From the NCBI GenBank assembly GCA_963809325.1, contig CAWEIZ010000002.1:452793-516792 (forward strand): a stretch of 64,000 bases of DNA, given 5' to 3'. This DNA comes from an uncultured Actinomycetes bacterium (lineage in GTDB: Bacteria; Actinomycetota; Thermoleophilia; Gaiellales; JAICJC01). The position numbers and the translations under genes were made by a program. Numbering within the stretch: position 1 is the first letter of the stretch; each line of letters begins with the position of its first letter. Shown in pieces: positions 1 to 64,000 of the stretch. The notes beneath the pieces are model-generated. The model worked only from the letters and a program-made list of their open reading frames with translations. It was not told where the DNA came from and did not search any database.

Positions 1-417
1 GACCGCCTCATGATCGAGATCACCGAGTCGGCGGCGATCGCCCGGCCGGGGAGCCTCGAGCCCATCATGGCCGACCTGCACGAGCGCGGCCTGCGGGTCG
101 CGATCGACGACTTCGGCACCGGCCACTCGTCGCTCGAGCGGCTCTCGCAGATGCGGGTGACGACGCTCAAGATCGACCGGTCGTTCATCGCCGCCGTCCC
201 CGACGACAGGCGCGTCTCGCTGCTCGTCGCCACGATCGTCCAGCTGGCCCTAAACCTCGGCCTCGAGCCGCTGGCCGAGGGCGTCGAGACGGAGTCGCAG
301 CGCCGCTTCCTCGTCGAGCACGGCTGCATGCTCGGCCAGGGCTTCTACTTCAGCCGCGCCGTGCCGGCGGAGCAGATCGCCGAGCTCCACGCTCGCACCG
401 TGCGCCGCGCCGCGTAA
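1..417 (+). CDS. EAL-domain c-di-GMP phosphodiesterase, C-terminal fragment (5' end outside window)
   Basis: The frame is open from position 1. The translation carries EAL C-terminal motifs ([31 protein letters not shown]). It is paralogous to the C-terminus of the 7301..9838 product. Confidence 0.85.
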   Translation, partial: DRLMIEITESAAIARPGSLEPIMADLHERGLRVAIDDFGTGHSSLERLSQMRVTTLKIDRSFIAAVPDDRRVSLLVATIVQLALNLGLEPLAEGVETESQRRFLVEHGCMLGQGFYFSRAVPAEQIAELHARTVRRAA

Positions 418-423
418 CCGCCC

Positions 424-1193
424 TCAGGTCTGCACCGAGCGCCGGAACGCCTGCACCGCAAGCGGCAGCGTTACCGCGCCGACCGCCGCCGCCGCGAGGA
501 ACGCCTCCCCGATCGTCCCCCACTGCCAGCCCTCGAGCATCAGCGCCCGCATGCCGTCGACGAGGTAGCTCACCGGGTTCACCTTGTTCAGCGTCTGGAG
601 CCACGACGGCAGGAGGGCGTACGGGACGAAGGCGGTCGAGGCGAAGTAGAGCGGGAAGATGAGGACGTTCGGGCGCCGGTGATCTCGGCGTTCTTCGTCC
701 GCAGGGCGACGTTCAGCGAGATCCCCGACCACATCGCGCCGAAGAAGCCGCCGAGCAGCATCATGACGAGCAGGCCCGGGATCCCCGTCTCGAGCTTCGC
801 GCCGATCACGAGCGCCACGCAGGTGACGACGAGGACGTGCGTGGCCAGGCGCACGGCGTCGGTCGCGAGCAGGCCGGCGACGATCGAGAGCCGCGGGATC
901 GGCGCGACCCGCAGCTTGTCGAAGAAGCCGGAGTCGATGTCCTGCACCATCTGGAACCCCGCGCCGCCCGCACCGACGAGCACCGACAGCGCGACCTGCC
1001 CGGCGGCGAGAAACTCGATCGAGCTGCTCGACGAGGCGGTCTTGTACTGGCCGAAGTTCTGGAAGACCGCCGCGAAGAGGATCATCTGGAGGATCGGGAT
1101 CAGCATCGGGAAGGCGATCCGTCCGGGCACACGTGGGATCTCGCGCAGCGCGCGGCGGCAGAGGACGGCCGAGGCGACGACGCCCGCGGTCAC
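424..1193 (-). pseudogene. ABC-2 type transporter permease, one frameshift (or assembly indel)
   Basis: ORFs 588..1193 and 424..732 read as one permease (...LRTKNAEITG / PNVLIFPLYFASTAFVPYALLPSWLQ...NPVSYLVDGMR). The frame switches at a C/G run near 671-673. The start overlaps the ATPase stop at 1190-1193. Confidence 0.75.
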
Positions 1194-2161
1194 GCGGCCA
1201 CCCCGCTCTCGGCCCGGCCCTCGCCCTCGCGCGCCTCGATGGTCGCCCCGGTGTGGAGCAGGAAGACGTCGTCGAGGGTCGGCCGCGCGACCATCACCGT
1301 GCGCGGCCTGATCCCGGCGGCTCCCAGCCGCTCGACGACGGCGACGACCGCGCCCGCACCGTCGCTCGCCTCGATCGAGACGCTCTCGGGCTCCGGCGCG
1401 CGCAGCCGGCCGAGCGCCTCGAGCGCCGCCCGCGCCGCGACGACCTCGGACGAGTCGACCGCCACCGTCACCACGTCAGCCCCGATCCCCGCCTTGAGCT
1501 CGTTGGGTGTGCCCTCGGCGACGACGATCCCGCGGTCGACGATGGCGAGCCGCTCGCACAGGCGGTCGGCCTCCTCGAGGTAGTGCGTCGTCAGAAACAG
1601 CGAGACGCCCGACTCGCGCAGCCGGCCGAGCTCCGACCAGAGCGCCGCCCGGGAGGCGGGGTCGACGCCGGTCGTCGGCTCGTCGAGAAAGAGCAGCTTC
1701 GGGCGGTGGACGAGCCCGCACGCCAGGTCGATCCGGCGCCGCATGCCGCCCGAGTACGTGCGCACGAGCCGGTCGGCGGCGTCCTCGAGCTCGAACAGCT
1801 CGAGCAGCTCGTCCGCGCGGGCCCGGGTCTCGGCGCGGGAGAGCCCGTACAGGCGACCCATGAGCAGCAGGTGCTCGCGGCCGGTCGAGTACTTCGCCAG
1901 GCCCGCCTCCTGGAGGGCGAAGCCGATCGTGCGGCGCACGGCCGCCGGCTCGCGGGCGACGTCGTGTCCGGCGACCGTCGCCGTCCCCGACGTCGGCGAG
2001 AGGAGCGTGCCGAGCATGCGCATCGTCGTTGTCTTGCCCGCGCCGTTGGGCCCCAGAAGCCCGAACACCTCGCCCTCCGCGATCTCGAACGAGACGCCCC
2101 GCACCGCCTCGACACCGCCGGGGAACGTCTTGCGCAGATCGCGGCATTCCAGTATCGGCAC
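1190..2161 (-). CDS. ABC transporter ATP-binding protein (DrrA-like, partner of the ABC-2 permease)
   Basis: Walker A GPNGAGKTT, signature YSGGMRRR and Walker B LLFLDEPTTGVD are present. GTG 2161 sits just before the conserved N-terminus VPILECRDLRKTF. The rest of the 636-aa ORF is a GC artefact. Confidence 0.9.
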   Translation of the reverse strand: MPILECRDLRKTFPGGVEAVRGVSFEIAEGEVFGLLGPNGAGKTTTMRMLGTLLSPTSGTATVAGHDVAREPAAVRRTIGFALQEAGLAKYSTGREHLLLMGRLYGLSRAETRARADELLELFELEDAADRLVRTYSGGMRRRIDLACGLVHRPKLLFLDEPTTGVDPASRAALWSELGRLRESGVSLFLTTHYLEEADRLCERLAIVDRGIVVAEGTPNELKAGIGADVVTVAVDSSEVVAARAALEALGRLRAPEPESVSIEASDGAGAVVAVVERLGAAGIRPRTVMVARPTLDDVFLLHTGATIEAREGEGRAESGVAA

Positions 2162-2209
2162 GCGCGGCAGAGTAACGTCCGGATCTACCCAACGAGGAAG
2201 GTACGGCGC

Positions 2210-3190
2210 ATGCGCGGAGGCATCGATCTCGGAGGCACGAAGATCCAGGCCGTTGTCGTGGACGGCCGCTCGAAGGTGCTCGGAGAGCACCGCATGCCGA
2301 CTCCCAAGGACGCCGGCGCAGAGGGCGTCGTCTGGGCGCTGGCGGAGGCGATCAGAGCTGCGGCGGCGGCGGCGGGGGTCGAGCCGTCGGCGCTCGACGG
2401 CGTGGGCGTCGGGTCGCCAGGCACCGTCGACGCCGATGCCGGAACGGTTGCGAACGCCCGGAACGTCATCTCGAGCTGGGAGGCGCCGGTGCCCGTCGGC
2501 GCGAGCCTCGCGGACGAGGTCGGCACGGCCGTGCACCTCGGCCACGACGTGCGCGTCGGGACGATGGCCGAGTTCCGGCTGGGGGCGGGCAAGCCGTACC
2601 GGTCGATCCTGGGCGTCTTCTGGGGGACCGGCGTCGGCGGCGGTCTCGTCCTGAACGGCAGGGCCTGGACCGGTCGCCACGCGGCCGGAGAGATCGGCCA
2701 CATGGTGATCAGGCGCGGCGGGGCCCGCTGTCCGTGCGGCCGGATCGGCTGCATGGAGGCCTATGCGGGGCGGCTGGCGATGGAGCGTGAGGCCCGCCGG
2801 CGGCAGAAGGCCGGCCACAAGACCAAGCTCTTCGACATCATGCGCGACCGTGACCGCACGCAGCTCACGAGCGGCGTCTGGGCGCGCGCGCTCGAGCGCG
2901 GCGACGACATGGCGAAGGAGCTGATCGAGCGCGCCATCGAGGCGCTGGGAGCCGGGGTCGCCTCGGCGTGCAACCTGCTCGACGTCGAGGCCGTGATCAT
3001 CGGTGGCGGGCTGGGGACGCGGCTCGGCGAGGACTACGCGGGCAGGATCGAGAAGGCGATGCGGCCGCACGTCTTCGTCGACAACCCGCCGGCCGTGCAC
3101 GTCGCGGCGCTCGGGGACCTGGGCGGCGCGATCGGCGCCGCGCTTCTCGTGCCCGTCGTCAGGGCGGGCAGTGCCGCTCGAGGAAGCTGA
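2210..3190 (+). CDS. ROK family glucokinase / sugar kinase
   Basis: MRGGIDLGGTKI N-terminal motif, GEIGHM, and the zinc motif CPCGRIGCMEAY. An AGGAAGG RBS precedes ATG 2210, which is in frame with track ORF 1133..3190. Confidence 0.85.
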   Translation: MRGGIDLGGTKIQAVVVDGRSKVLGEHRMPTPKDAGAEGVVWALAEAIRAAAAAAGVEPSALDGVGVGSPGTVDADAGTVANARNVISSWEAPVPVGASLADEVGTAVHLGHDVRVGTMAEFRLGAGKPYRSILGVFWGTGVGGGLVLNGRAWTGRHAAGEIGHMVIRRGGARCPCGRIGCMEAYAGRLAMEREARRRQKAGHKTKLFDIMRDRDRTQLTSGVWARALERGDDMAKELIERAIEALGAGVASACNLLDVEAVIIGGGLGTRLGEDYAGRIEKAMRPHVFVDNPPAVHVAALGDLGGAIGAALLVPVVRAGSAARGS

Positions 3191-5105
3191 CGACCCGCTC
3201 CATCCGGTCGACCCGGCGGTCGGGCCGGGCGGTCGCCATCATCACGTGGTGCTCCTCGGGGTAGAGCACGAGCTCGACGTCGTGGCCGCGCTCGCGGAGC
3301 GCCACGAAGAGCTGCCAGTTGTCGTCGATCGGGCAGATCCGGTCGGCCTCGCCCTGGAGCATCAGCATCGGCGCGGCGATGCGGTGGGCCATCCGCAGGG
3401 GTGACGCCTGCCACAGCGCGTCCTGGTGGGTCGCGAGCGGCCCGTAGCCGATGTCGTGGTCGTACGAGGCGCCGAAGCACGACACGGCGTGGGCCGTCGA
3501 CATCGACGCGACGCCGTTCTCGGAGACGACGCAGCAGAACCGCCTGGGCTCGGCGCCGGCCAGCCAGTTGGCAGCCCACCCGCCGTAGGAGAGGCCCATG
3601 ACGGCCATCCGGGCCGGGTCGGCCAGGCGCCGCCGCACGGCCCACTTCACGGCGGTCACGAGATCGTCGGCGTCGGGGCCACCCCACTTCCCCTGGATGG
3701 GCTCGACCCAGGCCCGGCCGTAGCCGCACGACCCGCGGATGTTCGGCGCGAGCACGCGGTAGCCGCGCGAGACGAGCACCCACGTGTCGAGCTCCGGCGT
3801 CGGGGCGTGGGAGCCGTACGGCCCACCGTGGGGCGCGAGCACCATCGCCGTTCGCTCGCCTGCGCCGGGCGGCTCGAACAGGAAGGCCGGCACGCCGCCC
3901 GCATCGACCTCGCGCACGACCGGCGCGGGGCTGCGGCGGAGCCACGACCCGCCGTGGCTCGTGAGTGACCGGAGCCGCCCGTTCTCGACGGCGCACACCT
4001 CGGGCGGGCTCTGGTCGCCGGTCGCGGTCGTGACGATCCGCCCCGATCCGACCGAGACGGCCGACAGCGTGGTGTCGCCCGTCGTCGCCGGCTCCGGGTC
4101 GCCGCGCAGCGGGACGCGCCACACCTCGTCGCGCCCGCGCCGGTTCATGATCGCGAGGAGGTCGTCGCCGTCCCAGCGCGGCACCGGGTCGACCGCGTCG
4201 AGCCAGTCGTGCAGGTCGGAGCCCCACCCGATCGTGGTCGGGACGTCGAGGTGGGCAGTCAGGCTGCGGACGTCAGAGCCCTCGCGCACCCACAGGGTGG
4301 GCTCCGCGTAGTCGGGCGCGCCGGGGATGTCGGTGCCGACGAACGCCAGCCGGCGGCCGTCGGGCGACCAGACCGGCTGCTCGGCGAAGCCGGGGAGCGC
4401 GACCAGCTCCCTGGGCTTCCCCCCGCGAACCGCCACCTCGTACAGGCGGGTCTTCGGGCGGATGTCGGCATCGGGCTCGAGGATCGACGTGAAGGCGAGC
4501 CGCTTCCCCGACGGGTGCCACGACGGCTGCGAGACGTCGAAGTCGCCCTTCGTCACCTGGCGCGGCCGGGCGCCGGGGCGGGCCGCGACGACGAAGAGAT
4601 GCGAGCGGCGGTCGTTCGTGCCGCTGTCGTCCTGCCAGTCGGTCGTGCGGATGACGCGCGCCACGTGCTTCTTGGGATCCCCGGTCCAGAACCGCACCTC
4701 CTCGCCCGAGGAGACGAACGCGATCGTGTGGCCGTCGGGCGACCAGAGCGGAGCGCCCACGCTGCCGTGCGGCGCCCTGCAGACCCGCTCGGCCTCGCCG
4801 CCGTCGGGGTCGATCAGGTAGAGCTCGGCCCCCGTGTCGTCGTCGGGCTTGGCGGCGGTGCCGCGATCCGAGAGGAACGCGATCGTGCGGCCGTCGGGCG
4901 ACCAGGCCGGCGCGGTGTCGCTCCACCTCCCGTGGGTGAGCCGCCGTGGCCGCCCGCCGCGATACGGGACGAGCCACAGGCTCACCTGGTAGCGGTCGCC
5001 CGCCACCGTGCGGCGCGTGTAGACGACGCGCTCGCCGTCCGGCGACACGGCCGAGACGCCGATGACGGCCTGGCGGCGGATGACGTCTGGCCCGAGAGGC
5101 GGCAC
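3159..5105 (-). CDS. S9 family peptidase (beta-propeller plus prolyl-oligopeptidase-type hydrolase domain)
   Basis: Repeated SPDG..(I/L)AF propeller motifs and a GLSYGGW nucleophile elbow. The full 648-aa ORF is intact. Its 3' end overlaps the ROK gene by 32 nt in convergent orientation. Confidence 0.85.
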   Translation of the reverse strand: MPPLGPDVIRRQAVIGVSAVSPDGERVVYTRRTVAGDRYQVSLWLVPYRGGRPRRLTHGRWSDTAPAWSPDGRTIAFLSDRGTAAKPDDDTGAELYLIDPDGGEAERVCRAPHGSVGAPLWSPDGHTIAFVSSGEEVRFWTGDPKKHVARVIRTTDWQDDSGTNDRRSHLFVVAARPGARPRQVTKGDFDVSQPSWHPSGKRLAFTSILEPDADIRPKTRLYEVAVRGGKPRELVALPGFAEQPVWSPDGRRLAFVGTDIPGAPDYAEPTLWVREGSDVRSLTAHLDVPTTIGWGSDLHDWLDAVDPVPRWDGDDLLAIMNRRGRDEVWRVPLRGDPEPATTGDTTLSAVSVGSGRIVTTATGDQSPPEVCAVENGRLRSLTSHGGSWLRRSPAPVVREVDAGGVPAFLFEPPGAGERTAMVLAPHGGPYGSHAPTPELDTWVLVSRGYRVLAPNIRGSCGYGRAWVEPIQGKWGGPDADDLVTAVKWAVRRRLADPARMAVMGLSYGGWAANWLAGAEPRRFCCVVSENGVASMSTAHAVSCFGASYDHDIGYGPLATHQDALWQASPLRMAHRIAAPMLMLQGEADRICPIDDNWQLFVALRERGHDVELVLYPEEHHVMMATARPDRRVDRMERVVSFLERHCPP

Positions 5106-5114
5106 GAGCGCGGA

Positions 5115-6314
5115 CTATACGGGGTCGATCGCGACGTCGAGCCGTGCGTGCGCCGTGCGGAGCGCCGACTCGACCTCGTCCGGGCCGGCGCCGCGCGCGA
5201 ACATGAACCCCAGGTACCGATCGCCCTCGGGCAGCGGGACCATCCGGCCCCCGACGGGGATGGTGATGCGGAGGTCGGAGATGCCGGGCACGGCCCGCGC
5301 CTCGTCCTGGCCGGACACCCCCCGCAGGGTGCCGGCCCCCGGGATCGGCAGCATCATGACCCCGGCCGCCGCCTCCTCACGCCTGAGCCGCCCTTCGAGC
5401 GGGAGCCCCAGCGCGTGGCGCAGGATGACCTCCTCGAGCCGCACGCCGAGCCCGAACCGGAGCGTCCGCCCGCACAGCCCGCCGATCGAGCGGGCGGCCA
5501 GCTCGATCGCCCACATCCGGGGCCCGTCGAGGCGCACCTCGGCGTGGAGTGGCCCCTCGCGCAGGCCCACCGCGGCGGCCGCCGCGGCCACGAGCCGCTC
5601 GACCGCGGCGTGCGCGTCCTCCGGCAGGCGCGACGGCGTCACGTAGATCGTCTCCTCGAAGTAGGGGCCCTCGAGCGGATCGGGCTTGTCGAAGACGGCG
5701 AGCGTCTCCATCCGGCCGTCGCGAAGCAGGGCTTCGACGGCGACCTCGACGCCCGGCACGTACTCCTCGAGGAGGAGCGGCGCGGCCGGGTCGTCGCCGG
5801 CGGCCGCCACGATCCTGCGGATGCGGCGCTCGGACTCGCGCGCGGCCCCGGCGTCGTCGGCGCGGATGACGCCCCGCCCCATCGCGAGCCGCGTGGGCTT
5901 CAGGACGGCGGGGAACCCGACGGCGGCCACGTCCCCGCCCGGCGGGAGCGCGGCGAAGCGCGGCTGGGAGACGCCTACCGCGGCGAGCGCTTGCCGCAGC
6001 GCGAGCTTGTCACGCGCCCGGCTCGCGGCCTCGGGAGGATTCGCCGGCAGGCCGAGCCGGGTGGCGGCGATCGCCGCTGCGACGACCCCGCCGTCGTCGG
6101 CGGCCACGACGGCGTCGAGCGGCCGTTCGCGGGCGAGCTCGACGATCGCCTCGGCAGCGCGCTCGGGCCGGCGCAGATCGATCCGGAGCGCATCGCCGAT
6201 CGTCTGGCGGCGGTCGGTCGCCACGACCACCTCGACGTCGAGCGCCGACGCGGCGGCGAGGAAGTCCTCGGTGCGGTATCCGGAGGTCGGCAGGATGAGG
6301 AGCGCCCGGGGCAT
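5115..6314 (-). CDS. ATP-grasp domain protein
   Basis: The 399-aa ORF has an ATP-grasp layout (KLALRQALAAVGV, FPAVLKP, LLLEEYVPGVEVAVEAL, LHAEVRL). It ends 9 nt upstream of the S9 peptidase gene on the same strand. Confidence 0.8.
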   Translation of the reverse strand: MPRALLILPTSGYRTEDFLAAASALDVEVVVATDRRQTIGDALRIDLRRPERAAEAIVELARERPLDAVVAADDGGVVAAAIAATRLGLPANPPEAASRARDKLALRQALAAVGVSQPRFAALPPGGDVAAVGFPAVLKPTRLAMGRGVIRADDAGAARESERRIRRIVAAAGDDPAAPLLLEEYVPGVEVAVEALLRDGRMETLAVFDKPDPLEGPYFEETIYVTPSRLPEDAHAAVERLVAAAAAAVGLREGPLHAEVRLDGPRMWAIELAARSIGGLCGRTLRFGLGVRLEEVILRHALGLPLEGRLRREEAAAGVMMLPIPGAGTLRGVSGQDEARAVPGISDLRITIPVGGRMVPLPEGDRYLGFMFARGAGPDEVESALRTAHARLDVAIDPV

Positions 6315-6331
6315 GCCGGTACCCTACGGGT

Positions 6332-6952
6332 GTGGAGAGCATCCTCACCGTCACCGACGCCGCCATCGAGAAGGCGGTCATGGTGCGCTCGCGCGAGGAC
6401 GAGCCGGAGCGGCATGCGCTGTGGGTCGAGATCGTCGGATCCGGGCCCCAGCCGGGATACGACCTGTACCTCCAGCCGCTCGACCTGGCCCCGCCCGATG
6501 CCCACGTCCAGGACCACGGCCGGATCGCCGTCGTCATCCCCGCCGGGAGCATCGAGGCCCTGCGCGGCGCGACGCTCGACCGGCAGGGCGATCTCCTGAC
6601 CGGCGGGCTCGTCCTGAACACGCCGGCGCCACCGCCTGCGAGCCCGGCGATGGGGGCGCCGCCGGACGCGCTCGAGGGGCCCGTCGCCGAGCGCGTCCAT
6701 CGCGTGCTCGAGGAGCAGATCAACCCGGCGATCGCCTCGCACGGCGGGTCGGCGGAGCTGGTCGCGGTGCAGGAGGGCGTGGCCTACCTGCGCCTCGGCG
6801 GCGGCTGCGTGGGCTGCGGGATGGTCGCCGTGACCCTGACGCAGGGCATCGAGTCGGCGATCCTCCAGACGGTCCCGGAGGTCCACCGCATCGTCGACGT
6901 CACGGATCACGCGGCCGGGACGAACCCGTACTTCGAGCCCGCCAAGAAGTAG
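6332..6952 (+). CDS. Nfu/NifU-type Fe-S cluster assembly protein with HesB/IscA-like N-domain
   Basis: The C-terminal Nfu domain reads INPAIASHGGSAELV...GGGCVGCGM...TLTQGIE. The start is a GTG only 17 nt from the divergent ATP-grasp start, so it is uncertain. Confidence 0.75.
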   Translation: MESILTVTDAAIEKAVMVRSREDEPERHALWVEIVGSGPQPGYDLYLQPLDLAPPDAHVQDHGRIAVVIPAGSIEALRGATLDRQGDLLTGGLVLNTPAPPPASPAMGAPPDALEGPVAERVHRVLEEQINPAIASHGGSAELVAVQEGVAYLRLGGGCVGCGMVAVTLTQGIESAILQTVPEVHRIVDVTDHAAGTNPYFEPAKK

Positions 6953-7050
6953 ATGTGGTAGGGGTGAACCCCCCGTCCGGGGCAGGGCGGACCGGCGGCC
7001 GGCCGCTAGGCTGGCGTTGAGGGTAGGCAGTTCGACACGGGGGTCGTGGG

Positions 7051-7251
7051 ATGAGCATTGCAGTCGCCGCTGAGAACGGCACGATGTGCGCGGGGCACGC
7101 GGCGCGCGGGGACTTCCGCTGCGCCGACTGCGGCTACGGCGTGACGATCCACCGCACGCTTCCCACCTGCCCGATGTGCCGCGGCGAGCACTGGGAGATC
7201 TGGCCGGTCGCCCGTGCATCGGCGCCTCCGGTGCGCCTCGGCGTCCGCTAG
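7051..7251 (+). CDS. small zinc-ribbon protein (hypothetical)
   Basis: 66-aa ORF with two CxxC pairs (CADCGY ... CPMCRG) and GC3-rich codons. I do not recognise a family. Confidence 0.5.
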   Translation: MSIAVAAENGTMCAGHAARGDFRCADCGYGVTIHRTLPTCPMCRGEHWEIWPVARASAPPVRLGVR

Positions 7252-7300
7252 CTCACGTCCGCTCAAGGGCGGCCGCCGCCTGGCCGATGGGAAGGGCGAG

Positions 7301-9838
7301 GTGGCGTCCCCCAGCCGTCAACAGGCGCTGTTCGAGCTTGCCCGTGACCTCTCGTCGACGCTCGAGCTCGACGAGGTCGCCCGGGCATTCACGGCCCATG
7401 CTCCTGAGCTGACCGGCGGTGAGGTCCGGATCTGGCTCCTGCGCGACCGCCCACGGCGGCTGGTCCCGCTCAGCGAGCCCGTGGCCGAGCGGCCGCTCGA
7501 CGATGACGCCGCGGAGCTGGCGGTCATCCGCTCGCGCCGGCCGCTTCGGACTCCGGCCCTCTTCATCCTCCCGCTCACCGCATCCGACCGCGCGATCGGC
7601 GTCATCGAGGTCGACGGCGCGTCGACGGCCCAGCTCGCATCGGGCGGGATGCAGTACTGGCGCACGCTCGGCGAGATCGTCGGCGCAGCGGTCGAGAACG
7701 CGCGCCGCCACGAGAAGCTGATGGAGGCCGCGAGCCGCTTCCGGTCGCTCGTCGAGCAGATCCCGGTGGTGACGTACATCGATCGCGCCGGCACCGGCGA
7801 GCCGATCTACGTGAGCCCGCAGATCGACGCCGTCATCGGCGTGCCGGCCGCCGAGTGGCTGGCCAACCCCGACGCCTGGACGGCCAGGATCCACCCCGAC
7901 GACCGCGACGCGGCGGTCGCGGCGTACGGGCGGACGATCGAGCTCGGCGAGCCGTTCACGTTCGAGTACCGGGTGATCGACGTGTCGGGTCGGACGCGCT
8001 GGTTTCACGACGAGGCCGTCGCCGTGGCGACCGACGGCAACCGTGACGACGAGATCCACGGCGTGGTCTACGACATCACCGAGCGCAAGGAGGCCGAGCA
8101 GGCCATGCGGGCGTCGGAGCGAGCCCTCGGCGATGCCGAGCACCGCTACCGGACGCTCGTCGAGCAGCTGCCCCTCGCCATCTACATCGATGCGCTCGAC
8201 GAGGGCGGGACGTCGCTCTACAACAGCCCCCAGAACGACGTGATCACCGGCTACACGCATCCCGAGTGGGAGCAGGATCCCGACCTCTTCGCCAAGATCA
8301 TCCACGAGGACGACCGCCGCCGGGTGCTTGATGGCTTCGAGGCCGCCCGGATCGACAGCGCGCCGTTCGTGAGCGAGTACCGCATCGTGCGCCCCGACGG
8401 AACGATGGTGTGGGTGCACGACGAGTCGGTCGTCGTGCGCGATGCCGCCGGAGAGGCGCTCCACCGCCAGGGCTATCTCCTCGACATCACCCAGCGCAAG
8501 CTCGCGGAGGAGCGGCTCGGGCACCTCGCCTACCACGACTCGCTGACAGGCCTTCCGAACCGCGACCTGTTCTCGGAGCACCTGGAGGTCGCGCTGGCGC
8601 GGGCGGAGCCGACCGGTCACGGCGTCGCCGTGCTGTACGTCGACCTCGACGACTTCAAGCTCGTCAACGACTCGCTCGGCCACAGCGCCGGCGACGAGCT
8701 CCTGATCGAGGTGGCGCAGCGGCTCCTCGGCGCGGTGCGCTCGGGCGACATCGTCGCCCGCCAGAGCGGGGACGAGTTCCTGATCCTGGTCGCCGACCTC
8801 GACGTCTCTGCCGACGGCGACGGCGTCGCCATCGCCGATGTGGCGCGCAACATCGCCCAGAACCTGCGGACGGCGCTCGCCGCGCCGTTCGAGCTCGGTG
8901 GCACCGAGGTGTACTGCTCCGGCAGCGTCGGCATCAGCATCTATCCGGTCGACGCCGTCGACGCGGCCAGCCTGCTGAAGCACGCCGACGCCGCCATGTA
9001 CCGGGCCAAGGAGTCGGGCCGGGACGGCGCCCACCTGTACACGCGCGAGGGCGGCGACGCGATGGCGCGCCTCTCGATGGCCGGGCGGCTGCGCCGGGCC
9101 GCCGCGCGGGACGAGTTCGTGCTGCACTACCAGCCGCTGGTCGACCTCTCGACGGGAGCGGCGGTCGGCGTCGAGGCCCTCATCCGCTGGTTCGACGGCG
9201 ACCGGGGGATGATCATGCCCGGAGACTTCATCCCGCTCGCAGAGCGCACCGGCCTGATCGCGCCGATCTCGGAGTGGGTCGTCGAGGAGGCCTGCCGCCA
9301 GGGCCGAGCCTGGCGCGACGCCGGGCTCGACCTCTACGTCTCGGTGAACCTGCCGGCCGCCTTCTGGGAGCCGACCGCGATGCGGCACGTCCTCGACACG
9401 ATCGAGTCGTTCGGCCTCTCGCCCGACCGGATGATGATCGAGATCACCGAGTCGACCGCCGCTCGGGAGGGCTTTCGCGAGGCACCGATCCTCGCCGAGC
9501 TTCACGAGCGCGGCCTGCGCCTGGCCATCGACGACTTCGGCACGGGCCATTCGAGCCTCGAGCGCCTGAACCGGATGGCCGTGACGACGCTCAAGATCGA
9601 CCGCTCGTTCGTCGCGGGCGTGCCCGCCGATCGCAGCGCGTGCGTCCTCGTCGCGGCGATGCTCGGGCTCGCCGACGGGCTCGGCCTTCAGGCTTTGGCG
9701 GAGGGCATCGAGACCGAGGCCCAGCGCGCATTCCTGCTGGACCACGGCTGCCCGCTCGGACAGGGCTTCCTGTTCTCGCCGGCGGTCGCGCCAACGCAGG
9801 TCGAGCCGCTCGTGCGGCGGCTCCCGCGGGCGGCCTGA
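7301..9838 (+). CDS. GAF-PAS-PAS-GGDEF-EAL signalling protein (GGDEF site reads SGDEF)
   Basis: A GAF-like N-terminus and two PAS units are followed by a GGDEF domain ([10 protein letters not shown]) and an EAL domain ([25 protein letters not shown]). GTG 7301 is preferred because it has a GGGAAGGG RBS and does not overlap the previous ORF. GTG 7214 is the alternative. Confidence 0.85.
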
Positions 9839-9843
9839 GTCTC

Positions 9844-9893
9844 GACGAACCCCGTGGGGCCAGGCCCCGTACGGGGCCTGGCCCCGGTTGTTC
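9844..9893. repeat. REP-like palindromic element, copy A
   Basis: Sequence GACGAACCCCGTGGGGCCAGGCCCCGTACGGGGCCTGGCCCCGGTTGTTC. The core is a perfect 13-bp stem, GGGGCCAGGCCCC/GGGGCCTGGCCCC, around a GTAC loop. It starts 6 nt after the stop at 9838. Confidence 0.9.
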
Positions 9894-9954
9894 GCCGCGG
9901 CGAATGGGGACCAGGTATCGCATCGAAAGCGTGACAACTGGCCGGTTTAGCCTG

Positions 9955-10004
9955 GACGAACCCCGTGGGGCCAGGCCCCGTACGGGGCCTGGCCCCGGTT
10001 GTTC
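9955..10004. repeat. REP-like palindromic element, copy B
   Basis: Identical 50-nt copy of element A, 61 nt downstream. It ends 6 nt before the convergent kynU stop at 10010. Confidence 0.9.
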
Positions 10005-10009
10005 TGCGC

Positions 10010-11272
10010 CTACGTGACCCGAGACGGAGTGTCGGCCATCCGCTCGTGCTCGCCCGACTCGACGATGCCCGCGAGCCGGTCGATCGCGTCCCAGACGTCG
10101 ACGTAGCGCGTGTAGAGCGGCGCCAGCCCGAAGCGGATCGAGTCGGGCGCGCGGAAGTCGGGGATGACGTCCGCGCGCTCGACGAGCGCCCGGCAGATCC
10201 GCCACGCGTCTGGATGGCGTAGCGACACGTGCGCACCGCGGCGCTCGGCGGCGCGCGGAGTCCCGAGCGTGAAGCCGAGCTGCGCCAGGCGCTGGTCGTG
10301 GAGGTCGACGGCGAGGGTCGTGAGCGCCGCCGCCTTGGCCCGCACGCGGCCGATGCCCGCCTCGGCGAGCATGTCCGCACCCGCCTCGACGGCCGCCAGG
10401 GCGATGATCGGCGGCGTCCCGGCCAGGAACCTCCCGATCCCCTCGACCGGCCGGTACTCGGGCCCCATCGCGAACTGATCCTCCTGCGAGAACCAGCCCC
10501 AGATCGGCGAGCGCAGCTGCGCGCTGCAGCTCCGAGCGGACGTAGAGGAGCGCGGGCGAACCCGGGCCGGCGTTCAGGTACTTGTAGGTGCACCCGACGG
10601 CCAGGTCGGCGCCGACCGCGTCGAGGTCGACCTCGACGGCGCCGGCGGCATGGCACAGGTCCCACAGGACGAGCGCCCCCGCCGCGTGGCCGGCCGCCGT
10701 GATCTCGGCCATGCCGCGCCAGCGCGCCGGAGCGGTAGTTCACCGCCGAGAGCACGACCAGCGCCGCCCCGCCCGCGCACGCCTCCTCGATCTCGGCCGG
10801 CTGCGGGCCGGCGACGGGATCGGCGGCGAGCATGCGAAGCTCGCGGCCGGTCCGGGCGGCCAGGCCCTGGAGGACGTAGCGGTCGGTGGGGAAGTCGGAC
10901 GAGTCGGCGACGATCGCGCCCGGCCGGGCGTCGAGCGCCGCTCCGGCGAGCTTGTACAGGTTGACCGTCGTCGAGTCCGACACGATGACCTGCCCCGGCG
11001 CCGCGCCGAGCGCCGCCGCGCCGAGCCGGTCGCCGGCGGCCGTCGGGGCCTCGACCCAGTCGTTCCAGCCCGTCACGAGCCGGTCGCGCCCACTCGCCGA
11101 TCCGGCGCTCGAGCGCGGCCTGGGCGTCGTGCGCGAGCGGTCCGAGCGAGTTGCCGTCGACGTAGATCCTCGGCGCGTCTCCGAGCGCGAACCGGCCGCG
11201 GAACGCCGCGAGCGGGTCGGCCGTGTCGAGAGCCTCGGCGTCCGCCCGCGTGGTCAGTGCCGTTCGAGCCAC
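10010..11272 (-). pseudogene. kynU: kynureninase, three frameshifts
   Basis: Four minus-strand ORF pieces join into one kynureninase: DPLAAFRGRF...YVDGNSLGP...IGEW / TGWNDWVEAP...VNYRSGALA / [30 protein letters not shown]...[24 protein letters not shown] / [22 protein letters not shown]... The frame changes near 11086-11092, 10714-10718 and 10519-10523. Confidence 0.8.
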
Positions 11273-11973
11273 TCGACCACCGTAGCCCATGCGCGCGAGC
11301 CGGGCTCGAGGTGCTCGAAGTGGCCGTCCGCCTCGAGCTCCACGAGCTCGCATCCCGCCGCCGCGGCGAACCGGCGGCTCATGTCGACGGGCACGACGTC
11401 GTCGCGGCCGCCGTGGACGAGCAGCACCGGGACATCGAGCGGAAGCCGGCGAGCGGGCGAGGCCTCGCGGTAGCGGTCAGGGACGCGGGCAGGCGCGCCG
11501 CCCAGCAGCCGCTCGACCATGCCGCCGCAGACGCCCGCCGCGGCCGCGCGGTCGAGGTCCGAGACGGCCGCCTGGCCGACAGCGGCCGACAGCGGCACTC
11601 GCGCGTCGCTGCGCCCCGCCGCCCACAGCGCCAGGTGGCCGCCGGCCGAGTGTCCGACCGCGGTGACGCGCCCGAGATCGAGCGGCGCTTCGACGTCGGC
11701 GAGAAGGTCGATCGCGGCGGCCACATCGTCGAACGTCGCCGGCCAGCCGCCGCCCGCGCGAAGGCCGACGCGGCGGTACTCGACGTTCCAGGCCGCCCAT
11801 CCATGCGCGACGAGGTCGGCCGCGAGCGGGTCCATCAGATGGCGGTCGTAGCGGGCGCGCCAGCACCCACCGTGGATCAGGACTGCGACCGGATGCGGCC
11901 CCGCCCCGGCCGGCAGGAAGAGCTCGGCGACCTGGCTGCGGTGGCGGCCGTACCGGTGGAGCGAAGTGGTCAC
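11254..11973 (-). CDS. alpha/beta hydrolase, arylformamidase (kynurenine formamidase)-like
   Basis: HGGCW motif and GHSAGGH nucleophile elbow. The GTG 11973 start forms a GTGA overlap with the upstream gene. The formamidase role is inferred from the kynU neighbour. Confidence 0.7.
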   Translation of the reverse strand: MTTSLHRYGRHRSQVAELFLPAGAGPHPVAVLIHGGCWRARYDRHLMDPLAADLVAHGWAAWNVEYRRVGLRAGGGWPATFDDVAAAIDLLADVEAPLDLGRVTAVGHSAGGHLALWAAGRSDARVPLSAAVGQAAVSDLDRAAAAGVCGGMVERLLGGAPARVPDRYREASPARRLPLDVPVLLVHGGRDDVVPVDMSRRFAAAAGCELVELEADGHFEHLEPGSRAWATVVEWLERH

Positions 11974-12566
11974 ACCGGCCGGGCTGAGAACGGGACGATC
12001 ACGGGCGCCGGCCGGTCGGGGTACCCCTCGGCCGCGAACGCGACGATGAACCCGTCGAGCACCGCCGGGACGAGCGGCCACGGGTCGAGCGTGATCCCGC
12101 CCTCACCGTCGACCTCGTACGCGACTCCCGAGACCGACCCGGATGCGGGCTCCTCGAGGCAGAAGTCGAACGCCACCATGTCGTAGAGCTCGGTGACCGC
12201 GTCGGCGGCGGCAGCCTCCTCCGCGGTCAGCCCGCTCCGGACCAGGCTTCCGGCGAGCGCCGGCTCGAGCTCGGCCGCCAGGTCGGGGGCCGCGCTTCGT
12301 GTGAGCCGGTGGATGTGCATCCGGGCGAGGTGGTCGACGACCGGGTCGGCGGTTTCGGGCTCGAACCCGGCCCGCATGACCGCCCGCCAGCGCTCCGGCT
12401 CCATCTCGCCGATCCCGTCGGTGTCGAGCGCCGGATACCCGCGGTCGTGCCAGAGGACGCCGGCGACGATCCGCGGCTCGGCGCCCGAGGCGGCGGCCAG
12501 CATCGCCGCCAGCCGGGCGTGCTCGCCCTGCGGGAAGATGACGTCGCGGCGCCGCGAGCGGAACAT
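11970..12566 (-). CDS. hypothetical protein
   Basis: 198-aa reading frame (MFRSRRRDVIFPQGEHARLAAML...) with coding-like composition. ATG 12566 shares one base with the ABC exporter stop (TGATG). I do not recognise a family. Confidence 0.6.
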   Translation of the reverse strand: MFRSRRRDVIFPQGEHARLAAMLAAASGAEPRIVAGVLWHDRGYPALDTDGIGEMEPERWRAVMRAGFEPETADPVVDHLARMHIHRLTRSAAPDLAAELEPALAGSLVRSGLTAEEAAAADAVTELYDMVAFDFCLEEPASGSVSGVAYEVDGEGGITLDPWPLVPAVLDGFIVAFAAEGYPDRPAPVIVPFSARPV

Positions 12567-14326
12567 CAGGCGATGACGGCGTCGCGCTCGACGAGGGCGG
12601 CGTAGCGGCCGCCTCGAGCGACGAGCTCGGCGTGCGTCCCGCGCTCGGCGATCCGGCCGCGGTCGAGGACGAGGATCAGGTCGGCGTCGCGGATCGTGCT
12701 CAGCCGGTGGGCGATCACGATCGTCGTGCGGCCCTCGCTGAGCCGGTCGAGCGCGTCCTGCACCGCCCGCTCGGTCTCGACGTCGAGGGCGCTCGTCGCC
12801 TCGTCGAGGAGCAGCACCGGCGGGTCGCGGAGCACGGCCCGGGCGATCGCGAGCCGCTGCTTCTCGCCGCCCGAGAACCGGTAGCCGCGCTCGCCGACGA
12901 CCGTGTCGTAGCCCTCCGGAAGCGAGGCGAGATGGTCGTGGATGCGGGCTGCGCGGGCGGCCTGCTCGATCTCGTCGTCGGTCGCGTCGGGCCGCGCGAA
13001 GCGCAGGTTCTCGCGCACCGTCCCGTGAAAGAGGTAGGTCTCCTGCGAGACCACGCCGACCGTCTCGCGGAGCGAGGCGAACGAGAGGTCGCGCACGTCG
13101 ACGCCGTCGACCGTGACCGCGCCGGCGGTCGTGTCGTAGAGGCGGCCGACGAGGTAGCCGAGCGTCGTCTTGCCCGCGCCCGTCTCGCCGACGACCGCGA
13201 CCTTCGTGCCCGGATCGGCGACGAACGAGATGCCGTCGAGCGTCGGCGCCGCGTCGGGGTCGTAGCCGAAGCTGACGTCCCGGAACTCGACCTCGCCGCG
13301 CACCCTGGAGCGGTCGAGCGTGACCGGGTCGTCGCGCTCCTCGATGTCGACCGGGAGGTCGAGGTACTCGAAGACGCGGTCGAAGAGGGCCAGCGAGGTC
13401 TGGACGTCGACCTGCACGCCGAGCAGCGAGTTCACGGGGAAGAAGAGGCGCGTCTGAAGCGTGGTGAACGCGACCAGCGTGCCGATCGAGATCGCGGCGC
13501 TGCCCGACGCGAGCAGGTGGCCGGCGACGCCGTAGACGAGCGCCGGCATGACCGCGAACGTCGTCTGGATCGAGGCCATCATCCACCGGCCCGCCATGCG
13601 CGAGCGCATCTCGAGGTCGGCGAGCCGCGTGCTCTCCTGCGTGAACCGCCGCGTCAGGTCGCCGGTCTGGCCCATCGTCTTTGCGAGCAGGACGCCCGAG
13701 ACCGAGAGCGACTCCTCGACGAGCGCCGAGATGTCGGCCAGGGTGCCCTGCTTGGTGGTGGTCAGCTCCTTGCGCAGCCGGCCGATGCGGCGCGTCATGA
13801 GGACGAAGATCGGAAGGAGCCCGAACGCCGCGGCCGCGAGGCGCCAGTCCAGCAGGATCATGGCGGCGGCCGTGGCGATGACGGTGGTCACGTTGGAGAC
13901 GATCGACGTGGCGGTCGTCGTGACGACGCTCTGGACGCCGCCGATGTCGTTTGCGATCCGCGACTGCACCTCGCCGGTGCGGGTGCGGGTGAAGAAGGCG
14001 AGCGACAGCCGCTGGAGGTGCTCGTAGACGGCGGCGCGCAGGTCGTGCATCACGCGCTGGCCGACGAGGTTCGACTGCCACGTCTGCGCGACGCCGATCA
14101 CGCCGGTGATGATCGGGATCGCGACCATCCCGGCGACGAGCAGGTCGAGCCGGGTCGTGTCGACGTTCGAGCCCTGGGCCAGCACGTTGTTCAGGAGGTC
14201 GCGCAGCAGGAACGCGGGGATGACGCCGAGCCCGGCCGAGATCACGATGAGGCCGAGAAGGCCCATGAGCCGCTTCCGGTACGGCTTGAAGAGCCGGGCG
14301 ATCCGGCGTCCGGAACCCTCGCTCAC
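12566..14326 (-). CDS. ABC exporter, fused permease/ATPase (MsbA-like type I exporter)
   Basis: An N-terminal six-helix TMD is followed by an NBD with GETGAGKTT, FSGGEKQRLAIARA and LLLDEATSALD. The 586-aa ORF is intact. Confidence 0.9.
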   Translation of the reverse strand: MSEGSGRRIARLFKPYRKRLMGLLGLIVISAGLGVIPAFLLRDLLNNVLAQGSNVDTTRLDLLVAGMVAIPIITGVIGVAQTWQSNLVGQRVMHDLRAAVYEHLQRLSLAFFTRTRTGEVQSRIANDIGGVQSVVTTTATSIVSNVTTVIATAAAMILLDWRLAAAAFGLLPIFVLMTRRIGRLRKELTTTKQGTLADISALVEESLSVSGVLLAKTMGQTGDLTRRFTQESTRLADLEMRSRMAGRWMMASIQTTFAVMPALVYGVAGHLLASGSAAISIGTLVAFTTLQTRLFFPVNSLLGVQVDVQTSLALFDRVFEYLDLPVDIEERDDPVTLDRSRVRGEVEFRDVSFGYDPDAAPTLDGISFVADPGTKVAVVGETGAGKTTLGYLVGRLYDTTAGAVTVDGVDVRDLSFASLRETVGVVSQETYLFHGTVRENLRFARPDATDDEIEQAARAARIHDHLASLPEGYDTVVGERGYRFSGGEKQRLAIARAVLRDPPVLLLDEATSALDVETERAVQDALDRLSEGRTTIVIAHRLSTIRDADLILVLDRGRIAERGTHAELVARGGRYAALVERDAVIA

Positions 14327-14772
14327 CGGGCGGCCTCCAGGTTGGTCGCGCAGCGCTCGAGCAGGCCCGCGAGCTGGGTGCGCTCGTCGTCGCTGAAACC
14401 GGCGGTCATGCGCTTACCGACCTCGCGGCCGAGGTGGGGCGCCGCGGCGATCGCGACCTCGCCGGCGGGCGTCAGCTCGACACGGCGGCGGCGGCGATCG
14501 GCGGGGTGCGGCGAGCGCAGGATCCAGCCGCGCTCCTCGGCGGTGTCGACGAGCGCCGTCAGCGTGGGGGGCGCGACGCCGAAGCTGCAGCACAGCTCGC
14601 GCAGGTCGACGGCGCCGCCGGCGTGCCGGAGGCGGGCCAGGAGCTCCCACTGCTGCATGGTGAGGCCGTGCTCGCGCGCGATCCGATCGGCGGCCGCCTG
14701 GGCGAGCCGATCGACGCGGCGGACAGCCCGAAGCGCGGGCGGTCGCGGCGGCGATTGGGAGCGAGAACTCAT
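14323..14772 (-). CDS. MarR family transcriptional regulator
   Basis: 149-aa ORF with a winged-helix MarR core (LTMQQWELLARL...ADRRRRRVELTPAG). A 4-nt overlap with the ABC exporter start makes it the first gene of the operon. Confidence 0.9.
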   Translation of the reverse strand: MSSRSQSPPRPPALRAVRRVDRLAQAAADRIAREHGLTMQQWELLARLRHAGGAVDLRELCCSFGVAPPTLTALVDTAEERGWILRSPHPADRRRRRVELTPAGEVAIAAAPHLGREVGKRMTAGFSDDERTQLAGLLERCATNLEAAR

Positions 14773-14837
14773 TAGGCATCGAAATATTAGCAGGCGAAGA
14801 ATCGGGCAGAAGTTCGCAAATAGCGTGAAATTCGTGG

Positions 14838-14866
14838 TTGCACATGGGGCTCCGGTGCCGTACCTT
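14838..14866 (+). promoter_or_regulatory. sigma-70-like promoter of riboswitch module 1
   Basis: TTGCAC (14838-14843), a 17-nt spacer, then TACCTT (14861-14866, TANNNT). The same architecture and spacing occur at 25041-25069. The upstream box GAAGTTCGCAA-N3-GCGTGAAA is also conserved. Confidence 0.6.
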
Positions 14867-14868
14867 CA

Positions 14869-14985
14869 CCACTGCGCCGTCCAGGGCAGCCGAGTAGGTC
14901 GAAGCCGGACGGAGGAGCTGTAGGGGCGACTCGAAAGCTCTTTCGTGCGGGGGACGAAAGGTCAGCCGGGACGGCGAATCCTTTT
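14869..14985 (+). promoter_or_regulatory. ydaO-like (c-di-AMP class) riboswitch candidate, copy 1
   Basis: The closing helix is CGCCGUCC (14875-82) with GGACGGCG (14969-76). Collinear hallmarks are GCCGAGUA-GGUCGAAGCC-GGACGGAGGAGC, GGGGCGACUC-hairpin-GUGCGGGGGAC, GGUCAGC and GAAUCCUUUU. It is about 88 percent identical by eye to 25072..25189. Confidence 0.6.
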
Positions 14986-15026
14986 AAGGCAGGGGTTTCG
15001 CCATCGTCCGCGAAGGGCAGGGCGAT

Positions 15027-15179
15027 ATGACGGATCACCTGCTCCTCATCGCCGGCGCTCCCGTCATCGCTGTGGGCGCAATCCTCATCGTCGCGGCTCG
15101 CTTCGGTGCCAGCCGGCGCGCGGTCGTCGCCGAGCTCGAGCGGCTCGAGCAGGACGAGGCCGAGGACATCGCCGCGTAG
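15027..15179 (+). CDS. small membrane protein (50 aa) downstream of riboswitch candidate 1
   Basis: ATG 15027 follows GAAGGGCAGGG. The product is MTDHLLLIAGAPVIAVGAILIVAARFGASRRAVVAELERLEQDEAEDIAA, one TM helix plus an acidic tail. Codon third positions are strongly GC-biased. It is below the ORF-track size cutoff. Confidence 0.45.
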   Translation: MTDHLLLIAGAPVIAVGAILIVAARFGASRRAVVAELERLEQDEAEDIAA

Positions 15180-15183
15180 CGGC

Positions 15184-16311
15184 TCAGCCGCCGGAGAGCG
15201 CCTGGTCGAGGTCCGCGATCAGGTCGCCGGCGGCCTCGATCCCGACCGAGAGGCGGACGAGCGTCGCGGGCACGGCGAACGGTGAGTCCGCCGTCGAGGC
15301 GTGCGTCATCCGGCCGGGGTGCTCGATGAGGCTCTCGACGCCGCCCAGGCTCTCGGCGAGGGTCCAGATCCGGGTACGCGCGACGAGCGCCACCGCCTCC
15401 TCCTCGGACGCCGCCAGGAACGAGACCATCCCGCCGAAGCCGTCCATCTGACGGGCGGCGATGTCGTGCCCGGGGTGGCCCGGGAGCCCAGGGTAGAGCA
15501 CGCGCTCGACCGCCGAGTGGCCGAGGAGGAACTCGACCACCTGCTCGGCGTTCGCGCAGTGGGCGCGCATCCGGACGGCGAGCGTCTTCAGCCCGCGGAG
15601 CGCGAGCCAGGCGTCGAACGGCCCGGGGACGGCGCCGAGCGAGTTCTGGAGGAACCGCAGCCGCTCGGCGATGGCGGCGTCGGACGTGGCGGCGACCCCG
15701 CCGATCAGATCGGAGTGGCCGCCGAGGTACTTCGTCGTCGAGTGGACGACGATGTCGGCGCCGTGCTCCAGCGGCCGCTGCAGGAACGGGGAGGCGAACG
15801 TGTTGTCGACGACGACGATCGCGCCCGCGGCGTGGGCCGCGGCGGACGCCGCGCGCAGGTCGACGATGTTCAGCAGCGGGTTCGTCGGCGTCTCGAGCCA
15901 CAGCATCGAGGCGCCCTCCAGCTTCGCGCCGAGGCCGGCGTTGCACTCGTCCGCGGTCACGTAGGTGAAGCGGTAGCCCTTGGGCTCGTAGACCTTCGAG
16001 AAGAGCCGATACGTGCCGCCGTAGACGTCGTTCACCGCCACGACATGCGCGCCCGGCTCGAGCAGGTGCATGACGGTCGTGGTCGCCGCCATGCCCGACC
16101 CGAACGCGATCCCGTGCTCGGCTCCCTCGAGTGAGGCGAGGCACGTCTCGAACGCCTCGCGCGTGGGATTGGCCGTGCGCGAGTAGTCGTAGCGGAACTC
16201 GCCGACCGCCCGCTGGGCGTAGGTCGAGGTCGCGTAGATCGGCACCGTCACCGCGCCGGTGTGCGGATCCGGGTCCTGGCCGGCGTGGATGGCGCGGGTC
16301 TCGAACTCCAC
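15184..16311 (-). CDS. cystathionine gamma-lyase/gamma-synthase family PLP enzyme
   Basis: Cys/Met-metabolism PLP family motifs: YSRTANPTREAFE, GSGMAA, and STTKYLGGHSD with the PLP lysine. The 375-aa ORF is intact. Confidence 0.9.
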   Translation of the reverse strand: MEFETRAIHAGQDPDPHTGAVTVPIYATSTYAQRAVGEFRYDYSRTANPTREAFETCLASLEGAEHGIAFGSGMAATTTVMHLLEPGAHVVAVNDVYGGTYRLFSKVYEPKGYRFTYVTADECNAGLGAKLEGASMLWLETPTNPLLNIVDLRAASAAAHAAGAIVVVDNTFASPFLQRPLEHGADIVVHSTTKYLGGHSDLIGGVAATSDAAIAERLRFLQNSLGAVPGPFDAWLALRGLKTLAVRMRAHCANAEQVVEFLLGHSAVERVLYPGLPGHPGHDIAARQMDGFGGMVSFLAASEEEAVALVARTRIWTLAESLGGVESLIEHPGRMTHASTADSPFAVPATLVRLSVGIEAAGDLIADLDQALSGG

Positions 16312-16322
16312 CGCGGCCGAGT

Positions 16323-17453
16323 CTAGCGGGCCGGTTCGAGGGCGAGCTGGCGGGCGAGGCGCGAGAAGGCGCGCTCGAGCGCCTCGTCGCGGGCCGCCGA
16401 TCGCCGGCGCGACTCGGGGTGCCAGGCGAGCAGCCGTAGGACGCCGGCCTTGCGGTCGGCCTTGACGTCGGCGCGGCCCGCCACCCGGTCTCCGACGACG
16501 AGCGGCAGCACGTAGTAGCCGTACCGCCGCTCGGGCGCCGGCTTGTAGACCTCGATCAGGTGCCGGAACCCGAGCACGCGCTCGGCGAACGGCCGGTCCC
16601 AGAGCAGGTTGTCGAACGGCGAGAGGAGGACGGCACCGGCCGGCTTCGCAGCCTCAACCTCGGCGCCCGCCTCGATCAGCACCGGCGGCCCGCCGTCGTC
16701 GACGGCTTCGCGACGGAGCGCTCCGGCCGCCACGAGCGCGTCGATGTACGGCTTCACCGCCGCCACCCCGCCCCGCAGGCGCCAGTGCTCGACCACCCCG
16801 GCGTCGGTCAGCGCGCCGCGGGCCGCCACGGCCCGCAGCACGAGCGCCTGCATCATCTCGACCTCCCCCGGAACCGGCGCACCGAGCACCTCGTCCGGGA
16901 TCACCCGCTCGGGCAGGTCGTACATCCGCTGGAACCCGTCTCGCGCGCCGATGACGAGCCGGCCCGCCGACCACAGCGCCTCGAGCATCTGCTTGGCGGG
17001 CTTCAGGCTCCACATCCCGCCCGCGGAGCGGGCGCCCTCGAAGTGGCGCGACCCGAGCGGGCCGCGCTCGCGGATCTCGCCCATGATGCGGTCGGCGAGC
17101 GCGGGGTCGCGGTCGATGAGGTCGCCCCACCACGGATGATCGGGGCGGGAGAGCATCCTGCTTCGTGCGAGCGGCCAGTCCTCGATCGGGAGCAGGCACG
17201 CCTCGTGCGCCCAGTACTCGAAGACGCGTCCGGCCGCGAGGAGCCCCGAGACGGTGCGGGGCGGGTAGCGGCCCACGCGCGAGAGCAGCGTCAGGCGGTG
17301 TGAGCGGTCGACGGTCGAGATCGAGTCGAGCTGCACGGCCGACAGGCGCCGGATGGCGTCGGCCACATCGTCCCCACCGGCTGTCCGGTACCGGGTCGCA
17401 TACCTCTGAGCCGCCACGACATGCCGGCGAAGCGCCGCGAGTGTGAGGCTCAA
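16323..17453 (-). CDS. winged-helix DUF1006 / YcaQ (AlkZ-like crosslink-repair glycosylase) family protein
   Basis: Family-typical blocks AVQLDSISTVDRSH, FEYWAHEACLLP, SPFDNLLWDR and YKPAPERRYGYYVLP. ATGA overlap with the CBS stop. Confidence 0.8.
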   Translation of the reverse strand: MSLTLAALRRHVVAAQRYATRYRTAGGDDVADAIRRLSAVQLDSISTVDRSHRLTLLSRVGRYPPRTVSGLLAAGRVFEYWAHEACLLPIEDWPLARSRMLSRPDHPWWGDLIDRDPALADRIMGEIRERGPLGSRHFEGARSAGGMWSLKPAKQMLEALWSAGRLVIGARDGFQRMYDLPERVIPDEVLGAPVPGEVEMMQALVLRAVAARGALTDAGVVEHWRLRGGVAAVKPYIDALVAAGALRREAVDDGGPPVLIEAGAEVEAAKPAGAVLLSPFDNLLWDRPFAERVLGFRHLIEVYKPAPERRYGYYVLPLVVGDRVAGRADVKADRKAGVLRLLAWHPESRRRSAARDEALERAFSRLARQLALEPAR

Positions 17454-18838
17454 GAACCGTTCCGGGCGCGCGCGAGGTACTCGAGCAGGTCCGAGCGGGT
17501 GAGCATGCCGGCCGGGCGGCCGGCCCGCGCGACGACCACCGCCGGGCTCCCACCCGAGAGGTCCGAGAACACACGGTCGAGCGTGTCGGCCGCGTCGACC
17601 GCGGCCAGCGGCGGCTGCATCGCCTGCGAGACCTCGTCGTTCAGGGCGTCGGGGTTCTTGAACACCCGGTCGAGCAGCCCGCGCTCGCGCAGCGACCCGA
17701 CGATGTCGGAGAGCGACTCGACCGGCTGCGTCCGAACGACGGGAAGCTGCGAGATCGAGTAGCGCTGCATGAGCGAGATGGCCTCGCCGACCTTGTGGTG
17801 CGACGCGATGGTGACGAGCTCCGGCACCTCGCCGCTGTGCTTCGCCAGCAGCACCTCGTCGACTGTCGGCGCGGGCGCCTCGCGCTCGAGGAAGCCGTAC
17901 TCGATCATGTAGTTGTCGTTCAGGAACTTCGAGAGGTAGGCGCGCCCGCCGTCGGGGACGAGCGTCACGACGGTCTGTCCCGGCTGCATCCGGCGCGCGA
18001 CCACCAGGGCGGCGTGGATCGCCGTCCCAGCCGAGCCGCCCACCAGGAGGCCCTCTTCGCGCGCCATCCGCCGGGCGGTCGTGAACGAGTCGCGGTCGGA
18101 GACGGTCACGTACTCGTCGACCAGGTCGGCGTCGTAGGTCTTGGGCCAGAAGTCCTCGCCGATGCCCTCGACGAGGTAGGGGTGCACCGAGGCGGACGAG
18201 TAGATCGAGCCCTCCGGGTCGGCGCCGACGACGCGCAGGTCGGGCTTCTGCTCCTTGAGGTATCGCGCGCAGCCCGAGATCGTGCCGCCGGTGCCGATCG
18301 CGATCACGAGCGCGTCGAGCTCGCCGCCGGTCTGCTCCCAGATCTCCGGCCCTGTCGTGTCGTAGTGGGCCTGCGGGTTGGCGGCGTTCGAGTACTGGTC
18401 GGGCTTGAACGCGCCGGGGATCTCCTCGGCGAGCCGGTCGGACACCGAGTAGTAGCTCTCGGGCGACTCCGGCTCGACCGCCGTCGGGCAGACGACGACC
18501 TCGGCACCGAACGCGCGCAGGAGCGAGATCTTCTCCTGGCTCATCTTGTCGGGCATGACGAAGATCATCTTGTAGCCCCGGATCGCGGCGGCCATCGCGA
18601 GCGCCACGCCGGTGTTCCCCGACGTCGGCTCGACGATCGTCCCGCCCGGCCGGAGCTTCCCCTCGCGCTCGGCCGCCTCGATCATCGGGAGCCCGATGCG
18701 ATCCTTCACGGAGCCGCCGGGGTTCATGTACTCGAGCTTCGCGACCACCTGCGCGGGGAGGCCCTGCGCCACCCGGTCGAGCCGGACGATGGGGGTGCCT
18801 CCGACCAGCTCCAGCACCGAGGGGTAGTCGCGCGCCAT
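17450..18838 (-). CDS. cystathionine beta-synthase (PLP domain plus tandem CBS domains)
   Basis: MARDYPSVLELVGGTPIV, GGSVKDR, SGNTGVALA and GTGGTISG, followed by a C-terminal CBS pair. ATG 18838 is in frame within track ORF 17450..19561. Confidence 0.9.
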   Translation of the reverse strand: MARDYPSVLELVGGTPIVRLDRVAQGLPAQVVAKLEYMNPGGSVKDRIGLPMIEAAEREGKLRPGGTIVEPTSGNTGVALAMAAAIRGYKMIFVMPDKMSQEKISLLRAFGAEVVVCPTAVEPESPESYYSVSDRLAEEIPGAFKPDQYSNAANPQAHYDTTGPEIWEQTGGELDALVIAIGTGGTISGCARYLKEQKPDLRVVGADPEGSIYSSASVHPYLVEGIGEDFWPKTYDADLVDEYVTVSDRDSFTTARRMAREEGLLVGGSAGTAIHAALVVARRMQPGQTVVTLVPDGGRAYLSKFLNDNYMIEYGFLEREAPAPTVDEVLLAKHSGEVPELVTIASHHKVGEAISLMQRYSISQLPVVRTQPVESLSDIVGSLRERGLLDRVFKNPDALNDEVSQAMQPPLAAVDAADTLDRVFSDLSGGSPAVVVARAGRPAGMLTRSDLLEYLARARNGS

Positions 18839-18868
18839 GCCGGGGCAGTGTACCGGTGCCGGCTCCCG

Positions 18869-18880
18869 TAGAATCGTCCG
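18869..18880 (+). promoter_or_regulatory. -10 element (TAGAAT) placed for a leaderless transcript of the cyclase gene
   Basis: TAGAAT at 18869-18874 lies 6 nt before ATG 18881. There is no RBS, and the -35 is weak. Confidence 0.35.
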
Positions 18881-21800
18881 ATGAACGTCCGTACCGGGAG
18901 TCGTGGGCCCCCGTCCACGGCGCAGGTGCGAAAGACGGTCACCATCGTCTTCGCGGACCTCGCCGGTTCGACCGCTGTGGGCGAGCGACTCGATCCCGAG
19001 GCGCTGCGCGATCTCCACACCCGGTACTTCGCCGCCATGCGCCGGCCGCTCGAGCGTCACGGCGGCACCGTCGAGAAGTACATCGGCGACGCCGTGATGG
19101 CGGTCTTCGGGATCCCCGTGCTGCACGAGGATGACGCGCTGCGCGCGGTGCGCGCGGCCGTCGAGATGCGCGACGCGATGGCGGAGCTGAACCGCGAGCT
19201 CGAGCACGACCTCGGGGTCGGCCTGGAGCTGCGCATCGGCATCAACACCGGGGAGGTCGCGGGCATCGACGGTGTCACCGACCACGGGTTCGTCTCCGGT
19301 GACGCCGTGAACACGGCCGCCCGGCTCCAGTCCGCGGCGCCGCCCGGCGGGATCGTCATCGGCGCGCAGACCCGCCGGCTCGTCGAGGGCGCGGTCCGCC
19401 TGCGCCCGCACGGGCCGGTCGAGGCGAAGGGCAAGCGGCGGCCGCTTCGGATATGGCAGGTCGAGCGGCTCGTCGACACGACCGGCCGCTTCACGGGTGG
19501 GACGGCGGTGCCGCTCGTCGGGCGGCGGGCCGAGCTGCGAAGGCTCACGACCCGGTTCCACCGCGCGGTGGAGCGCGACCGATGCGTGCTCGTCACGGTC
19601 ACGGGGCCGGCCGGCATGGGCAAGTCGCGCATCCTGAAGGAGTTCGCCGCGGGTATCGAGGACGAGGCGACCGTCGTCGTCGGACGCTGCCTGCCCTACG
19701 GCGAGGGGATCACCTACTGGCCGCTGATCGAGATCGTGAACGACCTCGCCGGCGTCACCGGAACGCCGGAGATCGAGGGCCTGCTGGCCGGGGACTCGCA
19801 GCCGCAGGTGGTGGCGTCACGCGTCGCCGCCGCTGCCGGCCGAAGCGGGGCGAGCGCAACCGAGCAGGATGTGCAGTGGGCCGTCCGCCGCCTCTTCGAG
19901 GCGCTCGCCCGCCGCCGTCCGCTGGTGGCGGCGTTCGACGACATCCACTGGGCCGAGCCGGCGATGCTCGATCTGATCGAGCACGTGGCCGCCAACGCCA
20001 AGGCCCCGATCCTGATCGTGTGCCTCAGCCGGGGCGACCTGCTCGAGCGCCGCCCCGGGTGGGCCGCCGCCGGCGGCCGGGGCAGCGTCGTCCGCCTCGA
20101 GCCGCTGTCCGACACCGATTCGGCTCGCCTGCTCCGCCGCCTGGCCGTCCGGAGGCGCGCCAAGGTGCGGCGCGAGGAGGTCATGTACGCCGCGGAGGGA
20201 AACCCGCTCTTCCTCGAGCAGCTCGTCGCGATGCGTGCCGACGATCCGGGGGTGCGGACGCCGCCGACGATCCAGGCGCTGCTCGCCGCGCGCATCGACT
20301 CGCTCCCGGTCAGGGAGCGCCGGGTGATCGAGGCGGCGTCGATCGAGGGGCGCGGCTTCCACCGGGGGGCGGTGCGGGCGCTCGTTGACCAGAAGCGAAG
20401 CGTCGACGCCGCGCTCGCCTCGTTGGTGGATCGCGAGCTGATCCGGCCGGACCGGTCGGAGCTTCCCGGTGAGATCGGCTACCGGTTCACCCACATCCTC
20501 GTGCGCGACGCGGCGTACGACCTGCTTCCCAAGCGGCGCCGGGCGGACCTGCACGTCGCGTACGCCGACTGGCTCGTCGGACAGGACGACCCCGGGAGCG
20601 CGGCTGACGAGATCGTCGGCTACCACCTCGAGCAGGCCTACGAGTACCGCTCGCAGCTCGGGCGCGTCGGCGACGACCGCCACCGCGAGCTCGCGGCGCG
20701 GGCGTCAACCCACCTGAGCGATGCCGGGCGGCGGGCGCTGTCGGCGGGGGATCGCGGCGGCGCCTCGAACCTGCTCGAGCGCGCGGTCGCCCTTCGCTCC
20801 AAGACCGACCCGGATCGCGCGGCGCTCCTCATCGACGTGGGTGGGGTTCACCGTGAGCAGGGGCAGTTCCGGGACGCGGAGGCGGCCCTGCGCGAGGCGC
20901 GCTCGCTCGCCATCGACGCCGGCGACGGGGCACTCGAGGCACGGGCTCAGGTCGCCCGGCTGCTCTCGCGCCTCCAGGTCGACCCGGATGCCGTGGCGCG
21001 GCTCATGCGCCGGCAGGCTTCCGGGCTGGAGCAGGCGCTGGAGGCCGCCGGCGACCACGCGGGTCTGGCCCAGCTCTGGCACGTCCGCGCCCTGATCTGG
21101 TGGATCAGGGCGCAGTCCGCGGAGGCGGAGCGCGCGTGGCGGCGAGCTGCGGACGAGGCCCTCCTGGCGGGCGACGAGCGCATGCTCTTTGACGCGGTCG
21201 GCTGGGAGGCTTCATCGATGGCCATCGGGCCGATGCCGGTCGACAATGCGATCGTCCGTTGCCGCGAGATCTGCGCGGTCTTGAAGGGCGACCCGTGGTC
21301 GGAGGCGCTCGCGCTCCAGCCGCTCGCAAGTCTCCATGCCATGCGGGGTGAGTTCTCGACCGCGTTCGACTTGCTCGACACGTCCTCCGCGACACTCGCC
21401 GGGTTCGGCCCGACCGTCGATGCCGCTGTCTCGCATCCGGAGGTATTCGTTGCGACGCTCGCGGGCGACCTCGACCGTGCCGAGCGCCTCCTCAGAGTCG
21501 GCCGGCGCGTCTTGGAGCAGATGGGGGAGCGGGCGGTCCTTGCGTCCACGGAGGGCTACCTGGCACACGTTCTGCTCCTGGCCGGGCGCGACCGGGAGGC
21601 CGACCGGCTTGCGCGACGCTGCGCGGCGCTTGCAACGGAGGATGACGCGGCGCCACAGGCCGCCTGGCGTCGGGTGCGCGCCCGCGTGCTCGCCCGCCGA
21701 GGCCACACTCGAAGGGCCGTCGAGCTGGCGCGGGAAGCGGTCGAGATCGCGATGACGACCGACCATCTGAACATCCAGGGCGACGCCTGGGTCGATCTCG

Positions 21801-21973
21801 CGATCGTGTACGCGGCAGCCGGGGCTCACGACGATGCGGCCGAAGCGCTCGCGACCGCCGTGGGCATCTACGAGGCAAAGGGCAACCAGGTCAGCGCGCG
21901 GGTCTCGGCCGGCCTGTTGGAGCATCCTGTGAGCGTTCGATCGGGAAGATCACGTGGCTCGCGGGCGTCATAG
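18881..21973 (+). CDS. class III adenylate/guanylate cyclase fused to P-loop ATPase and TPR-like repeats
   Basis: Cyclase motifs FADLAGST, KYIGDAVMAVFG and GINTGEV, the P-loop GPAGMGKSR, and a long helical-repeat C-terminus. The 1030-aa ORF is intact. Confidence 0.85.
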   Translation: MNVRTGSRGPPSTAQVRKTVTIVFADLAGSTAVGERLDPEALRDLHTRYFAAMRRPLERHGGTVEKYIGDAVMAVFGIPVLHEDDALRAVRAAVEMRDAMAELNRELEHDLGVGLELRIGINTGEVAGIDGVTDHGFVSGDAVNTAARLQSAAPPGGIVIGAQTRRLVEGAVRLRPHGPVEAKGKRRPLRIWQVERLVDTTGRFTGGTAVPLVGRRAELRRLTTRFHRAVERDRCVLVTVTGPAGMGKSRILKEFAAGIEDEATVVVGRCLPYGEGITYWPLIEIVNDLAGVTGTPEIEGLLAGDSQPQVVASRVAAAAGRSGASATEQDVQWAVRRLFEALARRRPLVAAFDDIHWAEPAMLDLIEHVAANAKAPILIVCLSRGDLLERRPGWAAAGGRGSVVRLEPLSDTDSARLLRRLAVRRRAKVRREEVMYAAEGNPLFLEQLVAMRADDPGVRTPPTIQALLAARIDSLPVRERRVIEAASIEGRGFHRGAVRALVDQKRSVDAALASLVDRELIRPDRSELPGEIGYRFTHILVRDAAYDLLPKRRRADLHVAYADWLVGQDDPGSAADEIVGYHLEQAYEYRSQLGRVGDDRHRELAARASTHLSDAGRRALSAGDRGGASNLLERAVALRSKTDPDRAALLIDVGGVHREQGQFRDAEAALREARSLAIDAGDGALEARAQVARLLSRLQVDPDAVARLMRRQASGLEQALEAAGDHAGLAQLWHVRALIWWIRAQSAEAERAWRRAADEALLAGDERMLFDAVGWEASSMAIGPMPVDNAIVRCREICAVLKGDPWSEALALQPLASLHAMRGEFSTAFDLLDTSSATLAGFGPTVDAAVSHPEVFVATLAGDLDRAERLLRVGRRVLEQMGERAVLASTEGYLAHVLLLAGRDREADRLARRCAALATEDDAAPQAAWRRVRARVLARRGHTRRAVELAREAVEIAMTTDHLNIQGDAWVDLAIVYAAAGAHDDAAEALATAVGIYEAKGNQVSARVSAGLLEHPVSVRSGRSRGSRAS

Positions 21974-22017
21974 CAAGCGACATGAGACAATCGTCACCCG
22001 CTAGGAGGTGATGGTTC

Positions 22018-22395
22018 GTGGAATCGCGTGTAGACAGTCCTCTGATGCTGACAAGTGGCGGCAATACGGTGAAGGGGCGGGGCCCGGTCCTCAGTTGGGA
22101 CATTGGTGAGTTGAGCGCCATTGTGTCCGTCGTGATCGCCCAGGCCCAGACCGGTGCCAACGGTGCGACGAAGCTCGCCCTCGCGGCCGGTGTCACTCAG
22201 CGGTTCACGAATCCCAGCGCGCCCAATGCGTGGGTGCCTCCACCGAACAAGACGTGGAGCGCCATGGCAAAAGTGGCGGGGAATGGGACGGCGTTCGTGC
22301 CCGGGGCCGCAGTCGCGTATGCGCATGCTCTGGTCGAGAACGTCGCCGGTGAGCTCGAACCGTACGACTGGGAAGTGCACGTCGTCCTCCAGTGA
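22018..22395 (+). CDS. hypothetical small protein, paralog 1 of a tandem pair
   Basis: AGGAGG at 22003-22008 lies 9 nt before GTG 22018; ATG 22045 is an alternative start. It aligns with the next ORF (GP..WD...AQ...TW.A.A.V..NG...G.A.A.A...G..E.Y.W). GC3 is locally lower. Confidence 0.6.
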   Translation: MESRVDSPLMLTSGGNTVKGRGPVLSWDIGELSAIVSVVIAQAQTGANGATKLALAAGVTQRFTNPSAPNAWVPPPNKTWSAMAKVAGNGTAFVPGAAVAYAHALVENVAGELEPYDWEVHVVLQ

Positions 22396-22460
22396 GACAA
22401 CGCGCACCGGGCGGCGTCACAATCCGAACTGCAATCGATCACCACCAGGGAGGTGGCGAG

Positions 22461-22823
22461 ATGCACTCCAAAGTGAACGACAACCTTCGCCTGAGCGCGG
22501 ACGGCCGCGAGGTCGCCGTCTCGGGCCCCATCACCGACTGGGACGATGACGAGGAGAGCGCGACCTTCACCGTCTTCCTCGCCCAGGTCGACGAGAACGG
22601 CGACATCGTCGTCGCCCGCGGCCGGTCCCGTCAGACGTACCGCAACGGCGCCAGGACGTGGGAGGCGACCGCCGAGGTGACCCGGAACGGCGCTCGGCTC
22701 ACGGCCGGCACGGCGCAGGCCTGGGCACTGGCGTCGATCGCCGAGACCAGCGGACAGTTCGAGCTCTACCCCTGGTCGCTCGAGACGCACCTCGTGAGCG
22801 ACGTCGTCGCGGCGGCGCGTTGA
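22461..22823 (+). CDS. hypothetical small protein, paralog 2 of a tandem pair
   Basis: A GGGAGGTGG RBS precedes ATG 22461. The 120-aa product is MHSKVNDNLRLSADG...GQFELYPWSLETHLV. Its stop overlaps the TTG start of the deacetylase (TTGA). Confidence 0.65.
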   Translation: MHSKVNDNLRLSADGREVAVSGPITDWDDDEESATFTVFLAQVDENGDIVVARGRSRQTYRNGARTWEATAEVTRNGARLTAGTAQAWALASIAETSGQFELYPWSLETHLVSDVVAAAR

Positions 22824-23608
22824 CCTGGCCTTCGGGCGCCCGCTGCGCCGTCGCCTTCACGTTCGACTTCGATGCCGAGGAGGTGTGGCTGGCGGGCGAC
22901 CCGGATGCCGCGTCCAAGCCGGGGCTCCTGTCGATGGGTGCCTACGGCGCCAACGTGGGGGTACCCGAGCTCCTGCGCCTGCTTGACCGGCGCGGGCTTC
23001 CGGCGACGTTCTTCGTCCCCGGCCGCGTGGCTGAGATGCACCCCGACCGGGTGCGCGACATCGTCGCGGCCGGTCACGAGGTCGGCGCCCACGGCTACAC
23101 CCACCGGTCGCCGACCGCCCTCTCGCGCGCCGAGGAGGAGGACGAGCTCGTGAAGACGAAGGCGATCCTCGAGGGGTTCGGGACGGCCGTCCGCGGCTAC
23201 CGCTCGCCGGCGTGGGAGTTCTCGGTGAACACGCTTGAGCTGCTCGCCGCCCACGGCATCGGCTACTCGACCAACCTGATGGACCGCCTCCACCCGTACC
23301 GGCATCCGAACGGCGTGGTCGAGCTCCCGGTGCAGTGGCTCCTCGACGACGCCGCGCACTTCTGGTTCTCGCCCGACGAGTGGGTGAAGAAGATCTCGAC
23401 GCCGTCGGAGGTGCGCGAGATCTGGGAGGAGGAGCTGCTCGGCATCCGCGACCTCGGCGGCCTGTGCGTGCTCACGATGCACCCGCAGGTGATCGGCCGC
23501 CCGTCCCGGCTGCGGTTCCTCGACCGCTTCATGGGGATGGTTCAGGAGCTGGACGGCGTCTGGGTCGCCGGCTGTGCCGACATCGCCGACACCGTGACCG
23601 CCTCGTAG
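22820..23608 (+). CDS. polysaccharide deacetylase family protein (PuuE-like)
   Basis: CAVAFTFDFDAEE, ATFFVPG and GHEVGAHGYTH; paralog of 33489..34361. TTG 22820 is chosen at the start of the conserved region. The upstream part of the track ORF is Arg-rich junk that overlaps the previous gene. Confidence 0.8.
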   Translation: MTWPSGARCAVAFTFDFDAEEVWLAGDPDAASKPGLLSMGAYGANVGVPELLRLLDRRGLPATFFVPGRVAEMHPDRVRDIVAAGHEVGAHGYTHRSPTALSRAEEEDELVKTKAILEGFGTAVRGYRSPAWEFSVNTLELLAAHGIGYSTNLMDRLHPYRHPNGVVELPVQWLLDDAAHFWFSPDEWVKKISTPSEVREIWEEELLGIRDLGGLCVLTMHPQVIGRPSRLRFLDRFMGMVQELDGVWVAGCADIADTVTAS

Positions 23609-24165
23609 CCGCGGCGGACGAGCTCGGGCAGGATCTCGCGCAGCGCGTCGACCGTCGGCGTGCGGTCGCGGATCCCGGTGTGGTGCGAGGGCCAGCCGTC
23701 GTGGAAGTCGACGATCGCGCCGTCGTGGACGCCGTCGAGCACGCGCCGCACGATCCGGTCGACCTTCCGCTCGCGCCAGTCGATCGGGTCGACGTCCCAC
23801 AGGATGCACGCGAGGCCCAGGCCGGCGCCGACCACGCCCACCCGCTCGGCGTCCTCGCCGTACGGCGGCCGGACGAGCCGCGGGGCGATCCCGGAGGCGT
23901 CGGTGATGACCTGCTGCGCGCGGGCCAGCTCCTCGCGCAGCGCGCTCTCCTCGAGGCGGCCGCAGTGCGGGTGCGAGTACGTGTGGTTTCCGAGCTCGTG
24001 GCCGGCGGCGACCATGCGCCGCAGGAGCGGCTCCTGGCCGGGGATCTTGTCCCCGAGGACGAAGAACGTCCCGGCCCCTCCGTGCTCGGCGATCAGATCG
24101 GCGATCGCCTCGGTGTGCGGGGACGGGCCGTCGTCGAAGGTGAGCGCTAGTCGGGCTCGGGCCAC
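23542..24165 (-). CDS. polysaccharide deacetylase (NodB homology domain)
   Basis: LALTFDDGP, GTFFVLG, GHELGNHTYSH and VRPPYG. GTG 24165 is preferred and ATG 24201 is the alternative. The 3' end overlaps the convergent deacetylase by 67 nt. Confidence 0.8.
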   Translation of the reverse strand: MARARLALTFDDGPSPHTEAIADLIAEHGGAGTFFVLGDKIPGQEPLLRRMVAAGHELGNHTYSHPHCGRLEESALREELARAQQVITDASGIAPRLVRPPYGEDAERVGVVGAGLGLACILWDVDPIDWRERKVDRIVRRVLDGVHDGAIVDFHDGWPSHHTGIRDRTPTVDALREILPELVRRGYEAVTVSAMSAQPATQTPSSS

Positions 24166-24980
24166 CGGTAGCTGAAGTAGAACTGCCGCCACGCCGTCCA
24201 CCAGTCGTCGGCGCGCGAGGCGATGGTGCGGCCGTCGATGATCTCGACCAGCGGGTGGTGGCGGAACTGCTCGGAGTGGTCAGGTGTCGCGAGCTCGACC
24301 CGGACCTCGCACGGCTTGCCCGGGTCGTACGGCGGCACGGCCTTCAGGTCGGCGAGCGCGGCCCGGGCTCCCTCCTCGATCATCCGGCGCGCCTCGGCCG
24401 GCGTCTTGTGCCGGCCGCTGAACCGCCCGAGGGCGGTCTTCACCTGGACGGTGGTGAGCCCGTCGCCGAGCAGCTCGCGCCCCTCGCGGCACGCCGCCTG
24501 GTCGCCGGTTACGAGCAGCACCGGGCACCCCCAGGTGCCGCACAGCGCCGCGTTGATGCCGGTCTCGCCGACCTCGGTGCCGTTGAACCGCACGCTGCGC
24601 CACTCGGTCCCCGAGACGGTGTGCGTCATGAACCCGTCGCTCGTCCCGGCCATGGCGTGCATCCCGATGAAGAGCGCGCCGTCGCACCCATCCTCGAGGA
24701 CGCCGGTGTACTCGGTCCACTCCTTCTGGACCACGAACTCGCACCCCTCGTCGAGGTCCTCGGGGATGAGCGAGTTGAACGACCAGCCCTTCCCGGCCCC
24801 ATGGCAGTCCATGACGACGACCTCGGTCGCGCCGCCCGCCCGCGCACCGCGGACGGCTGCGTTGATCTCCTGGGTGTAGAGCTTGCGCCCCTCCTCGTAG
24901 AGGGACTCACCGCCGGCGACCTGCTGCCAGTTCGAGATGCCGGCGACGCCCTCCATGTCGCTCACGATGAAGACGCGCAT
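24147..24980 (-). CDS. M55 family D-aminopeptidase (DppA-like)
   Basis: The MRVFIVSDMEGVAGI N-terminus is typical of M55. The 277-aa ORF is intact. Confidence 0.85.
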   Translation of the reverse strand: MRVFIVSDMEGVAGISNWQQVAGGESLYEEGRKLYTQEINAAVRGARAGGATEVVVMDCHGAGKGWSFNSLIPEDLDEGCEFVVQKEWTEYTGVLEDGCDGALFIGMHAMAGTSDGFMTHTVSGTEWRSVRFNGTEVGETGINAALCGTWGCPVLLVTGDQAACREGRELLGDGLTTVQVKTALGRFSGRHKTPAEARRMIEEGARAALADLKAVPPYDPGKPCEVRVELATPDHSEQFRHHPLVEIIDGRTIASRADDWWTAWRQFYFSYRWPEPD

Positions 24981-25040
24981 GCGGCGGCCACTCTACCGGC
25001 CGCCCGGCCCGGAAGGTCGCAACGTGCGTGAAAAACCCGG

Positions 25041-25069
25041 TTGCAGACCGTGGACGCGTCCCGTAGCTT
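25041..25069 (+). promoter_or_regulatory. sigma-70-like promoter of riboswitch module 2
   Basis: TTGCAG (25041-46), a 17-nt spacer, then TAGCTT (25064-69). The upstream box GAAGGTCGCAA-N3-GCGTGAAA has the same spacing as copy 1. Confidence 0.6.
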
Positions 25070-25071
25070 GA

Positions 25072-25189
25072 CCACTGCGCCGTCCAGGGCAGCCGAGTAG
25101 GTCGAAGCCGGGCGGAGGAGCGGGTAGAGGTGACTCGAACGCTCTTTCGCCCGGGGGACGAAAGGCCAGCCGGGACGGCGAATCCTTTT
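25072..25189 (+). promoter_or_regulatory. ydaO-like (c-di-AMP class) riboswitch candidate, copy 2
   Basis: Same closing helix and hallmark blocks as 14869..14985. The substitutions cluster in linker and hairpin positions. One is compensatory: A14909:U14962 becomes G25112:C25166. Confidence 0.6.
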
Positions 25190-25211
25190 CTCGAGCGGTA
25201 GGCTTGCGGCG

Positions 25212-25316
25212 ATGGGGCCGAGCGGCATCACACCGTGGGGCGAGTCGCCGAAGGGTCTTCGCGGCTGGCTCCGCTTCCTGCTGCGGCTGATCGCGCCGCG
25301 CCCGCCGCGGCACTGA
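25212..25316 (+). CDS. possible 34-codon sORF downstream of riboswitch candidate 2
   Basis: ATG 25212 to TGA 25316 gives MGPSGITPWGESPKGLRGWLRFLLRLIAPRPPRH. The RBS is weak and there is no similarity to the copy-1 sORF. It could be non-coding. Confidence 0.2.
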   Translation: MGPSGITPWGESPKGLRGWLRFLLRLIAPRPPRH

Positions 25317-25319
25317 TCG

Positions 25320-25741
25320 TCAGCTCAGCTGGACCGAGCCGTCGTCGCGGAGCGTCCAGTGCGGGTTGTGGGCGACCTCCCACGGATGCCCGTCGGGGTC
25401 GGCGAACACACCGGAGTAGCCGCCCCAGAAGGTCTCGGCCCCGCCCCGCAGCACGGTGCCGCCGGCGGCCCGGGCCTCCTCCAGGACGGCGTCGACCTCC
25501 GCGGGCGAGCGGGTGTTGTACGCCAGCGTCACGCCGCCCCAGCCGCCGCCGTCGGCAACGACCGAGTCCTCAGCGAGCTGCGCGCGGCCCCACAGCGCGA
25601 GGATCGTCCCTCCCGCCTGGAAGAACACGACGTCGTCGGCGGGCGCCGCGCCCGTCGTCCACCCGAGCCCCTCGTAGAACGCCCGCGCCCGCGCCCAGAT
25701 CCGAGACGCCCAGGCGTGACGAGGCTGACCCGCTGCTCCAC
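25320..25741 (-). pseudogene. VOC (glyoxalase/bleomycin-resistance) family protein, two frameshifts near the 5' end
   Basis: The body reads ARARAFYEGLGW...FADPDGHPWEVAHNP in one frame. The expected N-terminal strand is split over three frames (MEQRVSLVT / LGVSDL / ARARAFY), with an extra C near 25713-14 and an extra G near 25694-96. Confidence 0.65.
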
Positions 25742-25750
25742 GCTGCCATC

Positions 25751-26851
25751 CTAGCCAGTGCCGAGGATCTCGGACGCGAGCCACTGCCCCTGCTCGTTCA
25801 GGCGGCCGTGCGACACGAGCCCGAACTTGGAGACGCAGTCCAGGTTCCAGCGCGCCCAGCTGATGCCGTGCCGGCGCATGATGCCCTCCACCTGCTCGTT
25901 GTAGACGTGGTTTCGCACGTCGTCGTTTCGCGCGCCCCACTCGCCGACGATCATCGGGATCCCATGCAAGTGCGTGCTCCGCCACGGGATGGCGAGGTTC
26001 AGCCACTGGTTGCGAGCGGTGCCGTGGTAGCGGGTGCTGAGCTGGTTGTGCGTCTCCGACCAGTTCGGAACCCAGTTGTCGTCGGCAGCGTCGAGGCCCG
26101 ATCCGCAACAGCCGTTGTAGAAGTCGTGCCAGTCGAGCGCCGTATGGGCGAGCCGGAATCCGGCGCACCCGAAGCACGCCCGGGCGCCGAGGGCCCCGCC
26201 GCGGACGTTGAAGAAGACGGTCGTATAGGGGTCGATGGCGAGGATCGCATCGCGGATGCCCGCCTGCCATTCCAGCATGTCGCGGTCGACCCGCGGCGAT
26301 CCGACGTGATCCCAGACGAACGGTCGCGGCTCGTTGAAGATGCCGAAGCCGATGACGCGCGGGTTGCCGGCGTACCGGTGCACGAGCGCGCGCACGAAGA
26401 CGAGATACGCGCCGCGGGGCGCCGGCGCGCGGCGCACGTGGAAGCCGTGCCGGTTGACCCACCCCGGAAGCTCCTCGCCGCGCAGGTCGAGCACGACGTT
26501 CACGCGATGTGCGGTCAGGTATGCGATGAAGGCGTCGAGGCGCTCCAGCTCACGCGCATCGAGGTGTCCGCGGCGGGGCTCGATGTCGGCCCAGAGGACG
26601 CGGACCCGGGCGAAGTTCGCATGCAGCTCGATCACCTTCTCCACGAGCCGCGATTGGTAGCTGACGTCGACCCCGCGGAGGATCACGATCCTGCCGGCCC
26701 GGTCGACGAAGTGGATGCCGCTCGTGGTCACCGCCGGCCGCACCGGCCGCGCGGCCCTCGCGGGTGGCGAAAGGAGGAGAGGGACGAACGCCGCGAGCGC
26801 GAGGCTCGCGAAGGACCGGCTCAAACGACAGGTCCGCGACCCGGTCTGCAC
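25751..26851 (-). CDS. glycoside hydrolase family 5 (secreted)
   Basis: N-terminal signal peptide, an IFNEP acid/base motif and a GEWG nucleophile motif. The 366-aa ORF is intact. Confidence 0.85.
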   Translation of the reverse strand: MQTGSRTCRLSRSFASLALAAFVPLLLSPPARAARPVRPAVTTSGIHFVDRAGRIVILRGVDVSYQSRLVEKVIELHANFARVRVLWADIEPRRGHLDARELERLDAFIAYLTAHRVNVVLDLRGEELPGWVNRHGFHVRRAPAPRGAYLVFVRALVHRYAGNPRVIGFGIFNEPRPFVWDHVGSPRVDRDMLEWQAGIRDAILAIDPYTTVFFNVRGGALGARACFGCAGFRLAHTALDWHDFYNGCCGSGLDAADDNWVPNWSETHNQLSTRYHGTARNQWLNLAIPWRSTHLHGIPMIVGEWGARNDDVRNHVYNEQVEGIMRRHGISWARWNLDCVSKFGLVSHGRLNEQGQWLASEILGTG

Positions 26852-26966
26852 GCTCCCCTCCTTGTTCCAGGAAGGCTATGCCAGCGACCGTCCGACGCGC
26901 ATCGGGGAGGGCGCCGATCCTGTGCGTGGCGGACTACGGATCGGGCCGGCCGAATATGCTTGCCGC

Positions 26967-27557
26967 ATGCCTGAGACCATCCGCATCCCCGCTCGCGAGG
27001 GCCACGCCCTGCGCATGTCCGCCGGCGACCGCATCCGCGTCATCGACCCCGAGGGCGGCCAGGTTGCCGACGTGTTCGCCTTCTGTGCCGACGACCTGTC
27101 GGAGTACCACTCGGCCGAGCACACGCGCGTGTACGTGAGCCGGCTCTTCCCGCGCGTCGGCGAGCAGTTCGTGACGAACCGGCGCCGCCCGATCCTGACG
27201 CTCGAGGCCGACACGTCGCCCGGCATCCACGACATGCTCTGCGCGGCCTGCGACCCGAGCCGCTACGCCGGCCTCGGCGTCGAGGGCTGGCACGCCTCCT
27301 GCCAGGAGAACCTCCAGAAGGCGATGGCCGCGCTCGGCTACGAGGGCATCGAGATCCCCCAGCCGATCAACGTCTTCATGAACATCCCTGTGCGCGACGA
27401 CTGGGAGCTTGGGTGGGAGCCGGCGCCGACGAAGCCCGGCGACTCGGTCACGCTGCGCGCGGAGCGCGACATCGTCTTCGCGGTCTCGGCCTGCCCGCAG
27501 GACCTCGTCAGCATCAACGCCGGCAGCCCCGGCCCGATCGACCTCGAGCTCCAGTAA
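26967..27557 (+). CDS. DUF1989 family protein (urea-carboxylase-associated / carboxyguanidine-deiminase-like)
   Basis: ATG 26967 is in frame within track ORF 26715..27557. Blocks GGQVADVFAF, HSAEHTR, TNRRRPILT, IHDMLCAACD and INVFMN match my memory of DUF1989. Confidence 0.75.
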   Translation: MPETIRIPAREGHALRMSAGDRIRVIDPEGGQVADVFAFCADDLSEYHSAEHTRVYVSRLFPRVGEQFVTNRRRPILTLEADTSPGIHDMLCAACDPSRYAGLGVEGWHASCQENLQKAMAALGYEGIEIPQPINVFMNIPVRDDWELGWEPAPTKPGDSVTLRAERDIVFAVSACPQDLVSINAGSPGPIDLELQ

Positions 27558-27616
27558 CCACCGGGGCCAGGCCCCATCGCCCGCAGGCGATGGGGCCCGA
27601 CCCCACGGGGTTGGTC
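27556..27616. repeat. REP-like palindromic element, copy C
   Basis: AACCACCGGGGCCAGGCCCC-[ATCGCCCGCAGGCGAT]-GGGGCCCGACCCCACGGGGTTGGTC. It fills the whole gap between the convergent stops at 27555-57 and 27615-17 and overlaps both. Confidence 0.85.
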
Positions 27617-28592
27617 AGCGGTGAGCGTCGGCGTAGGCGGCCAGCGTGTCGGCGATCACCTGGCACGCGGCCATGGCGGACTCGCCGTTGTCGTACGCCG
27701 GGGCGACCTCGCAGACGTCCATCGCCACGATGTTCGCGCGGCCGATCACCGAGACCATCGTGAGCGCCTCGCGCGAGGTGAGCCCGCCCATCGTCGGGAC
27801 GCAGGTTCCGGTGCAGACGGAGCTGTCGAGGCTGTCGACGTCGAAGCTGAAGTAGACGCCGTCGGTGCCGTCGGACGCGATCTGGACCGCCTCCTCGGCG
27901 ATCGCCCGTGCACCGCGGCGGTCGACGTCGGAGACGTGGAAGACGGTCACGCCCGCCTCGCGCACGTAGGCGTACTCGCTCTTCGGGTTCATCGCCCCGT
28001 GCGGGCCGATGATGACGCACTTGGCAGGGTCGAACGCCGCGAGCTCCATCGCCCGCGTGATCGGGCAGCAGTGGTTGATCCGCTCGCCGCCGACGTCGGG
28101 CGCCGTGTCGAGGTGCGTGTCGACCAGGATCAGCCCGTACGTCCCCTCCGGCGCGTGCCGGTCGACGGCCATCGAGCCGCCGATCGTCGTGATGTGCTCG
28201 CCCCCGCACAGGACGGGGATCGCGCCCGCCTTGATCGCCTCGCCCATCGCGTCGGCGACGAGGTCGACGGTCTTGGCAGCGTTGGCCGGGACGACGGCGA
28301 CGTCGCCCATGTCGGCGACGCCGAGCGCCTCGAAGATGTCGAGGTCGTACTCGCCGTGGTAGGAGAGCATGTGGCTCGACCAGTCCCGCACCGCCCGGGG
28401 GCCGAGCTGGGCCCCCGGACGGGCGATCGTGGTCGAGTCGAACGGCATGCCAAGGAAGGCTGCCTTGACGCCCGCCGCCCGCAGGGCATCGGCGTCGGCC
28501 TCCACCTGGGGGGCGCCCATGAACGTGGCGATCCCGCCCACGAGCACGGAGTGCCACCCCTGGCGGGTCTGTTGCGAAGCGACGGAGCTCAT
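27615..28592 (-). CDS. arginase/agmatinase (ureohydrolase) family protein, divergent signature
   Basis: The ureohydrolase fold reads GGEHIT, LVDTHLD and SFDVDSLD. The six predicted Mn-ligand positions are retained but flanking residues are atypical. Confidence 0.8.
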   Translation of the reverse strand: MSSVASQQTRQGWHSVLVGGIATFMGAPQVEADADALRAAGVKAAFLGMPFDSTTIARPGAQLGPRAVRDWSSHMLSYHGEYDLDIFEALGVADMGDVAVVPANAAKTVDLVADAMGEAIKAGAIPVLCGGEHITTIGGSMAVDRHAPEGTYGLILVDTHLDTAPDVGGERINHCCPITRAMELAAFDPAKCVIIGPHGAMNPKSEYAYVREAGVTVFHVSDVDRRGARAIAEEAVQIASDGTDGVYFSFDVDSLDSSVCTGTCVPTMGGLTSREALTMVSVIGRANIVAMDVCEVAPAYDNGESAMAACQVIADTLAAYADAHR

Positions 28593-28605
28593 CGAGTCCC
28601 CTTCC

Positions 28606-30222
28606 TCATTCCGGCGGGATCTCGGCGAACACCTTGTCCACCGCGACTCCGCGCTGCTTGCTTGTGAACCAGGCGATGCCGTAGACGACCGCGGCCGACG
28701 GGATGATCAGCGCCATGACCCACCGGAGCGTCGTGCCCCAGAGGTCGAAGCCCTGAACCGGGTCGTACCAGAACCAGTACTCGCAGAACACGAGACAGAT
28801 GGTCGAGACGGCGCCCAGGATCGTGATGTTGGGGATCCCGAGCGTCGACCCGTTCCACGGCGAGGCCTGCCACAGGTCGCGTCGCCGGTACGGGAACACG
28901 GTCGCCGCGATCGAGCACAGGACGAACGACAGGATCCAGGCGAAGATCCCGTTCAGCGTGTTGAAGATCTGATCGACGTAGAGGTAGAGGCAGATCTCCG
29001 AGAGCACCCACACGAACGCGATCGCGTAGATCGGCGTGTGGTAGCGCTCGTTCACCTCGGACAGCTTGCGCGGGAAGAGCCCGTCGAACGCCCACGCCAG
29101 GATCGCTCGCGTCGCGGCGAGGAAGTTGATCGGGAGCCACACGTACGTCCAGAACAGGAAGCTCACCCCGAGGATCAGGACGAGCCAGCCCTGGTTCCGC
29201 ACCATCGTGGCGATGACCTCGTTGTACGTCGGCAGGTTGCCGATCCCGAGCACGCTCGGGACGTCCTGCGGCAGTGGGTACCCGAGCCGGCCCAGGAACG
29301 TCGTCCCGACGGCGTGGTTCAGCCCGAGCACGAGGAGGAGCATGAAGATCGTCACGTAGACGATCGAGCCGGGCATGCCGATGAACTGCGACCGCTTCGC
29401 GTTTCGCACCTCGCCGCCGATGAAGCTCGACGTGATGGCGTAGAGCGTGATGAAGAGCGGCCACACCATCGCGTAGAGGGTCTGCTTCAGGTCGAAGCTG
29501 CTCTGTGCCAGGTTTTGCGAGTACTTGTCGAGGCTTGCGGTCGCATTGTCGACGCCGCCCACCCCGGAGATGTAGGAGTTGAAGCCACTGGCGGTGTCGG
29601 TCTGGTTGTGGATCGCGAGGATGATGAGGCCGACGACGACGCCGGTCATCGCGATCACGAACGTCACGGTCTGGATGCGGAAGTAGAGTCGCGTCCCGAG
29701 CGCGAAGACGATGGCGAAGAACGTGAGCAGGAGCGATCCCGCCACGAAGATCCACCACTTACGGCCGAAGTTGTCCCCATATCCGACGAGCGTCGGGCTG
29801 TCGAACACGTAGCCGAGCTCGCGGCACAGGCCCGAAAGACCGTACTGGGCCAGGTAGGCGGCGGGGATGCCCGTGTAGGTGACGAGCCAGACGACCCAGT
29901 TCCACGACGAGAGGAAGCCCAGGAATGGGTGCAGCGTGCGGCTGATGTAGATGTAGTCCCCGCCCGACCGCGGCATCGCCGCGGCGAAGTAGGCATACAC
30001 ACCGGCCATCGGCAGCGCGAGCAGGCCGGCGAGGATCGTCGCCGTCACCATGCTCCCGCCGACGTACAGCGCAGGGATCAGGAGCACCATGAACGTCACG
30101 CCGATGCCGATGTTCTGGTTGTTCGTGTTGTAGATGAAGACGTCGCGGGCGGATGCCTCACGCCGCAGCCCGGTCGCCTTCCTGGCGAAGACCTGCGGGG
30201 CCGGACTCGCTTCGGTGGCCAT
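28606..30222 (-). CDS. APC superfamily amino acid/polyamine permease
   Basis: 538-aa polytopic ORF with APC-type motifs (MPRSGGDYIYISR). Confidence 0.9.
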   Translation of the reverse strand: MATEASPAPQVFARKATGLRREASARDVFIYNTNNQNIGIGVTFMVLLIPALYVGGSMVTATILAGLLALPMAGVYAYFAAAMPRSGGDYIYISRTLHPFLGFLSSWNWVVWLVTYTGIPAAYLAQYGLSGLCRELGYVFDSPTLVGYGDNFGRKWWIFVAGSLLLTFFAIVFALGTRLYFRIQTVTFVIAMTGVVVGLIILAIHNQTDTASGFNSYISGVGGVDNATASLDKYSQNLAQSSFDLKQTLYAMVWPLFITLYAITSSFIGGEVRNAKRSQFIGMPGSIVYVTIFMLLLVLGLNHAVGTTFLGRLGYPLPQDVPSVLGIGNLPTYNEVIATMVRNQGWLVLILGVSFLFWTYVWLPINFLAATRAILAWAFDGLFPRKLSEVNERYHTPIYAIAFVWVLSEICLYLYVDQIFNTLNGIFAWILSFVLCSIAATVFPYRRRDLWQASPWNGSTLGIPNITILGAVSTICLVFCEYWFWYDPVQGFDLWGTTLRWVMALIIPSAAVVYGIAWFTSKQRGVAVDKVFAEIPPE

Positions 30223-30235
30223 ACGCGCTCCCTCC

Positions 30236-31174
30236 TTATCCTGTGACGAGCTGGCAGGACCGCACTCGGTCCTTGCGCAGGTCGATGACGGCCCCGTCGA
30301 TCACGCCCTCGGAGTAGGCGCTGCCGGGGTTGACGCACGTCGTCTTGCCGATCTTGGCGACTGCCTTGGACTCATGGATGTGCCCGTGCAGGGACAGCAC
30401 GGGCTGCACCTCCTCGATCAGGGTGCGCACCGCCGTCGAGCCGACCGAGACGATGCGCGGCTCGCCGCCGTCGAGCACCACCTTGAGCTCGTCGGTCAGC
30501 TGGGGCGCGCGGTCGAGCGTCGTGCCGTGCGGCGGGCAGTGCAGGTTGAAGATGGTCGTGACCCCGGGCTCGAGCTGGGCGGCCAGGCCGTGGAGCCGCT
30601 CGAGCAGCTGCTCCTCCGGCTCCTCGCGCGGGCTGTCCCAGGGGGTCGGGTTCGTCCACGAGCACGAGAGCATCTGGGCGTCGTCTCCGACCTTCACCAC
30701 CTTGTTGTCGGGATTGACGACGGTGGTCGACTCGAGCGCCTCGTCGATCGCGAACTCGTCGTCGTTCCCCGGCATGACGAAGCAGCGGATGCCGGTACCC
30801 GCCAGCCGCTCCTCGGCAAGCGCGATCCAGCGCCGCACCTCGTCGGTCATGAGCCGCGTGAACGTCTCCTCGCGGTAGGCCGTGTCGGCGGTCAGGCGGT
30901 CGTACTCGGCCCGGTCGCACCGGTACGGGTAGAAGCCGTTGAACCGGATGCGCTTCTCCATGTCCTCGACCTCGTCGGCCGGGACGATCTCGTGCCGGCC
31001 GAGGACGCGGGCCTCGTGGCGCCCGTCGGCCATCTCGATCACGGGCACCATCATCTTGCCGGTGATGTCCCCTCCCATGATCAGCGTGTCGGCCTCGTAG
31101 AACTTGGCCGCGTTCAGGAACTTGCGCCAGCACTTCTCGGAGCCGTGCACGTCGCCGGCGTAGTAGAGCTTCAT
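30236..31174 (-). CDS. metallophosphoesterase (calcineurin-like)
   Basis: Starts MKLYYAGDVHGSEK and carries GGDITG, PGNDDE and LHGHIHE. ATG 31174 forms an ATGA overlap with the agmatinase stop. Confidence 0.8.
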   Translation of the reverse strand: MKLYYAGDVHGSEKCWRKFLNAAKFYEADTLIMGGDITGKMMVPVIEMADGRHEARVLGRHEIVPADEVEDMEKRIRFNGFYPYRCDRAEYDRLTADTAYREETFTRLMTDEVRRWIALAEERLAGTGIRCFVMPGNDDEFAIDEALESTTVVNPDNKVVKVGDDAQMLSCSWTNPTPWDSPREEPEEQLLERLHGLAAQLEPGVTTIFNLHCPPHGTTLDRAPQLTDELKVVLDGGEPRIVSVGSTAVRTLIEEVQPVLSLHGHIHESKAVAKIGKTTCVNPGSAYSEGVIDGAVIDLRKDRVRSCQLVTG

Positions 31175-32133
31175 GCCTGCGCCTCCCGGGCGCGGGCGAG
31201 GGCGTGGAGCGAGATCATCTCCCAGGCGATGTTCGCCGCCAGGAGCGCCGTCGGCTGGCCGGGCGAGTCGTACGACGGCGAGACCTCGACCACGTCGCAC
31301 CCCACCAGGTTCACGCCGGTCAGCGCGCGTACGAACGCCGCCGCCTGTGCGGACGTCGGCCCGCCGATCTCCGGCGTGCCGGTGCCCGGCGCATAGGCCG
31401 GGTCGCAGAAGTCGACGTCGAACGTGAGGAACGCGGGCCGTCCGCCGGCCCGTTCGCGCACCAGGTCGCCGTAGCCGGCGGGGCCGAGCTCGAGCAGCTC
31501 GATGGTCGAGAGGACGGTGAAGCCCATGTCGCGCGCGTCGCCGATGTCCGACGGCGCATACAGCGACCCGCGCATACCGGCCTGCACCGAGGCCGACGGG
31601 TCGATCACGCCCTCCTCGGCCGCCCGCCGGAACGTGGTGCCGTGGTAGAAGCGCTGGCCGAAGTACTCGTGCCAGGTGTCGCCGTGGGCGTCGAGGTGGA
31701 CGAGCGCCAGCGGGCCGTGCCGGGCGGCGTGGGCGCGGAGCTCGGCGAGGGTGATCGCGTGGTCGCCCCCGAGGACGATCGGGAACACGCCGGCGTCGAT
31801 GAGCGCGCCGAGCCCCTCCTCGGCCAGCTTGTAGGTGCCGACCGTGTCGCCCGGAGCGAGCTGGAGGTCGCCCGCGTCCACCCCCGACAGGTGGGCGAAG
31901 ATGTCGACGTCCTGCTCGGCGTTGTAGGGGCGAAGGAGGGCCGAGGCCGACCGGATCGCCTCCGGGCCGAAGCGGGCGCCTGCCCGGAAGCTCGTGGCCG
32001 TGTCGAACGGCAGGCCGACGACCGCGAAGTCGACGCCCTCCATGTCGGTGACGTGCGGGAGGCGCATGAATGTCCGGATCCCCGAGAAGCGCGGGCTCCG
32101 GAACGCGTCGGCCGGCTGGTAGCGGCCGCTCAC
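31171..32133 (-). CDS. agmatinase / guanidino-acid hydrolase (canonical ureohydrolase)
   Basis: Canonical GGDHAIT, HLDAHGD and TFDVDFCDPAYAPGTGTPEIGG motifs. GTG 32133 forms a GTGA overlap with the upstream SDR. Confidence 0.9.
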   Translation of the reverse strand: MSGRYQPADAFRSPRFSGIRTFMRLPHVTDMEGVDFAVVGLPFDTATSFRAGARFGPEAIRSASALLRPYNAEQDVDIFAHLSGVDAGDLQLAPGDTVGTYKLAEEGLGALIDAGVFPIVLGGDHAITLAELRAHAARHGPLALVHLDAHGDTWHEYFGQRFYHGTTFRRAAEEGVIDPSASVQAGMRGSLYAPSDIGDARDMGFTVLSTIELLELGPAGYGDLVRERAGGRPAFLTFDVDFCDPAYAPGTGTPEIGGPTSAQAAAFVRALTGVNLVGCDVVEVSPSYDSPGQPTALLAANIAWEMISLHALARAREAQA

Positions 32134-32840
32134 CGCGCGCCCCCGTTCACCGACACGATCTGGCCCGTGATCGTCCCGGCCGCGTCGCTGCACAGGTGGG
32201 CGATCACCTCGGCGACCTCCGCCGGGCGGCCGACCCGTCCCATCGGCACCGCCCGTGCGTAGCGCTCGTGCATCTCGGCCATCGACAGCCCCGCGTCGTC
32301 GGCGTCGACCTGCAGCTGGGGCGTGTCGATGATGCCGGGCGCCACGGCGTTCACGGTCACGCCGTGCGGGCCGAGCTCGAGCGCCGCCGCCCTGGTGAGC
32401 GAGATGATGCCGGCCTTCGAGGCGGAGTACGCGGTCGCGCGCGGCCAGCCGGTGCGACCCCATTCGGACGTCACATTCACGATCCGCCCCCAGCCGGCCT
32501 CGGTCATCGCCGGAGCGCATGCCCTCATGCACGCGAAGGTGCCGGTGAGGTTGGTGTTGACGACGCGCCAGAACTCGCCGGCGCCGATCTCGTCGATGCC
32601 GCCCATCACCATGTACGCCGCGTTCGCGACCAGCACGCTGACCGGCCCCAGGTCGCGCGTCACGTTCTGCACCATGCGGTCGACGGCCGCCGAGTCGGAG
32701 ACGTCGGCCTCGGCGGAGTAGCCGGAGACGGCCTGGCCCGGCAGGTGGTTTCGGGCCACCGCGAAGCCGCGCGCCTCGAGGACGTCGGCCGTCGCCCGGC
32801 CGATGCCGGTGGCCGCTCCGGTCACGAGCGCCACCCTCAC
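32130..32840 (-). CDS. SDR family oxidoreductase
   Basis: TGAATGIG Rossmann motif, NAA, and YSASKAG catalytic YxxxK. GTG 32840 forms a GTGA overlap with the upstream SDR. Confidence 0.85.
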   Translation of the reverse strand: MRVALVTGAATGIGRATADVLEARGFAVARNHLPGQAVSGYSAEADVSDSAAVDRMVQNVTRDLGPVSVLVANAAYMVMGGIDEIGAGEFWRVVNTNLTGTFACMRACAPAMTEAGWGRIVNVTSEWGRTGWPRATAYSASKAGIISLTRAAALELGPHGVTVNAVAPGIIDTPQLQVDADDAGLSMAEMHERYARAVPMGRVGRPAEVAEVIAHLCSDAAGTITGQIVSVNGGAR

Positions 32841-33496
32841 ACCACCGCCCCGGAGTTGGGCGAGATGACCTCGCCGGTCAGGTACGACGCGGCGTCCGAT
32901 GCGACGAAGGCGATGGTCGCCGCGATCTCCGCGGCCGTCGAGAGCCGCCGTACCGGCAGCGACTCGACGTACGCCGGCGTGCGCCACATGTCGGTCAGGA
33001 GGGCCGTGTCGGTCGCGCCGGGGGCGACCGAGTTGACGCGCACCCCATGCGGGGCGAGCTCGAGCGCGAGCGCCTTCGTGAGGCCCACGATCGCGCCCTT
33101 GGCGGCGCAGTAGTGGGCGTGCAGCTCGGCGCCGCAGAGGGCGAGCTCGGAGCTGACGTTCACGATCGAGCCCCGGCCCCGAGCGGCCATCCGCGGAGCG
33201 GTGGCGCGGCAGGTGTGCCATGTCCCGCCGAGGTGCACGCGCAGCATCCGGTCCCACTCCTCGTCGGAGATCCGCTCGATCGGCGTCTCGGCGACATGGC
33301 CCGCGCAGTTCACGAGGACGTCGATCGGGCCGCGATCGGCCTCCGTCCTGGCCACGAGCTCGGTGATCGCCGCCTCGTCGGTGACGTCGAGCGGCAGGTC
33401 GGTGCAGACGACGTCGTGGCCCGCCGTCTCGAGCGCGTCGGCCGTCGCTCCGCCGATCCCGCCGGCCGCTCCGGTCACGAGGGCGATGCTAGCCAT
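32837..33496 (-). CDS. SDR family oxidoreductase
   Basis: TGAAGGIG, NCAG and YCAAKGA. A GAGGAGGAC RBS precedes ATG 33496. Confidence 0.85.
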   Translation of the reverse strand: MASIALVTGAAGGIGGATADALETAGHDVVCTDLPLDVTDEAAITELVARTEADRGPIDVLVNCAGHVAETPIERISDEEWDRMLRVHLGGTWHTCRATAPRMAARGRGSIVNVSSELALCGAELHAHYCAAKGAIVGLTKALALELAPHGVRVNSVAPGATDTALLTDMWRTPAYVESLPVRRLSTAAEIAATIAFVASDAASYLTGEVISPNSGAVV

Positions 33497-34361
33497 AGAC
33501 GTCCTCCTCGATCCGGACGACGGGCACGGGCCGCGCCTCCTGCGCGGGGATCGCCGTCCGGGTGTGGGCGGCGATCTCACCGGCCGGCGCGATCCACACG
33601 CCTCCCAGCGCGCGCGCGCGCTCGACGACCCGCTCGAGCGTCACGACCCGCGACGGGCGCCCCGACAGGAACGGGTGGCTCGTGTGCACCATGAGGCCGC
33701 CCTCGTCGGCGAGCGCCTCGAGCTCTCCGCCCCACAGGTCGAGCACCTTCGCCGGCGACTCGATGACGGCACCGATGTGCGGCTCCGGCAGGAACGCGTA
33801 CTGCTCCCAGTCGTCGAGCATCCAGTGGACGGGGAGCTCGGCGAGGATGCCGCGGCCCGTGTCGAGCAGGTACGGGCGGTCGTCGTCCATCATGCTCGAG
33901 TCCCACGCGACGCCGAAGTCGGCGAGGATCCCGGGCGTCGAGTTCGTGAGCTCCCACCACGGCGCCCGGAACCCCTCGGGCCGCAGGCCGGTGACCCGCT
34001 CGAGGCTCGCGAACGCGCGCTCGATGTCGCGCTTCTGCTCGTCGTCGGTCATCCGGTGGTACGGGACGTGGGAGTAGCCGTGGTGGCCGAGCTCGTGGCC
34101 GGCGGCGACGATCGACTCGACCATCGCGGGATGGAGGTCGGCGGTGAGGCCGGGGACGAAGAACGTCGCCCGCACGCCGGTCCGCTCGAGCATCCGCATG
34201 ATGCGCGGCACGCCGACCTTCGGCCCGTACGCCTGGTGGCTCATCGTCGAGAGCCGGCCGGCGTACCTCGGGTCGACGGCCAGGACGGCCGACTCCGCGT
34301 CGACGTCGAACGTCAGCGAGAGCGCGGCACGGTGGCCGTCGGGCCAGGCGAAGGGCGCCAT
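33489..34361 (-). CDS. polysaccharide deacetylase family protein (PuuE-like); first gene of the operon
   Basis: LSLTFDVDAES, ATFFVPG and GHELGHHGYSH. Paralog of 22820..23608. It is divergent from the PucR regulator. Confidence 0.8.
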   Translation of the reverse strand: MAPFAWPDGHRAALSLTFDVDAESAVLAVDPRYAGRLSTMSHQAYGPKVGVPRIMRMLERTGVRATFFVPGLTADLHPAMVESIVAAGHELGHHGYSHVPYHRMTDDEQKRDIERAFASLERVTGLRPEGFRAPWWELTNSTPGILADFGVAWDSSMMDDDRPYLLDTGRGILAELPVHWMLDDWEQYAFLPEPHIGAVIESPAKVLDLWGGELEALADEGGLMVHTSHPFLSGRPSRVVTLERVVERARALGGVWIAPAGEIAAHTRTAIPAQEARPVPVVRIEEDVYG

Positions 34362-34446
34362 TCCGCGCTGAGTGTGGCCGATCGCCTCCGACCCGACAAG
34401 GGTGCGACCCTATAACGCTGTACGATCGGCGTTGGAGGTTCATCCA

Positions 34447-35940
34447 ATGCCGATGACGGTGCGAGAGCTTCTGGACGACCCGGCGCTCGAGCTGCGCGTC
34501 GTGGTGGACGGCGCGCTCGACCGCCCGGTCCGGTGGGTGCACACGACCGAGCTCGCCGACCCGACGCGCTATCTCCAGGGCGGCGAGCTGATCCTGACGA
34601 CGGGGGTCTGGCGCGACGCCGGCGTGACGAGCGCGCAGTTCGTCGCGCCGCTCAGGTTGATGAACGTCGCGGCCCTCGGATACGGCATCCCGACGGCGGA
34701 CGGCGACGTCCCGGCCGATCTCGTGCGGGCCTGCCGCCGCGCCGGGCTCCCGCTCATCGCGGTGCCGTTCGAGCTGCCGTTCATCGCCGTCACGCGCGCG
34801 TTCGTCGACCGCGAGTACGGCGGCCGCGAGGACGCGCTTCGGGCCCGCGTGCGCCGAAACGACGAGCTCGTGCGCGCGGCGGGCTACGGATCCGGCCTCG
34901 AGAGCATCCTCGACGTGCTCGACCAGCGGCTCTCGGCCTGGGTCGCCGGCCCGGGCTCGCAGGTGGCGGCGGCCGGCCCGGGGCCGTCAGACGAGGACGC
35001 GGCGGCTGTGCGGGCGGCGGTCGCCGGCCTCCAGGCCGAGTACCCCATCGCCGCCGGCGGCTGGCTCGCGTTCCCGATCGTCACCGTGGGGCGGACCGAG
35101 GCCCACCTCGTGGTCTCGGCCGGGAGGCGGGGACTGGCCGAGGACGACCGCGCGGCGGTCGACCAGGCGCTGCCGTTCCTCGGGCTCGAGCTCGCCCGCC
35201 GCCGGGCGATCCGCGAGAGCGAGCGGCGCCTCGCATCGGAGCTGGTCGACCTGATCATGGCCGGGCCGGGGCAGCAGCAGGCGGCCGCCGCCCGGCTCGA
35301 GACCTTCTCGCTCGACGCGGGCCGGCCGCTGGCCGCCATCGTGTGCGAGGCCGAGGATCCGGACGCGGGGCTCGATCCGGTGGAGGTGGGGCTCGCAGAC
35401 GCGGGCGTGGCCGCGGTGGCCGCCGTCAAGGCGCCCGAGATCGTCGCGGTCGTGCAGTGGGCCGGCGGCGAGCCCGAGCTCGCCGGCCTGGCGGCGGCGC
35501 TCCACGAGCGGCTCGGCGGCGCCGTCGGGGTGGGCGGCCTCGCGGGCGACGCCACCGGACTTCGCACGTCGATCGTCGAGGCCCGCCACGCGTGCCGGTT
35601 CGCCCGCCTCCGGCGCGACGCGGGCTGGGCCACCCACCACCAGGTCGGCTCGCACTCGCTGCTGCTCGCGCTCCAGGACGAGGATGTGCTCGCGGCGTTC
35701 CGGCAGGCGCTGCTCCAGCCGCTCGAGGAGCACGACGCCCGGCGCCAGTCCCAGCTCGTCGACACGCTCGACCGGTTCCTGTCGTCGGGCTGCCGCTGGC
35801 AGCGGACGGCCGCCGAGCTGCACGTCCACGTGAACACGCTCCGCCACCGCCTGGCCCGCGTCGAGCAGCTGACCGGGCGCGACCTGGGATCGATGGAGGA
35901 TCAGGTGGATCTGTGGATCGCTCTGCGCTCGCGGGGCTGA
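34447..35940 (+). CDS. PucR family transcriptional regulator
   Basis: PucR-like N-terminus (MPMTVRELLDDPALELRVV...RWVHTTEL) and a C-terminal HTH (AELHVHVNTLRHRLARVEQLTGRDL). Confidence 0.85.
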   Translation: MPMTVRELLDDPALELRVVVDGALDRPVRWVHTTELADPTRYLQGGELILTTGVWRDAGVTSAQFVAPLRLMNVAALGYGIPTADGDVPADLVRACRRAGLPLIAVPFELPFIAVTRAFVDREYGGREDALRARVRRNDELVRAAGYGSGLESILDVLDQRLSAWVAGPGSQVAAAGPGPSDEDAAAVRAAVAGLQAEYPIAAGGWLAFPIVTVGRTEAHLVVSAGRRGLAEDDRAAVDQALPFLGLELARRRAIRESERRLASELVDLIMAGPGQQQAAAARLETFSLDAGRPLAAIVCEAEDPDAGLDPVEVGLADAGVAAVAAVKAPEIVAVVQWAGGEPELAGLAAALHERLGGAVGVGGLAGDATGLRTSIVEARHACRFARLRRDAGWATHHQVGSHSLLLALQDEDVLAAFRQALLQPLEEHDARRQSQLVDTLDRFLSSGCRWQRTAAELHVHVNTLRHRLARVEQLTGRDLGSMEDQVDLWIALRSRG

Positions 35941-36000
35941 GCCTCCGCCGGGTGGTATCGTTGCCGGTGGCATTCGTCACATCTTGAGGGGGAGTGGGCT

Positions 36001-37422
36001 ATGAGACGGATCCTTCTGCCGGCGGTCGCCGTGGCGGCTGCTGCGCTGGCCGGGACGAGCGCACAGGCAACGGCGGCGGTCGCGCCCAGCTGGGCGCTCC
36101 TGCCGATCGGGCCGTTCCCCGGTTGCAGCCTCGTGCTCGACAACTGCGACAACGACATCTGGAGCTCCGACGTGAACACGAAGGGATGGGTGGCCGGCGG
36201 AGGCTTCCCCGACCTGCACCGCGCCTGGATCTGGAAGGGCGGCTCGCTGATCCAGCTCGGCGAGGGCAGCGGTGCCTTCAGCTTCGGCGCCGACGTGGCG
36301 GCGATGAACGACGCCGGTGACGTGACAGGGCACGTCGAGGACGTCGGCGGGATCCAGCACGCCTATCTGCACGTGAACGGCAGCGCGACGTTCACCGACA
36401 TCGGGACGCTGGGAGGCGCGCAGTCGAACGGCGAGGGGATCGATGCGAACGACGTCATCGTCGGCAGCTCGGACACGGCCGGCGGTCAGAGCCACGCCTT
36501 CCGGTGGGCCGGCGGAACGATGACCGACCTCGGCACGTTCGGCGGCCCGAACAGCCACGCGACCGCGATCGCACCCGGCGGCCTGATCGCCGGGTCGGCG
36601 CAGACCGCTGCCGGTCACTGGCATGCGTTCCTGATCAGAGCCGGCCATATGCAGGATCTCGGCTCGCTGGGAGCGCTCGACAGCTTCGCGCTCTCGGTGA
36701 ACGCCGCCGGCACGGTCGTTGGCTTCACCGAGACACGCACAGGCGTGAAGGACGGGTTCGTGCTCCGAGACGGGCATCGCACCGACATCACCGCCCGCCT
36801 GAAGGCCGCCGGCCTGCCGGCCGCGTCGAGCGTGGCCGCGGACATCACCGACGCCGGCGACGTGGTCGGCTCGGCGACCCGCGCGGACGGCACGCGGTTC
36901 GGCTACGTCATCACCGGGGGCACGGTGTTCAGCCTCGATCGGCGGACGGTCACCTGCTGCGCCCAGGTCCGTCCGGGCGCCCTGAACAGCGCCCTCCAGA
37001 TCGCCTCCGACGGCGACATCGACCAGTTCACCGCGAAGGTGTGGGAACCGGTGCAGATCTTCGACGACGGGAGCTCCGCGCTCGTCTACACGGGTCACTG
37101 GACGAGGCAGGCCTCGAGCGGTGCGTGGCTCGGGCACGTCTCGACCTCGACGCGGGCGGGCGACTCCGTCAGCCTGTCGTTCACCGGCAGGCGCGTCTGG
37201 TGGATCGCGCCGATGGGCGTCGGCGGCGGCATCGCACGGGTCTTCGTGGACGGCTCGCTTGCGGCCACGGTCGACCTCTCGCAGACGCCGACCGGCATCC
37301 TCCGCCGGCAGACCGCGTTCCTGCGGTCGTGGCCGGGAGTGGGGCACCACACGATCAAGGTCGTCGTGGGCACGCGCGCCCCCAGGGTCGACGTCGACGC
37401 GTTTGCGGTGTCGATGCGGTAG
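36001..37422 (+). CDS. secreted HAF-repeat protein with C-terminal beta-sandwich-like domain
   Basis: Signal peptide plus repeated G..HAF.W..G.M.DLGT(L/F)GG units. Confidence 0.8.
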   Translation: MRRILLPAVAVAAAALAGTSAQATAAVAPSWALLPIGPFPGCSLVLDNCDNDIWSSDVNTKGWVAGGGFPDLHRAWIWKGGSLIQLGEGSGAFSFGADVAAMNDAGDVTGHVEDVGGIQHAYLHVNGSATFTDIGTLGGAQSNGEGIDANDVIVGSSDTAGGQSHAFRWAGGTMTDLGTFGGPNSHATAIAPGGLIAGSAQTAAGHWHAFLIRAGHMQDLGSLGALDSFALSVNAAGTVVGFTETRTGVKDGFVLRDGHRTDITARLKAAGLPAASSVAADITDAGDVVGSATRADGTRFGYVITGGTVFSLDRRTVTCCAQVRPGALNSALQIASDGDIDQFTAKVWEPVQIFDDGSSALVYTGHWTRQASSGAWLGHVSTSTRAGDSVSLSFTGRRVWWIAPMGVGGGIARVFVDGSLAATVDLSQTPTGILRRQTAFLRSWPGVGHHTIKVVVGTRAPRVDVDAFAVSMR

Positions 37423-37440
37423 CGGGCGGCCCGCCCGGCG

Positions 37441-38199
37441 CTACCCGTCGACCTCCTCGGGCTCCTCGTACCAGCGGACCTTGTCGCCGACCCGGTTTCG
37501 CATCTTCCACTTGGTCGACTTGGGCTCCGATTCGATCCGCGCCCACAGCCGCTCGAGGCGCTCGCTCACGAGTGCCCGCTGCTCGTCCGTGAGGCTCGAG
37601 TCGACCAGCGCGTTGCGGGTGCGCTCGACGTTCAGGAGACTCGTGCGCCAGAGGCCCCAGTCGCCGGCGCAGAGCCGGGCGACCCGCGCGCCGTTCACGA
37701 CGTCGCCGCCGCCGTCGCCCTCGGCGATGTCGTGGTGGTAGAGGATCGTCAGGATGTCGGCCTGGTCCTTGGCGTTCAGCTCGACGATCTGCATCTTGGT
37801 GAGGAGGAGCTCGGCGAGCGGGACGGCCGACGGATGGAGCTCGATCCGCTCGGTGATCGGAATCGAGTGGCACATCTCGAACGCCCCGACGAAGACGTCC
37901 ACCTGGCGGCCGTGCGGGGGGTCGTAGTAGAGCAGCCGGCGATGGCCGTTCGTGGCGTTGAACGGCCGGTCGGCCTCGTAGCCCATCGCCGTCATGAACT
38001 CGGAGACGCGCTTTCCGCGGCCCTTCAGCGTGACGAGGTCGATGTCCTTGTACGTCCGCGCGATGACCGGCTCTCCGCCGACGTGCATCCGCACCGCGAG
38101 GCCGCCGACAAGGCGGACCGGAACGTCCGAAGTGGCGGCCGCTTCGAGCAGGCGGTTCGCTTCCAGGACGATGTCGTCGAGAGGGGCGTGATCGGACAT
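37441..38199 (-). CDS. nucleotidyltransferase-fold hypothetical protein
   Basis: The hG[GS]-x(n)-DhD pattern (VGGLAVRMH...YKDIDLV) is present. ATG 38199 is in frame within track ORF 37441..38358. Confidence 0.55.
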   Translation of the reverse strand: MSDHAPLDDIVLEANRLLEAAATSDVPVRLVGGLAVRMHVGGEPVIARTYKDIDLVTLKGRGKRVSEFMTAMGYEADRPFNATNGHRRLLYYDPPHGRQVDVFVGAFEMCHSIPITERIELHPSAVPLAELLLTKMQIVELNAKDQADILTILYHHDIAEGDGGGDVVNGARVARLCAGDWGLWRTSLLNVERTRNALVDSSLTDEQRALVSERLERLWARIESEPKSTKWKMRNRVGDKVRWYEEPEEVDG

Positions 38200-38233
38200 C
38201 CGTGGGTGGGCGTAGAGGGTACACTCGCCCGCC

Positions 38234-39340
38234 ATGAAGATGCGCGCTGCAGTGCTGGAGGCGTTCGGGGAGCCGCTCGCCGTCCAGGAGATCGACATCG
38301 CCGAGCCGCACGCCGGCGAGGTGCTGGTGCGGCTCGAGGCGTGCGGCGTCTGCCACACCGATCTCTACACCGCCTCGGGGGCCGACCCGTCGGGGTACGC
38401 CCCGACCGTGCTCGGGCACGAGGGCGCCGGCGTCGTCGAGCGGGTCGGCGACGGGGTCACGCTCGTGGGCCCGGGCGACCACGTCGTCACCCTGTTCTCG
38501 CCGCAGTGCGGCGAGTGCATCCACTGCAAGAGCCCGCGCACGAACCTGTGCCTCGCGATCCGCGACAAGCAGGGGCAGGGCTACCTGCCCGACGGCACCG
38601 CCCGGCTCTCACGCGGCGGCGAGCCGATCCGCCACTTCATGGGCTGCTCGACGTTTGCGGAGTACACGGTGATGCCCGAGATCGCGCTCGCCAAGGTCAA
38701 CCCGGAGGCGCCGCTCGACCGGGCCTGCCTCTTCGCCTGCGGCCTCTCGACGGGCCTGGGTGCGGCGCTCAACACGGCGAAGGTCGAGCCGGGCTCGACC
38801 TGCGTCGTCTTCGGCGCGGGAATGGTCGGGCTGGGCGCGGTGGCCGGCTGCCGCCTGGCCGGCGCCGAGCGCATCGTGTGCGTCGACCTCTCGGAGGATC
38901 GCCTGGAGCTGGCCCGCGGCCAGGGGGCGACCGACACGATGGTGGGCGGGGAGGACGCGGTCGCGCAGATCGTCGAGATGACCGGCGGGTTCGGGGCCGA
39001 CTACACGTTCGAGGCGACCGGCAACGTGAAGGTGATGCGCCAGGCGGTCGAGGCCGCCCGGATGGGCTGGGGGCTCTGCACGGTCGCGGGCGTGGCCGGC
39101 AAGGGCGAGACGCTCGACGTGGTCCCGCGCCTCCTGATCACCGGCCGCCGCATCGCCGGCTCGTCGTTCGGCGGCGTCAAGGGGCGCGAGGGCGTGCCGG
39201 CGTTCGTCGACCGCTGGCTGGCGGGCGAGATCGACGTCGACCCGTTTCTCTCCCACCACATCACGCTGGACGAGGTGAACCGCGGGTTCGAGCTGATGGA
39301 GGCCCAGGACGGCATCCGCAGCGTTATCAGCTTCAGCTAG
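38234..39340 (+). CDS. zinc-dependent class III alcohol dehydrogenase (thiol-dependent formaldehyde dehydrogenase-like)
   Basis: CGVCHTD, GHEGAGVVE, CGECIHCKS and the GAGMVGLGA Rossmann motif. The 368-aa ORF is intact. Confidence 0.9.
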   Translation: MKMRAAVLEAFGEPLAVQEIDIAEPHAGEVLVRLEACGVCHTDLYTASGADPSGYAPTVLGHEGAGVVERVGDGVTLVGPGDHVVTLFSPQCGECIHCKSPRTNLCLAIRDKQGQGYLPDGTARLSRGGEPIRHFMGCSTFAEYTVMPEIALAKVNPEAPLDRACLFACGLSTGLGAALNTAKVEPGSTCVVFGAGMVGLGAVAGCRLAGAERIVCVDLSEDRLELARGQGATDTMVGGEDAVAQIVEMTGGFGADYTFEATGNVKVMRQAVEAARMGWGLCTVAGVAGKGETLDVVPRLLITGRRIAGSSFGGVKGREGVPAFVDRWLAGEIDVDPFLSHHITLDEVNRGFELMEAQDGIRSVISFS

Positions 39341-40062
39341 CTGCGGCGGAAGAGGCCGCGCCAGCCGTCGCTGTCGCTCTCGCCGACCGCTTCGCGCAGG
39401 GGGCCCACGTCGACGCCGGCCGGTCGCTCCGGCGGGGAGTCGGCGGCTGCGACCAGCCGCTGCACCCGGGCGCGCTGGGCGGCGTTGATGTCGACGAATG
39501 CGCAGCCCGCGATCGTGCGGCCGTTGGCGCCGTCGCGCAGCGAGGTGATACGCACCTCGGCCTCGACGTGCTCGGCGAAGAACCGGCCGTTGAAGACCAG
39601 GCGGTCGTGGATGCGAAGCACGCGCCAGGTGGCGAACGCCACGCCCGACTCGCTGAGATCGACGATCGTGCCCTCGATGCGGTCGCCGTCATTGACGTCG
39701 CGGCAGCTCACGGCGATGAGCCAGGCGACACCGCCGGCCGGCACGCGCGGCGTGCGCCGGCGTGAGTGGTCGGGGCCGACCGAGACGGCGCGCAGCCTGA
39801 CCCGGGCGAGCTCATTCGTGTGGAACGACGCATCCTCGGTCTCGAAGCGGACGAGCCACGGCTGCGCCTCCTCCGGGACGATGATCCGTCCGCGGAGCGG
39901 CATGCCGGTCGCCACCGCGAGCCGCGGGGCGGTCGCCCACACCTTGGCGCCCTTCATCCCGGTGGCCTGCATCGGGATCAGGACGCCCGCGTCGGTCTCG
40001 AGCTCAGCCGTCATGCCGGCGAACAGCATGCGAATGGCATCCGAGGGGTTGAGACGTGGCAT
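39337..40062 (-). CDS. PilZ-domain protein (putative c-di-GMP receptor)
   Basis: The RRRTPR (RxxxR) and DLSESGVAF (DxSxxG) motifs are at the correct spacing. The start is uncertain (ATG 40062, 40029 or 40104). Its stop overlaps the ADH stop region. Confidence 0.7.
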   Translation of the reverse strand: MPRLNPSDAIRMLFAGMTAELETDAGVLIPMQATGMKGAKVWATAPRLAVATGMPLRGRIIVPEEAQPWLVRFETEDASFHTNELARVRLRAVSVGPDHSRRRTPRVPAGGVAWLIAVSCRDVNDGDRIEGTIVDLSESGVAFATWRVLRIHDRLVFNGRFFAEHVEAEVRITSLRDGANGRTIAGCAFVDINAAQRARVQRLVAAADSPPERPAGVDVGPLREAVGESDSDGWRGLFRRS

Positions 40063-40973
40063 CCGGTGAGGTATCGGCGCGAGAGGCCCGCGACCTGAGG
40101 GCAACCTCCGAGCTCGTCGTCACGCTCGTCCTGTTCGGCAGCTCGTTCCCGGCGTTCAAGCTCGCGACGGAGCACTTCGGCGTCGGCACCGTGGTGGGCC
40201 TCCGGTTCGCGCTCGCCACGGTGACGCTGATCGTCATCGGCCGCGGCCTGCCGTCGCTCGAGCCGCGGATGTGGCGGCGCCTGCTGCTGATCGGCGCCGT
40301 CGGGCTCGGCGGCCAGGCGGTCGCGATGACGGCGGGGATCGACGCCGGCAGCTCGACGCTCGGCGCGCTCGTGCTCGGCCTCGAGCCGATCGGCGTGGCG
40401 GTTGCCGCGGTGCTGGTGGCCCGCGAGCGGCCGACGCCCGCCACCCTCGCCGGCCTCGGCCTCGGACTGGCGGGCGTCGCCGTCGTCTCGGGCCTCTTCA
40501 CCTCGGGGGTCTCGGGCGCGGGCAGGCCCGTCGCATTCCTGCTGCTCACCGTCGTCCTCTTCGCCGCCTACACCGTGTCGGTGCGCCGCGAGGCCGGCAG
40601 GCTCGACGCCGGGGCGGTGGCGGTGGTCACGTCGATCGGGGCGTGCGTCCTGACGCTCCCGCTGATCGCGCTGGACGTCGCCCACGGCCGCGCCGTCCAG
40701 GGCGAGCTGCACGCGTCGTCGGTGGCGGTCGTGGTGTACATCGGGGTGGGGAGCGGCATCGCCTACTTCCTCTTCGCCCACGTCCTCTCGCGCCTGCCCG
40801 CGTCGCGGTTCGCCGTCGCCATGTACGCGGTGCCGACGATCGGCGTCCTCGCGTCGTGGGCCGTCCTCGGCGAGCGGCCGAACGCCCGCGACGTCGTCGG
40901 CGGCGCCATGATCCTGGGGGCCGTGTGGATCGCCGAGCATCGCCGGGGCGGGCGCGACGTTGCGGCGGCGTGA
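40056..40973 (+). CDS. EamA/DMT family transporter
   Basis: 305-aa ORF of about 10 TM helices with two EamA-like halves. The start is uncertain because it overlaps the divergent PilZ start. Confidence 0.8.
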   Translation: MASGEVSAREARDLRATSELVVTLVLFGSSFPAFKLATEHFGVGTVVGLRFALATVTLIVIGRGLPSLEPRMWRRLLLIGAVGLGGQAVAMTAGIDAGSSTLGALVLGLEPIGVAVAAVLVARERPTPATLAGLGLGLAGVAVVSGLFTSGVSGAGRPVAFLLLTVVLFAAYTVSVRREAGRLDAGAVAVVTSIGACVLTLPLIALDVAHGRAVQGELHASSVAVVVYIGVGSGIAYFLFAHVLSRLPASRFAVAMYAVPTIGVLASWAVLGERPNARDVVGGAMILGAVWIAEHRRGGRDVAAA

Positions 40974-41013
40974 CCGGGCCGGCCGCCGGTCAGTAGTATC
41001 GGAGACAGCCGAA

Positions 41014-42486
41014 ATGGAGGACGTGATGTCGCAGGTCGCCACCGAGACCCTCCGGGGCATCCCGGAGATCCGCCGGTTCTTCCGCACCCAGACGACGCCC
41101 GTCTACTTCGTCTCGGCGACCGCGTTCAACCTGCTCGGGATGGACCGGTGGGTGCGGGCGCTGCGGTACATCAACTACTACGACTCGTTCGACGGGCACC
41201 ATCCGCGCGTGTTCGTCCCGCGCGACCGGCCGCACCGGGCGTTCGACTCGATCGAGGAGATCTGCAACCACCTCCTGGCCCACAAGGAGACGCACGACCT
41301 GATCGGCGACCGCGGCGGCAAGGTCGTCTTCCTGATGTTCGACGACGAGACCGAGAGCCTTGCCGCCGACCTCGGGCTCGACGTCGCGTTCCCGCCCGCG
41401 GCGCTGCGGCACCGGCTCGACTCGAAGATCGAGACGACGCGCATCGCCGACGAGGCGGGTGTGCCGAGCGTCCCCAACATCCTCGGCCGGGCCTCGACCT
41501 ACGACGAGCTGCGCGCGCTGGCTGCGACGGGCGGCGTGGGCGACGACCTGGTCGTGCAGACGCCGTACGGCGACTCGGGCCAGACGACGTTCTTCATCGC
41601 CTCCCAGGCCGACTGGGACGAGCACGCCGTCGACATGGCCCGCGAGGAGCTCAAGGTGATGCGGCGGATCAACTGCCGTGAGGCGGCGATCGAGGGCGTC
41701 ATCACCCGGCACGGGACGCTCGTCGGCCCGCTCATGACCGAGCTGGCCGGCTTCCCGGAGCTCACGCCCTACGGCGGCGGCTGGTGCGGCAACGACGTCT
41801 CGTCGACCGTCCTCACCGACCGCCACCGCCAGATCGCGCGGGAGCGCACCCGCGCCATGGGCGACCGGCTCGCGGCCGAGGGCTACCGCGGCTACTTCGA
41901 GCTCGACTTCCTCGCCGACGTCGACACGGGCGAGATGTACCTCGGCGAGCTCAACCCGCGGGTGACCGGCGCCAGCTCGATGACCAACGTGACCGCCGTC
42001 GCCTACGGCGACATGCCGCTCTTCCTGTTCCACCTGCTCGAGTTCATGGACGTCGACTACGAGATCGACGTCGCCGAGCTGAACGAACGCTGGAGCCAGT
42101 CGCAGGCCATCGACTCGTGGAGCCAGTTCATCCTGAAGCAGACCGACGACACGATCGAGCTGATCACGCACGCGCCGACGTCGGGCATCTGGCGGCTCGC
42201 GCCCGACGGGTCGATCGGCTTCGTCCGCCGCGACACCGACTGGCACGCGGTCGCCGACGAGCGCGAGGCGTTCTACCTCCGCATCGCCGCGGCCGGCTCC
42301 TACCGGTATCCCGGCGCCGATCTCGGGATCCTCGTGACCAGGGGCCGGCTGATGGACGATGATCACAACCTGACCGATCGCGCGCACGCCTGGATCGATG
42401 GGGTGAAGGGCCAGTTCAGGGGCGAGCCGGTGGCTCCCGCCGTGCCGGTACAGCCTCCGGAGCCCTTCTCGTTTAAGATGTTGTAG
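41014..42486 (+). CDS. ATP-grasp family protein (carboxylate-amine ligase-like)
   Basis: The central ATP-grasp core reads LVVQTPYGDSGQTTFFI, EGYRGYFELDF and YLGELNPRVTGAS. ATG 41014 is used. In-frame ATG 41026 has the better GGAGG RBS. Confidence 0.8.
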   Translation: MEDVMSQVATETLRGIPEIRRFFRTQTTPVYFVSATAFNLLGMDRWVRALRYINYYDSFDGHHPRVFVPRDRPHRAFDSIEEICNHLLAHKETHDLIGDRGGKVVFLMFDDETESLAADLGLDVAFPPAALRHRLDSKIETTRIADEAGVPSVPNILGRASTYDELRALAATGGVGDDLVVQTPYGDSGQTTFFIASQADWDEHAVDMAREELKVMRRINCREAAIEGVITRHGTLVGPLMTELAGFPELTPYGGGWCGNDVSSTVLTDRHRQIARERTRAMGDRLAAEGYRGYFELDFLADVDTGEMYLGELNPRVTGASSMTNVTAVAYGDMPLFLFHLLEFMDVDYEIDVAELNERWSQSQAIDSWSQFILKQTDDTIELITHAPTSGIWRLAPDGSIGFVRRDTDWHAVADEREAFYLRIAAAGSYRYPGADLGILVTRGRLMDDDHNLTDRAHAWIDGVKGQFRGEPVAPAVPVQPPEPFSFKML

Positions 42487-42488
42487 GA

Positions 42489-43484
42489 GTGCAGTCGATC
42501 CAGTTCACATTTCGCGCCGTGCAGGAGGATCGGCCGGGGGAGGCGTGGCGCGGCGTCTTCGAGGAGCTGTGGCCCAGGTACCGGGACTGGTTCCTCCGCG
42601 ACGGCGATGCGGCCCGCTCGAGCTTCGCCCACTCGTCGCGCATGCTCCGCGAGCACATGCCCGAGCTCGTCCCGACCTGGCAGCGGCTCGTCGAGCTGGC
42701 CGGCGGCGGCGACGTGGCCGCGCGCATGCTCTCGATGGTGAACCCGCCGCCGTACCTGAGCGGCTGCTCGCAGGGCGTCTTCCGCGGGCCCGGCGGCCCG
42801 CTCCTCGTCCGGAACTACGACTACGCGCCGGCGCGGCTCGAGGGGCTCGTCTGGAACACGGCGTGGAACGGGAAGCGCGTGATGGGCACGAGCGACTGCC
42901 TGTGGGGCCTCCTCGACGGCATCAACGAGGACGGCCTGGCGGTCTCGCTCACGTTCGGCGGCCGGCCGGTGCTCGGCGACGGGTTCGGCGTGCCGATCGT
43001 CCTGCGCTACCTGCTCGAGACGTGCTCGACCGTGCCCGAGGCGGCGGCGGTGCTCGCCCGGCTCCCGTACCACCTGGCCCACTCGCTGACGCTGGCCGAC
43101 CTCAACGGCGACGTGCTGACGGCGCACCTCGCACCCGACCGCGGCGTGGCCTTCCGGCCGCAGCCGGCCGCGACGAACCACCAGGACGTCGTCGAGTGGA
43201 CCGAGCACGCCGCGGTCACGCGGACGCTCGAGCGCGAGGCGTGCATCCTCGCGATGCTCGACGACCCGGCGACGACCGCCGACGGCTTCGTCCAGGCGTT
43301 CCTGGCGCCGCCGCTGCGGTCGACGACCTACTCCCGCGGCTTCGGCACGCTCTACACCGCCTCCTACAACCTGCCCGAGCTGACCGTCGACTACCGCTGG
43401 ATCGGGGCGGGCTGGAGCCACTCGCTTCGGAGCTTCCAGCCGAGCACGCATGTCGAGGCGCTGGTCGAGGCCTCGGTCGCGTAG
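42489..43484 (+). CDS. C45 family peptidase / Ntn-hydrolase (acyl-CoA:6-APA acyltransferase-like)
   Basis: SGCSQGV (candidate Cys nucleophile) followed by LLVRNYDY. It starts 3 nt after the ATP-grasp stop. Confidence 0.7.
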   Translation: MQSIQFTFRAVQEDRPGEAWRGVFEELWPRYRDWFLRDGDAARSSFAHSSRMLREHMPELVPTWQRLVELAGGGDVAARMLSMVNPPPYLSGCSQGVFRGPGGPLLVRNYDYAPARLEGLVWNTAWNGKRVMGTSDCLWGLLDGINEDGLAVSLTFGGRPVLGDGFGVPIVLRYLLETCSTVPEAAAVLARLPYHLAHSLTLADLNGDVLTAHLAPDRGVAFRPQPAATNHQDVVEWTEHAAVTRTLEREACILAMLDDPATTADGFVQAFLAPPLRSTTYSRGFGTLYTASYNLPELTVDYRWIGAGWSHSLRSFQPSTHVEALVEASVA

Positions 43485-44418
43485 CGTCCGCGCGGCGCTC
43501 GCGGCGTGCGTCGCCGTGGCCGCTCTCGGGGTCGCCGCACCGGGCGCTGCCGCCGGGCCGCTGGCGGGCGCGTGCACCGGGCAGGCCGGCCACCCCGCGA
43601 CCTACCGTCACGTCCTCGTGATCGTGATGGAGAACCACTCGGCCCGCCAGATCGTGGGCTCGCCGAAGACGCCCTTCATCACGAGCGTCGCCCGCAGGTG
43701 CGGCTGGGCGTCGCAGTTCCACAGCATCACGCACCCGTCGCTCCCGAACTACCTCGCGCTCACGTCCGGCTCGACGGCCGGGATCACGACCGACTGCAAC
43801 GGCTGCCGCAGCAGCGGGCCGAGCATCTTCGAGCAGGTCGAGGCCGCCGGTCGATCGTGGCGGGCCTACGAGGAGTCGATGCCGTCGCCGTGCCTGCGCG
43901 CCGACCACGGCCGCTACCTGATGCGCCACAACCCGCCCGCCTACTTCACGCATCTTCGGCCGACGTGCCCGGCGTCCGACCTGCCGATGGGCACCCCAGC
44001 GCGGGGAGCGCTGCGGCACGCCCTCCGCCAGAACACGCTGCCGGCGTACTCGTTCGTGACGCCGGACGCCTGCCACGACATGCACGACTGCCCGAAGCGG
44101 GTGGGCGACGCATGGCTCAGGTCGTGGCTGCCGCTGATCCTCGCGAACACGTCGTACCAGAACGGCGAGCTGGTCGTCTTCCTGACGTTCGACGAGGGCC
44201 AGGGCGGCGTCGAGGGCGAGAGCTGCCACCTGCACCCGAGCGACCCGAGCTGCCATGTGGCGACGATCGTGATCAGCCCGTACATCGAGCCGGGAACCGT
44301 CTCGCGCACGCCGTTCACGCACTACTCGCTCCTGCGCACGACCGAGAACCTGCTCGGCCTGCCGCTCCTCGGGCGGGCGCAGAACGCGGTCGGGATGCGG
44401 CGCGCGTTCGGGCTCTGA
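43450..44418 (+). CDS. secreted phosphoesterase family protein (acid phosphatase / PLC-like)
   Basis: Signal peptide, then HVLVIVMENHS, HPSLPNYLALTSG and TFDEG. The start overlaps the previous gene and is uncertain. Confidence 0.75.
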   Translation: MSRRWSRPRSRSVRAALAACVAVAALGVAAPGAAAGPLAGACTGQAGHPATYRHVLVIVMENHSARQIVGSPKTPFITSVARRCGWASQFHSITHPSLPNYLALTSGSTAGITTDCNGCRSSGPSIFEQVEAAGRSWRAYEESMPSPCLRADHGRYLMRHNPPAYFTHLRPTCPASDLPMGTPARGALRHALRQNTLPAYSFVTPDACHDMHDCPKRVGDAWLRSWLPLILANTSYQNGELVVFLTFDEGQGGVEGESCHLHPSDPSCHVATIVISPYIEPGTVSRTPFTHYSLLRTTENLLGLPLLGRAQNAVGMRRAFGL

Positions 44419-44462
44419 ACGACCCCTGGGGCCAGGCCCGTGGGGCCTGGCCCCGGTGGTTC
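44417..44462. repeat. REP-like palindromic element, copy D
   Basis: GAACGACCCCTGGGGCCAGGCCCGTGGGGCCTGGCCCCGGTGGTTC. It begins inside the TGA stop at 44416-18. Confidence 0.85.
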
Positions 44463-44481
44463 GGGTCCCAACTTGCGTCCC

Positions 44482-44497
44482 TAGTGAATATTCACTA
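44482..44497. promoter_or_regulatory. perfect 16-bp palindrome, candidate TetR operator overlapping the tetR promoter
   Basis: TAGTGAATATTCACTA lies between TTGCGT (44473-78) and TAACCT (44496-501), which are separated by a 17-nt spacer. ATG 44512 follows. Confidence 0.65.
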
Positions 44498-44511
44498 ACC
44501 TGCCCCTCTTC

Positions 44512-45132
44512 ATGGTCCAGGAACGCACCCGGCTCACGCACGAGGATCGGCGCACAGCCATCCTCGACGCGGCCCGGCACGAGTTCGCGCGCAAGGGGTT
44601 CCGGGGCGCGGGCACGGCCGACATCGCGGCCCGGTGCGGCTGCTCCGAGCCGATGCTCTACAAGCACTTCGCCTCGAAGCAGGAGCTCTTCGCCGCCGTC
44701 CTCACCCACGCCGGCTCGCTCATGGGGCAGCGCGTCGACGCGCTCCTCGACGAGTCCGGCGACTCGGTGACGGCGGCGCTCGTCGAGGTCGCCGAGCTCG
44801 CGGCCACCGACGAGCTGATCGTCGAGGTGATGCGCCTGCGGATGCTGGCGGCGTCGCTCGTCGGCGAGCCGGCCGTCCGCGCCGCCCTGGACGAGAACAT
44901 GCGCTTCATGCGCGCTCGCATCGTCGCGATGCTCGCCCGGGCGCGCGACCGTGGCGAGGTGCGCTCCGACCTCGACCTGGAGCACGTCGCGTGGCTCTGG
45001 GTCGGCTTCACCCTCTCGTGCGGGTTCCGGCACGCCCTCGAGCCCGAGCGGGCCGTCGAGGACAGCCCCTTCGTCGCCCGCACGTTCGTGCAGATGCTCA
45101 GCACCGATCCCAACGCAGAGGAGGCGGAATGA
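44512..45132 (+). CDS. TetR family transcriptional regulator
   Basis: N-terminal TetR HTH (RRTAILDAARHEFARKGFRGAGTADIAARCGCSEPMLYKHFASK). ATGA overlap with the MFS gene. Confidence 0.9.
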   Translation: MVQERTRLTHEDRRTAILDAARHEFARKGFRGAGTADIAARCGCSEPMLYKHFASKQELFAAVLTHAGSLMGQRVDALLDESGDSVTAALVEVAELAATDELIVEVMRLRMLAASLVGEPAVRAALDENMRFMRARIVAMLARARDRGEVRSDLDLEHVAWLWVGFTLSCGFRHALEPERAVEDSPFVARTFVQMLSTDPNAEEAE

Positions 45133-46685
45133 CCTCTGACCATCCGAACCACAAGTGGTGGACGCTCTTCGCCATGTGCTTCGCCCTCTTCATGATCATG
45201 CTCGACAACACGATCGTGAACGTGGCGCTGCCGTCGATCCAGCACTCGCTGAACCCGTCGCCGGAGAACCTCGAGTGGACGATCAACGCCTACGTCCTCG
45301 TGTTCGCGACGCTGATCCTGCTCGGCGGGAAGCTGGGCGACCGCTACGGCCGCAAGCGCATCTTCCTCCTGGGTCTTGCGATCTTCACGCTGGCCTCGGC
45401 CGGCTGCGCCCTGGCCCAGTCCGACACGCAGCTGATCGTCGCCCGGGCCATTCAGGGCGTCGGCGGTGCGTTCCTGAACCCGCTCTCGCTCTCGATCATC
45501 GTCGCCGCCTTCCCGCGCCGGCAGCTTCCCCAGGCCATCGGCATCTGGGCCGGCATCTCGGGCCTCGGCCTCGCCATCGGCCCGCTCCTGGGCGGGTTCC
45601 TGGTCGAGCACTTCTCGTGGTCGGCCGTCTTCTGGGTGAACGTGCCGGTGGGCATCGTCGCGGCCGCCGCGACGGTGTGGGCCGTGGTCGAGTCGCGCGA
45701 CACGACGACCCACAGCCTCGACATCGTCGGCACGGTGCTCATCACCGCCGGCCTCGGCGCCCTCACGTGGGGGCTCATCAAGACCGCCAGCCACGCCTGG
45801 CTGAGCCCGTACACGCTCGGCTTCCTCGGCGCGGCCGCCGTGCTAATCGCGCTGTTCGTGCTGTGGGAGAGCCGCCATTCCGACCCGATGGTGCCGCTCG
45901 AATTCTTCAGGTCACCCGCATTCACATCGTCGAGCATCATCGTCACGCTGATCGGCGTGGGGCTCTTCGGCGTCATCTACTTCCTGACGCTCTACTTCCA
46001 GAACGTCGAGGGCTACTCGCCGATCGAGGCGGGCGTGCGCACGCTGCCCACGACGATGATGATCCTGTTCGTCGCCCCGATCGCCGGCAAGCTGGGGCCG
46101 AGGATCGGGCCGCGAAAGCTCATGACGTTCGGCATGCTGACCGCGACCGTCGGCCTCGTCGGGCTCTCGTTCATCGACGTCGGCACGAGCTACAACGCGA
46201 TCTGGCCGTTCCAGATGCTGCTCGGCATCGGCCTCGCCTCGACGATGCCGGCGAGCGCCGCGACCGCCATGGGCGCGGTCGACCATGCCAAGGCCGGCGT
46301 GGCATCGGGCGTCATCAACGCGTCGCGCCAGGTGGGGGGCGCGCTCGGGATCGCGGTCCTGGGCGGCATCGGTGCGACGCTGGCCGCGAACGCCTGGTCG
46401 GACAAGATCGCCAACCTGCCGCCGGCGCGGCACGCGCTGGCCGAGCAGCTCACGCCGCTCGTCCAGGGCGGCCGCGGCAACGTGATCGAGCGGCTGACGG
46501 GAAGTCATCTCGCAGCCACTGAGGCGCTGGACTCGTTCATGAGCGGCGTCCACGCGGCGCTGCTCACGGCCGGCGCGCTCACGTTCCTGGCCGCGATCGT
46601 GGCACTCGTCGGCCTGCGCGGCGTCCACGTCAGCGAGCCGGCCGAGGGCCGCGACGCGGCCCCGGCGGCCATCGTCGAGGCCTGA
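45129..46685 (+). CDS. MFS transporter, DHA2 (EmrB/QacA, 14-TMS) type
   Basis: MLDNTIVNVALPSI, GKLGDRYGRKRIF and a 14-helix layout. ATG 45129 is in frame within track ORF 44634..46685. Confidence 0.9.
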   Translation: MTSDHPNHKWWTLFAMCFALFMIMLDNTIVNVALPSIQHSLNPSPENLEWTINAYVLVFATLILLGGKLGDRYGRKRIFLLGLAIFTLASAGCALAQSDTQLIVARAIQGVGGAFLNPLSLSIIVAAFPRRQLPQAIGIWAGISGLGLAIGPLLGGFLVEHFSWSAVFWVNVPVGIVAAAATVWAVVESRDTTTHSLDIVGTVLITAGLGALTWGLIKTASHAWLSPYTLGFLGAAAVLIALFVLWESRHSDPMVPLEFFRSPAFTSSSIIVTLIGVGLFGVIYFLTLYFQNVEGYSPIEAGVRTLPTTMMILFVAPIAGKLGPRIGPRKLMTFGMLTATVGLVGLSFIDVGTSYNAIWPFQMLLGIGLASTMPASAATAMGAVDHAKAGVASGVINASRQVGGALGIAVLGGIGATLAANAWSDKIANLPPARHALAEQLTPLVQGGRGNVIERLTGSHLAATEALDSFMSGVHAALLTAGALTFLAAIVALVGLRGVHVSEPAEGRDAAPAAIVEA

Positions 46686-46688
46686 GCT

Positions 46689-46716
46689 GAACCACCGGGG
46701 CCTGGCCCCTCGGGTC
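46689..46716. repeat. REP-like element, truncated copy E
   Basis: GAACCACCGGGGCCTGGCCCCTCGGGTC, the left arm only. It lies between the convergent stops at 46683-85 and 46717-19. Confidence 0.6.
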
Positions 46717-47538
46717 CTAGGACACCGACCAGCTGTCGCGGCTCAGGAAGAAGCTGTGCCCGGAGGTGCTCGAGCACTGAAGGCCCGACGAGTCCGAGAG
46801 GCACGTGATGCCGCCCCCGCCCCAGGTCGACCCGTAGTCGAGTGTCGGGGCCGAGTCGTCGTAGATCGTGTCGCTCGCGCAGTTCGGCCTGGCCTTGCCG
46901 TGTGAGGAGAGGACGGCGCCGCCCCAGTCGCCGGCGCAGCTCTTGGCCGGCGGCGGCTTGAGGCCGCTTCGGATGTCGCACCGCACCGTCGTGCCCTCGA
47001 GCTCGCACCCGATGTTCCCCGAGGGCATCTTGAAGCTCGCCGTCGTCAGGATCGGATAGCCGAGCGCCTTGCAGGCCACGAGCGTCTGATCGTCGAGCGG
47101 GAGGGACGTGCACCCGATGTCGGTCCCGACGTTGAAGATGTTCCACTGCGTCCCGTCCCACGACAGGAACACCTGGGCCGAGTCGTAGCAGTCGGCCACG
47201 CCCTCCTGGCAGACGGAGCGGTCCGGCACCGCGATCACGAACGCGTAGTCGTTCTGGCAGCGGATCACCTTGACCTTCACGATCGTGTACTTCTCGGCCG
47301 TCCCGTCCATCTTGGCCTTGAGCACCGGCAGCAGGTCGCTCGCGGCGCACGGGGCCGCCGAGCCCGTGCCGGTCGACGAGCCCACGGTGTCGGTCGCAGT
47401 CTTGGTGACGGTGCTGGTGACCGTGACGCCGCTCGAGCCCGAGCTGCCGCTTCCGCCGCACGCCGCCGTGGCCGCCAGGACGATGACCGCCGATACCAGA
47501 AGGCCGGCTGCCCGCCCGGCCGTGGATGAGGTCCGCAT
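46717..47538 (-). CDS. lipoprotein, unknown function (Cys-rich)
   Basis: Signal peptide with a lipobox-like LAATAAC, a Gly/Ser linker, then a Cys-rich body. ATG 47538 is in frame within track ORF 46717..48567. Confidence 0.65.
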   Translation of the reverse strand: MRTSSTAGRAAGLLVSAVIVLAATAACGGSGSSGSSGVTVTSTVTKTATDTVGSSTGTGSAAPCAASDLLPVLKAKMDGTAEKYTIVKVKVIRCQNDYAFVIAVPDRSVCQEGVADCYDSAQVFLSWDGTQWNIFNVGTDIGCTSLPLDDQTLVACKALGYPILTTASFKMPSGNIGCELEGTTVRCDIRSGLKPPPAKSCAGDWGGAVLSSHGKARPNCASDTIYDDSAPTLDYGSTWGGGGITCLSDSSGLQCSSTSGHSFFLSRDSWSVS

Positions 47539-47630
47539 CACTCGGGAGTATGGGCGATCCGGCGGCCGGACGCGTGTTCCGGGAGTCACCGGTGGCTCCC
47601 CGTCGGGAGCCACCGGCCTCGCCGGCGTGG

Positions 47631-47966
47631 CTACGCCAGCACCCGGTACCAGGTGAGCATCCCGGCGGTGATGTGGTCGTTCACGTGGCAGTGGAAGAGC
47701 CAGGTGCCGGAGTCGTCGGGCACCATGTCGGCGACGACCATCGTCGCCGGGAGCAGGCTGACGACGTCCATCCGCATGCCGTTCACGGTCACGGTGTTGC
47801 CGTGCCAGTGGGGCGTGTGCAGATCGACCTCGGTGCCCATGCTCATCACGTACCAGCGCACGTGCTCGCCCCGGTGCATCGTGATCATCGGCTGGTTCCC
47901 GAACACGTAGCCGTTGATCGAGTGCATCAGGTTCGACTCCTGGAACTCCTCGTCGTCGGGATCCGG
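47631..47966 (-). pseudogene. multicopper oxidase remnant (last cupredoxin domain only)
   Basis: It carries HTPHWHG and HCHVNDHITAGM copper motifs. Recognisable similarity (PDPDDEEFQESNLMHSINGY) continues upstream of the only ATG (47927) with no start codon and runs into the next gene. Confidence 0.6.
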
Positions 47967-48054
47967 GGCCGGCGGCTGCGCGAACCCACTCGGGGCCGCG
48001 CGCCGCCGCGGGCCAATAGCGGAGGGAAGACGAGCACACGACTACGATCGAACG

Positions 48055-48399
48055 ATGGCGGCGGCGCTCGACCACGTGCAGGTGATGATGCCGAACGGAG
48101 CCGAGGACGATGCCCGCGCCTTCTACGCCGGCCTCCTCGGCCTGACCGAGATCGAGAAGCCCGAGCCGATGCGCGCAAGCGGCGGCGTGTGGTTCGCCGA
48201 GGGGATCCACGTCTCGGGCGAGGAGGGCTTCTCGCCGCCTCGCCGGGCGCACCCGGCGCTGCGCGTCGAGGACCTGGACCGGCTGGCTGGGGTGCTCGCG
48301 GCTGCCGGCTGCACCGTCGAGTGGGACGAGCGCTGGCCCGCGGTGCGGCGGTTCTACACGCGCGATCCGTTCGGGAACCGGGTGGAGCTGCTGGCGTGA
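48055..48399 (+). CDS. VOC/glyoxalase family protein
   Basis: LDHVQVMMP...ARAFYAGLLGL...RDPFGNRVELL. ATG 48055 is in frame within track ORF 47914..48399. A GGGGCG/CGCCCC hairpin follows the stop. Confidence 0.8.
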   Translation: MAAALDHVQVMMPNGAEDDARAFYAGLLGLTEIEKPEPMRASGGVWFAEGIHVSGEEGFSPPRRAHPALRVEDLDRLAGVLAAAGCTVEWDERWPAVRRFYTRDPFGNRVELLA

Positions 48400-48677
48400 G
48401 AAGGGCGAAGGGGCGCGGGCGCGACGCCCCGTGCCGCGAGCGCAGCGGAGCCGTCGTCGGGTGGAATCCGGCCTCGATGTGCTCTGCATTGAGATCGAAG
48501 CAATCCTCAATGAGCGATCGCCAGTATCACACGCATGCAATATTTCGCATGCTTCCTCTTCGGACATCTGCCCGTCTCGGTGATGTACGGCCGGTTCCGT
48601 ACGGCGACCCGTGTCCAGTGCGCTCGCTGCGGCCGAACGCGTGGCCAGGACGTGCGGGGCAATGAGGTCTGGGACTG

Positions 48678-48972
48678 ATGCCGGTCAAGCCGCGCCTGGA
48701 CCGCGAGCCCTGGCGAGCCGTGTACGACGATCCCCGGTGGACGATGACGCTGCGCGAGGCGAGGATCCGCGACAGCGACCAGTGCCGTGCACTGCTCGAA
48801 GAACGGCGTTCGCTGCCCGGAGGTCTCCGGCCTCAAGGGCCACCACACGATCCCGTTGGGGGATCTGTGGGCTCGAGGCGAAGGGGCGCGCGCGTTTGAC
48901 TCGCGGATCGTGATCATGCTCTGCACGGCGCACCACCACCAGGCGGAAGCCGCGCTTCGGAGCGCGTCCTAG
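48678..48972 (+). pseudogene. small HNH endonuclease, one frameshift
   Basis: Frame 1 (MPVKPRLD...RIRDSDQCR) joins frame 2 (HCSKNGVRC...LKGHHTIPL...IVIMLCTAHHH), giving the HNH pattern C..C....HH...C..H. The shift is at a CC run near 48785-89. Confidence 0.65.
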
Positions 48973-48992
48973 CACGGGTCGGGACGAGGTAC

Positions 48993-49226
48993 ATGCCTCC
49001 TTCCCCGGACGCGCAGGACGTGGACGACGCCGGCGACGGCGCCGTGAGACCGCAGTCCTACGAGAGCATCACAACCATTCCCCGCTGGCGGATCGACAAG
49101 CTGCTCGACGCGGGGTTCACGCCGGAGCAAGTGCAGCGCGTCCTCGACGAGGAGCTTGACTGGCGGCTGGCGCTGACGCTGGTCGAGGGCGGCTGCTCCC
49201 ACGACACCGCGCTTCGGATCGCCTAG
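48993..49226 (+). CDS. small actinophage/plasmid-like protein (hypothetical)
   Basis: 77-aa ORF ending DWRLALTLVEGGCSHDTALRIA. From memory this tail is common in actinobacterial phage and plasmid small proteins. No firm family is assigned. Confidence 0.45.
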   Translation: MPPSPDAQDVDDAGDGAVRPQSYESITTIPRWRIDKLLDAGFTPEQVQRVLDEELDWRLALTLVEGGCSHDTALRIA

Positions 49227-49458
49227 AGCCGGGCCGGGGTGCTGGCCGCACCACGATCGTCGGGGCAATCGCCCTCCGGACGCCGGGCAGCCGTATGGCC
49301 GGGGCCGACCGTGCGATCGAGACTCCGCCAATGACCCCGTCGCCCGCATCGAGCCCGACCCGGCCGCACCCCACGTGGCGGCTGCCGACCCCGCCGCCTC
49401 AGCTGCGACTGCGCCCGGATCCTCCGTACGCGAACGCCGGCCGCTAGCAGCTCTCGCG

Positions 49459-49488
49459 TTGACATCGGCGCGAGCCGGGGCGTATCCT
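49459..49488 (+). promoter_or_regulatory. promoter upstream of HAF-repeat gene (duplicated at 50687)
   Basis: TTGACA (49459-64), an 18-nt spacer, then TATCCT (49483-88). The roughly 45-nt block CGCGTTGACATCG.CGCG.GC.GGGGCGTATCCTCG.TCCG is nearly identical at 50683-50724. Confidence 0.55.
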
Positions 49489-49534
49489 CGCTCCGTTCGA
49501 CAGGGCGGGCCGGGCGGATCGACGGAGGTGGAGC

Positions 49535-50650
49535 ATGCGCGCATCCGAGACGTTCAGGCGTGCGGGCGGTCGCCGGTGGGCATCGCTCGCGGTGGCGGTC
49601 GCCGTGACGCTCACCGTGGCGGCACCGGCCGGTGCGGCGACCTACCGGGTGGTCGACCTGGGGACGCTCGGAGGGGCGTCGAGCGCCGCAACCGACCTGA
49701 ACAACGCGGGCGCCGTGGTGGGCTGGTCGCGCACCGCCTCGGGCCATGTGCACGCGGTCGTGTGGCGAAACGGCCGAAAGACCGACATCGGGACGCTCGG
49801 CGGCCCGACCAGCATGGCCACCGGGATCAGCAACACGTTCGCCGTCGTCGGCACCGCGAGCGTCGCCGCCGGAGGGCCGCAGCACGGGTTCCTGTGGCGG
49901 GCCAACCAGGGCGCGATGCACAACATCGGGATCCCGCTTCCTGTGCGGATCGGCGACACCGGAGCGATCATCGGCAACGCCACCACCGCGGCCGGCGAGT
50001 CGGTCGCCGCCTACCGCAACCAGCACGGTTGGGTCCGGCTGCCGCTGCGCGGGTTCGACGGCAGCCACGGCGAGGACGTGAACGACGCCGGCACCGCCGT
50101 CGGAACGCTCTTCGACGATCCTCACGGCTCGGCGCCGTTCGTCTATGCGAACGGTGTGCTGACCATCCTGCCGTCCGTGCCGACCGCGGCCGAGACATCG
50201 GCCGACGCGATCAACGACGCCGGCCAGATCGCCGGTCAGACGTTCGATCCGCTCGGGATCGTGCTCTGGGACGGGATGAGCTGGCACCCGGTCCCGACAC
50301 CGGCGCTGGTCGAGCCCGAGATCCACGACATGAACGACTGCGGCCAGATCGTCGGCGCGCACCATCCCGAGGAGTTCTTCAAGCCGCACGCGTTCCTCAT
50401 CGCAAACGGGGTGGGCGTCGACCTGAACTCGCAGATCCCGGCCGGCTCCGGCTGGCGGCTCGGCACGGCCAGCGCGATCAACGACGCGGGCGAGATCGCC
50501 GGCGTCGGACGCCACAACGGCAAGCAGCACGCCTTCCTGCTGGTGCCGAGCGGGCCCCGGGGCGGGCTGTCCCTGAGGCCGCCGGGGCGTCAGGGCGACG
50601 CCCTTGGTCGCGATGGAAGGAACCTCGGTCGCCCGCCGTCTACTCACTGA
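49535..50650 (+). CDS. secreted HAF-repeat protein
   Basis: Signal peptide plus repeats (DLGTLGG..S.A..(L/I)N..G..VG, HAV/HGF/HAF). The 371-aa ORF is intact. Confidence 0.8.
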   Translation: MRASETFRRAGGRRWASLAVAVAVTLTVAAPAGAATYRVVDLGTLGGASSAATDLNNAGAVVGWSRTASGHVHAVVWRNGRKTDIGTLGGPTSMATGISNTFAVVGTASVAAGGPQHGFLWRANQGAMHNIGIPLPVRIGDTGAIIGNATTAAGESVAAYRNQHGWVRLPLRGFDGSHGEDVNDAGTAVGTLFDDPHGSAPFVYANGVLTILPSVPTAAETSADAINDAGQIAGQTFDPLGIVLWDGMSWHPVPTPALVEPEIHDMNDCGQIVGAHHPEEFFKPHAFLIANGVGVDLNSQIPAGSGWRLGTASAINDAGEIAGVGRHNGKQHAFLLVPSGPRGGLSLRPPGRQGDALGRDGRNLGRPPSTH

Positions 50651-50686
50651 TGCCCTGGTTCCCCCGTCAGGAGGCCGCCTCCCGCG

Positions 50687-50716
50687 TTGACATCGCCGCG
50701 CGCGGGGGCGTATCCT
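50687..50716 (+). promoter_or_regulatory. promoter upstream of Ser/Thr kinase gene (duplicate of 49459)
   Basis: TTGACA (50687-92), an 18-nt spacer, then TATCCT (50711-16). A leader of about 105 nt with a GAAGCGG/CCGCTTC hairpin follows. Confidence 0.55.
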
Positions 50717-50827
50717 CGTTCCGGTTTCGGCGTCGAGGCCCCTCCGAAGCGGTTCTCCGCTTCACGCCACCGGGAGCGCCGAACCCGAGTCATCCCCTGG
50801 GCTCGAGCGCGCCGGAAGGAGGTCGCG

Positions 50828-52613
50828 GTGGGTGATCATCGACGTGAGACGCCAGACCCGTCGGGGCAGGGCGCCGCCGCGAGCATCGGCCACATGCCGC
50901 GCGTCGGCTCGGATTTCGCGTCGTACCGGATCCAGGGCGTGCTCGGTCGCGGCGGGATGAGCGTGGTGTTCCGCGCCGACAACATGCGCCTGGGGAACGA
51001 GGTCGCCCTCAAGGTCCTGAGCGCGGAGCTCTCGGAGAACGACGCGTTCCGGGAGCGGTTCGTGCGCGAGTCACGGCTCGCAGCCTCGATCAACCACCCG
51101 AACATCATCCCGATCTACGACGCGGGCGAGGAGGACGGCCTCCTCTACATCGCCATGCGCTTCGTCGCGGGCGCCGACCTGAAGACGCTCATCCGCCAGG
51201 AGGGCCCGCTGTCGCTGCGGCGATCCGCCGAGCTGATTTCGCAGGTCGCGCGCGGCCTCAGCGTCGCGCACCAGCGCGGGCTCATCCACCGCGACATCAA
51301 GCCTGCGAACATCCTCACCGAGCGGGCCGGGGGCGACGGCGAGACCGTCGACCACGCCTACCTCGCCGACTTCGGCCTCATGAAGCACCAGGTGTCCCGG
51401 TCGGGGCTGACCGACACGGGCCAGTTCCTCGGCACGGTCGACTACGTGGCGCCTGAGCAGGTGGAGGGGCGCCAGACCGACCATCGCGCCGACGTCTACT
51501 CGCTGGGATGCGTGCTCTACGAGTGCCTCACGGGCTCCGTGCCGTACCCGCGCGACAGCGACGTCGCGGTGCTCTTCGCGCACGTTCAGGACACGGTCCC
51601 GCGGATCACCGACCTGCGGCCCGATCTGACGCCGGCGATCGACGAGATCTGCGCCCGGGCGATGGCGAAGCGCCCCGAGCACCGCTACGCCACGGCGGGC
51701 GACCTCTCCCGCGACCTGTCGGAGCTCGCCGGTGCCTTCCGCTACTCGAGCGAGCGGCCGTCGCGTGTGACGACCGAGCCGACCATTCCGCCCACTCCAG
51801 CAACCGGCTACGGCGAGTCGCCCGACGTCGTCCGGGCTCGCGAGCCCGTCGCCCAGGAGCCGCCTTCCGGGCCGCCCGGCGATTCCGGGCGCGGCGGTGG
51901 GGTGCCTCCGAGGGCCCCTCGCGGCCGTCCGTCGACGGTCGTGATCGCGCTCGTCGTGGCCCTTGTGGCCGCGCTCGGCGTGATCGCGTTCCAGCTCACG
52001 AGCGGCAGCGACTCGGCGTCGAGCTCGGGCGGCCCGGGGACGACGGCGTCGCCGAGCGGGACGACCGGCGCCGCCGACCGGCGGCACCGGCACGACCGCG
52101 CCCACCGGCGGCCCGGTGGTGGCCGGCGATCTGCGACTGGCCATGCCGAAGAATCTGCTCGCCGACTGCACGAACGTCCCGCCGGTCGGCGCTGCGCTCG
52201 CGTCGCTCAGCTGCTCGGTGCCCTCGAACTCCGCGATCACGTACGACGTCTCGATGTACCCGGACACCGCCGCGGTGCAGGCTGTCTTCAAGACCCTGCT
52301 CGCGTCACAGGGGATCCAGACCAACACGAACGGCTGCACCAAGCGCAACTGGAACGGCGAGCGGCCCTGGTTCCATCCGACGGGCTCGCTCGGCGGGCAC
52401 GTCGCGTGCTATCTCGACGCGAACGACGACTCCGTGATCATGTGGACGCACATGAGCAAGAACGAGAAGGGCGCGCCGCCGCAGACCGACCACCGCGACA
52501 TCGTCGGGATCGCAAAGCAGCACACGCAGCTTCCGGGTGAGCTGCTCGCGTTCTGGAAGTTCTGGAGCGGTGCGAGCGGCACCGACAGCATCATCGGCAA
52601 GTTCTCGAGCTAG
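50828..52613 (+). pseudogene. transmembrane Ser/Thr protein kinase with novel Cys-containing ectodomain, one frameshift (or assembly indel)
   Basis: GTG 50828 follows GGAAGGAGG. The Hanks kinase motifs are GRGGMSVVF, VALKVL, HRDIKPANIL, DFG and APE, followed by a TM helix. After the linker the frame moves to ORF 52116..52613 (PAPPTGGTGTTAPTGGPVVAGDLRLAMPKNLLADC...). The shift lies within 52050-52090. Confidence 0.75.
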
Positions 52614-52625
52614 ATGCCGAGTCCG

Positions 52626-55520
52626 CTAGCCGGTCGTCGGCGCGCGGCCGGCGGTGCGGAGCATCTGCGCGAACATGGCGGCCGACTGCGGCCGCTGGGC
52701 CGGGTCGTCGGCGAGCGCCGTGCCGATCGCCCACCCGAGGTCGTCCGACACGGTGCCGCCCCTGGCGAGGCACGCCTGGGCGATCGCCGCGAGCTCGTAG
52801 ACGTCGCTCGCCGGCGTCGGCTCGGCGCCGCCCTGCGCCTCCGGCGCGCCGCTCTTCTCGGCGCTCGTCGCGACCGGGACGAGCAGCGCGCGGCCGTCGG
52901 CGTCGAACAGGATCGACCCGGTGCGCACGCCGCCGTGGACGATGCCCTCGCGGTGCAGCGCATCGAGCCCGCGCGCGACTCGAACGACGATGCGGATCGT
53001 CTCGTCGGCCGACGGCGTGCGGCCTCCCGCGAGCCGATCGGCCAGCGACCCGCCGTCGCACCACGCGAGGACGAGATACCTCCAGCCGTCGGCCTCGTCG
53101 GCGCGAAGGCCCGGCACGAGGCTCCGGTCCTCCACACGCGCCGCCCGCGCCGCCGCCTCGCGGAGCCGGCGCCAGTCGTCGGCGCCCCCGCCGTCCGATC
53201 GGCCGACCAGGCGCAGCGCCACCGGCATGTCGTCTGCGGTGAGCGCCCGGGCGACGGCCCCGGGGGTCTGCGCGACGCCCTCGAGCGTGTAGGGGCCGAT
53301 CCGCGTCCGCGTCTTCACCGGCGGCTCGCCGACCTGCGCGCCGTCGCGCTGCGCGGGAGGCTCGGGCTCCTCCGCCGCCTCGCCGAGCCGCTCCCGGAGG
53401 CGGTTCGCCGCCTCGGGGTCGTCCATCCGCTCGGCGACGCGGAGGGCCCGCCGCCACAGCCGGACGGCCTCGTCGCGCTGGCCCCACTCCTCGGCGCGCG
53501 CGGCCGAGCGGTCGAGGTACTCGAGCGCCTTCGAGAGGTTCCCGCTCTGGGCGTGGTAGTGCGCGAGCATCTCCATCCGCTCGTCGAGGGCGTCGGCGAA
53601 GAGCTCCTCGAACACCTCCGCCACCCGCGCGCAGAGGGCGGCTCGCCGGGCCTGGGTGAGCGTGCTGCGGGCCGCCTCCTGCAGGAGGCCGTGGCGGAAG
53701 CTGTACTCGAGCTCCGGGTACCGGCGCACCTCGCGGACGACGCCGGAGCGGAGCAGGCCCGGCATCCCCGCCTCGAACCGCTCGGCGCCGGCCACGCGCT
53801 CGAGCACGCGCGCCGGGAACTCGCGGCCGATGACGGCGGCGGTCTGGCCGAGCGTGCGCGCGTCCGGGTCGAGCCGGTCCATGCGCGCGATCAGGAGCGC
53901 GTCGAGCGAGGCGGGGAGCGCCGGGGCGGTTCCGACGGTGACGGTCCAGGCGCGCGGGCGGATCTCCTCGGCTTCGAGCGCGTAGGCCATCTCCTCGAGG
54001 TAGAGCGGATTCCCCTCCGCCCGGGCTACGAGCTCCTCGCGGGTGGTCGGGTCGAGCAGCCCCGACGCGGTGATGTCGAGCAGCTGGCCCGCCGCCCCGT
54101 CGGCGATCGGCTCGAGCGCGATCTCCTCGAACCGGTGGCCGAAGTGCGTCATGGCATGGGCGCGGAAGCGCCACGCGGGCGTGTCGTGCTCGGGCCGGGA
54201 GCTCATCGCGACCATGACGGGCGCCCTGTCGGTCAGCTCGAGCAGGTCCTCGAGCATCTGGCAGGTGGCGACGTCCGCCTCGTGCAGGCCCTCGATCGCG
54301 ACGACGACCGGCGCCTGGTGCGCGAGCCGCAGCGTCCAGTCGCAGAACGCCGCCCGCGTTCCCGCCGCCAGGTCTTCGGCGTTGCCCTCGCGCAGGAGGT
54401 CGCGGTGGTCCGGCTCCGGCTGCACCGAGAGGAGATGGCCGATATACATGAGCGCGTCGTCGGCATCGCCGTCGTAGAGCGCGGGCAGGCGCGCCCGCAG
54501 CCGCGTCCGGACGACGATCTCGCGCTCGGTGTGGTCGATCCCGAGCCACGCCCGGATCATCTCGACGAACGGCTGGTACAGGCCGACCGCTCCGTACGAG
54601 CGGCAGTCGCCCTCGAGCCATGTCACGTCCGGGCCGAGGTTCTCGCGCAGCTCGCCGAGCAGGCGCGACTTGCCGATCCCGGCCTCGCCGATCAGGAGCA
54701 GCGACTGGCCCCGTCCGGCGAGCAGGTCGTCGGCGGCCCGGCGCAGGTGCGCGGCCTCGGCCTCCCTGCCGACCAGCGGCGACTGCGTGTGGTCGCGGCC
54801 GGTCGTCTTCCGGCGCAGGACGCGCCAGGCCGACACGGGAGCCGCGCGCCCCTTGAGCGCGAGCTCGCCCATCGGCTCCAGCACGAAGCGGGGCATGAGC
54901 CGCTGCGCCGTCGTCTCGCCGGTCACGATCGTGCCGGGAGCGGCCGCCGCCTGGAGCCGCGCCGCGACGTTCGTCATGTCGCCGAGCGCCACCGCCTGGG
55001 GCGTGGCCGCCCCGACCACTCCGACGGCGGCGAGGCCGCCGTTGATCCCGATGCGGACGTTGAACTGGTCGATCTCCCAGGCCTGGCGGACGTCCCGGCC
55101 GTACGCTCCCACCATCTGGAGCAGCGCGAGCCCCGCTTCGGCCGCGCGGTCGGCATCGTCCTCGTGGGCGGCCGGGACGCCGAAGTAGGCGCACACGCCG
55201 TCGCCCATGTAGGCCTGCACCGTCCCGCCGAACTCCTCGACGACGCGGCTCATGCGCGTGACGCACTCGCCCACGAGCGCCTTGACCTCGTCGGGGCTCA
55301 TGCGCTCGCCCAGCCCGGTGGAGCCGACGATGTCCGCGAAGAGCGCGGTCACCGGCCGAAGCTCGTCACCCCCGCCGGACCCGCCTGGCTCGGTCGATTC
55401 GGATGGCTGTAACACGCAGTCGTTACGGTAGTGACTTCCGCCCGGAGTCGTCAATCGAGACTGCGCAGGATCGCTGCGCGGTTTGACATCCTGCCGGGAT
55501 CGACGCCGGGTTCTGGTCAC
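52626..55520 (-). CDS. class III cyclase - P-loop ATPase - TPR - degenerate kinase (pseudokinase) fusion protein
   Basis: Cyclase motifs FADIVGST, AYMGDGVCAYFG and GINGG, plus the P-loop GEAGIGKSR. The C-terminal kinase-like fold has VALRLV (Lys to Arg), IVHGGVRTGSILF in place of HRD..KP.N, and no DFG. The start is uncertain (ATG 55520 or GTG 55415). Confidence 0.85.
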   Translation of the reverse strand: MTRTRRRSRQDVKPRSDPAQSRLTTPGGSHYRNDCVLQPSESTEPGGSGGGDELRPVTALFADIVGSTGLGERMSPDEVKALVGECVTRMSRVVEEFGGTVQAYMGDGVCAYFGVPAAHEDDADRAAEAGLALLQMVGAYGRDVRQAWEIDQFNVRIGINGGLAAVGVVGAATPQAVALGDMTNVAARLQAAAAPGTIVTGETTAQRLMPRFVLEPMGELALKGRAAPVSAWRVLRRKTTGRDHTQSPLVGREAEAAHLRRAADDLLAGRGQSLLLIGEAGIGKSRLLGELRENLGPDVTWLEGDCRSYGAVGLYQPFVEMIRAWLGIDHTEREIVVRTRLRARLPALYDGDADDALMYIGHLLSVQPEPDHRDLLREGNAEDLAAGTRAAFCDWTLRLAHQAPVVVAIEGLHEADVATCQMLEDLLELTDRAPVMVAMSSRPEHDTPAWRFRAHAMTHFGHRFEEIALEPIADGAAGQLLDITASGLLDPTTREELVARAEGNPLYLEEMAYALEAEEIRPRAWTVTVGTAPALPASLDALLIARMDRLDPDARTLGQTAAVIGREFPARVLERVAGAERFEAGMPGLLRSGVVREVRRYPELEYSFRHGLLQEAARSTLTQARRAALCARVAEVFEELFADALDERMEMLAHYHAQSGNLSKALEYLDRSAARAEEWGQRDEAVRLWRRALRVAERMDDPEAANRLRERLGEAAEEPEPPAQRDGAQVGEPPVKTRTRIGPYTLEGVAQTPGAVARALTADDMPVALRLVGRSDGGGADDWRRLREAAARAARVEDRSLVPGLRADEADGWRYLVLAWCDGGSLADRLAGGRTPSADETIRIVVRVARGLDALHREGIVHGGVRTGSILFDADGRALLVPVATSAEKSGAPEAQGGAEPTPASDVYELAAIAQACLARGGTVSDDLGWAIGTALADDPAQRPQSAAMFAQMLRTAGRAPTTG

Positions 55521-55558
55521 TCTCGCATCGCCGCTCCGACGCCGTCGGCCGGCGGGGC

Positions 55559-56857
55559 ATGGTCGCGACGTCGAACCCCGACGCCGCGCTCGCCGGGCTG
55601 CGGGCCCTGGAGGCGGGCGGGAACGCGTGTGACGCCGCGCTCGCCGCGGCCGGCGTGCTCGTCGTCACCGAGCCGTACCAGTGTGCGCCGGGCGGCGACC
55701 TCTTCGCGATCGTCGTCCGCGACGGCGAGCCGCCGGTCGGGCTGAACGCCAGCGGACGGGCGCCGGCGGAGCCCGGCGACGCGCTTCCCGAGGAGTTCGG
55801 CCCGCGCAGCGTGACCGTCCCCGGGTGCGTCGCCGGCTGGACCGACCTCGCGGCCAGGTTCTCGCGGCGCGGCCTGGCGGAGGCGCTGGCTCCGGCGATC
55901 GCGCTGGCACGGGGCGGGTTCGAGATCCAGCCCAAGGCCGGGCGCCACTGGCGGGCGTGCCAAGCGAACCTCGAGGGCGACGCCGCCGCAGCATTCGCCC
56001 CGGCCTCGCCGTTTTGCTCGCCGGCCATCGCGACGGCGCTCGAGCACGCGGTCGCCGGGACGTTCTACACCGGGCCGGTCGCCGACGCGATCGCGGCGGT
56101 CTCGTGGCTCGACAAGGCGGACCTCGCGGCGCACGAGAACGACTGGGTCGAGCCGGTCGAGTTCGCCTACCGCGATCGCACGCTGCTCGAGCTGCCGCCG
56201 AACGGCCAGGGGTCGATCGCGGGCTGGGCGCTGGAGGGGCTCGAGTCGCCCGACCCGCCCGCCCAGGTCGAGGCGCTCGCCGCCGCCTACGCGCGTGGCT
56301 ACGCCACCATCGGCGGCACGGCGTACGTCTGCGCCGCCGACGGTGAGGGGATGGCCGTGTCGCTCATCCAGTCGGTCTACCACGGCTTCGGCTCGCGGGT
56401 GCTCGTGCCGGGCTTCGGGTTCGTGCTCCAGAACCGGGGCGCCGGGTTCGTGCTCGACCCCGGACACCCGAACCAGTTCGCGCCGGCCAAGCGGCCGTTC
56501 CACACGATCATCCCGGCGGCCCTGCTCGGGCCGGACGGGCGCTGGGAGGCGGTGTTCGGCGTGACGGGAGGGCAGTACCAGCCGCAGGGCCACGTCCAGG
56601 TCGTCGTCAACCTCCTCGACCACGGCATGGGGCCGCAGGCGGCACTCGACGCGCCGCGCTACCGGCTGGAGGAGGACGGCACCGTCTCGCTCGAGTCGCC
56701 GCTCGCGCACCTGGTCGGTGCGTTCGGCGATCGCGCGACGGCGGTCGTCGACACCGACGACAACTACGGGAACGGCCACCTCATCGTGCGCGCGGCCGAC
56801 GGCCGGCTGCTCGGCGGCACCGAGCCGCGCCGCGACGGCCTGGCGGTCGGGCACTAG
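55559..56857 (+). CDS. ggt: gamma-glutamyltransferase family protein (short form)
   Basis: MVATSNPDAALAG..LEAGGNACDAA and the autoprocessing/nucleophile region IGGTAYVCAADGEGMAVSLIQS. The 432-aa ORF is intact. Confidence 0.8.
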   Translation: MVATSNPDAALAGLRALEAGGNACDAALAAAGVLVVTEPYQCAPGGDLFAIVVRDGEPPVGLNASGRAPAEPGDALPEEFGPRSVTVPGCVAGWTDLAARFSRRGLAEALAPAIALARGGFEIQPKAGRHWRACQANLEGDAAAAFAPASPFCSPAIATALEHAVAGTFYTGPVADAIAAVSWLDKADLAAHENDWVEPVEFAYRDRTLLELPPNGQGSIAGWALEGLESPDPPAQVEALAAAYARGYATIGGTAYVCAADGEGMAVSLIQSVYHGFGSRVLVPGFGFVLQNRGAGFVLDPGHPNQFAPAKRPFHTIIPAALLGPDGRWEAVFGVTGGQYQPQGHVQVVVNLLDHGMGPQAALDAPRYRLEEDGTVSLESPLAHLVGAFGDRATAVVDTDDNYGNGHLIVRAADGRLLGGTEPRRDGLAVGH

Positions 56858-56875
56858 ATGATTTCAACCATCTAG
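56854..56875. other. AT-rich perfect inverted repeat CTAGATG-N8-CATCTAG
   Basis: It overlaps the ggt stop codon and lies 11 nt before the next gene's GTG. It could be an operator or a small hairpin; the function is unknown. Confidence 0.4.
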
Positions 56876-56885
56876 TATCGCCGCC

Positions 56886-57734
56886 GTGCCCAGCCTGACC
56901 ACCAAGGACGGCCGCACCCTCGCGTGGCACGAGCGCGGCTCGGGCCCGCCGCTCCTCTGTCATCCGGGCGGGCCCGGATGCTCGTCGGCGTACTTCGGCG
57001 ACCTCCCCGAGCTGGCGACCGAGCGCACGCTGCTTCTGCTCGATCCGCGCGGCACGGGCGCGTCCGACCCGCCGGCCGACCCGTCGGCCTACGACCTCGA
57101 GGACTACGCCGACGACATCGAGGCCGTCCGCCGCCACCTCGGCATCGAGCGGCTCGATCTGCTGGGCCACTCCCACGGCGGGTTCGTGGCCATGCCATGG
57201 GCCGCCCGGCATGCGGAGCACGTGCGAAAGCTGGTGCTCGCCAGCACCGCTCCGCGATTCACCGACGAGATCCGGCAGGCCCGGAGGGACCGGGTCGCCT
57301 CGCACATGGGGCGGCCGTACTTCGCCGACGCCATGCAGGCGTTGCAGCAGCGCGAGGAGGGTCGCTACGCGAACGACGAGGAGCTGACCGACCTCTACCG
57401 GCGCGAGGGCGTGCTCTTCGCCCCGGTGGGCGTCGACCCCACGCCGGTGCTCGACGCGCTCGTGCGCGCAGGCGACAACTCCGATGCGCTTCGCCACTTC
57501 AACGAGGAGATCGCCGGCAGCATGGACCAGCGGCCGCTGCTGGCGCACGTGCCGGCGCCGACGCTCGTGATCACCGGATCCGAGGACGCGTTCGTCTCCG
57601 GGGCGCGCGAGATCGCCGAGGCGCTGCCTGACGCGACCCTCGTCATCCTGCCGGGCGTCGACCACTTCCCGTTCCTCGAGCCCGACCACGAGGCGGCCTG
57701 GTCGCGGGCGGTGCTCGACTTCCTGGGGGGCTAG
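56886..57734 (+). CDS. alpha/beta hydrolase (proline iminopeptidase-like)
   Basis: HPGGPG and GHSHGG nucleophile elbow. The 282-aa ORF has a GTG start. Confidence 0.85.
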   Translation: MPSLTTKDGRTLAWHERGSGPPLLCHPGGPGCSSAYFGDLPELATERTLLLLDPRGTGASDPPADPSAYDLEDYADDIEAVRRHLGIERLDLLGHSHGGFVAMPWAARHAEHVRKLVLASTAPRFTDEIRQARRDRVASHMGRPYFADAMQALQQREEGRYANDEELTDLYRREGVLFAPVGVDPTPVLDALVRAGDNSDALRHFNEEIAGSMDQRPLLAHVPAPTLVITGSEDAFVSGAREIAEALPDATLVILPGVDHFPFLEPDHEAAWSRAVLDFLGG

Positions 57735-57736
57735 GC

Positions 57737-57765
57737 GAACCACCGGGGCCAGCCCCACGGGGTCC
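57737..57765. repeat. REP-like element, collapsed copy F
   Basis: GAACCACCGGGGCCAGCCCCACGGGGTCC lies between the convergent stops at 57732-34 and 57770-72. Confidence 0.6.
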
Positions 57766-57769
57766 GGCG

Positions 57770-59311
57770 CTAGGCGGCCGCCGCGCCGACCACCCGGTCG
57801 CGGCCGGCGGTCTTGGCGCGGTAGAGCGCCGCGTCAGCCGTGCGGACGAGCTCGACCCGGTCGTCGGCGTCGGCAGGGAACACGGCCCAGCCGATCGAGG
57901 CCGAGAGCGAGTGGCCGGCGCCCGGCTCGATCGCGAGCGACCGGACCGCCTGGCGCGCGCGGTCGAGCAGGTCGGCGACGCCGTCGGGATCGGTCGTCTC
58001 GAGCAGCACCGCGAACTCCTCGCCGCCGAGGCGGTAGATCCGGTCGGAGCCGCGGAGCACCTGCCGGATCGCCTCCCCCGCCCGGCGCAGCACGGCGTCT
58101 CCCTCCGGGTGCCCGAACGAGTCGTTCACGTCCTTGAAGTGGTCGAGGTCGACCATCGCGAGCGTGAACCCGAGATCGCGCCGCTTCGACACCGCGACGC
58201 GCCGCCGGAGCTCCGACTCGAACGTGCGCCGGTTCGGAAGGCCGGTGAGGGCGTCGTGGCCGGCCGCGCGCTCGAGCTCCTCCTGGCGGAGCACCGTCCG
58301 CCAGAGCGCCGCGAGGTGGCCGAGCATGAGGTCGAGCGCGTGATGGTCGAGCTCGTCGCCGCGTCCCGCCGCGAAGCAGACCGACGCGTGCAGGCCCTCG
58401 CCCGCCGTGTCGACCGGGAGCGTGATCCGCGCCAGCCCGTGCGAGCCGTGCCGGGGCGGGGCGCCTTCGGCGATGCTCAGACAGGCGGCGCCGATGGCCT
58501 CGCGGGGCGCCATGTGCGCGAAGCCGATGAGCTGGCTGCGCGTCGTCGCCTCCTTCGCCCGGCTCGACCAGGCGAGGACCTGCTCGATCTGCCGGGCCCA
58601 GCGGCCGTGCCGGTCGTGGCGGGAGTCGGCGTCGACGGCGAGCCGCCAGGCCTTCTGGAGGAGCAGCGCGCCTCCGGCGAGGAGCACGCCCATGCCGATG
58701 AGGGTCGCCGCGAGCACCGCGATGTCCGAGAGCCGCGTGGCGTGGGCGGCGTCGGCGTCGGCCCGGGTCGCGACCGTGGTCAGCCGGTTCGCGCTCGCAG
58801 CGAGGCGACGCTCGAGGGCCGCGCCGCGCCGGTCGACGCCGGCGGGCGGGGGAGCGGTCGGACGATCCGCCGATGCCGTCGATGCCTCCCAGCGCTGAAT
58901 GGCGGACGCCAGCGCCTGTGCTTTGCCGACCGATGCCCCTGCGGCGCCCGCCGCGCGAACGGTGCGGGCGAACCGGGCGATGCCGCGCTTCGTCGCCGCC
59001 CGATCCGCGGTCAGGGCGTTCGCGTCGCGCGCGTCATGCGAGAGCTGCCAGGCGAGGCGATGGTTCATCTCCTGCTGAATCGAGCCGAGCAGCGCCGTCG
59101 CGGCGGCCTGGGCGTGGTCGCCGGCCGTCGCGCGATGGGATGCATCCGATCGGTAGATGCCCGTCGCCACGCTCGTGGCCACGATCGCCACGATGATGCC
59201 CGCGGTGGCAACGGCCCAGAGCAGGGCGAACCGCCGTACCTGATTGGCGATCCGGGGCTGCGCGGGTACGCGTGGCTGGTCGAGCTGTCGAACGGGGGAA
59301 TCCGACCGCAT
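57770..59311 (-). CDS. membrane-anchored diguanylate cyclase (GGDEF; GGEEF site)
   Basis: Two TM segments flank a helical sensor region, followed by a GGDEF domain (DALTGLPNRR, DHFKDVNDSFGH, RLGGEEFAVLL). Confidence 0.85.
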   Translation of the reverse strand: MRSDSPVRQLDQPRVPAQPRIANQVRRFALLWAVATAGIIVAIVATSVATGIYRSDASHRATAGDHAQAAATALLGSIQQEMNHRLAWQLSHDARDANALTADRAATKRGIARFARTVRAAGAAGASVGKAQALASAIQRWEASTASADRPTAPPPAGVDRRGAALERRLAASANRLTTVATRADADAAHATRLSDIAVLAATLIGMGVLLAGGALLLQKAWRLAVDADSRHDRHGRWARQIEQVLAWSSRAKEATTRSQLIGFAHMAPREAIGAACLSIAEGAPPRHGSHGLARITLPVDTAGEGLHASVCFAAGRGDELDHHALDLMLGHLAALWRTVLRQEELERAAGHDALTGLPNRRTFESELRRRVAVSKRRDLGFTLAMVDLDHFKDVNDSFGHPEGDAVLRRAGEAIRQVLRGSDRIYRLGGEEFAVLLETTDPDGVADLLDRARQAVRSLAIEPGAGHSLSASIGWAVFPADADDRVELVRTADAALYRAKTAGRDRVVGAAAA

Positions 59312-59374
59312 TCATCTCAGTGTTGCGGCGAAGGGGCAATACGGCATCACCCGGATTCGGGATCGCGAGGGCGA

Positions 59375-60620
59375 TCAGGGCGCGCGGCGGTCGTTCGCGA
59401 CGAACGCGGCGTGCGTGATCGGCATCTTCGCGGCGAAGAGCTCCTCGACCGCGACGGCGTAGCGGCGGATCTCGCGCTGGGCCGTCTCGGAGTTCCGGAG
59501 CGAGAGGAAGTTCATCAGGCTGCGCGCGTTCACCGTCCAGTAGAACTGGGTGTAGATCGCGACCGGGAGCACGTTGCGCGCGATCTCCTTGGCGACGCCG
59601 CGCTCGAGCAGGTCCTCGTAGGTGCGGTACGCCTCGTCGAAGACCGCCCGCTGGGCCTCGCGGGTGTGCTCGGCGAGCTCGGGGTCGACGGTCTCGAACG
59701 AGTAGGAGCCGGGCTTTCCGACCTGCGTTCGGACGTCCTCCGGCTCGGGCACGTAGAACTCCGGCTCGAGCTGCGAGTACCTCCCGGACCACTCATTGAA
59801 GAGTTGTGGACCACGACGCCGTTGGCGACGAAGTTGTGCCACGGCCCGTCGACGCTCAGATCGTACGTCTGCTGCACCCCGACGTATCGGATGCCGATGA
59901 CCTTGACCGGGTGGGCGACGAGCTTGGGTGCCGCGCCTTCCTGCGGTTGGTCACGCTCGAGGGCGACGACGCCGTTCGTGAGCAGCGCGCAGTCGCGGGT
60001 CATCGTCGCGGACTCACCCACGCCGACGAGCCCGACGGCATCGCGCATTGTCGACCACCCTTGATCCGTAAGCAGACGGTGAGTGGCCGTCATCGTGAGT
60101 CGCTTCCCGTCCTCGAGAGCGACCTCGTAGACAGGTTGAGGACCCTTGTCGACGATATCGGCGATCCGGCTGACCCCGAATGTGCCCGTGGTCTCGTTGA
60201 GCACGCGCAACCGCAGGCGTCGCACCTGCGCTGATCCAGCTCCTCACCTTCGACCACAGTGCCAGAGCTCGTCAATCGTCTTCCGAAGGCGCGGGAGGTC
60301 TGTCCGTTGACGTCGACGAACGTCACCTCCGTATCACCGGTCAGGCAGCCGATGCGGTGGCGGGCCCATTCGCGCATCACGAAGATGGGCAGCTTGATGT
60401 GGAAGCGGAAGGCGTTGTGCTCGAAGGGGCTTCCGTGGCGCTCGCGCATGAGGAACCGGATCAGGCCGGCCTCGCGGTCGGTCATCTCGTCGGAGCGCTG
60501 CGCGAACGACACGCGCGCGCCGTTCACGACCGAGAGGTCGTCCGCCATGCAGCCGTCGAGGCGGACGAACCCGTGGTCAAGAACGCGAATTTCGTCGGTC
60601 TCGTGCATCACGGCGCCCAT
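59375..60620 (-). pseudogene. thyX: flavin-dependent thymidylate synthase ThyX interrupted by a mini-intein; at least two frameshifts (or assembly indels)
   Basis: The N-extein reads ...ERHGSPFEHNAFRFHIKLPIFVMREWARHRIG and the C-extein reads FNEWSGRYSQLEPEFY...FYWTVNARSLMNFLSLR. Together they restore the ThyX motif RHR-x7-S. The frame breaks at 59801-02 and within 60205-60290. Confidence 0.85.
59803..60347 (-). mobile_element. mini-intein (about 181 aa, no homing-endonuclease domain evident) in the ThyX RHR motif
   Basis: Block A CLTGDTEV, block B TMTATHRLLTDQGW and blocks F/G VQQTYDLSVDGPWHNFVANGVVVHN. It is flanked by RHRIG and (S)FNEWSGRY. Confidence 0.8.
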
Positions 60621-60640
60621 CGCGTCCAGCGTACCAACGC

Positions 60641-61369
60641 CTACGGACGCAGCAGCCGGCCGCCGTCGACGACGACGCTCTGGCCGGTCACGAAGTCGGA
60701 TTCGATGCAGAACCGGACGGCATGGGCGACGTCGGCGGGGTCGCCGAGCCGGCCGAGCACGGTCTCGTCGGGGTTCCCGGCGATCCCCTCGGGCATGAGC
60801 ACGGGCCCGGGCGCGACGCCGCACACGCGGATCCCGTCGCGGCCCCAGGCGGCGGCGAGGCACTTGACGAGGTGGATCAGCGCCGCCTTGGCCGCGGCGT
60901 GCGGCGCGAACCTCGGCCACGGCTGAAGGCCGGCGACGTCGGTGATCGCGACGATGACGCCGCCGCCCGCCGGTGCCATGACGCGCTGTGCCGCCTGCGC
61001 CGCGAACATGAAGCCCTTGGCTGTCGAGTCCATCGCCGCGTCCCAGAGCGCCTCGTCGACGTCCGCCGCGTCGCGCGGCTCGAAGCCGCCCGAGGGGCAG
61101 TGGACGTAGACGTCGAGCCCGCCGAGGGCGTCGGCGGCGGCGTCGACCATCGCCGTCATGTCGGCCGGGTCGGACGCGTCGGCCCGCACGACCCCCGAGC
61201 GGCGGCCGAGCGCCTCGATGTCGGCCCGGGTCTTCTCGGCCGGCCCGACCGAGCTGTGGTAGCTCACGAAGACGTCCGCGCCCCCCTCCGCAAGGTCGAG
61301 CGCGAGGGCCCTCCCGACCCGGTGCGCGCCGCCGGCGACGAGGACCCGGCTGCCGTCGATGGCGGGCAT
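60641..61369 (-). CDS. SDR family oxidoreductase (pteridine-reductase-like; function inferred only)
   Basis: VAGGAHRVGRA Rossmann motif. ATG 61369 is in frame within track ORF 60641..61930. It lies directly upstream of thyX on the same strand. Confidence 0.8.
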   Translation of the reverse strand: MPAIDGSRVLVAGGAHRVGRALALDLAEGGADVFVSYHSSVGPAEKTRADIEALGRRSGVVRADASDPADMTAMVDAAADALGGLDVYVHCPSGGFEPRDAADVDEALWDAAMDSTAKGFMFAAQAAQRVMAPAGGGVIVAITDVAGLQPWPRFAPHAAAKAALIHLVKCLAAAWGRDGIRVCGVAPGPVLMPEGIAGNPDETVLGRLGDPADVAHAVRFCIESDFVTGQSVVVDGGRLLRP

Positions 61370-61429
61370 GTGGGGATATGCTAGTCGCCGGGTAACAAGG
61401 GAGATGAAGGCTCCGGGAAAGGAGATGGG

Positions 61430-62053
61430 ATGGGCTACGAGGTACCCGATCTGCCGTACGGCTACGACGCGCTCGAGCCGCACATCGACGAGCAGACGAT
61501 GCGGATCCATCATGACAAGCACCACCAGGCGTACGTGGACAAGGCCAACGCCGCGCTGGAGGGCACGGAGTGGGCGGACAAGCCGGTTGAGGAGGTCCTG
61601 AAGAACCTCTCGTCCCTGCCGCAGGACAAGCAGGGCCCGGTGCGCAACAACGCCGGCGGGCATGCCAACCACTCGCTCTTCTGGACGATCCTCGGCCCGA
61701 ACGGCGGGGGCACCCCCTCCGGCGAGCTGGGCTCGGCGATCGACTCGACGTTCGGCGGCTTCGACGCGCTGAAGAAGCAGCTCATCGACGCGGGCGTGAA
61801 CCGGTTCGGCTCGGGCTGGTCGTGGCTGGTCGTCGACGGGGGCAACCTCAAGGTGACCTCCACGGCGAACCAGGACTCGCCGATCTCGGACGGCCAGACG
61901 CCGATCCTCGGGATCGACGTGTGGGAGCACGCGTACTACCTGAAGTACCAGAACCGCCGGCCCGACTACCTCGAGGCGATCTTCAACGCCATCGACTGGT
62001 CGGCCGTGTCGGACCGCTACACCGCCGCCCGCTCGGTCGGCGCCACGGCGTAG
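61430..62053 (+). CDS. sodA: Fe/Mn superoxide dismutase
   Basis: [29 protein letters not shown] and DVWEHAYYL. The 207-aa ORF is intact. Confidence 0.95.
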
Positions 62054-62068
62054 CGCTCGTCATACTCC

Positions 62069-62101
62069 GCGCAACGCCGGGGTCTGACCCCGGCGTTGCG
62101 C
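62069..62101 (+). terminator. strong hairpin after sodA (15-bp perfect stem, no U-tract)
   Basis: GCGCAACGCCGGGGT-CTG-ACCCCGGCGTTGCGC lies 16 nt after the sodA stop. Confidence 0.6.
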
Positions 62102-62125
62102 GCAGTCGACGACGCGGAGGTGAGC

Positions 62126-63403
62126 GTGGCCACGGTGGTGTTCTTCCCCGAGGGGGCGTTCGGCCCCACCAACAACTGCGTCGGCATCGGCGACGTTCTC
62201 CGTTCGCGCGGCCATCGCGTCGTGTTCATCATCGAGGAGTCGTTCGCCGGCACGCTCGAGGCGCGCGGCTTCGAGGAGCGGCTCATGCGGCTCGGGCCCG
62301 CTCCGGAGGTGGAGGAGGCGCCGGGCCAGTTCTGGAAGGACTTCATCCGCGACACGGCGCCGACGTTTCGCAAGCCGACCATCGAGCAGCTGGGCGAGTT
62401 CCTCGAGCCGACCTGGCGCGCGCTGACCGACGGGTCGCGCTACGTGAACCCGCGGCTCGAGGAGATCATCGGCGAGCTCGAGCCTGACGTCATCTGCGAG
62501 GACAACGTCCCCGCCTTTCCCGCGCTCCCGGCATGCGGCAGGCCCTGGGTGCGCATCGTGTCGTGCAACCCGCTCGAGATCCGCGACCCCGACATCCCGC
62601 CGGTCTTCTCGGGCTACCCGGCGGACGACCGCTCGGGTTGGGACGAGTTCCACGCCGAGCACGACCGCACCCACCGCGCGCTCTGGACGGAGTTCAACGA
62701 GTTCTGCCAGGAGGCCGGCGCGCCGCCGCTGCCGGAGCTCGAGTTCATCCACGCCTCGCCGTATCTCAACCTCTACGTCTACCCGGACGAGCTCGACTAC
62801 CGCCGCTCGCGGCCGCTCGACGGCACGTGGCACCGGGTCGAGTCGTGCGTCCGCTCGACCGACGCCGACTTCGAGATCCCGGAGGCGGTGCGCGACGGCG
62901 ACGGCGCGCTCGTCTACCTCTCGCTCGGCTCGCTCGGCTCGGCCGACGTCGACCTGATGCGCCGCCTCGTCGAGGTGCTGGGAGAGACGCGGCACCGCTA
63001 CATCGTCTCGAAGGGCCCGCAGGCCGACCTCTACGACCTGGCCCCGAACATGTGGGGCGAGGAGTTCGTGCCGCAGCCGTCGATCCTGCCCCAGGTCGAC
63101 CTCGTCATCACCCACGCCGGGAACAACACGACGACGGAGTGCATGCACTTCGGCAAGCCCATGATCGCGCTGCCGCTCTTCTGGGATCAGTACGACAACG
63201 CCCAGCGGGTCGACGACACCGGGTTCGGCGCCCGCCTTCGCACGTACGCGTTCGAGCCGGGCGAGATGTCCGCGGCGATCGACCGGCTGCTCGGCGACGA
63301 GGGGCACCGGCGCCGGCTCGACGCGACGGCGGCCCGGCTCCAGGCGAACCCCGGCACCGTCACCGCGGCCGACCTGATTGAGCGCGTCGCTAGCTCAAAC
63401 TAG
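62126..63403 (+). CDS. GT1 family glycosyltransferase (UDP-glycosyltransferase / MGT-like)
   Basis: The C-terminal donor-binding region reads ITHAGNNTTTECMHFGKPMIALPLFWDQYDNA. GTG 62126 is preferred because GGAGG lies 5 nt upstream and the TTG 62096 start would sit inside the sodA terminator hairpin. Confidence 0.85.
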   Translation: MATVVFFPEGAFGPTNNCVGIGDVLRSRGHRVVFIIEESFAGTLEARGFEERLMRLGPAPEVEEAPGQFWKDFIRDTAPTFRKPTIEQLGEFLEPTWRALTDGSRYVNPRLEEIIGELEPDVICEDNVPAFPALPACGRPWVRIVSCNPLEIRDPDIPPVFSGYPADDRSGWDEFHAEHDRTHRALWTEFNEFCQEAGAPPLPELEFIHASPYLNLYVYPDELDYRRSRPLDGTWHRVESCVRSTDADFEIPEAVRDGDGALVYLSLGSLGSADVDLMRRLVEVLGETRHRYIVSKGPQADLYDLAPNMWGEEFVPQPSILPQVDLVITHAGNNTTTECMHFGKPMIALPLFWDQYDNAQRVDDTGFGARLRTYAFEPGEMSAAIDRLLGDEGHRRRLDATAARLQANPGTVTAADLIERVASSN

Positions 63404-64000
63404 TGGCAGTTGGTCTGGCCGCTGTCCAGGACGTGCTTGGCGGTGTTCACGAACCGCCACTCGTACCAGCGCGGATGCAGCGTCAGCTTGAGCACGCCGA
63501 ACTGCGTGTTCTGGCGGAACTGGCCGTTCGTGAACGTCCCGGCGACCGGGTCGAGCGAGTCGCCGCCGGTGCCGACCACGAACTCACGGATGCCGTGCTG
63601 CGGATCGGGCACCTGAGCGGGAGTCTGGAGCGCGAACCGCTCGTAGTCGTGGTCGTGCCCCCCGAGGACGACGTCGACGTGGTGGGAGTAGAGGGCCTTC
63701 CAGATCGCGTCGTAGGCGGCGAGGTTTCCCTGCGGGCCGGACGAGAACCGGGACTGGTGCCAGTAGGCGAGCGTGCACGCCGGGTGGTGGGCGGCGAGGT
63801 CGCCCTCGAGCCACGTCATCTGATCCGACGAGGCGCCGCATCCACCGGCGATGTGCGTGCAGTTGCCGTTGAGCGCGATCAGGTGCCACTGGCCGACGTT
63901 GAAGCTGTACCAGCCCTTGGCGGAGTCGCCGGCCCGCGCGCCGAAGTAGGCGAAGTACCCCGCGCCGTTGCTGCCCCCCGCGTACTCGTGGTTTCCGGGG
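63400..64000 (-). CDS. metallophosphoesterase (purple-acid-phosphatase-like), 5' end outside window
   Basis: GNHEY, GGHDHDYER and VVGTGG motifs. The frame stays open to the window edge. A 4-nt overlap joins the two convergent stops at 63400-63403. Confidence 0.8.
   Translation of the reverse strand, partial: PGNHEYAGGSNGAGYFAYFGARAGDSAKGWYSFNVGQWHLIALNGNCTHIAGGCGASSDQMTWLEGDLAAHHPACTLAYWHQSRFSSGPQGNLAAYDAIWKALYSHHVDVVLGGHDHDYERFALQTPAQVPDPQHGIREFVVGTGGDSLDPVAGTFTNGQFRQNTQFGVLKLTLHPRWYEWRFVNTAKHVLDSGQTNCH

Follow-up and report, generated by a model that had tools for sequence, protein, structure and literature searches.

Genes and features of the locus

The window, by which we mean the whole 64-kb stretch of DNA analysed here, holds a putative sigma-70-type promoter followed on the plus strand by a structured RNA element (copy 1) and a small open reading frame (sORF1); facing this unit is the 3′ end of a convergent Cys/Met-PLP gene encoding cystathionine gamma-lyase (CGL), which ends at 15184. 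A related element with 84% identity to copy 1 recurs at 25012–25189 (copy 2), and the coordinates of both units are collected in Table 1. The first-pass annotation of this DNA had described a self-contained TTGCAC-N17-TACCTT promoter placed just before a conserved element with an 8-bp closing helix, and reading of the sequence confirmed the promoter motif and the helix, here called P1, in which CGCCGUCC (14875–14882) pairs with GGACGGCG (14969–14976). An invariant G at 14874, immediately before P1, is the putative +1 position, and the 3′ end of the element consists of the 3′ strand of P1 and the tail AAUCCUUUU, which ends at 14985. Folding of the copy 1 region on the plus strand gave a z score of −3.4 and, in the family fold described below, copy 1 forms a rod of helices P1–P7 whose internal loops are GAGUAG/GAAA, GAAG/GG and GUA/GAA and whose GNRA loop, GCGA, lies at 14927–14930. 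A simple sigma-70 consensus scan did not call the copy 1 promoter, and a simple terminator scan at the same locus did not call P1 plus the U-rich tail; consensus scanning sets too narrow a standard to recognize TTGCAC/TACCTT or a terminator hairpin of 100 nt.

The downstream 50-codon frame with a single transmembrane segment, also noted in the first-pass annotation, proved to be a real gene. Across 11 species-level genomes it retains its frame, length and motif, with a core of AARFG(A/S)SRRA(V/I)(V/I)AE and an acidic tail, and a Pfam search with sORF1 gave no match. The gene is preceded by an SD-like GAAGGG, shows no −10 box and begins only 41 nt past copy 1, a distance that leaves no room for a promoter of its own; it probably depends on read-through transcription that begins at the RNA promoter.

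Copy 2 is a paralogue of copy 1 that carries compensatory changes and a GUGA tetraloop, and lies divergent from a Peptidase_M55 gene (24147–24980). The sORF2 gene behind it is kept in 9 genomes, where synonymous changes outnumber nonsynonymous ones. A TAGGCT −10 box (25199–25204) lies 7 nt before its ATG and is conserved as TAnnnT in relatives, and sORF2 is probably leaderless and expressed from this box.

Table 1 Features of the two RNA loci in the window
Feature	Position	Strand	Details
Upstream palindrome-like operator of copy 1, CGCAAATAGCG	14815–14825	+	centred at about −54 from the putative start
Putative promoter of RNA copy 1	14838–14866	+	−35 TTGCAC (14838–14843), 17-nt spacer, −10 TACCTT (14861–14866)
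RNA copy 1, ~112 nt	14874–14985	+	covariance-model match, 134.5 bits
sORF1, 50-aa single-TM protein	15027–15179	+	annotated as a gene in public assemblies
Operator of copy 2, CGCAACGTGCG	25018–25028	+	
Putative promoter of RNA copy 2	25041–25069	+	−35 TTGCAG (25041–25046), 17-nt spacer, −10 TAGCTT (25064–25069)
RNA copy 2, ~113 nt	25077–25189	+	covariance-model match, 134.7 bits; BLAST alignment with copy 1
sORF2, 34-aa conserved peptide	25212–25316	+	downstream of copy 2

No Rfam family matches the element

The element had been read as collinear with the hallmarks of the ydaO-yuaA (c-di-AMP) riboswitch. A scan of the whole 64-kb window against Rfam 15 at the gathering score returned no family, ydaO included, and no family matched either in 14700–15250 at E ≤ 10 or in six diverged relatives at E ≤ 0.05; covariance models of the ydaO-yuaA and SAM/SAH classes thus gave no match to the element. 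ydaO RNAs adopt a pseudo-two-fold, multi-helix architecture with a pseudoknot and lie upstream of cell-wall hydrolase, osmoprotectant/osmolyte or K+ transport genes, whereas the fold supported by covariation here is an unbranched hairpin and the genes nearby are of other kinds than in the ydaO regulon. The earlier reading drew on a likeness of short purine-rich strings and on the position after a promoter in an actinobacterium. Together, these results refute it as far as models of sequence and structure go, and we give practically no credence to the element belonging to ydaO-yuaA or to another known riboswitch class.

A rod-shaped RNA family in Gaiellales

Using a pattern scan and a covariance model, we collected 102 copies of the element from 51 metagenome-assembled genomes (Gaiellales/Thermoleophilia or unclassified actinobacterial), with 1–4 copies detected per assembly. 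The copies occupy orthologous positions across species, tandem pairs are frequent, and the strong covariation among them upholds the earlier description of a conserved, structured plus-strand RNA. The genomes were ascertained by a pattern inside the RNA, which introduces a partial bias into the phylogenetic breadth and the loop invariance reported here; the bias is mitigated by a metagenome sample anchored on the promoter instead, in which the RNA lay downstream of 41/41 usable matches and the exact loop cores were present in 23 of the 26 distinct RNA bodies. A pattern match in Chthoniobacter (L041) was a false positive that the covariance model does not recover. As far as sampled, the family is confined to Gaiellales. 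It is previously uncatalogued and undescribed, and a literature search covering Gaiellales/Thermoleophilia RNAs, DUF1989 riboswitches and the core sequences of the family found nothing relevant and no description of it.

The family folds into a single unbranched rod with a constant length of 104 nt and a GNRA loop at its apex. In the rod alignment 94.2% of cells are paired, against 32–44% when it is slid, compensatory changes on both sides occur in 20 of the 35 pairs, and the covariation score was reached by 0 of 500 shuffles. RNAalifold gives the same rod, and the covariance model of the family has 0 branch points. The internal loops are asymmetric, conserved and rich in purines. Possible resemblances to the sarcin-ricin or loop-E motif (AGUA/GAA), the SRP RNA apex and the GGUCCGA of Y RNA have no Rfam support. 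G-U pairs are abundant (74/90 at 45–77, for example), which fixes the RNA strand as plus. A reading on the minus strand, as the leader of the adjacent MarR operon (MarR at 14323–14772, minus strand), was ruled out by these frequent G-U pairs and by the promoter orientation, which is kept at loci without MarR.

Such elements could instead be miniature inverted-repeat or REP-like DNA, with the hairpin a by-product of symmetry and no function as RNA. Multiple copies, tandem arrangement, intergenic position and a long imperfect hairpin would all suit such DNA, but double-sided changes in more than half of the pairs, the strand-specific and very frequent G-U pairs, the asymmetry and conservation of the internal loops and the GNRA apex tell against it. 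So do the low number of copies detected per genome, their orthologous positions across species and the conservation of promoter and operator outside the hairpin; the alignments showed no terminal repeats or target duplications. We therefore regard a purely DNA-level element as very improbable.

The conserved block is bounded by a putative promoter and a U-rich tail

Across the ~100 copies, both hexamers of the promoter and the distance between them are conserved, whereas the spacer itself is hypervariable in sequence; in the ~94 distinct promoters this holds for the −35, the 17-nt spacing, the −10 and a 7-nt distance to the invariant G. On this comparative evidence, and as the first-pass annotation described, the RNA appears to have its own promoter (TTGCA-N17-TAsCTT), conserved along with it. 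Further upstream lies an operator-like palindrome with the family consensus CGCAAAnTGCG / CCGCAAATTGCGG. In 62/94 distinct promoters its offset is constant, −58 from P1, and in another 15/94, mostly those of a Gaiellaceae subclass, it lies 10 nt farther up (offset −66 to −68); both members of each tandem pair retain a complete promoter and operator. A search for the operator across the window found matches only at the two RNA copies, a count that is not above chance and from which no regulon or transcription factor can be inferred.

The conserved block spans the invariant G, 7 nt after the −10 box, to a U-rich tail with a mean of 4.9 T per 8 nt against 1.2 expected. At least four T are present in the tail of 101/102 copies, after a GC-rich P1, and the single copy without a U-tail (L021) is directly followed by a canonical terminator. 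The U-tract starts 2–5 nt past P1 and is broken by C and G, and is thus not a textbook terminator. In relatives, genes are inserted exactly after the tail.

The RNA is conserved irrespective of its neighbours

The genes next to the copies are unrelated, comprising sORFs, DUF1989, NUDIX, OmpR-type response-regulator and sigma-70 genes, or convergent genes, and no common functional theme that would point to a ligand emerged when the recurrent neighbours were clustered and annotated with Pfam. All locus types score 97–142 bits, including copies with convergent neighbours and the first members of tandem pairs; the RNA is conserved whatever its neighbour, orphan copies included. A co-oriented gene lies downstream of 70/94 copies. 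The next gene of at least 70 aa is convergent in 24/94, about 10 of which are copy-1-type loci with sORF1 in between, and for at least six copies a convergent gene comes 11–55 nt past the tail with no called ORF between them. By our own tally, an ORF lacking its own promoter starts 12–50 nt past the tail in about one third of copies (sORF1 at copy 1, DUF1989 behind tandem copies, and NUDIX), and at such loci the RNA forms, in physical terms, a 5′ leader. The response-regulator genes and sORF2 have apparent leaderless −10 boxes of their own, and their RNA copies still score 110–140 bits; the sigma-70 gene downstream of some copies has its own conserved TTGACA region. On a rough count, most copies are not followed by a gene that relies on them.

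This distribution bears on the two roles earlier proposed for copy 1: control of the membrane peptide by a nucleotide-sensing leader, or a ligand-gated antisense RNA over the reverse-transsulfuration operon. The element is not confined to this locus, and other copies of this multi-copy family adjoin unrelated genes or none, so that either role would amount to no more than a side effect in one of three or more types of locus. For antisense transcription over the CBS/AlkZ-like/CGL operon, read through across sORF1, there is the spacing of the sORF1 and CGL stops (15179 and 15184), which are 4 nt apart; no terminator was found between them, and some overlap of the convergent transcripts is therefore plausible. 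The order of RNA, sORF1 and convergent CGL is moreover conserved in ~10 species-level genomes. However, every other locus type is without a convergent operon, relatives carry a 176- or 212-aa gene inserted between the RNA and sORF1 with both retained, and a strong hairpin within sORF1 (15134–15150) could stop transcription in either direction. Antisense action is thus improbable as the main role of copy 1.

The same gene contexts could also be explained if the RNA were a new cis-acting attenuator, either a riboswitch or a protein-dependent leader, in which P1 and the U-tail form a conditional terminator that gates the adjacent ORF. A promoter–leader cassette would then have been duplicated before several genes (sORF1, DUF1989, NUDIX and regulators). 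The frequency of co-oriented downstream genes fits this idea, as do the promoterless sORF1, DUF1989 and NUDIX genes close behind the tail, and the constant length and conserved purine-rich internal loops are aptamer-like. Heterogeneous regulons, typical of second-messenger riboswitches, would likewise be in keeping with it. Columns 40–45 of the alignment also repeat the 3′ strand of P1 and could form an alternative helix with columns 10–15, which is 77% paired; column 42 pairs with column 13 in 70/90 sequences and with its rod partner, column 80, in only 24/90. This candidate helix shows no excess of double-sided changes, and we take it as a hint of structural switching that serves as a lead only. 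Against attenuation stand the copies, a majority on our rough count, that lack a dependent gene and are equally conserved, namely first tandem members, copies before the apparently leaderless promoters of response-regulator genes and sORF2, copies before the sigma-70 gene with its TTGACA region, and copies facing convergent genes. A promoter and operator conserved at a fixed distance are unusual for riboswitches, no expression platform is conserved past P1, and the neighbours share no function that would indicate a ligand. We consider an attenuator unlikely, though a serious candidate.

A possible stand-alone small-RNA gene

On balance, we lean towards the element being a stand-alone small-RNA gene, controlled by a transcription factor and independently transcribed, with a leaky terminator. 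We suggest that a transcription factor bound at the palindromic site at about −54 would control the sigma-70-type promoter (TTGCA-N17-TAsCTT), from which transcription would start at the invariant G before P1. The transcript would fold into the constant-length 104-nt rod and end at the GC-rich P1 and U-rich tail, which may serve as an intrinsic-type terminator. The resulting discrete RNA of ~112 nt would act on its own, in trans; the likeliest mode is protein binding through the conserved purine-rich internal loops, because the RNA lacks a pyrimidine-rich seed for anti-SD pairing, and we predict that the small RNA probably binds a protein. Termination would be incomplete, such that ORFs abutting the tail could be co-transcribed and inherit the transcriptional control of the RNA, namely the 50-aa membrane protein here and DUF1989 and NUDIX elsewhere. 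More speculatively, the family may constitute a new class of sensor RNA, Gaiellales-wide and controlled by the palindrome-binding factor, in which a small molecule or a dedicated protein would engage the purine-rich loops and the RNA would work both as a free regulator and, through P1 and the U-tail, as a gate; we hold this broader proposal to be rather doubtful.

Significance and comparison with known systems

Gaiellales are abundant, almost uncultured soil actinobacteria, for which the literature searched held no described regulatory RNAs. With ~100 sequenced representatives, unusually clean covariation and a defined promoter and operator, the family is ready for Rfam-style curation, and if it does bind a protein or metabolite, it would represent a new class of regulatory RNA in a lineage from which Hfq and CsrA are probably absent. 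In addition, the analysis sets right a riboswitch assignment that looked plausible but was wrong, and it provides validation for two small conserved proteins, of 50 and 34 aa.

Compared with ydaO-yuaA (RF00379), the Gaiellales RNA is likewise a structured RNA after a promoter in an actinobacterium, with conserved purine-rich segments and a closing helix, but it matches no model, is an unbranched rod and is conserved together with its promoter and operator. Beside it stand unrelated genes or none, in place of the cell-wall, osmolyte or K+ genes of ydaO loci. In Clostridium acetobutylicum, the ubiG-mccBA (Met-to-Cys) operon is reportedly overlapped by an antisense RNA under the control of an S-box riboswitch. 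There, as at copy 1, a promoter and structured RNA are convergent to reverse-transsulfuration genes; at copy 1, however, the SAM/SAH riboswitch models do not match, the RNA and CGL are separated by a genuine protein-coding sORF, and convergence characterizes one of three or more types of locus.

Closer in genomic organization are the multi-copy, transcription-factor-controlled small-RNA families Qrr1–5, PrrF1/2, RsmX/Y/Z, LhrC1–5 and AbcR1/2. These also have several paralogues per genome, including tandem pairs, a promoter for each copy with the same upstream regulator site, a conserved block bounded by start site and terminator, and conservation independent of neighbours. Unlike these RNAs, which have exposed GGA motifs or single-stranded seeds and act together with Hfq or CsrA/RsmA, the Gaiellales RNA is almost fully paired and its unpaired conserved bases lie in purine-rich internal loops; to our knowledge, actinobacteria generally lack Hfq and CsrA/RsmA.

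In shape, the family recalls the rod-like protein-binding RNAs, that is, 6S RNA, Ms1, Y RNA/YrlA and 4.5S SRP RNA, which have 5′ and 3′ ends paired in a closing stem, an elongated hairpin, conserved internal loops and a constant length. The 4.5S RNA shares its GNRA apex and YrlA its multiple or tandem copies. The Gaiellales RNA differs from each of them in having no Rfam match to any, and lacks the large central bubble of 6S RNA and mycobacterial Ms1, the tRNA-like domain and rsr neighbour of Y RNA, and the SRP domain-IV loop sequences of 4.5S RNA.

A structured RNA family with two copies in the window

The first-pass annotation had described copy 1 as a ydaO-like riboswitch candidate behind its own promoter. 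On reading the sequence, the -35 and -10 hexamers with their 17-nt spacer, the complementary strands of the closing helix P1, the 50-codon ORF (sORF1) and the convergent gene for a Cys/Met-metabolism PLP enzyme of the cystathionine gamma-lyase type (CGL; Pfam PF01053) were all present. For 14865-15030, the plus-strand folding energy is -75.7 kcal/mol (z = -3.4 relative to dinucleotide shuffles; z = -2.7 for the minus strand). The ydaO identity was not borne out: Rfam 15 gave no match to ydaO or any riboswitch class, and no family reached its gathering score across the whole 64-kb window. A permissive scan of 14700-15250 (E<=10) returned only chance snoRNA and miRNA fragments, the miRNA-like matches being due to the CTCGAG palindrome in sORF1, and six diverged members of the RNA family gave nothing at E<=0.05. 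Contradicted by every model-based test, the ydaO reading is, in our judgement, almost certainly wrong.

BLAST of 14809-15026 against the window revealed a second copy on the same strand (25012-25189, 84% identical), the similarity starting upstream of the -35 hexamer and ending exactly at TTTT; copy 1 closes with the tail AAUCCUUUU. Among near-identical metagenomic relatives of the copy 1 locus, the promoter spacer is hypervariable and the hexamers and RNA body are almost invariant. A pattern scan (GAGTAGGTCGAAG-N28-58-GGACGAAAGG, one genome per species) yielded 78 loci, 77 of them labelled as MAGs of Gaiellales, Gaiellaceae, Thermoleophilia, Actinomycetota, Actinobacteria or 'uncultured Actinomycetes'. 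From 90 distinct sequences we built a covariance model, which found 102 copies (97-142 bits) in 77 of the 78 loci, including 7 outside the scan pattern, and exactly two in the window (134.5 and 134.7 bits). The Chthoniobacter locus, a single pattern match, was rejected by the model. Grouped by accession prefix, the copies spread over 51 assemblies with 1-4 detected in each, numbers to be read as minima, since the scan pattern limited the sample. About 20 loci carry tandem pairs, with 200-260 nt between members, and one carries a triplet.

Features of the two RNA loci (window positions) and of the family fold (alignment columns)
Feature	Position	Strand	Detail
MarR-family gene	14323-14772	-	divergent upstream neighbour of copy 1
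TAATAT	14784-14789	-	candidate -10 box, 11 nt upstream of MarR ATG
-35 TTGCAC	14838-14843	+	copy 1 promoter
-10 TACCTT	14861-14866	+	copy 1 promoter
RNA copy 1	14874-14985	+	
P1 strands, copy 1	14875-14882, 14969-14976	+	CGCCGUCC, GGACGGCG
Leader hairpin UUUCGC-N8-GCGAAG	14990-15026		before sORF1
sORF1	15027-15179	+	50 codons
CTCGAG-CGG-CTCGAG	15134-15150		7-bp hairpin in sORF1
CGL	15184 (convergent end)	-	
AlkZ-like DNA glycosylase gene	16323-17453	-	PF06224
RNA copy 2	25077-25189	+	
TAGGCT	25199-25204		-10 box, 7 nt before sORF2 ATG
sORF2	25212-25316	+	34 aa, MGPSGITPWGESPKGLRGWLRFLLRLIAPRPPRH
Glyoxalase and GH5 genes	25320-26851	-	
DUF1989 gene	26967-27557		
Arginase-family gene	27615-28592	-	adjoins DUF1989 gene
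P1	columns 8-15 with 103-110		
P2	columns 18-20 with 99-101		
P3	columns 22-24 with 94-96		
Loop GAGUAG / GAAA			between P3 and P4
P4	columns 31-33 with 87-89		
Loop GAAG / GG			between P4 and P5
P5-P6	columns 38-53 with 70-84		
Loop GUA / GAA			between P6 and P7
P7	columns 57-59 with 64-66		
GNRA tetraloop			rod apex, after P7

Covariation and loop conservation

The fold derived by hand is an unbranched rod, and RNAalifold independently predicts the same fold. Across the 90 distinct sequences, standard pairs fill 94.2% of cells, against 32-44% when the partners are slid by 1-3 columns; two-sided changes occur in 20 of 35 pairs, and the covariation score (0.315 versus 0.115 in shuffles) was reached by 0 of 500 shuffles. 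This covariation, together with orthologous positions across species, contradicts an origin of the family as MITE or REP elements, which we regard as very improbable. The Gaiellaceae subclass has CCGAGC/GCUCGG instead of CCGUCC/GGACGG in P1 and CCC-GCAA-GGG instead of GRG-GYGA-CUC at the apex. G-U pairs are very frequent (74/90 at columns 45-77, 48/90 at 47-75), and the transcribed strand is therefore the promoter strand.

Since the genome sample had been ascertained through the two internal-loop anchors, we collected another set of hits using only the promoter and the initial six bases of P1 as anchors. The RNA follows the promoter in each of the 41 hits that extend far enough downstream. Both anchors are exact in 23 of 26 distinct bodies, and the 3 divergent bodies retain AGUAGG and GGAC(G/A)AA and introduce further compensatory pairs; loop conservation is thus real and not circular. 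By resemblance to the AGUA/GAA consensus, GAGUAG/GAAA and GUA/GAA may form loop-E or S-turn motifs.

Promoter, operator and 3′ end

Alignment of 94 distinct upstream regions, anchored on P1, gave a family promoter of TTGCA, a 17-nt spacer and TAGCTT, TACCTT or TAGATT. An invariant G, the putative +1 (14874 and 25077 in the window), stands 7 nt past the -10 box and directly before P1; the span from this G (column 7) to the P1 end keeps a constant 104 nt, save a single-nucleotide indel. In 62/94 regions a palindrome, CGCAAAnTGCG, begins at position -58 relative to P1; in another 15/94, mostly of the Gaiellaceae subclass, whose version is CCGCAAATTGCGG, it is displaced upstream by 10 nt (offset -66 to -68), ten nucleotides being one helical turn. 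We suggest that it is a site for a dimeric transcription factor. At copy 1 it falls in the interval separating the RNA promoter from the divergent MarR gene; if TAATAT is the MarR -10 box, the two promoters would share it, at about -43 for MarR and about -54 for the RNA.

Over all 102 copies, the 8 bases after P1 hold a mean of 4.9 T (1.2 expected), with at least four T in 101; the exception, L021, is directly followed by a canonical terminator (GGGCCTCC-TCCG-GGAGGCCC-TTTCATTTT). A further GC-rich hairpin lies close downstream of many copies. Across deep subclasses, GGUCC, a repeat of the P4 5′ strand, directly follows the U-rich tail in 58 of about 98 copies (for example loci L030, L081 and L036).

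Gene context

Locus types were defined from crude GC3-based gene calls, clustering, Pfam and reading of flanks. By these calls the next gene is co-oriented in 70/94 copies and convergent in 24/94, about 10 of the 24 being type A loci whose sORF1 is too short for the gene caller. In type A (copy 1), a MarR gene, followed in the window by an ABC exporter, diverges from the RNA; sORF1 comes 41 nt on, then convergent CGL. In some relatives (L007/L016, L013, L014, L005) an extra gene, of 212 aa or encoding a 176-aa kinase-like AAA_33 protein, sits precisely where the U-tail meets the sORF1 leader, a junction that is a hot spot for insertions.

The sORF1 frame and length are kept in 11 species-level genomes, with an invariant core, AARFG(A/S)SRRA(V/I)(V/I)AE, and conservative hydrophobic replacements in the TM segment. 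Public assemblies call it as a gene; a Pfam search gave no match. A hairpin stem is conserved in the 41-nt leader, which also contains an SD-like GAAGGG but lacks a -10 box, and sORF1 is most likely transcribed by read-through of the RNA tail. The leader hairpin, whose loop varies across species, overlaps GAAGGG. The hairpin inside sORF1 lies 34 nt from the CGL stop codon and might act as a terminator for convergent CGL transcription or for read-through on the plus strand. An AlkZ-like gene separates CGL from the CBS-domain cystathionine beta-synthase-like gene, so the 'CBS/CGL operon' has an unrelated middle gene, which is kept in relatives. Antisense control of this CBS/AlkZ-like/CGL operon, proposed in the first-pass annotation, would be compatible with a small-RNA gene; it is specific to one locus type, and we consider it unlikely.

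In type B (copy 2), Peptidase_M55 diverges from the RNA, and sORF2 is followed in most genomes by a DUF1989 gene, which the glyoxalase and GH5 genes separate from copy 2 in the window. sORF2 is conserved in nine genomes, with more synonymous than nonsynonymous changes. Given the spacing of TAGGCT from its ATG, its mRNA is probably leaderless; across sORF2 loci, a TAnnnT box precedes the ATG by 6-8 nt. A near-perfect hairpin (for example GCAACATTGGGGTCTGACCCCGATGTTGC) separates the RNA tail from sORF2 in L023, L033, L042, L054, L057 and L088 and is absent from the window's copy 2 locus. In type B-tandem, two RNAs precede a DUF1989 start 13-30 nt past the tail, and neither a promoter nor an SD is visible. 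Type C runs membrane protein, optional RNA-a, NUDIX (starting 12-14 nt past the tail), RNA-b, hairpin and OmpR-type regulator, with a conserved TACAAT, TAGAAT or TAGCCT box, taken to be a leaderless promoter, 8-10 nt before the regulator's ATG. In type D (Gaiellaceae), a 75-aa membrane protein diverges from the RNA and a group-1 sigma-70 gene follows after about 100 nt that include a conserved TTGACATAACACCSGTTACCGTGCA; a conserved CTTGACATAACACCSGTTACCGTGCA in this interval (for example L045, L050, L036, L048) is probably the sigma-70 gene's own promoter or operator. At orphans, a convergent gene ends 11-55 nt past the tail. We count roughly a third of copies as directly adjoining an ORF that has no promoter of its own; the others lack a dependent downstream gene and are equally strongly conserved.

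Function and novelty

We favour, with modest confidence, a self-contained small-RNA gene, on five grounds: the conserved stretch has a fixed start at one end and a U-rich tail at the other; each copy in a tandem arrangement retains a promoter and putative operator of its own; insertions respect the 3′ boundary; the neighbours are functionally unrelated; and copies without a dependent gene are maintained. Termination at the tail appears to be leaky, so that abutting ORFs would be co-expressed. The main rival, a new attenuator or riboswitch with P1 and the U-tail as a conditional terminator, accounts for the tightly abutting ORFs and a possible alternative helix but leaves the many autonomous copies and the conserved promoter unexplained; we hold it to be possible, though rather doubtful. 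As for how a small RNA of this kind might act, the rod offers no pyrimidine-rich single strand for anti-SD pairing, and the conserved bases left unpaired lie in purine-rich internal loops with fixed distances between them, which hints at protein binding.

A literature search that included the core sequences themselves found no description of the RNA family. These results correct the earlier class assignment and yield a well-supported new RNA motif, which, lacking an Rfam match and a description in the literature searched, we file as a new family of a known kind, the promoter-driven structured bacterial small RNA.

Follow-up and report, generated by a model that had tools for sequence, protein, structure and literature searches.

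What is the intergenic module that occurs twice in the window, the whole 64-kb stretch of DNA that was analysed here, and does its RNA serve the gene that follows or form a gene of its own? The Gaiellales are actinobacteria that abound in soil and have escaped cultivation almost entirely. A preliminary description of the window had recognised a promoter followed by a riboswitch-like element in two paralogous copies and had linked them to c-di-AMP. Both copies are best explained as a self-contained gene module in which an operator-like box and a sigma-70-type promoter precede a structured RNA. The RNA forms a previously undescribed, strongly supported family in uncultured soil actinobacteria (Gaiellales), with 23 covarying pairs and an invariant internal loop of ~22 nt, and it is accompanied by a recognisable promoter and a shared operator.

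The two copies and their neighbours

Copy B (25012-25189) aligns with copy A (14809-14985) at 84.3% identity over 178 bp (blastn, E 6.7e-46), which bears out the extent of homology given in the preliminary description, and the identity rises to 91.5% over 129 bp from positions 25061/14858 onward. The match ends as abruptly as had been claimed, directly after AATCCTTTT (14985 and 25189, respectively), and the sequences of the two copies 3' of it are unrelated. A third copy is absent from the 64-kb window according to both blastn and the covariance model (CM). With CM R1, copy B scores 127.1 bits (E 3e-33) and copy A 127.0 bits, and all differences between the two inside the RNA (9 of 9) are structure-neutral. 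The view of copy B as a second paralogous module of promoter and structured RNA is supported, and both copies have syntenic counterparts in several MAGs.

Each module opens on the + strand with a common upstream box, GAAGGTCGCAACGTGCGTGAAA at 25012-25033 in copy B and GAAGTTCGCAAATAGCGTGAAA at 14809-14830 in copy A. The shared elements that had been pointed out are present as GAAGGTCGCAA..GCGTGAAA and GAAGTTCGCAA..GCGTGAAA, respectively. The box of copy B is a pseudo-palindrome (CGCA-N3-TGCG), and its GCAA core begins 22 nt before the start of the -35 hexamer. Family-wide, the motif recurs in 105 of 134 copies, compared to ~2 expected from shuffles, and its distance from the -35 hexamer is fixed at 22 or 31-32 nt. 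The box is likely a transcription-factor site. It lies 31-36 nt from the divergent start codons and not "about 50 nt" from them, as had been stated.

The promoter of copy B is composed of a -35 hexamer TTGCAG (25041-25046) and a -10 hexamer TAGCTT (25064-25069), both on the + strand and both in line with the family-wide pattern. That of copy A (14838-14866, + strand) comprises TTGCAC (14838-43), a 17-nt spacer and TACCTT (14861-66), and the spacing is indeed identical, with 17 nt in both copies. The pattern TTGNNN-N16-19-TANNNT occurs in 131 of 134 family copies and ends 7-8 nt before the basal helix P1 of the RNA; 120 of these 131 promoters have the 17-nt spacer. A dedicated promoter of this kind, set at constant spacing to the RNA 5' end, is what a small-RNA gene is expected to carry. 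A promoter scan with an E. coli-type consensus makes no call at the module, and the promoter is accepted because it is conserved family-wide at fixed spacing, which is the sole ground for it. Judged from its sequence, it would be active as a sigma-70-type promoter, and transcription of copy B would start at about 25075-25077, 1-3 nt before P1.

Copy B is flanked by a divergent M55 D-aminopeptidase gene (24147-24980, - strand; Pfam PF04951, E 8e-78) and by a convergent VOC/glyoxalase-family gene (25320-25754, - strand; PF00903, E 6e-9). The divergent M55 arrangement recurs at a distance of 88-102 nt in about 20 loci. These M55-adjacent syntenic copies have differing downstream contents among genomes, in agreement with the proposal that promoter and RNA are kept as a unit whatever follows. 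In copy A the divergent neighbour is a MarR-family regulator gene (14323-14772, - strand; PF01047, E 1e-12), and this arrangement is syntenic in five loci (L005, L035, L039, L057 and L079).

Two conserved small proteins of 34 and 50 aa are brought to light downstream of the module. The 34-codon ORF behind copy B (25212-25316, + strand, MGPSGITPWGESPKGLRGWLRFLLRLIAPRPPRH) had been called doubtful. It is conserved and coding: it is present in 9 related loci, in which the differences by codon position are 133/92/356 and 294 synonymous codon differences stand against 171 non-synonymous ones. The 50-codon small membrane-protein ORF behind copy A (15027-15179, + strand) is conserved in 11 loci, with differences of 508/326/771 by codon position. 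Neither the 34-aa nor the 50-aa protein has a Pfam match.

Strand and fold of the RNA

The structured RNA is placed at 25076-25189 in copy B (CM R1, fold energy and family covariation) and at 14873-14985 in copy A (CM R1 and fold energy), on the + strand in each case and with both ends predicted. Its length is about 105-113 nt, of which the unbranched rod takes up ~102 nt. In copy B, the base of the rod is formed by P1 (25078-85/25173-80), P2 (25088-90/25169-71) and P3 (25092-94/25164-66), which lead to an invariant core built from 25095-25107 (GAGUAGGUCGAAG) and 25155-63 (GGGACGAAA). The upper rod continues with P5 (25108-21/25141-54) and an internal loop (25123-26/25137-40), and the apex consists of P6 (25127-29/25134-36) capped by a GNRA loop (25130-33). 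The tail AAUCCUUUU follows at 25181-89. The corresponding parts of copy A are P1 at 14875-82/14969-76, the core at 14892-14904/14951-59, the GNRA loop at 14926-29 and the tail at 14977-85.

That the plus strand is the RNA strand, as had been suggested, is confirmed by the fold energies. Copy B reaches -67 kcal/mol on the + strand with a z-score of -4.1, compared to -1.9 on the - strand; for copy A the values are -58.3 kcal/mol and -3.5, compared to -0.8. G-U pairs are abundant family-wide, with hundreds of G-U cells in the + strand alignment. The family alignment yields a single unbranched + strand hairpin whose helices covary. In total, 94.2% of the cells are paired. Shuffles reach 75.5%, and sliding the partner gives 32-42%. 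A covariation score of 0.477 stands against 0.05-0.12, and 23 of the 33 pairs of the rod vary on both sides. The consensus structure model has 0 branch points.

The pairings that had been proposed from the two window copies do not agree with this structure. The CCGGAC/GU..CCGG and GGCGA/UCGUG helices are 62.6% paired and show zero covariation among 117 family members. The compensatory change inferred from A14909 to G25112 is real, but its partner is U14946 (C25150) and not U14962. The latter (C25166 in copy B) pairs with G14889/G25092 in the supported structure. In the second candidate stem, the GCGA/GUGA letters belong to the GNRA tetraloop.

The asymmetric internal loop in the middle of the rod (GAGUAGGNCGAAG/GGGACGAAA, 13/9 nt) is almost invariant across 135 copies, an invariance that is partly by construction, as the seed pattern of the family fixed most of the core. 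It is not wholly an artefact of the scan pattern, because copies that were found only by the CM retain GUAG(G/A)NCGAA and GGACG(A/G)AA. The core resembles the sarcin-ricin/loop-E motif, a bulged-G RNA motif, at the sequence level only, in that AGUA lies opposite GAA; the same holds for the apex (nGUA-3 bp-GNRA-3 bp-GAA). Unlike in the known motif, the would-be bulged G is replaced in one copy. Two facing NCGAA strings allow a T-loop-like reading instead of loop-E. The apex, which carries the GNRA tetraloop, is dispensable, and insertions of 15 nt are tolerated there in L026, L036 and L065.

Directly after P1, most copies have a U-rich stretch. The U-tract is weak: an AA spacer precedes it, and its longest run is mostly 3-4 U. 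Stronger U-tracts were looked for but not seen in stand-alone copies. A terminator scan of the window gives no call, and some copies possess a second GC hairpin. No covarying alternative pairing that could act as an expression platform was seen, and what was found is P1 with the weak U-tract. Three candidate roles of the flanks were discarded. A basal 'P0' helix, formed by GACCA of the 5' flank and UGGUC of the tail, would lie upstream of the predicted transcription start and has no counterpart in type-2 copies. A pairing between the tail/CCGACC and the P5 3' strand, considered as an expression platform, fails to covary. A role of UGGUCC as Shine-Dalgarno (SD)/anti-16S sequence is inconsistent with its variable spacing to start codons, and the string occurs in stand-alone copies as well.

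Family range and genomic context

Scanning 185,579 species genomes with a sequence pattern gave 101 loci, all of them in MAGs. Every locus named below phylum or class level belongs to Thermoleophilia, Gaiellales or Gaiellaceae, a range that is a lower bound as the family was seeded by a pattern, and none of the hits is labelled as Gaiella occulta. Profile searches found 133 copies in 75 assemblies, including 24 tandem pairs with one promoter for each of the two members. The CM gave 132 strong matches in 99 loci, with two more loci searched separately, and nhmmer gave 135 matches with the window included. The 75 Gaiellales/Thermoleophilia MAGs carry 1-4 copies per genome. Full-text literature searches found nothing published on the RNA biology of Gaiellales, nor on non-coding RNAs or riboswitches of Gaiellales or Thermoleophilia, and Rfam 15 at gathering threshold, applied to the whole window, holds no family match for the module. 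Permissive E-values, applied to both window copies and to eight divergent members, likewise bring up nothing relevant in Rfam 15. A phage or plasmid origin was rejected, as the searches gave no matches in viral contigs, plasmids and phages.

The module precedes unrelated genes or no gene at all, and its location is independent of the orientation and identity of the neighbouring genes. Of 130 downstream genes called with a crude GC3-based caller, 74 share the strand of the module and 56 lie on the other one. A same-strand gene lies directly downstream within 130 nt in 46 of the 135 copies, and these close genes are unrelated: they encode DUF1989 proteins, OmpR regulators, SmpB, NUDIX, GT2 and BrkB proteins, and small membrane proteins. 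In 14 copies, a convergent gene ends at most 60 nt away, which leaves at least 14 copies without room for a downstream gene. The upstream members of the tandem pairs, 24 copies, are followed by another complete promoter and RNA module. The family does not keep to 5' leaders of same-strand genes that share a theme, as would be expected of a riboswitch. The conserved structure, with covarying helices and invariant loop nucleotides, is as expected of a riboswitch aptamer. The gene neighbourhood points to no partner protein or ligand. The neighbourhood of the divergent type-3 copies is uninformative.

Possible roles of the module

The reading to which we give about an even chance is that the module encodes an independently transcribed, co-regulated structured small RNA, and that read-through also feeds downstream genes. 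The at least 14 copies without gene room and the 24 tandem upstream members with promoters of their own argue against a purely cis role. A discrete small RNA, with its transcription start and its 3' end, is predicted from sequence. Its release at the tail is tentative, because the U-tract is weak and the terminator scan negative. Read-through is plausible since several downstream genes start soon after the tail (6-60 nt) without a visible promoter.

The c-di-AMP label that had been given to the module is almost certainly wrong, and its correction matters as it would otherwise mislead annotation. Only local resemblances such as GGGGACGAAAGG and GAAUCC speak for it. The ydaO-yuaA family (RF00379) shares with the module a structured RNA directly after a promoter, an actinobacterial intergenic location and short purine-rich conserved strings. 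However, RF00379 gives no match at gathering threshold, none at E<=10 in 401-nt windows around copies A and B, and none at E<=5 in eight other, divergent members. The ydaO fold is multi-helical and pseudo-symmetric with junctions, whereas the covariation-supported fold of the present RNA is an unbranched rod. In addition, its downstream genes differ from the usual ydaO regulon, and many copies have no downstream gene. A novel kind of cis leader, be it a riboswitch or a protein-dependent attenuator, is possible but rather improbable. The rod would then be the sensor, P1 and the U-rich tail the terminator, and binding of a ligand or protein would set transcription into the downstream genes, with stand-alone and tandem copies as by-products or trans effects. 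RNAs that bind a ligand or a protein typically have covarying helices on either side of an invariant internal loop, a U-rich stretch follows P1 in most copies, and several genes start a mere 6-36 nt after the tail without a visible SD or promoter. Because 46 of 135 copies precede a close same-strand gene and both window copies precede conserved small ORFs, a leader or attenuator fits these positions equally well. Against it stand the copies that lack gene room or are followed by another complete unit, the missing common pathway among the downstream genes, and the missing covarying alternative pairing, as the candidate between tail and P5 3' strand fails. Moreover, the OmpR-regulator genes seem to have their own TACAAT promoter 3' of the RNA.

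The multicopy and tandem arrangement, the promoter of each copy, the common upstream box and the intergenic position independent of neighbours would also suit sibling base-pairing RNAs that are co-regulated via the box and act antisense to mRNAs. Qrr, PrrF1/2 and RsmX/Y/Z are sibling small RNAs of this multicopy kind that share a regulator site, and they likewise have several paralogues per genome, often in tandem. This role is unlikely for the present RNA, in which a long covarying rod and its invariant loop are under selection instead of a single-stranded seed or repeated GGA loops. The conserved positions are those of short internal loops within a tight rod and not of an accessible seed, the helix covariation points to selection on shape and not on pairing sequence, and no target complementarity was identified. 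Even less probable is a short 6S-like RNA that mimics open promoter DNA and binds RNA polymerase holoenzyme. 6S RNA is a rod of about 180 nt (150-200 nt) with a central bubble, and the 13/9-nt central loop, with about 14 bp on one side and 17 bp on the other, resembles this asymmetric layout; some type-2 tandem copies are also divergent from a gene that reads as principal-sigma-factor-like in sequence, not by a Pfam match. In contrast to 6S, the rod is about half as long, its bubble sequence is invariant, its copy number is 1-4 or higher, its promoter appears to be regulated, and it has no match to RF00013 by which it would be assigned to 6S. That the module acts at the DNA level, as a mobile or REP-like element or a plain bidirectional terminator hairpin, is extremely doubtful. 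It is dispersed and sometimes in tandem as such repeats are, but the pairing is strand-specific (a G-U pair on the + strand is an A-C mismatch on the - strand), nearly every copy has the promoter at a fixed distance, the positions are syntenic across genomes, and the searched viral contigs, plasmids and phages contain no matches. SRP RNA, Y RNA, T-box stem I and a CsrA sponge were set aside for want of Rfam support or the expected context.

As an independently transcribed small RNA, the module would work as follows. A single DNA-binding protein would co-regulate all copies through the box that they share; candidates are the MarR encoded at 14323-14772 and the OmpR regulator beside the third copy in relatives. 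Transcription would begin 1-3 nt before the basal stem, so that P1 sequesters the 5' end. At the short U-rich tail or shortly behind it, many transcripts would stop and be released as a stable small RNA, and the read-through fraction would express whatever follows, which in the window is the 34-codon ORF (copy B) or the 50-codon ORF (copy A). Most speculatively, the invariant loop with P2-P3 could form a binding surface for a protein or small ligand and not an antisense seed, and the rod might act as a ribonucleoprotein, decoy or sensor. The raiA motif RNA, an orphan structured non-coding RNA, offers a comparison: it also has strong covariation, lies sometimes before genes and sometimes alone, and has no assigned function. 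The present RNA differs from it in being unrelated in sequence and fold, much smaller, without an Rfam match and so far limited to Gaiellales MAGs.

The module family offers an entry point to a lineage-specific regulon and to an RNA-protein or RNA-ligand interaction. We tentatively consider, at well under even probability, that the rod represents a new class of sensor RNA whose loop binds a metabolite, a tRNA or a dedicated protein, and that regulated termination at the basal stem together with the released small RNA coordinates a Gaiellales-specific regulon. Trans-translation (rnr-RNA-smpB-ssrA), a two-component system, NUDIX and DUF1989 enzymes and several small membrane proteins would belong to such a regulon.

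The repeated module and its family

Copy B of the module (25012-25189, + strand) matches copy A (14809-14985, + strand) with 84.3% identity over 178 bp (blastn, E 6.7e-46), with 91.5% identity in the last 129 bp. In a MAFFT alignment, the copies are near-identical from the upstream box, GAAGkTCGCAA-N3-GCGTGAAA, to AATCCTTTT, and the sequence beyond is unrelated, which confirms the second paralogous copy and the abrupt end of the match reported in the preliminary description. The identical -35/-10 spacing reported there is likewise found, as TTGCAC or TTGCAG is followed by a 17-nt spacer and TACCTT or TAGCTT in both copies. Neither blastn nor the covariance model finds a third copy in the 64-kb window. 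Copy A lies between a divergent MarR gene (14323-14772) and a convergent Cys/Met PLP enzyme gene (15184-16311), and copy B between a divergent M55 peptidase gene (24147-24980) and a convergent VOC protein gene (25320-25754).

The family grew from a strict seed pattern, used in a single scan of one genome per GTDB species, with two loop strings fixed and the stems left free (GAGTAGGNCGAAG-N30-60-GGGGNCGAAAG). The scan yielded 101 stretches (loci, numbered with the prefix L) with 120 matches. All loci are from MAGs, the sole source of known members, and those named below phylum/class level all belong to Thermoleophilia, Gaiellales or Gaiellaceae. A covariance model built on 117 distinct sequences gave 132 strong matches among 99 loci searched, some of them outside the scan pattern. 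With nhmmer, 135 copies were found with the window included, 133 of them in the 101 loci; these are spread over 75 assemblies with 1-4 copies each, a lower bound counted within 8-kb blocks. Tandem pairs (n=24) are spaced by 195-289 nt. A divergent subfamily, type 3 (L074, L080, L091; 57-82 bits), differs in its apex and in the look of its promoter, carries a canonical GC hairpin 3' of the rod and coexists with subfamily type 2 in one MAG.

Rfam 15 gave no match in the whole window at gathering thresholds, just chance-level miRNA/snoRNA noise at E<=10 around each window copy, and no match to eight divergent family members. The ydaO-yuaA family was matched in none of these searches, and assignment of the RNA to the c-di-AMP riboswitch family, its earlier label, is all but excluded. 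No similar DNA was found in the plasmid collection, the phage collection or viral contigs, and full-text literature searches for non-coding RNAs or riboswitches in Gaiellales/Thermoleophilia returned nothing relevant.

A rod-shaped RNA with covarying helices

On its own, the + strand folds into a single long hairpin (copy A, -58.3 kcal/mol, z -3.5; copy B, -67.0 kcal/mol, z -4.1), and the - strand folds are unremarkable (z -0.8 and -1.9, respectively). The RNAalifold consensus is an unbranched rod in which 21 of 31 pairs changed on both sides. In the refined structure of 33 pairs, 23 pairs show such changes; 94.2% of its cells are paired, compared with 75.5% in column shuffles and 32-42% when the 3' partner is slid by 1-3 columns, and the covariation score is 0.477 versus 0.17 and 0.05-0.12, respectively. 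At many pairs, a large proportion of the sequences have G-U, which identifies the + strand as the RNA strand.

In copy B (+ strand), the basal stem P1 (25078-85 / 25173-80) is followed by two 3-bp helices, P2 and P3, and an internal loop (25095-25107 / 25155-63) that places GAGUAGGUCGAAG opposite GGGACGAAA. The G-U-rich helix P5 (25108-21 / 25141-54, about 13-14 bp) leads to a small nGUA / GAAn loop (25123-26 / 25137-40), the 3-bp helix P6 (25127-29 / 25134-36) and a GNRA tetraloop (25130-33). The tail AAUCCUUUU (25181-89) lies 3' of P1. Copies found by the model alone retain GUAG(G/A)NCGAA and GGACG(A/G)AA, so the invariance of this core is just partly due to the seed pattern. The apex accommodates 15-nt insertions, which points to the middle and basal parts of the rod as the functional centre. 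At the sequence level, we take the core to resemble a bulged-G/loop-E motif (AGUA over GAA); alternatively, it could be read as two facing NCGAA strings, also a sequence-level likeness.

In the supported structure, 9/9 differences between the window copies are neutral, and the general point of the preliminary description on the substitution pattern holds. The helices proposed there (CCGGAC/GU(CAG)CCGG and GGCGA/UCGUG) do not stand, being 62.6% paired family-wide with no excess covariation. The change from A14909:U14946 to G25112:C25150 is truly compensatory; G·G is replaced by G-C at 14947 / 25151, and G·U by A-U at 14924 / 25128 and by G-C at 14962 / 25166. The remaining differences fall in the apical loop, at the tetraloop N position or in a one-base insertion.

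Promoter, upstream box and neighbouring genes

TTGNNN-N16-19-TANNNT is present in 131 of the 134 copies with enough flank (17-nt spacer in 120 of them) and ends 7-8 nt upstream of the first P1 base, which would place the transcription start 1-3 nt 5' of the basal stem. A scan with the E. coli consensus did not call the module sites. The shared upstream box, already noticed in the window, proves to be family-wide: a pseudo-palindromic (GAAnTTC)GCAAAnnGCG occurs in 105/134 copies, reverse-complemented in some type-2 copies, versus ~2 expected in shuffles. Its distance to the -35 element is fixed at 22 or 31-32 nt, and it is likely a regulator site.

Neighbours were counted with a simple GC3-based gene caller, which makes gene calls in the loci approximate. 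The next downstream gene shares the strand of the module in 74 copies and lies on the other strand in 56. A convergent gene ends <=60 nt away in 14 copies, leaving no room for a gene; 24 are upstream tandem members, with another complete box-promoter-RNA unit after each, and 46 lie directly before a same-strand gene. Same-strand downstream genes are mutually unrelated and encode DUF1989 proteins (15 loci), OmpR-type regulators (10), SmpB (7), NUDIX hydrolases, a GT2 glycosyltransferase, BrkB and small membrane proteins; the OmpR-type genes seem to be served by a separate TACAAT promoter. In the smpB loci, the order is RNase R-like gene (about 560 aa, identified from sequence reading), RNA, smpB; type-2 copies take this position in L024, L046, L054 and L099, and also in L027, L028, L032 and L072. 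ARAGORN places a tmRNA gene just downstream of smpB in 4/8 such loci.

Several MAGs contain syntenic orthologues of the two window copies, and the pair itself recurs ~10 kb apart. Downstream content of the M55-linked copies differs from genome to genome, and the module is thus kept as a unit independently of what comes after, as had been proposed from the window.

Close relatives of the window genome carry a third copy, lacking in the window, flanked by a NUDIX gene and by the gene for an OmpR-type response regulator, which appears to have a TACAAT promoter of its own and a leaderless start (L010, L043, L049, L060, L067-L070, L087, L100). In L015, L066, L101 and similar loci, tandem type-2 copies are divergent from a principal-sigma-factor-like gene, which could be chance synteny in one clade.

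Proposed role, tail and downstream reading frames

Helices that covary around an invariant loop, a private promoter for nearly every copy and the many copies with no possible downstream gene together argue that selection acts on the RNA itself and that its shape and loop identity matter, a pattern typical of RNAs that bind a protein or a ligand and not of antisense seeds. We therefore favour a module that would encode a co-regulated structured small RNA, transcribed independently and terminated leakily, with read-through that would also drive downstream genes. A weak point of the small-RNA reading is the tail, where most copies have just 3-4 U and stand-alone ones show nothing stronger. A new class of cis-acting attenuator or riboswitch is a serious rival, which we consider less likely. 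Sibling small RNAs, 6S RNA, raiA and loop-E motifs serve here as background comparisons.

The 34-codon ORF downstream of copy B (MGPSGITPWGESPKGLRGWLRFLLRLIAPRPPRH, 25212-25316, + strand) has conserved counterparts in 9 related MAG loci, with 133/92/356 differences by codon position and 294 synonymous versus 171 non-synonymous changes. This bias to third positions suggests a probably real small protein, contrary to its earlier description as doubtful; it has no Pfam match. A 50-codon ORF downstream of copy A (15027-15179, + strand), conserved in 11 loci, also has a coding-type pattern (508/326/771; 517 synonymous, 716 non-synonymous). Judged by sequence, its product resembles a single-pass membrane protein, with an acidic C-terminus. 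Both ORFs are probably true small-protein genes, for which read-through from the module would be the simplest route of expression.

In relatives, a strong hairpin GCAACAUUGGGGUCUGACCCCAAUGUUGC lies between the RNA and the 34-aa ORF (L002, L033, L044, L041, L083 and, with a variant stem sequence, L013; e.g. L033 about 1400-1460, minus strand); copy B has none. A UGG(U/A)CC motif, for which no pairing partner or coding role was found, occurs 5-12 nt after P1 and 3' of the U-rich tail in 79/135 copies (e.g. L058 4607-4625) and is absent from copies A and B. The copies that carry it span different subfamilies and contexts, and the motif frequently supplies the 5' arm of a GC hairpin that follows.

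Follow-up and report, generated by a model that had tools for sequence, protein, structure and literature searches.

The window analysed here is a 64-kb stretch of DNA with a composition of 72% GC. Its agmatinase has its closest named relatives among the Gaiellales, and for that reason we assign the host to a Gaiellales-type actinobacterium. About 55 proteins of the window that were scanned, together with five extra ORFs lying in gaps, are ordinary chromosomal gene products, with no transposase or integrase among them. No tRNA genes were found in the window, and a scan of it against Rfam at the gathering threshold gave no matches. Between these genes, and close to their ends, lie copies of a short palindromic element. 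A first reading of the stretch from its letters alone (hereafter the sequence-only reading) had listed six copies, and all six are present at the positions that it gave. When a covariance model of 41 distinct family members was applied, unfiltered, to the entire window, it returned exactly these six loci and no others, the next match having E=0.28. The 13-nt core of the element, GGGGCCWGGCCCC, occurs eight times in the window when up to one mismatch is allowed, compared with 0.26 expected, a count reached by none of 100 shuffles. The six copies, with the genes that they adjoin, are as follows.

Copy A, 9844..9895, (-) strand: full element with a 4-nt loop (GTAC), 5 nt past the TGA (stop 9836-9838(+)) of a PAS-GGDEF-EAL gene; model match 9847-9895(-), 73.8 bits.
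Copy B, 9955..10006, (-) strand: identical to copy A and in direct orientation to it, ending 3-5 nt before the stop (10010-10012(-)) of a convergent kynureninase-C gene; model match 9958-10006(-), 72.4 bits.
Copy C, 27553..27617, (+) strand: full element whose loop is a 16-nt nested hairpin (ATCGCCCGCAGGCGAT), both ends overlapping convergent stops, the TAA of a DUF1989 gene (27555-27557(+)) and the TCA of the agmatinase gene (27615-27617(-)); model match 27553-27613(+), 54.7 bits.
Copy D, 44417..44465, (-) strand: full element with a short loop, whose GA is also part of the TGA that ends a phosphoesterase gene (stop 44416-44418(+)), and which lies upstream of a co-directional TetR gene; model match 44419-44464(-), 50.4 bits.
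Copy E, 46687..46718, (+) strand: collapsed one-core remnant that occupies the whole 31 nt separating two convergent genes, MFS (stop 46683-46685(+)) and DUF6636 (stop 46717-46719(-)); model match of 26.1 bits.
Copy F, 57735..57765, (+) strand: collapsed one-core remnant between two convergent genes, one for an alpha/beta-hydrolase (stop 57732-57734(+)) and one for a GGDEF protein (stop 57770-57772(-)); model match of 32.9 bits.

Each window copy has an end that lies 0-5 nt from a stop codon or overlaps one, in agreement with the distance of 0-6 nt that had been claimed, and these stop codons are genuine because the Pfam domains of the flanking proteins reach the C-termini. The use of stop-codon bases by copies C and D was also described correctly, C overlapping both of its stops and D reading into its own through TGAAC. 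The stop coordinates uphold the placement of five of the six copies in gaps between convergent genes, copy C touching both stops; the exception is copy D, which occupies a co-directional gap. Copies A and B lie within a 111-nt tandem duplication (9829-9898 and 9940-10009, 70 nt at 89% identity). They are identical, as the sequence-only reading had stated, and its phrase 'in the opposite orientation' is corrected as follows: they are direct repeats of each other, and both are inverted with respect to copy C. The absence of a U-tract was likewise seen correctly: no U-tract or T-run follows the hairpin at any of the six copies, on either strand. For this reason the copies do not qualify as intrinsic (Rho-independent) terminators, of which they have the hairpin but not the T-run, and a CRISPR reading was rejected on anatomy.

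The element consensus is (C)GAACC-A-CC / GGGGCCAGGCCCC / GNNC / GGGGCCTGGCCCC / AY / GGGGTTC(G). The unit, of 45-60 bases, consists of two inverted half-sites, GAACC(A)CC-GGGGCCAGGCCCC and GGGGCCTGGCCCC-(AY)-GGGGTTC, which flank a loop of either 4 nt or a 16-nt nested hairpin; the stem is ~20 bp long and carries conserved bulges. The 13-nt core of each half-site is by itself a perfect palindrome. The orientation of a copy is unambiguous because the flanks and the two small bulges are asymmetric (flank score ~15 versus 5), and on this basis copies A, B and D are reverse and copies C, E and F forward. The palindrome ends in (C)GAAC and GTTC(G) and has no GTAG/CGTC tag, GACG/CGTC being found only in A, B and the locus L093. 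The four full window copies (A, B, C and D) fold as hairpins of -43 to -58 kcal/mol with z of -3.5 to -6.6: copy A at -43.6 and -48.6 kcal/mol on its two strands (z -4.3 and -6.1), copy C at -43.8 kcal/mol on the (+) strand and -57.8 kcal/mol on the agmatinase-sense strand (z -3.5 and -6.6), and copy D at -43.2 kcal/mol (z -3.8). The remnants E (-16.1 kcal/mol, z 0.3) and F (-19.0 kcal/mol, z 0.1) fold no better than shuffled sequence (z ~0) and are probably inert. Across the 41 distinct copies, standard pairs occupy 92% of the stem cells, compared with 29-62% when the partners are slid. Changes on both sides are seen at five pairs, including the central A..T to T..A and G-C to A-U at core position 9/5. 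These pairing statistics are supporting rather than independent evidence, because many of the 41 rows are orthologs.

The association with gene ends extends to the other members of the family. Genes in the window and in 33 further family loci were delimited with a simple codon-score gene caller, on which the stop distances depend, and by this measure 30 of 42 copies lie at most 15 nt from a stop codon, compared with 6-9% expected. Random intergenic placement predicts 6% (p ~1e-27), or 9% (p ~1e-22) if only convergent and tandem gaps are open to it. The tabulated distances cluster between -2 and +12 nt, the next value being at least 37 nt, and the element shares bases with the stop codon in 9-10 of the 42 copies. 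Convergent gaps, which make up 17% of all gaps, hold 21 of the 37 interior copies, tandem gaps 14 and divergent gaps 2. Within the co-directional gaps, 8 of the 14 copies are found in the first 15% beside the upstream stop (p = 3e-4), leaving 50-990 nt free; the proximity to the stop is therefore not explained by a lack of space, and the suspicion that copies are placed non-randomly with respect to stop codons is borne out. The end of the element that faces the stop shows no bias (19:19), and all seven doublets are direct repeats. Orientation without bias, and mixed within the window, is not what strand-specific insertion at the replication fork would predict. No conserved target or flanking motif was found at the element borders.

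Two further readings touch on this placement. According to the first, insertion is actively steered to the few nucleotides just past the stop codon, which would make the element a stop-codon-seeking relative of the Y1 transposons. We consider this unlikely. The directing signal could be a T(G/A)A target, which is rare outside stops at 72% GC, or alternatively single-stranded DNA or RNA laid bare at points where transcription and translation lose their coupling; such an element, if real, would possibly also tune translation termination. Selection against promoter-proximal insertions can give a similar stop-proximal picture. According to the second, the copies are double-stranded DNA sites for a dimeric protein (a nucleoid-associated protein, gyrase or a regulator), or a DNA-uptake-type signal, held in transcriptionally neutral DNA. 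The perfect palindrome of each 13-nt core has the shape typical of a dimer site, the absence of orientation bias fits, and E. coli REPs and BIMEs are bound by gyrase and IHF (PMC3733652). We nonetheless regard this reading as highly unlikely: G.U-type intermediates and arm-to-arm compensatory changes point to pairing within a single strand, the tight link to stop codons lacks an obvious rationale for a DNA site, and no candidate binding protein was identified. Protein binding could be an additional role of a repeat element, beside and not instead of it.

Exact-pattern scanning of one genome per species gave at least 103 stretches, ~60 of those listed being single chance matches to the left half. 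Among the matches listed, full elements are concentrated in a few uncultured soil MAGs. At least about 20 loci with the element occur in MFD02199.bin.2.72, and the element is also present in MFD04944.bin.1.18, MFD00392.bin.1.415, MFD05442.bin.1.39 and several 'Gaiellales bacterium' MAGs and SMAGs. The asymmetric flanks and the bulges are the same in the copies from MFD02199, MFD04944, MFD00392, MFD05442 and the Gaiellales SMAGs. One locus from MFD00392 (L020) is 85-90% identical to positions 54412-62995 of the window. Relatives whose MFS is 45-74% identical yielded no element in 80 metagenome loci, and the core sequence had no match in a plasmid collection. A full-text literature search for the core sequence returned no paper, and no REP/REPIN family for Gaiellales turned up in the literature searched; together with the empty Rfam scan, this agrees with the initial impression that the consensus does not belong to a described family.

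Comparison of orthologous sites in close relatives indicates that the element is gained, lost and eroded, sites C, D, E and F all being polymorphic. Ten assemblies with the identical agmatinase carry the element at site C, and relatives at 83% and 77% identity lack it. At site D it occurs in the window and in L130 but not in L104, L105, L152, L106, L107 and L108 (83-89% nucleotide identity). At site E, the loci L104 and L139 (93-95% MFS identity) carry the full element with the 16-nt nested-hairpin loop, L179 an eroded one, and L105, L106, L107 and L110 none, their convergent stops lying 1 nt apart (TAGcCTA). Copy E of the window, which the sequence-only reading had taken for a half copy, is thus better described as the product of a 29-nt deletion between directly repeated cores. 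Its account of copy F as collapsed was accurate: the full element is still present at this site in L020, and the window copy lacks 17 nt of it. Since L104 has the element at E and lacks it at D, the sites change independently. Site C of the window and site E of L104 and L139 have exactly the same nested loop, ATCGCCCGCAGGCGAT, a similar loop being present in L019, and the occurrence of this 16-nt variant at different loci indicates that whole variant units are copied between loci. Whole units are therefore copied to new sites and lost again, usually at most ~12 nt downstream of a stop codon, and established copies decay through slippage from one directly repeated core to the other. Both the independent filling of sites and the loop shared across loci favour one of the options raised at the outset, that of a small non-autonomous mobile element, although the presence/absence pattern could in part arise from deletions only. 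No target-site duplication was seen at the filled versus the empty sites D and E.

The same comparison bears on attC recombination sites of integron gene cassettes, which the copies recall in being imperfect, bulged palindromes with ...AAC and GTT... termini directly past stop codons, and a few of whose right ends (GTTAGGC or GTTAGAC) fit GTTRRRY. This reading is effectively refuted. Most ends are CGAAC and GTTCG, against the R-box consensus (RYYYAAC and GTTRRRY). The window copies are spaced 2-18 kb apart in mixed orientation inside conserved multi-gene synteny, instead of forming a cassette array in a single orientation. The indels at the orthologous sites D and E consist of the element alone, not of an ORF plus a site, and the window proteins that were scanned include no integrase.

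A candidate for the mobilising enzyme is found in related genomes. Scanning all fetched DNA for the motif HxH...Y..NP gave one match, a 180-aa ORF in the locus L074 (MAG MFD05502.bin.2.61), which has an exact core 80 nt upstream and another 13 nt downstream, the latter reading GAACGGCC-GGGGCCAGGCCCC on the other strand. Taken alone, the protein has no Pfam match and no PDB sequence match; PF01797 is matched by 28 of 30 homologs, and the motifs HxH and Y..NPV are invariant. The profile of this protein family has a sole PDB match, 4ER8 TnpArep, a REP-associated tyrosine transposase (RAYT) bound to a REP hairpin (PDB record). The AF2 model of the L074 protein (pLDDT 92) also has 4ER8 as its best Foldseek match (E 1.9e-7, TM 0.70/0.75), IS200/IS605 transposases ranking after it in the fold search, and the homologs carry the JGI label 'REP element-mobilizing transposase RayT'. 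The gene occupies one conserved position, with sigma70 and asparaginase II on one side and either ArsR-MFS or Fapy-CBS-TK (thymidine kinase) on the other. This synteny is kept in many genomes, including a Gaiellaceae MAG, in line with the description of RAYTs as single-copy genes inherited vertically (PMC5581495). Exact cores bracket the RAYT gene in L074, L184, L195-198 and L213-215, and throughout the clade with 66-100% identity to L074 no exact core other than this pair occurs in 12-20 kb. In more distant RAYT clades the bracketing palindrome differs (GGGCCTGGCCC, GGGGTCTGRCCC, GGTGGCAGCCACC and GGTAGCTGCTAC). A P0046-type RAYT, 54% identical and at another location, is preceded by a loop-less double core, GGAACACC-TGGGGCCTGGCCC-GGGCCAGGCCCCA-GGTT, which has its AAC..CC and GGTT flanks in common with the window family. 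The RAYT-adjacent repeats are single or abutting cores, and their match to the covariance model of the dispersed element is weak (at most 18 bits).

The search for a RAYT elsewhere in the genome, which the sequence-only reading had proposed, therefore succeeded in related Gaiellales, where the gene is flanked by the core, and not in the host itself. With 120 RAYTs as queries, tblastn detected none in the window and the 33 family loci, and its matches across all loci were limited to L074 and the loci that had been fetched with RAYT queries. None of the 120 RAYT homologs listed lies on the large contigs (3.58-Mb, 1.09-Mb and 1.06-Mb) of the window's species, and none of the asparaginase II matches listed (120, at 73% identity or more) lies on contigs of that species. 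The thyX/SOD genes of the window resemble the RAYT neighbourhood without giving usable synteny. A RAYT of the window's species, if present, has less than ~46% identity to the query; else it is absent.

No gene other than that of the Y1 transposase is bracketed by the core, and this also weighs against a classical MITE, a deletion derivative of a DDE-type insertion sequence moved in trans via terminal inverted repeats. The copies do end in inverted repeats (CGAACC...GGTTCG), they are small, intergenic and polymorphic for presence and absence, and IS110 and IS481 transposases are present in related genomes. Such an origin is nevertheless very improbable, given that the filled sites D and E show no target-site duplication relative to the empty ones, that the unit is hairpin throughout and has no internal non-palindromic segment, and that no parent IS with matching ends (CGAACCACCGGGGCC...) was seen in the ~1.9 Mb of fetched loci.

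On the strength of the anatomy, the dispersal, the gain and loss of copies and the core-bracketed RAYT in related genomes, we propose that the copies are probably non-autonomous palindromic repeats of the REP/REPIN type, forming a family that occurs in a clade of uncultured Gaiellales (Actinomycetota). The label 'REP-like' given to them at first sight is upheld by the anatomy, by copying and loss at individual sites and by the RAYT-fold gene flanked by the identical core in relatives. To judge from the related genomes, the copying enzyme would be a single-copy, vertically inherited REP-associated tyrosine (Y1/HUH) transposase. The copies are likely to be transcribed, because they lie in 3' UTRs that are often common to convergent genes, and the hairpin would most likely block 3'-to-5' exonucleases and/or hinder read-through, as for E. 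coli REPs. Position and stability thus suggest a role as an exonuclease barrier and read-through brake in the 3' UTR, with a possible effect on translation termination. According to Liang, Rudd and Deutscher in 2015, E. coli REPs at most 15 nt past a stop codon reportedly cause ribosome stalling and trans-translation; the present copies, compared by geometry alone, resemble these stalling REPs in presenting a stable hairpin 0-12 nt past the stop.

A role of this kind need not involve mobility, and the copies might instead be hairpin terminators or 3'-end stabilisers evolved by the host and never mobile, kept similar by functional constraint or gene conversion. Hairpin-only ('I-shaped') terminators have been proposed for high-GC actinobacteria, and the copies resemble these, and 3'-end stabilising stem-loops, in offering a strong GC hairpin without a U-tract just past genes, potentially on both convergent transcripts. 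Very stable hairpins do coincide exactly with the 3' ends of genes, and often a convergent pair of genes shares one. Site C shows that the stem is maintained: among the ten assemblies the arms vary, with G-C, G.U and A-U at one pair, compensatory substitutions and paired one-base deletions, and the non-canonical pairs are all G.U on the agmatinase-sense strand. The failure to find a RAYT in the window, in the family loci and among the homologs listed on the species' large contigs points the same way. We hold this reading to be improbable all the same. Function alone does not explain why unpaired bulges and flanks (GAACC-A-CC, AY) are conserved across genomes, why unrelated loci have the 16-nt loop variant in common or why clean filled and empty alleles exist. 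E and F have persisted in collapsed form although they do not fold, and the U-tract is absent from every copy; the RNA polymerase of mycobacteria is said to need U-tracts for intrinsic termination in vitro. A single 45-nt consensus that includes unpaired bases, together with turnover among strains, marks the copies as a repeat family and not as locus-specific terminators.

The REP/REPIN-type reading extends REP/REPIN-RAYT biology to the Gaiellales, an abundant and almost uncultured soil actinobacterial lineage, and leaves current concepts unchanged. With its 13-nt palindromic core, 4-nt loop and fixed bulges, the system is unusually compact and could show how a Y1 transposase reads its hairpin, and the family could also show why REP-type repeats settle tightly against stop codons. 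In practical terms, the repeats mark individual strains. Short-read assemblies and gene callers are likely to break at them in these Gaiellales MAGs, and they are candidate 3'-UTR regulators of many convergent gene pairs.

The family shares with the known REP and REPIN systems (E. coli REP-BIME, P. fluorescens REPINs) its short GC-rich palindromes, built of two inverted half-sites that form one hairpin, and its dispersed extragenic copies downstream of genes (six in the 64 kb of the window and at least about 20 loci in MFD02199), which are present or absent in relatives and decay to singlets. As in the REP/REPIN-RAYT systems, there is a Y1/HUH gene, here in related genomes, that is single-copy, syntenic and vertically inherited and has the core on both sides. 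REPs are known to lie mainly between convergent or unidirectional ORFs, and often the stop codon is supplied by their termini (Di Nocera et al. 2013, PMC3733652); the stop-codon overlap and the convergent-gene placement of the Gaiellales copies were thus already known for REPs and fit this known kind of element. The GTAG/CGTC REP superfamilies (PMC3733652) are similar in lying close to or overlapping coding regions, in their G.T stem pairs and in their association with a RAYT-like gene. They differ in their tag, the Gaiellales element having the conserved end (C)GAAC / GTTC(G) and providing stops as T+GA(AC) or TAA(C), not TAG. Unlike in BIMEs, in which pairs alternate, paired copies are always direct (7/7). 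The host also sets the family apart: Gaiellales are a deep-branching actinobacterial order, whereas surveys of RAYTs discuss proteobacteria, cyanobacteria, Chlorobia, Caldilineae and Clostridia (PMC5581495). In contrast to other REPs, the core of each half-site is itself a perfect 13-nt palindrome, and with a loop of only 4 nt the element is far more compact than the Pseudomonas REPINs. Five features thus distinguish the family: the host phylum, the self-palindromic core, the very short loop, the GAAC/GTTC ends and the exclusively direct doublets.

The hairpin of site C, the full repeat copy between the convergent DUF1989 and agmatinase genes (27553-27617; approximately 10979-11036 in loci L199-L208 from other assemblies), differs between its two strands. 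All of its non-Watson-Crick stem pairs are G.U on the agmatinase-sense strand and read A.C on the opposite strand, and in the window the predicted folding energy is -57.8 kcal/mol for the agmatinase-sense strand versus -43.8 kcal/mol for the other. This pattern hints that the hairpin is under selection within the agmatinase transcript, although with only three such pairs it is not significant.

Two further elements, D (between the phosphoesterase and TetR genes) and E (a collapsed copy between the convergent MFS and DUF6636 genes), adjoin the following features.
44482-44497, perfect 16-nt palindrome TAGTGAATATTCACTA, followed 14 nt downstream by the start of the TetR-family gene (44512)
Relative L139, 1037-2117, 1.1-kb block carrying cupin and MarR genes, which separates element E from the DUF6636 gene
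The palindrome does not vary in the alignment of orthologous loci (8/8), and this invariance suggests that it is probably the TetR operator. Element D is inserted immediately upstream of the palindrome and leaves it intact. The cupin/MarR block is missing from the window, and the boundary of this difference in gene content lies exactly at the edge of element E.

The window also contains two other repeats.
62064-62106, strong inverted repeat, arms of 21 nt (95% complementary), spacer of 1 nt
50188-50502, three in-frame repeats of ~48 nt each (71% identity), within ORF 49592-50650
The inverted repeat, which sits between the superoxide dismutase (61430-62053) and glycosyltransferase (62096-63403) genes, is unrelated to the REP-like family; the ORF has no Pfam match. 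The thyX (Thy1) domain is divided between two overlapping ORFs in different frames (59375-60920), and only the C-terminal 152 aa are callable of the kynureninase adjoining element B (10010-11250). These may represent frameshifts, pseudogenes or assembly errors.

In other genomes, two features accompany the candidate REP-associated tyrosine transposase (RAYT) gene.
L074 3746-3800 and equivalent positions in L184, L195 and L213, conserved box GAAAGGnTCrCAACTT, in several RAYT clades
L187-L189 19627-20543 and L190 14278-15243, IS110-family and IS481-family transposases
The box follows the upstream repeat core and precedes the start codon of the RAYT, and may be a RAYT promoter or 5'-UTR signal. 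Some genomes carry these transposases at a distance of 4-9 kb from the RAYT; REPs in other bacteria are known targets of IS110 relatives.

Closely spaced element pairs occur as direct repeats at seven loci.
L031, L036, L045, L059, L083 and L096, one pair each
Window 9844-10006, a tandem duplication taking in part of the upstream flank
Their spacers are 10-147 nt. Whereas the BIMEs of E. coli alternate in orientation, the pairs of the Gaiellales family are exclusively direct (7/7).
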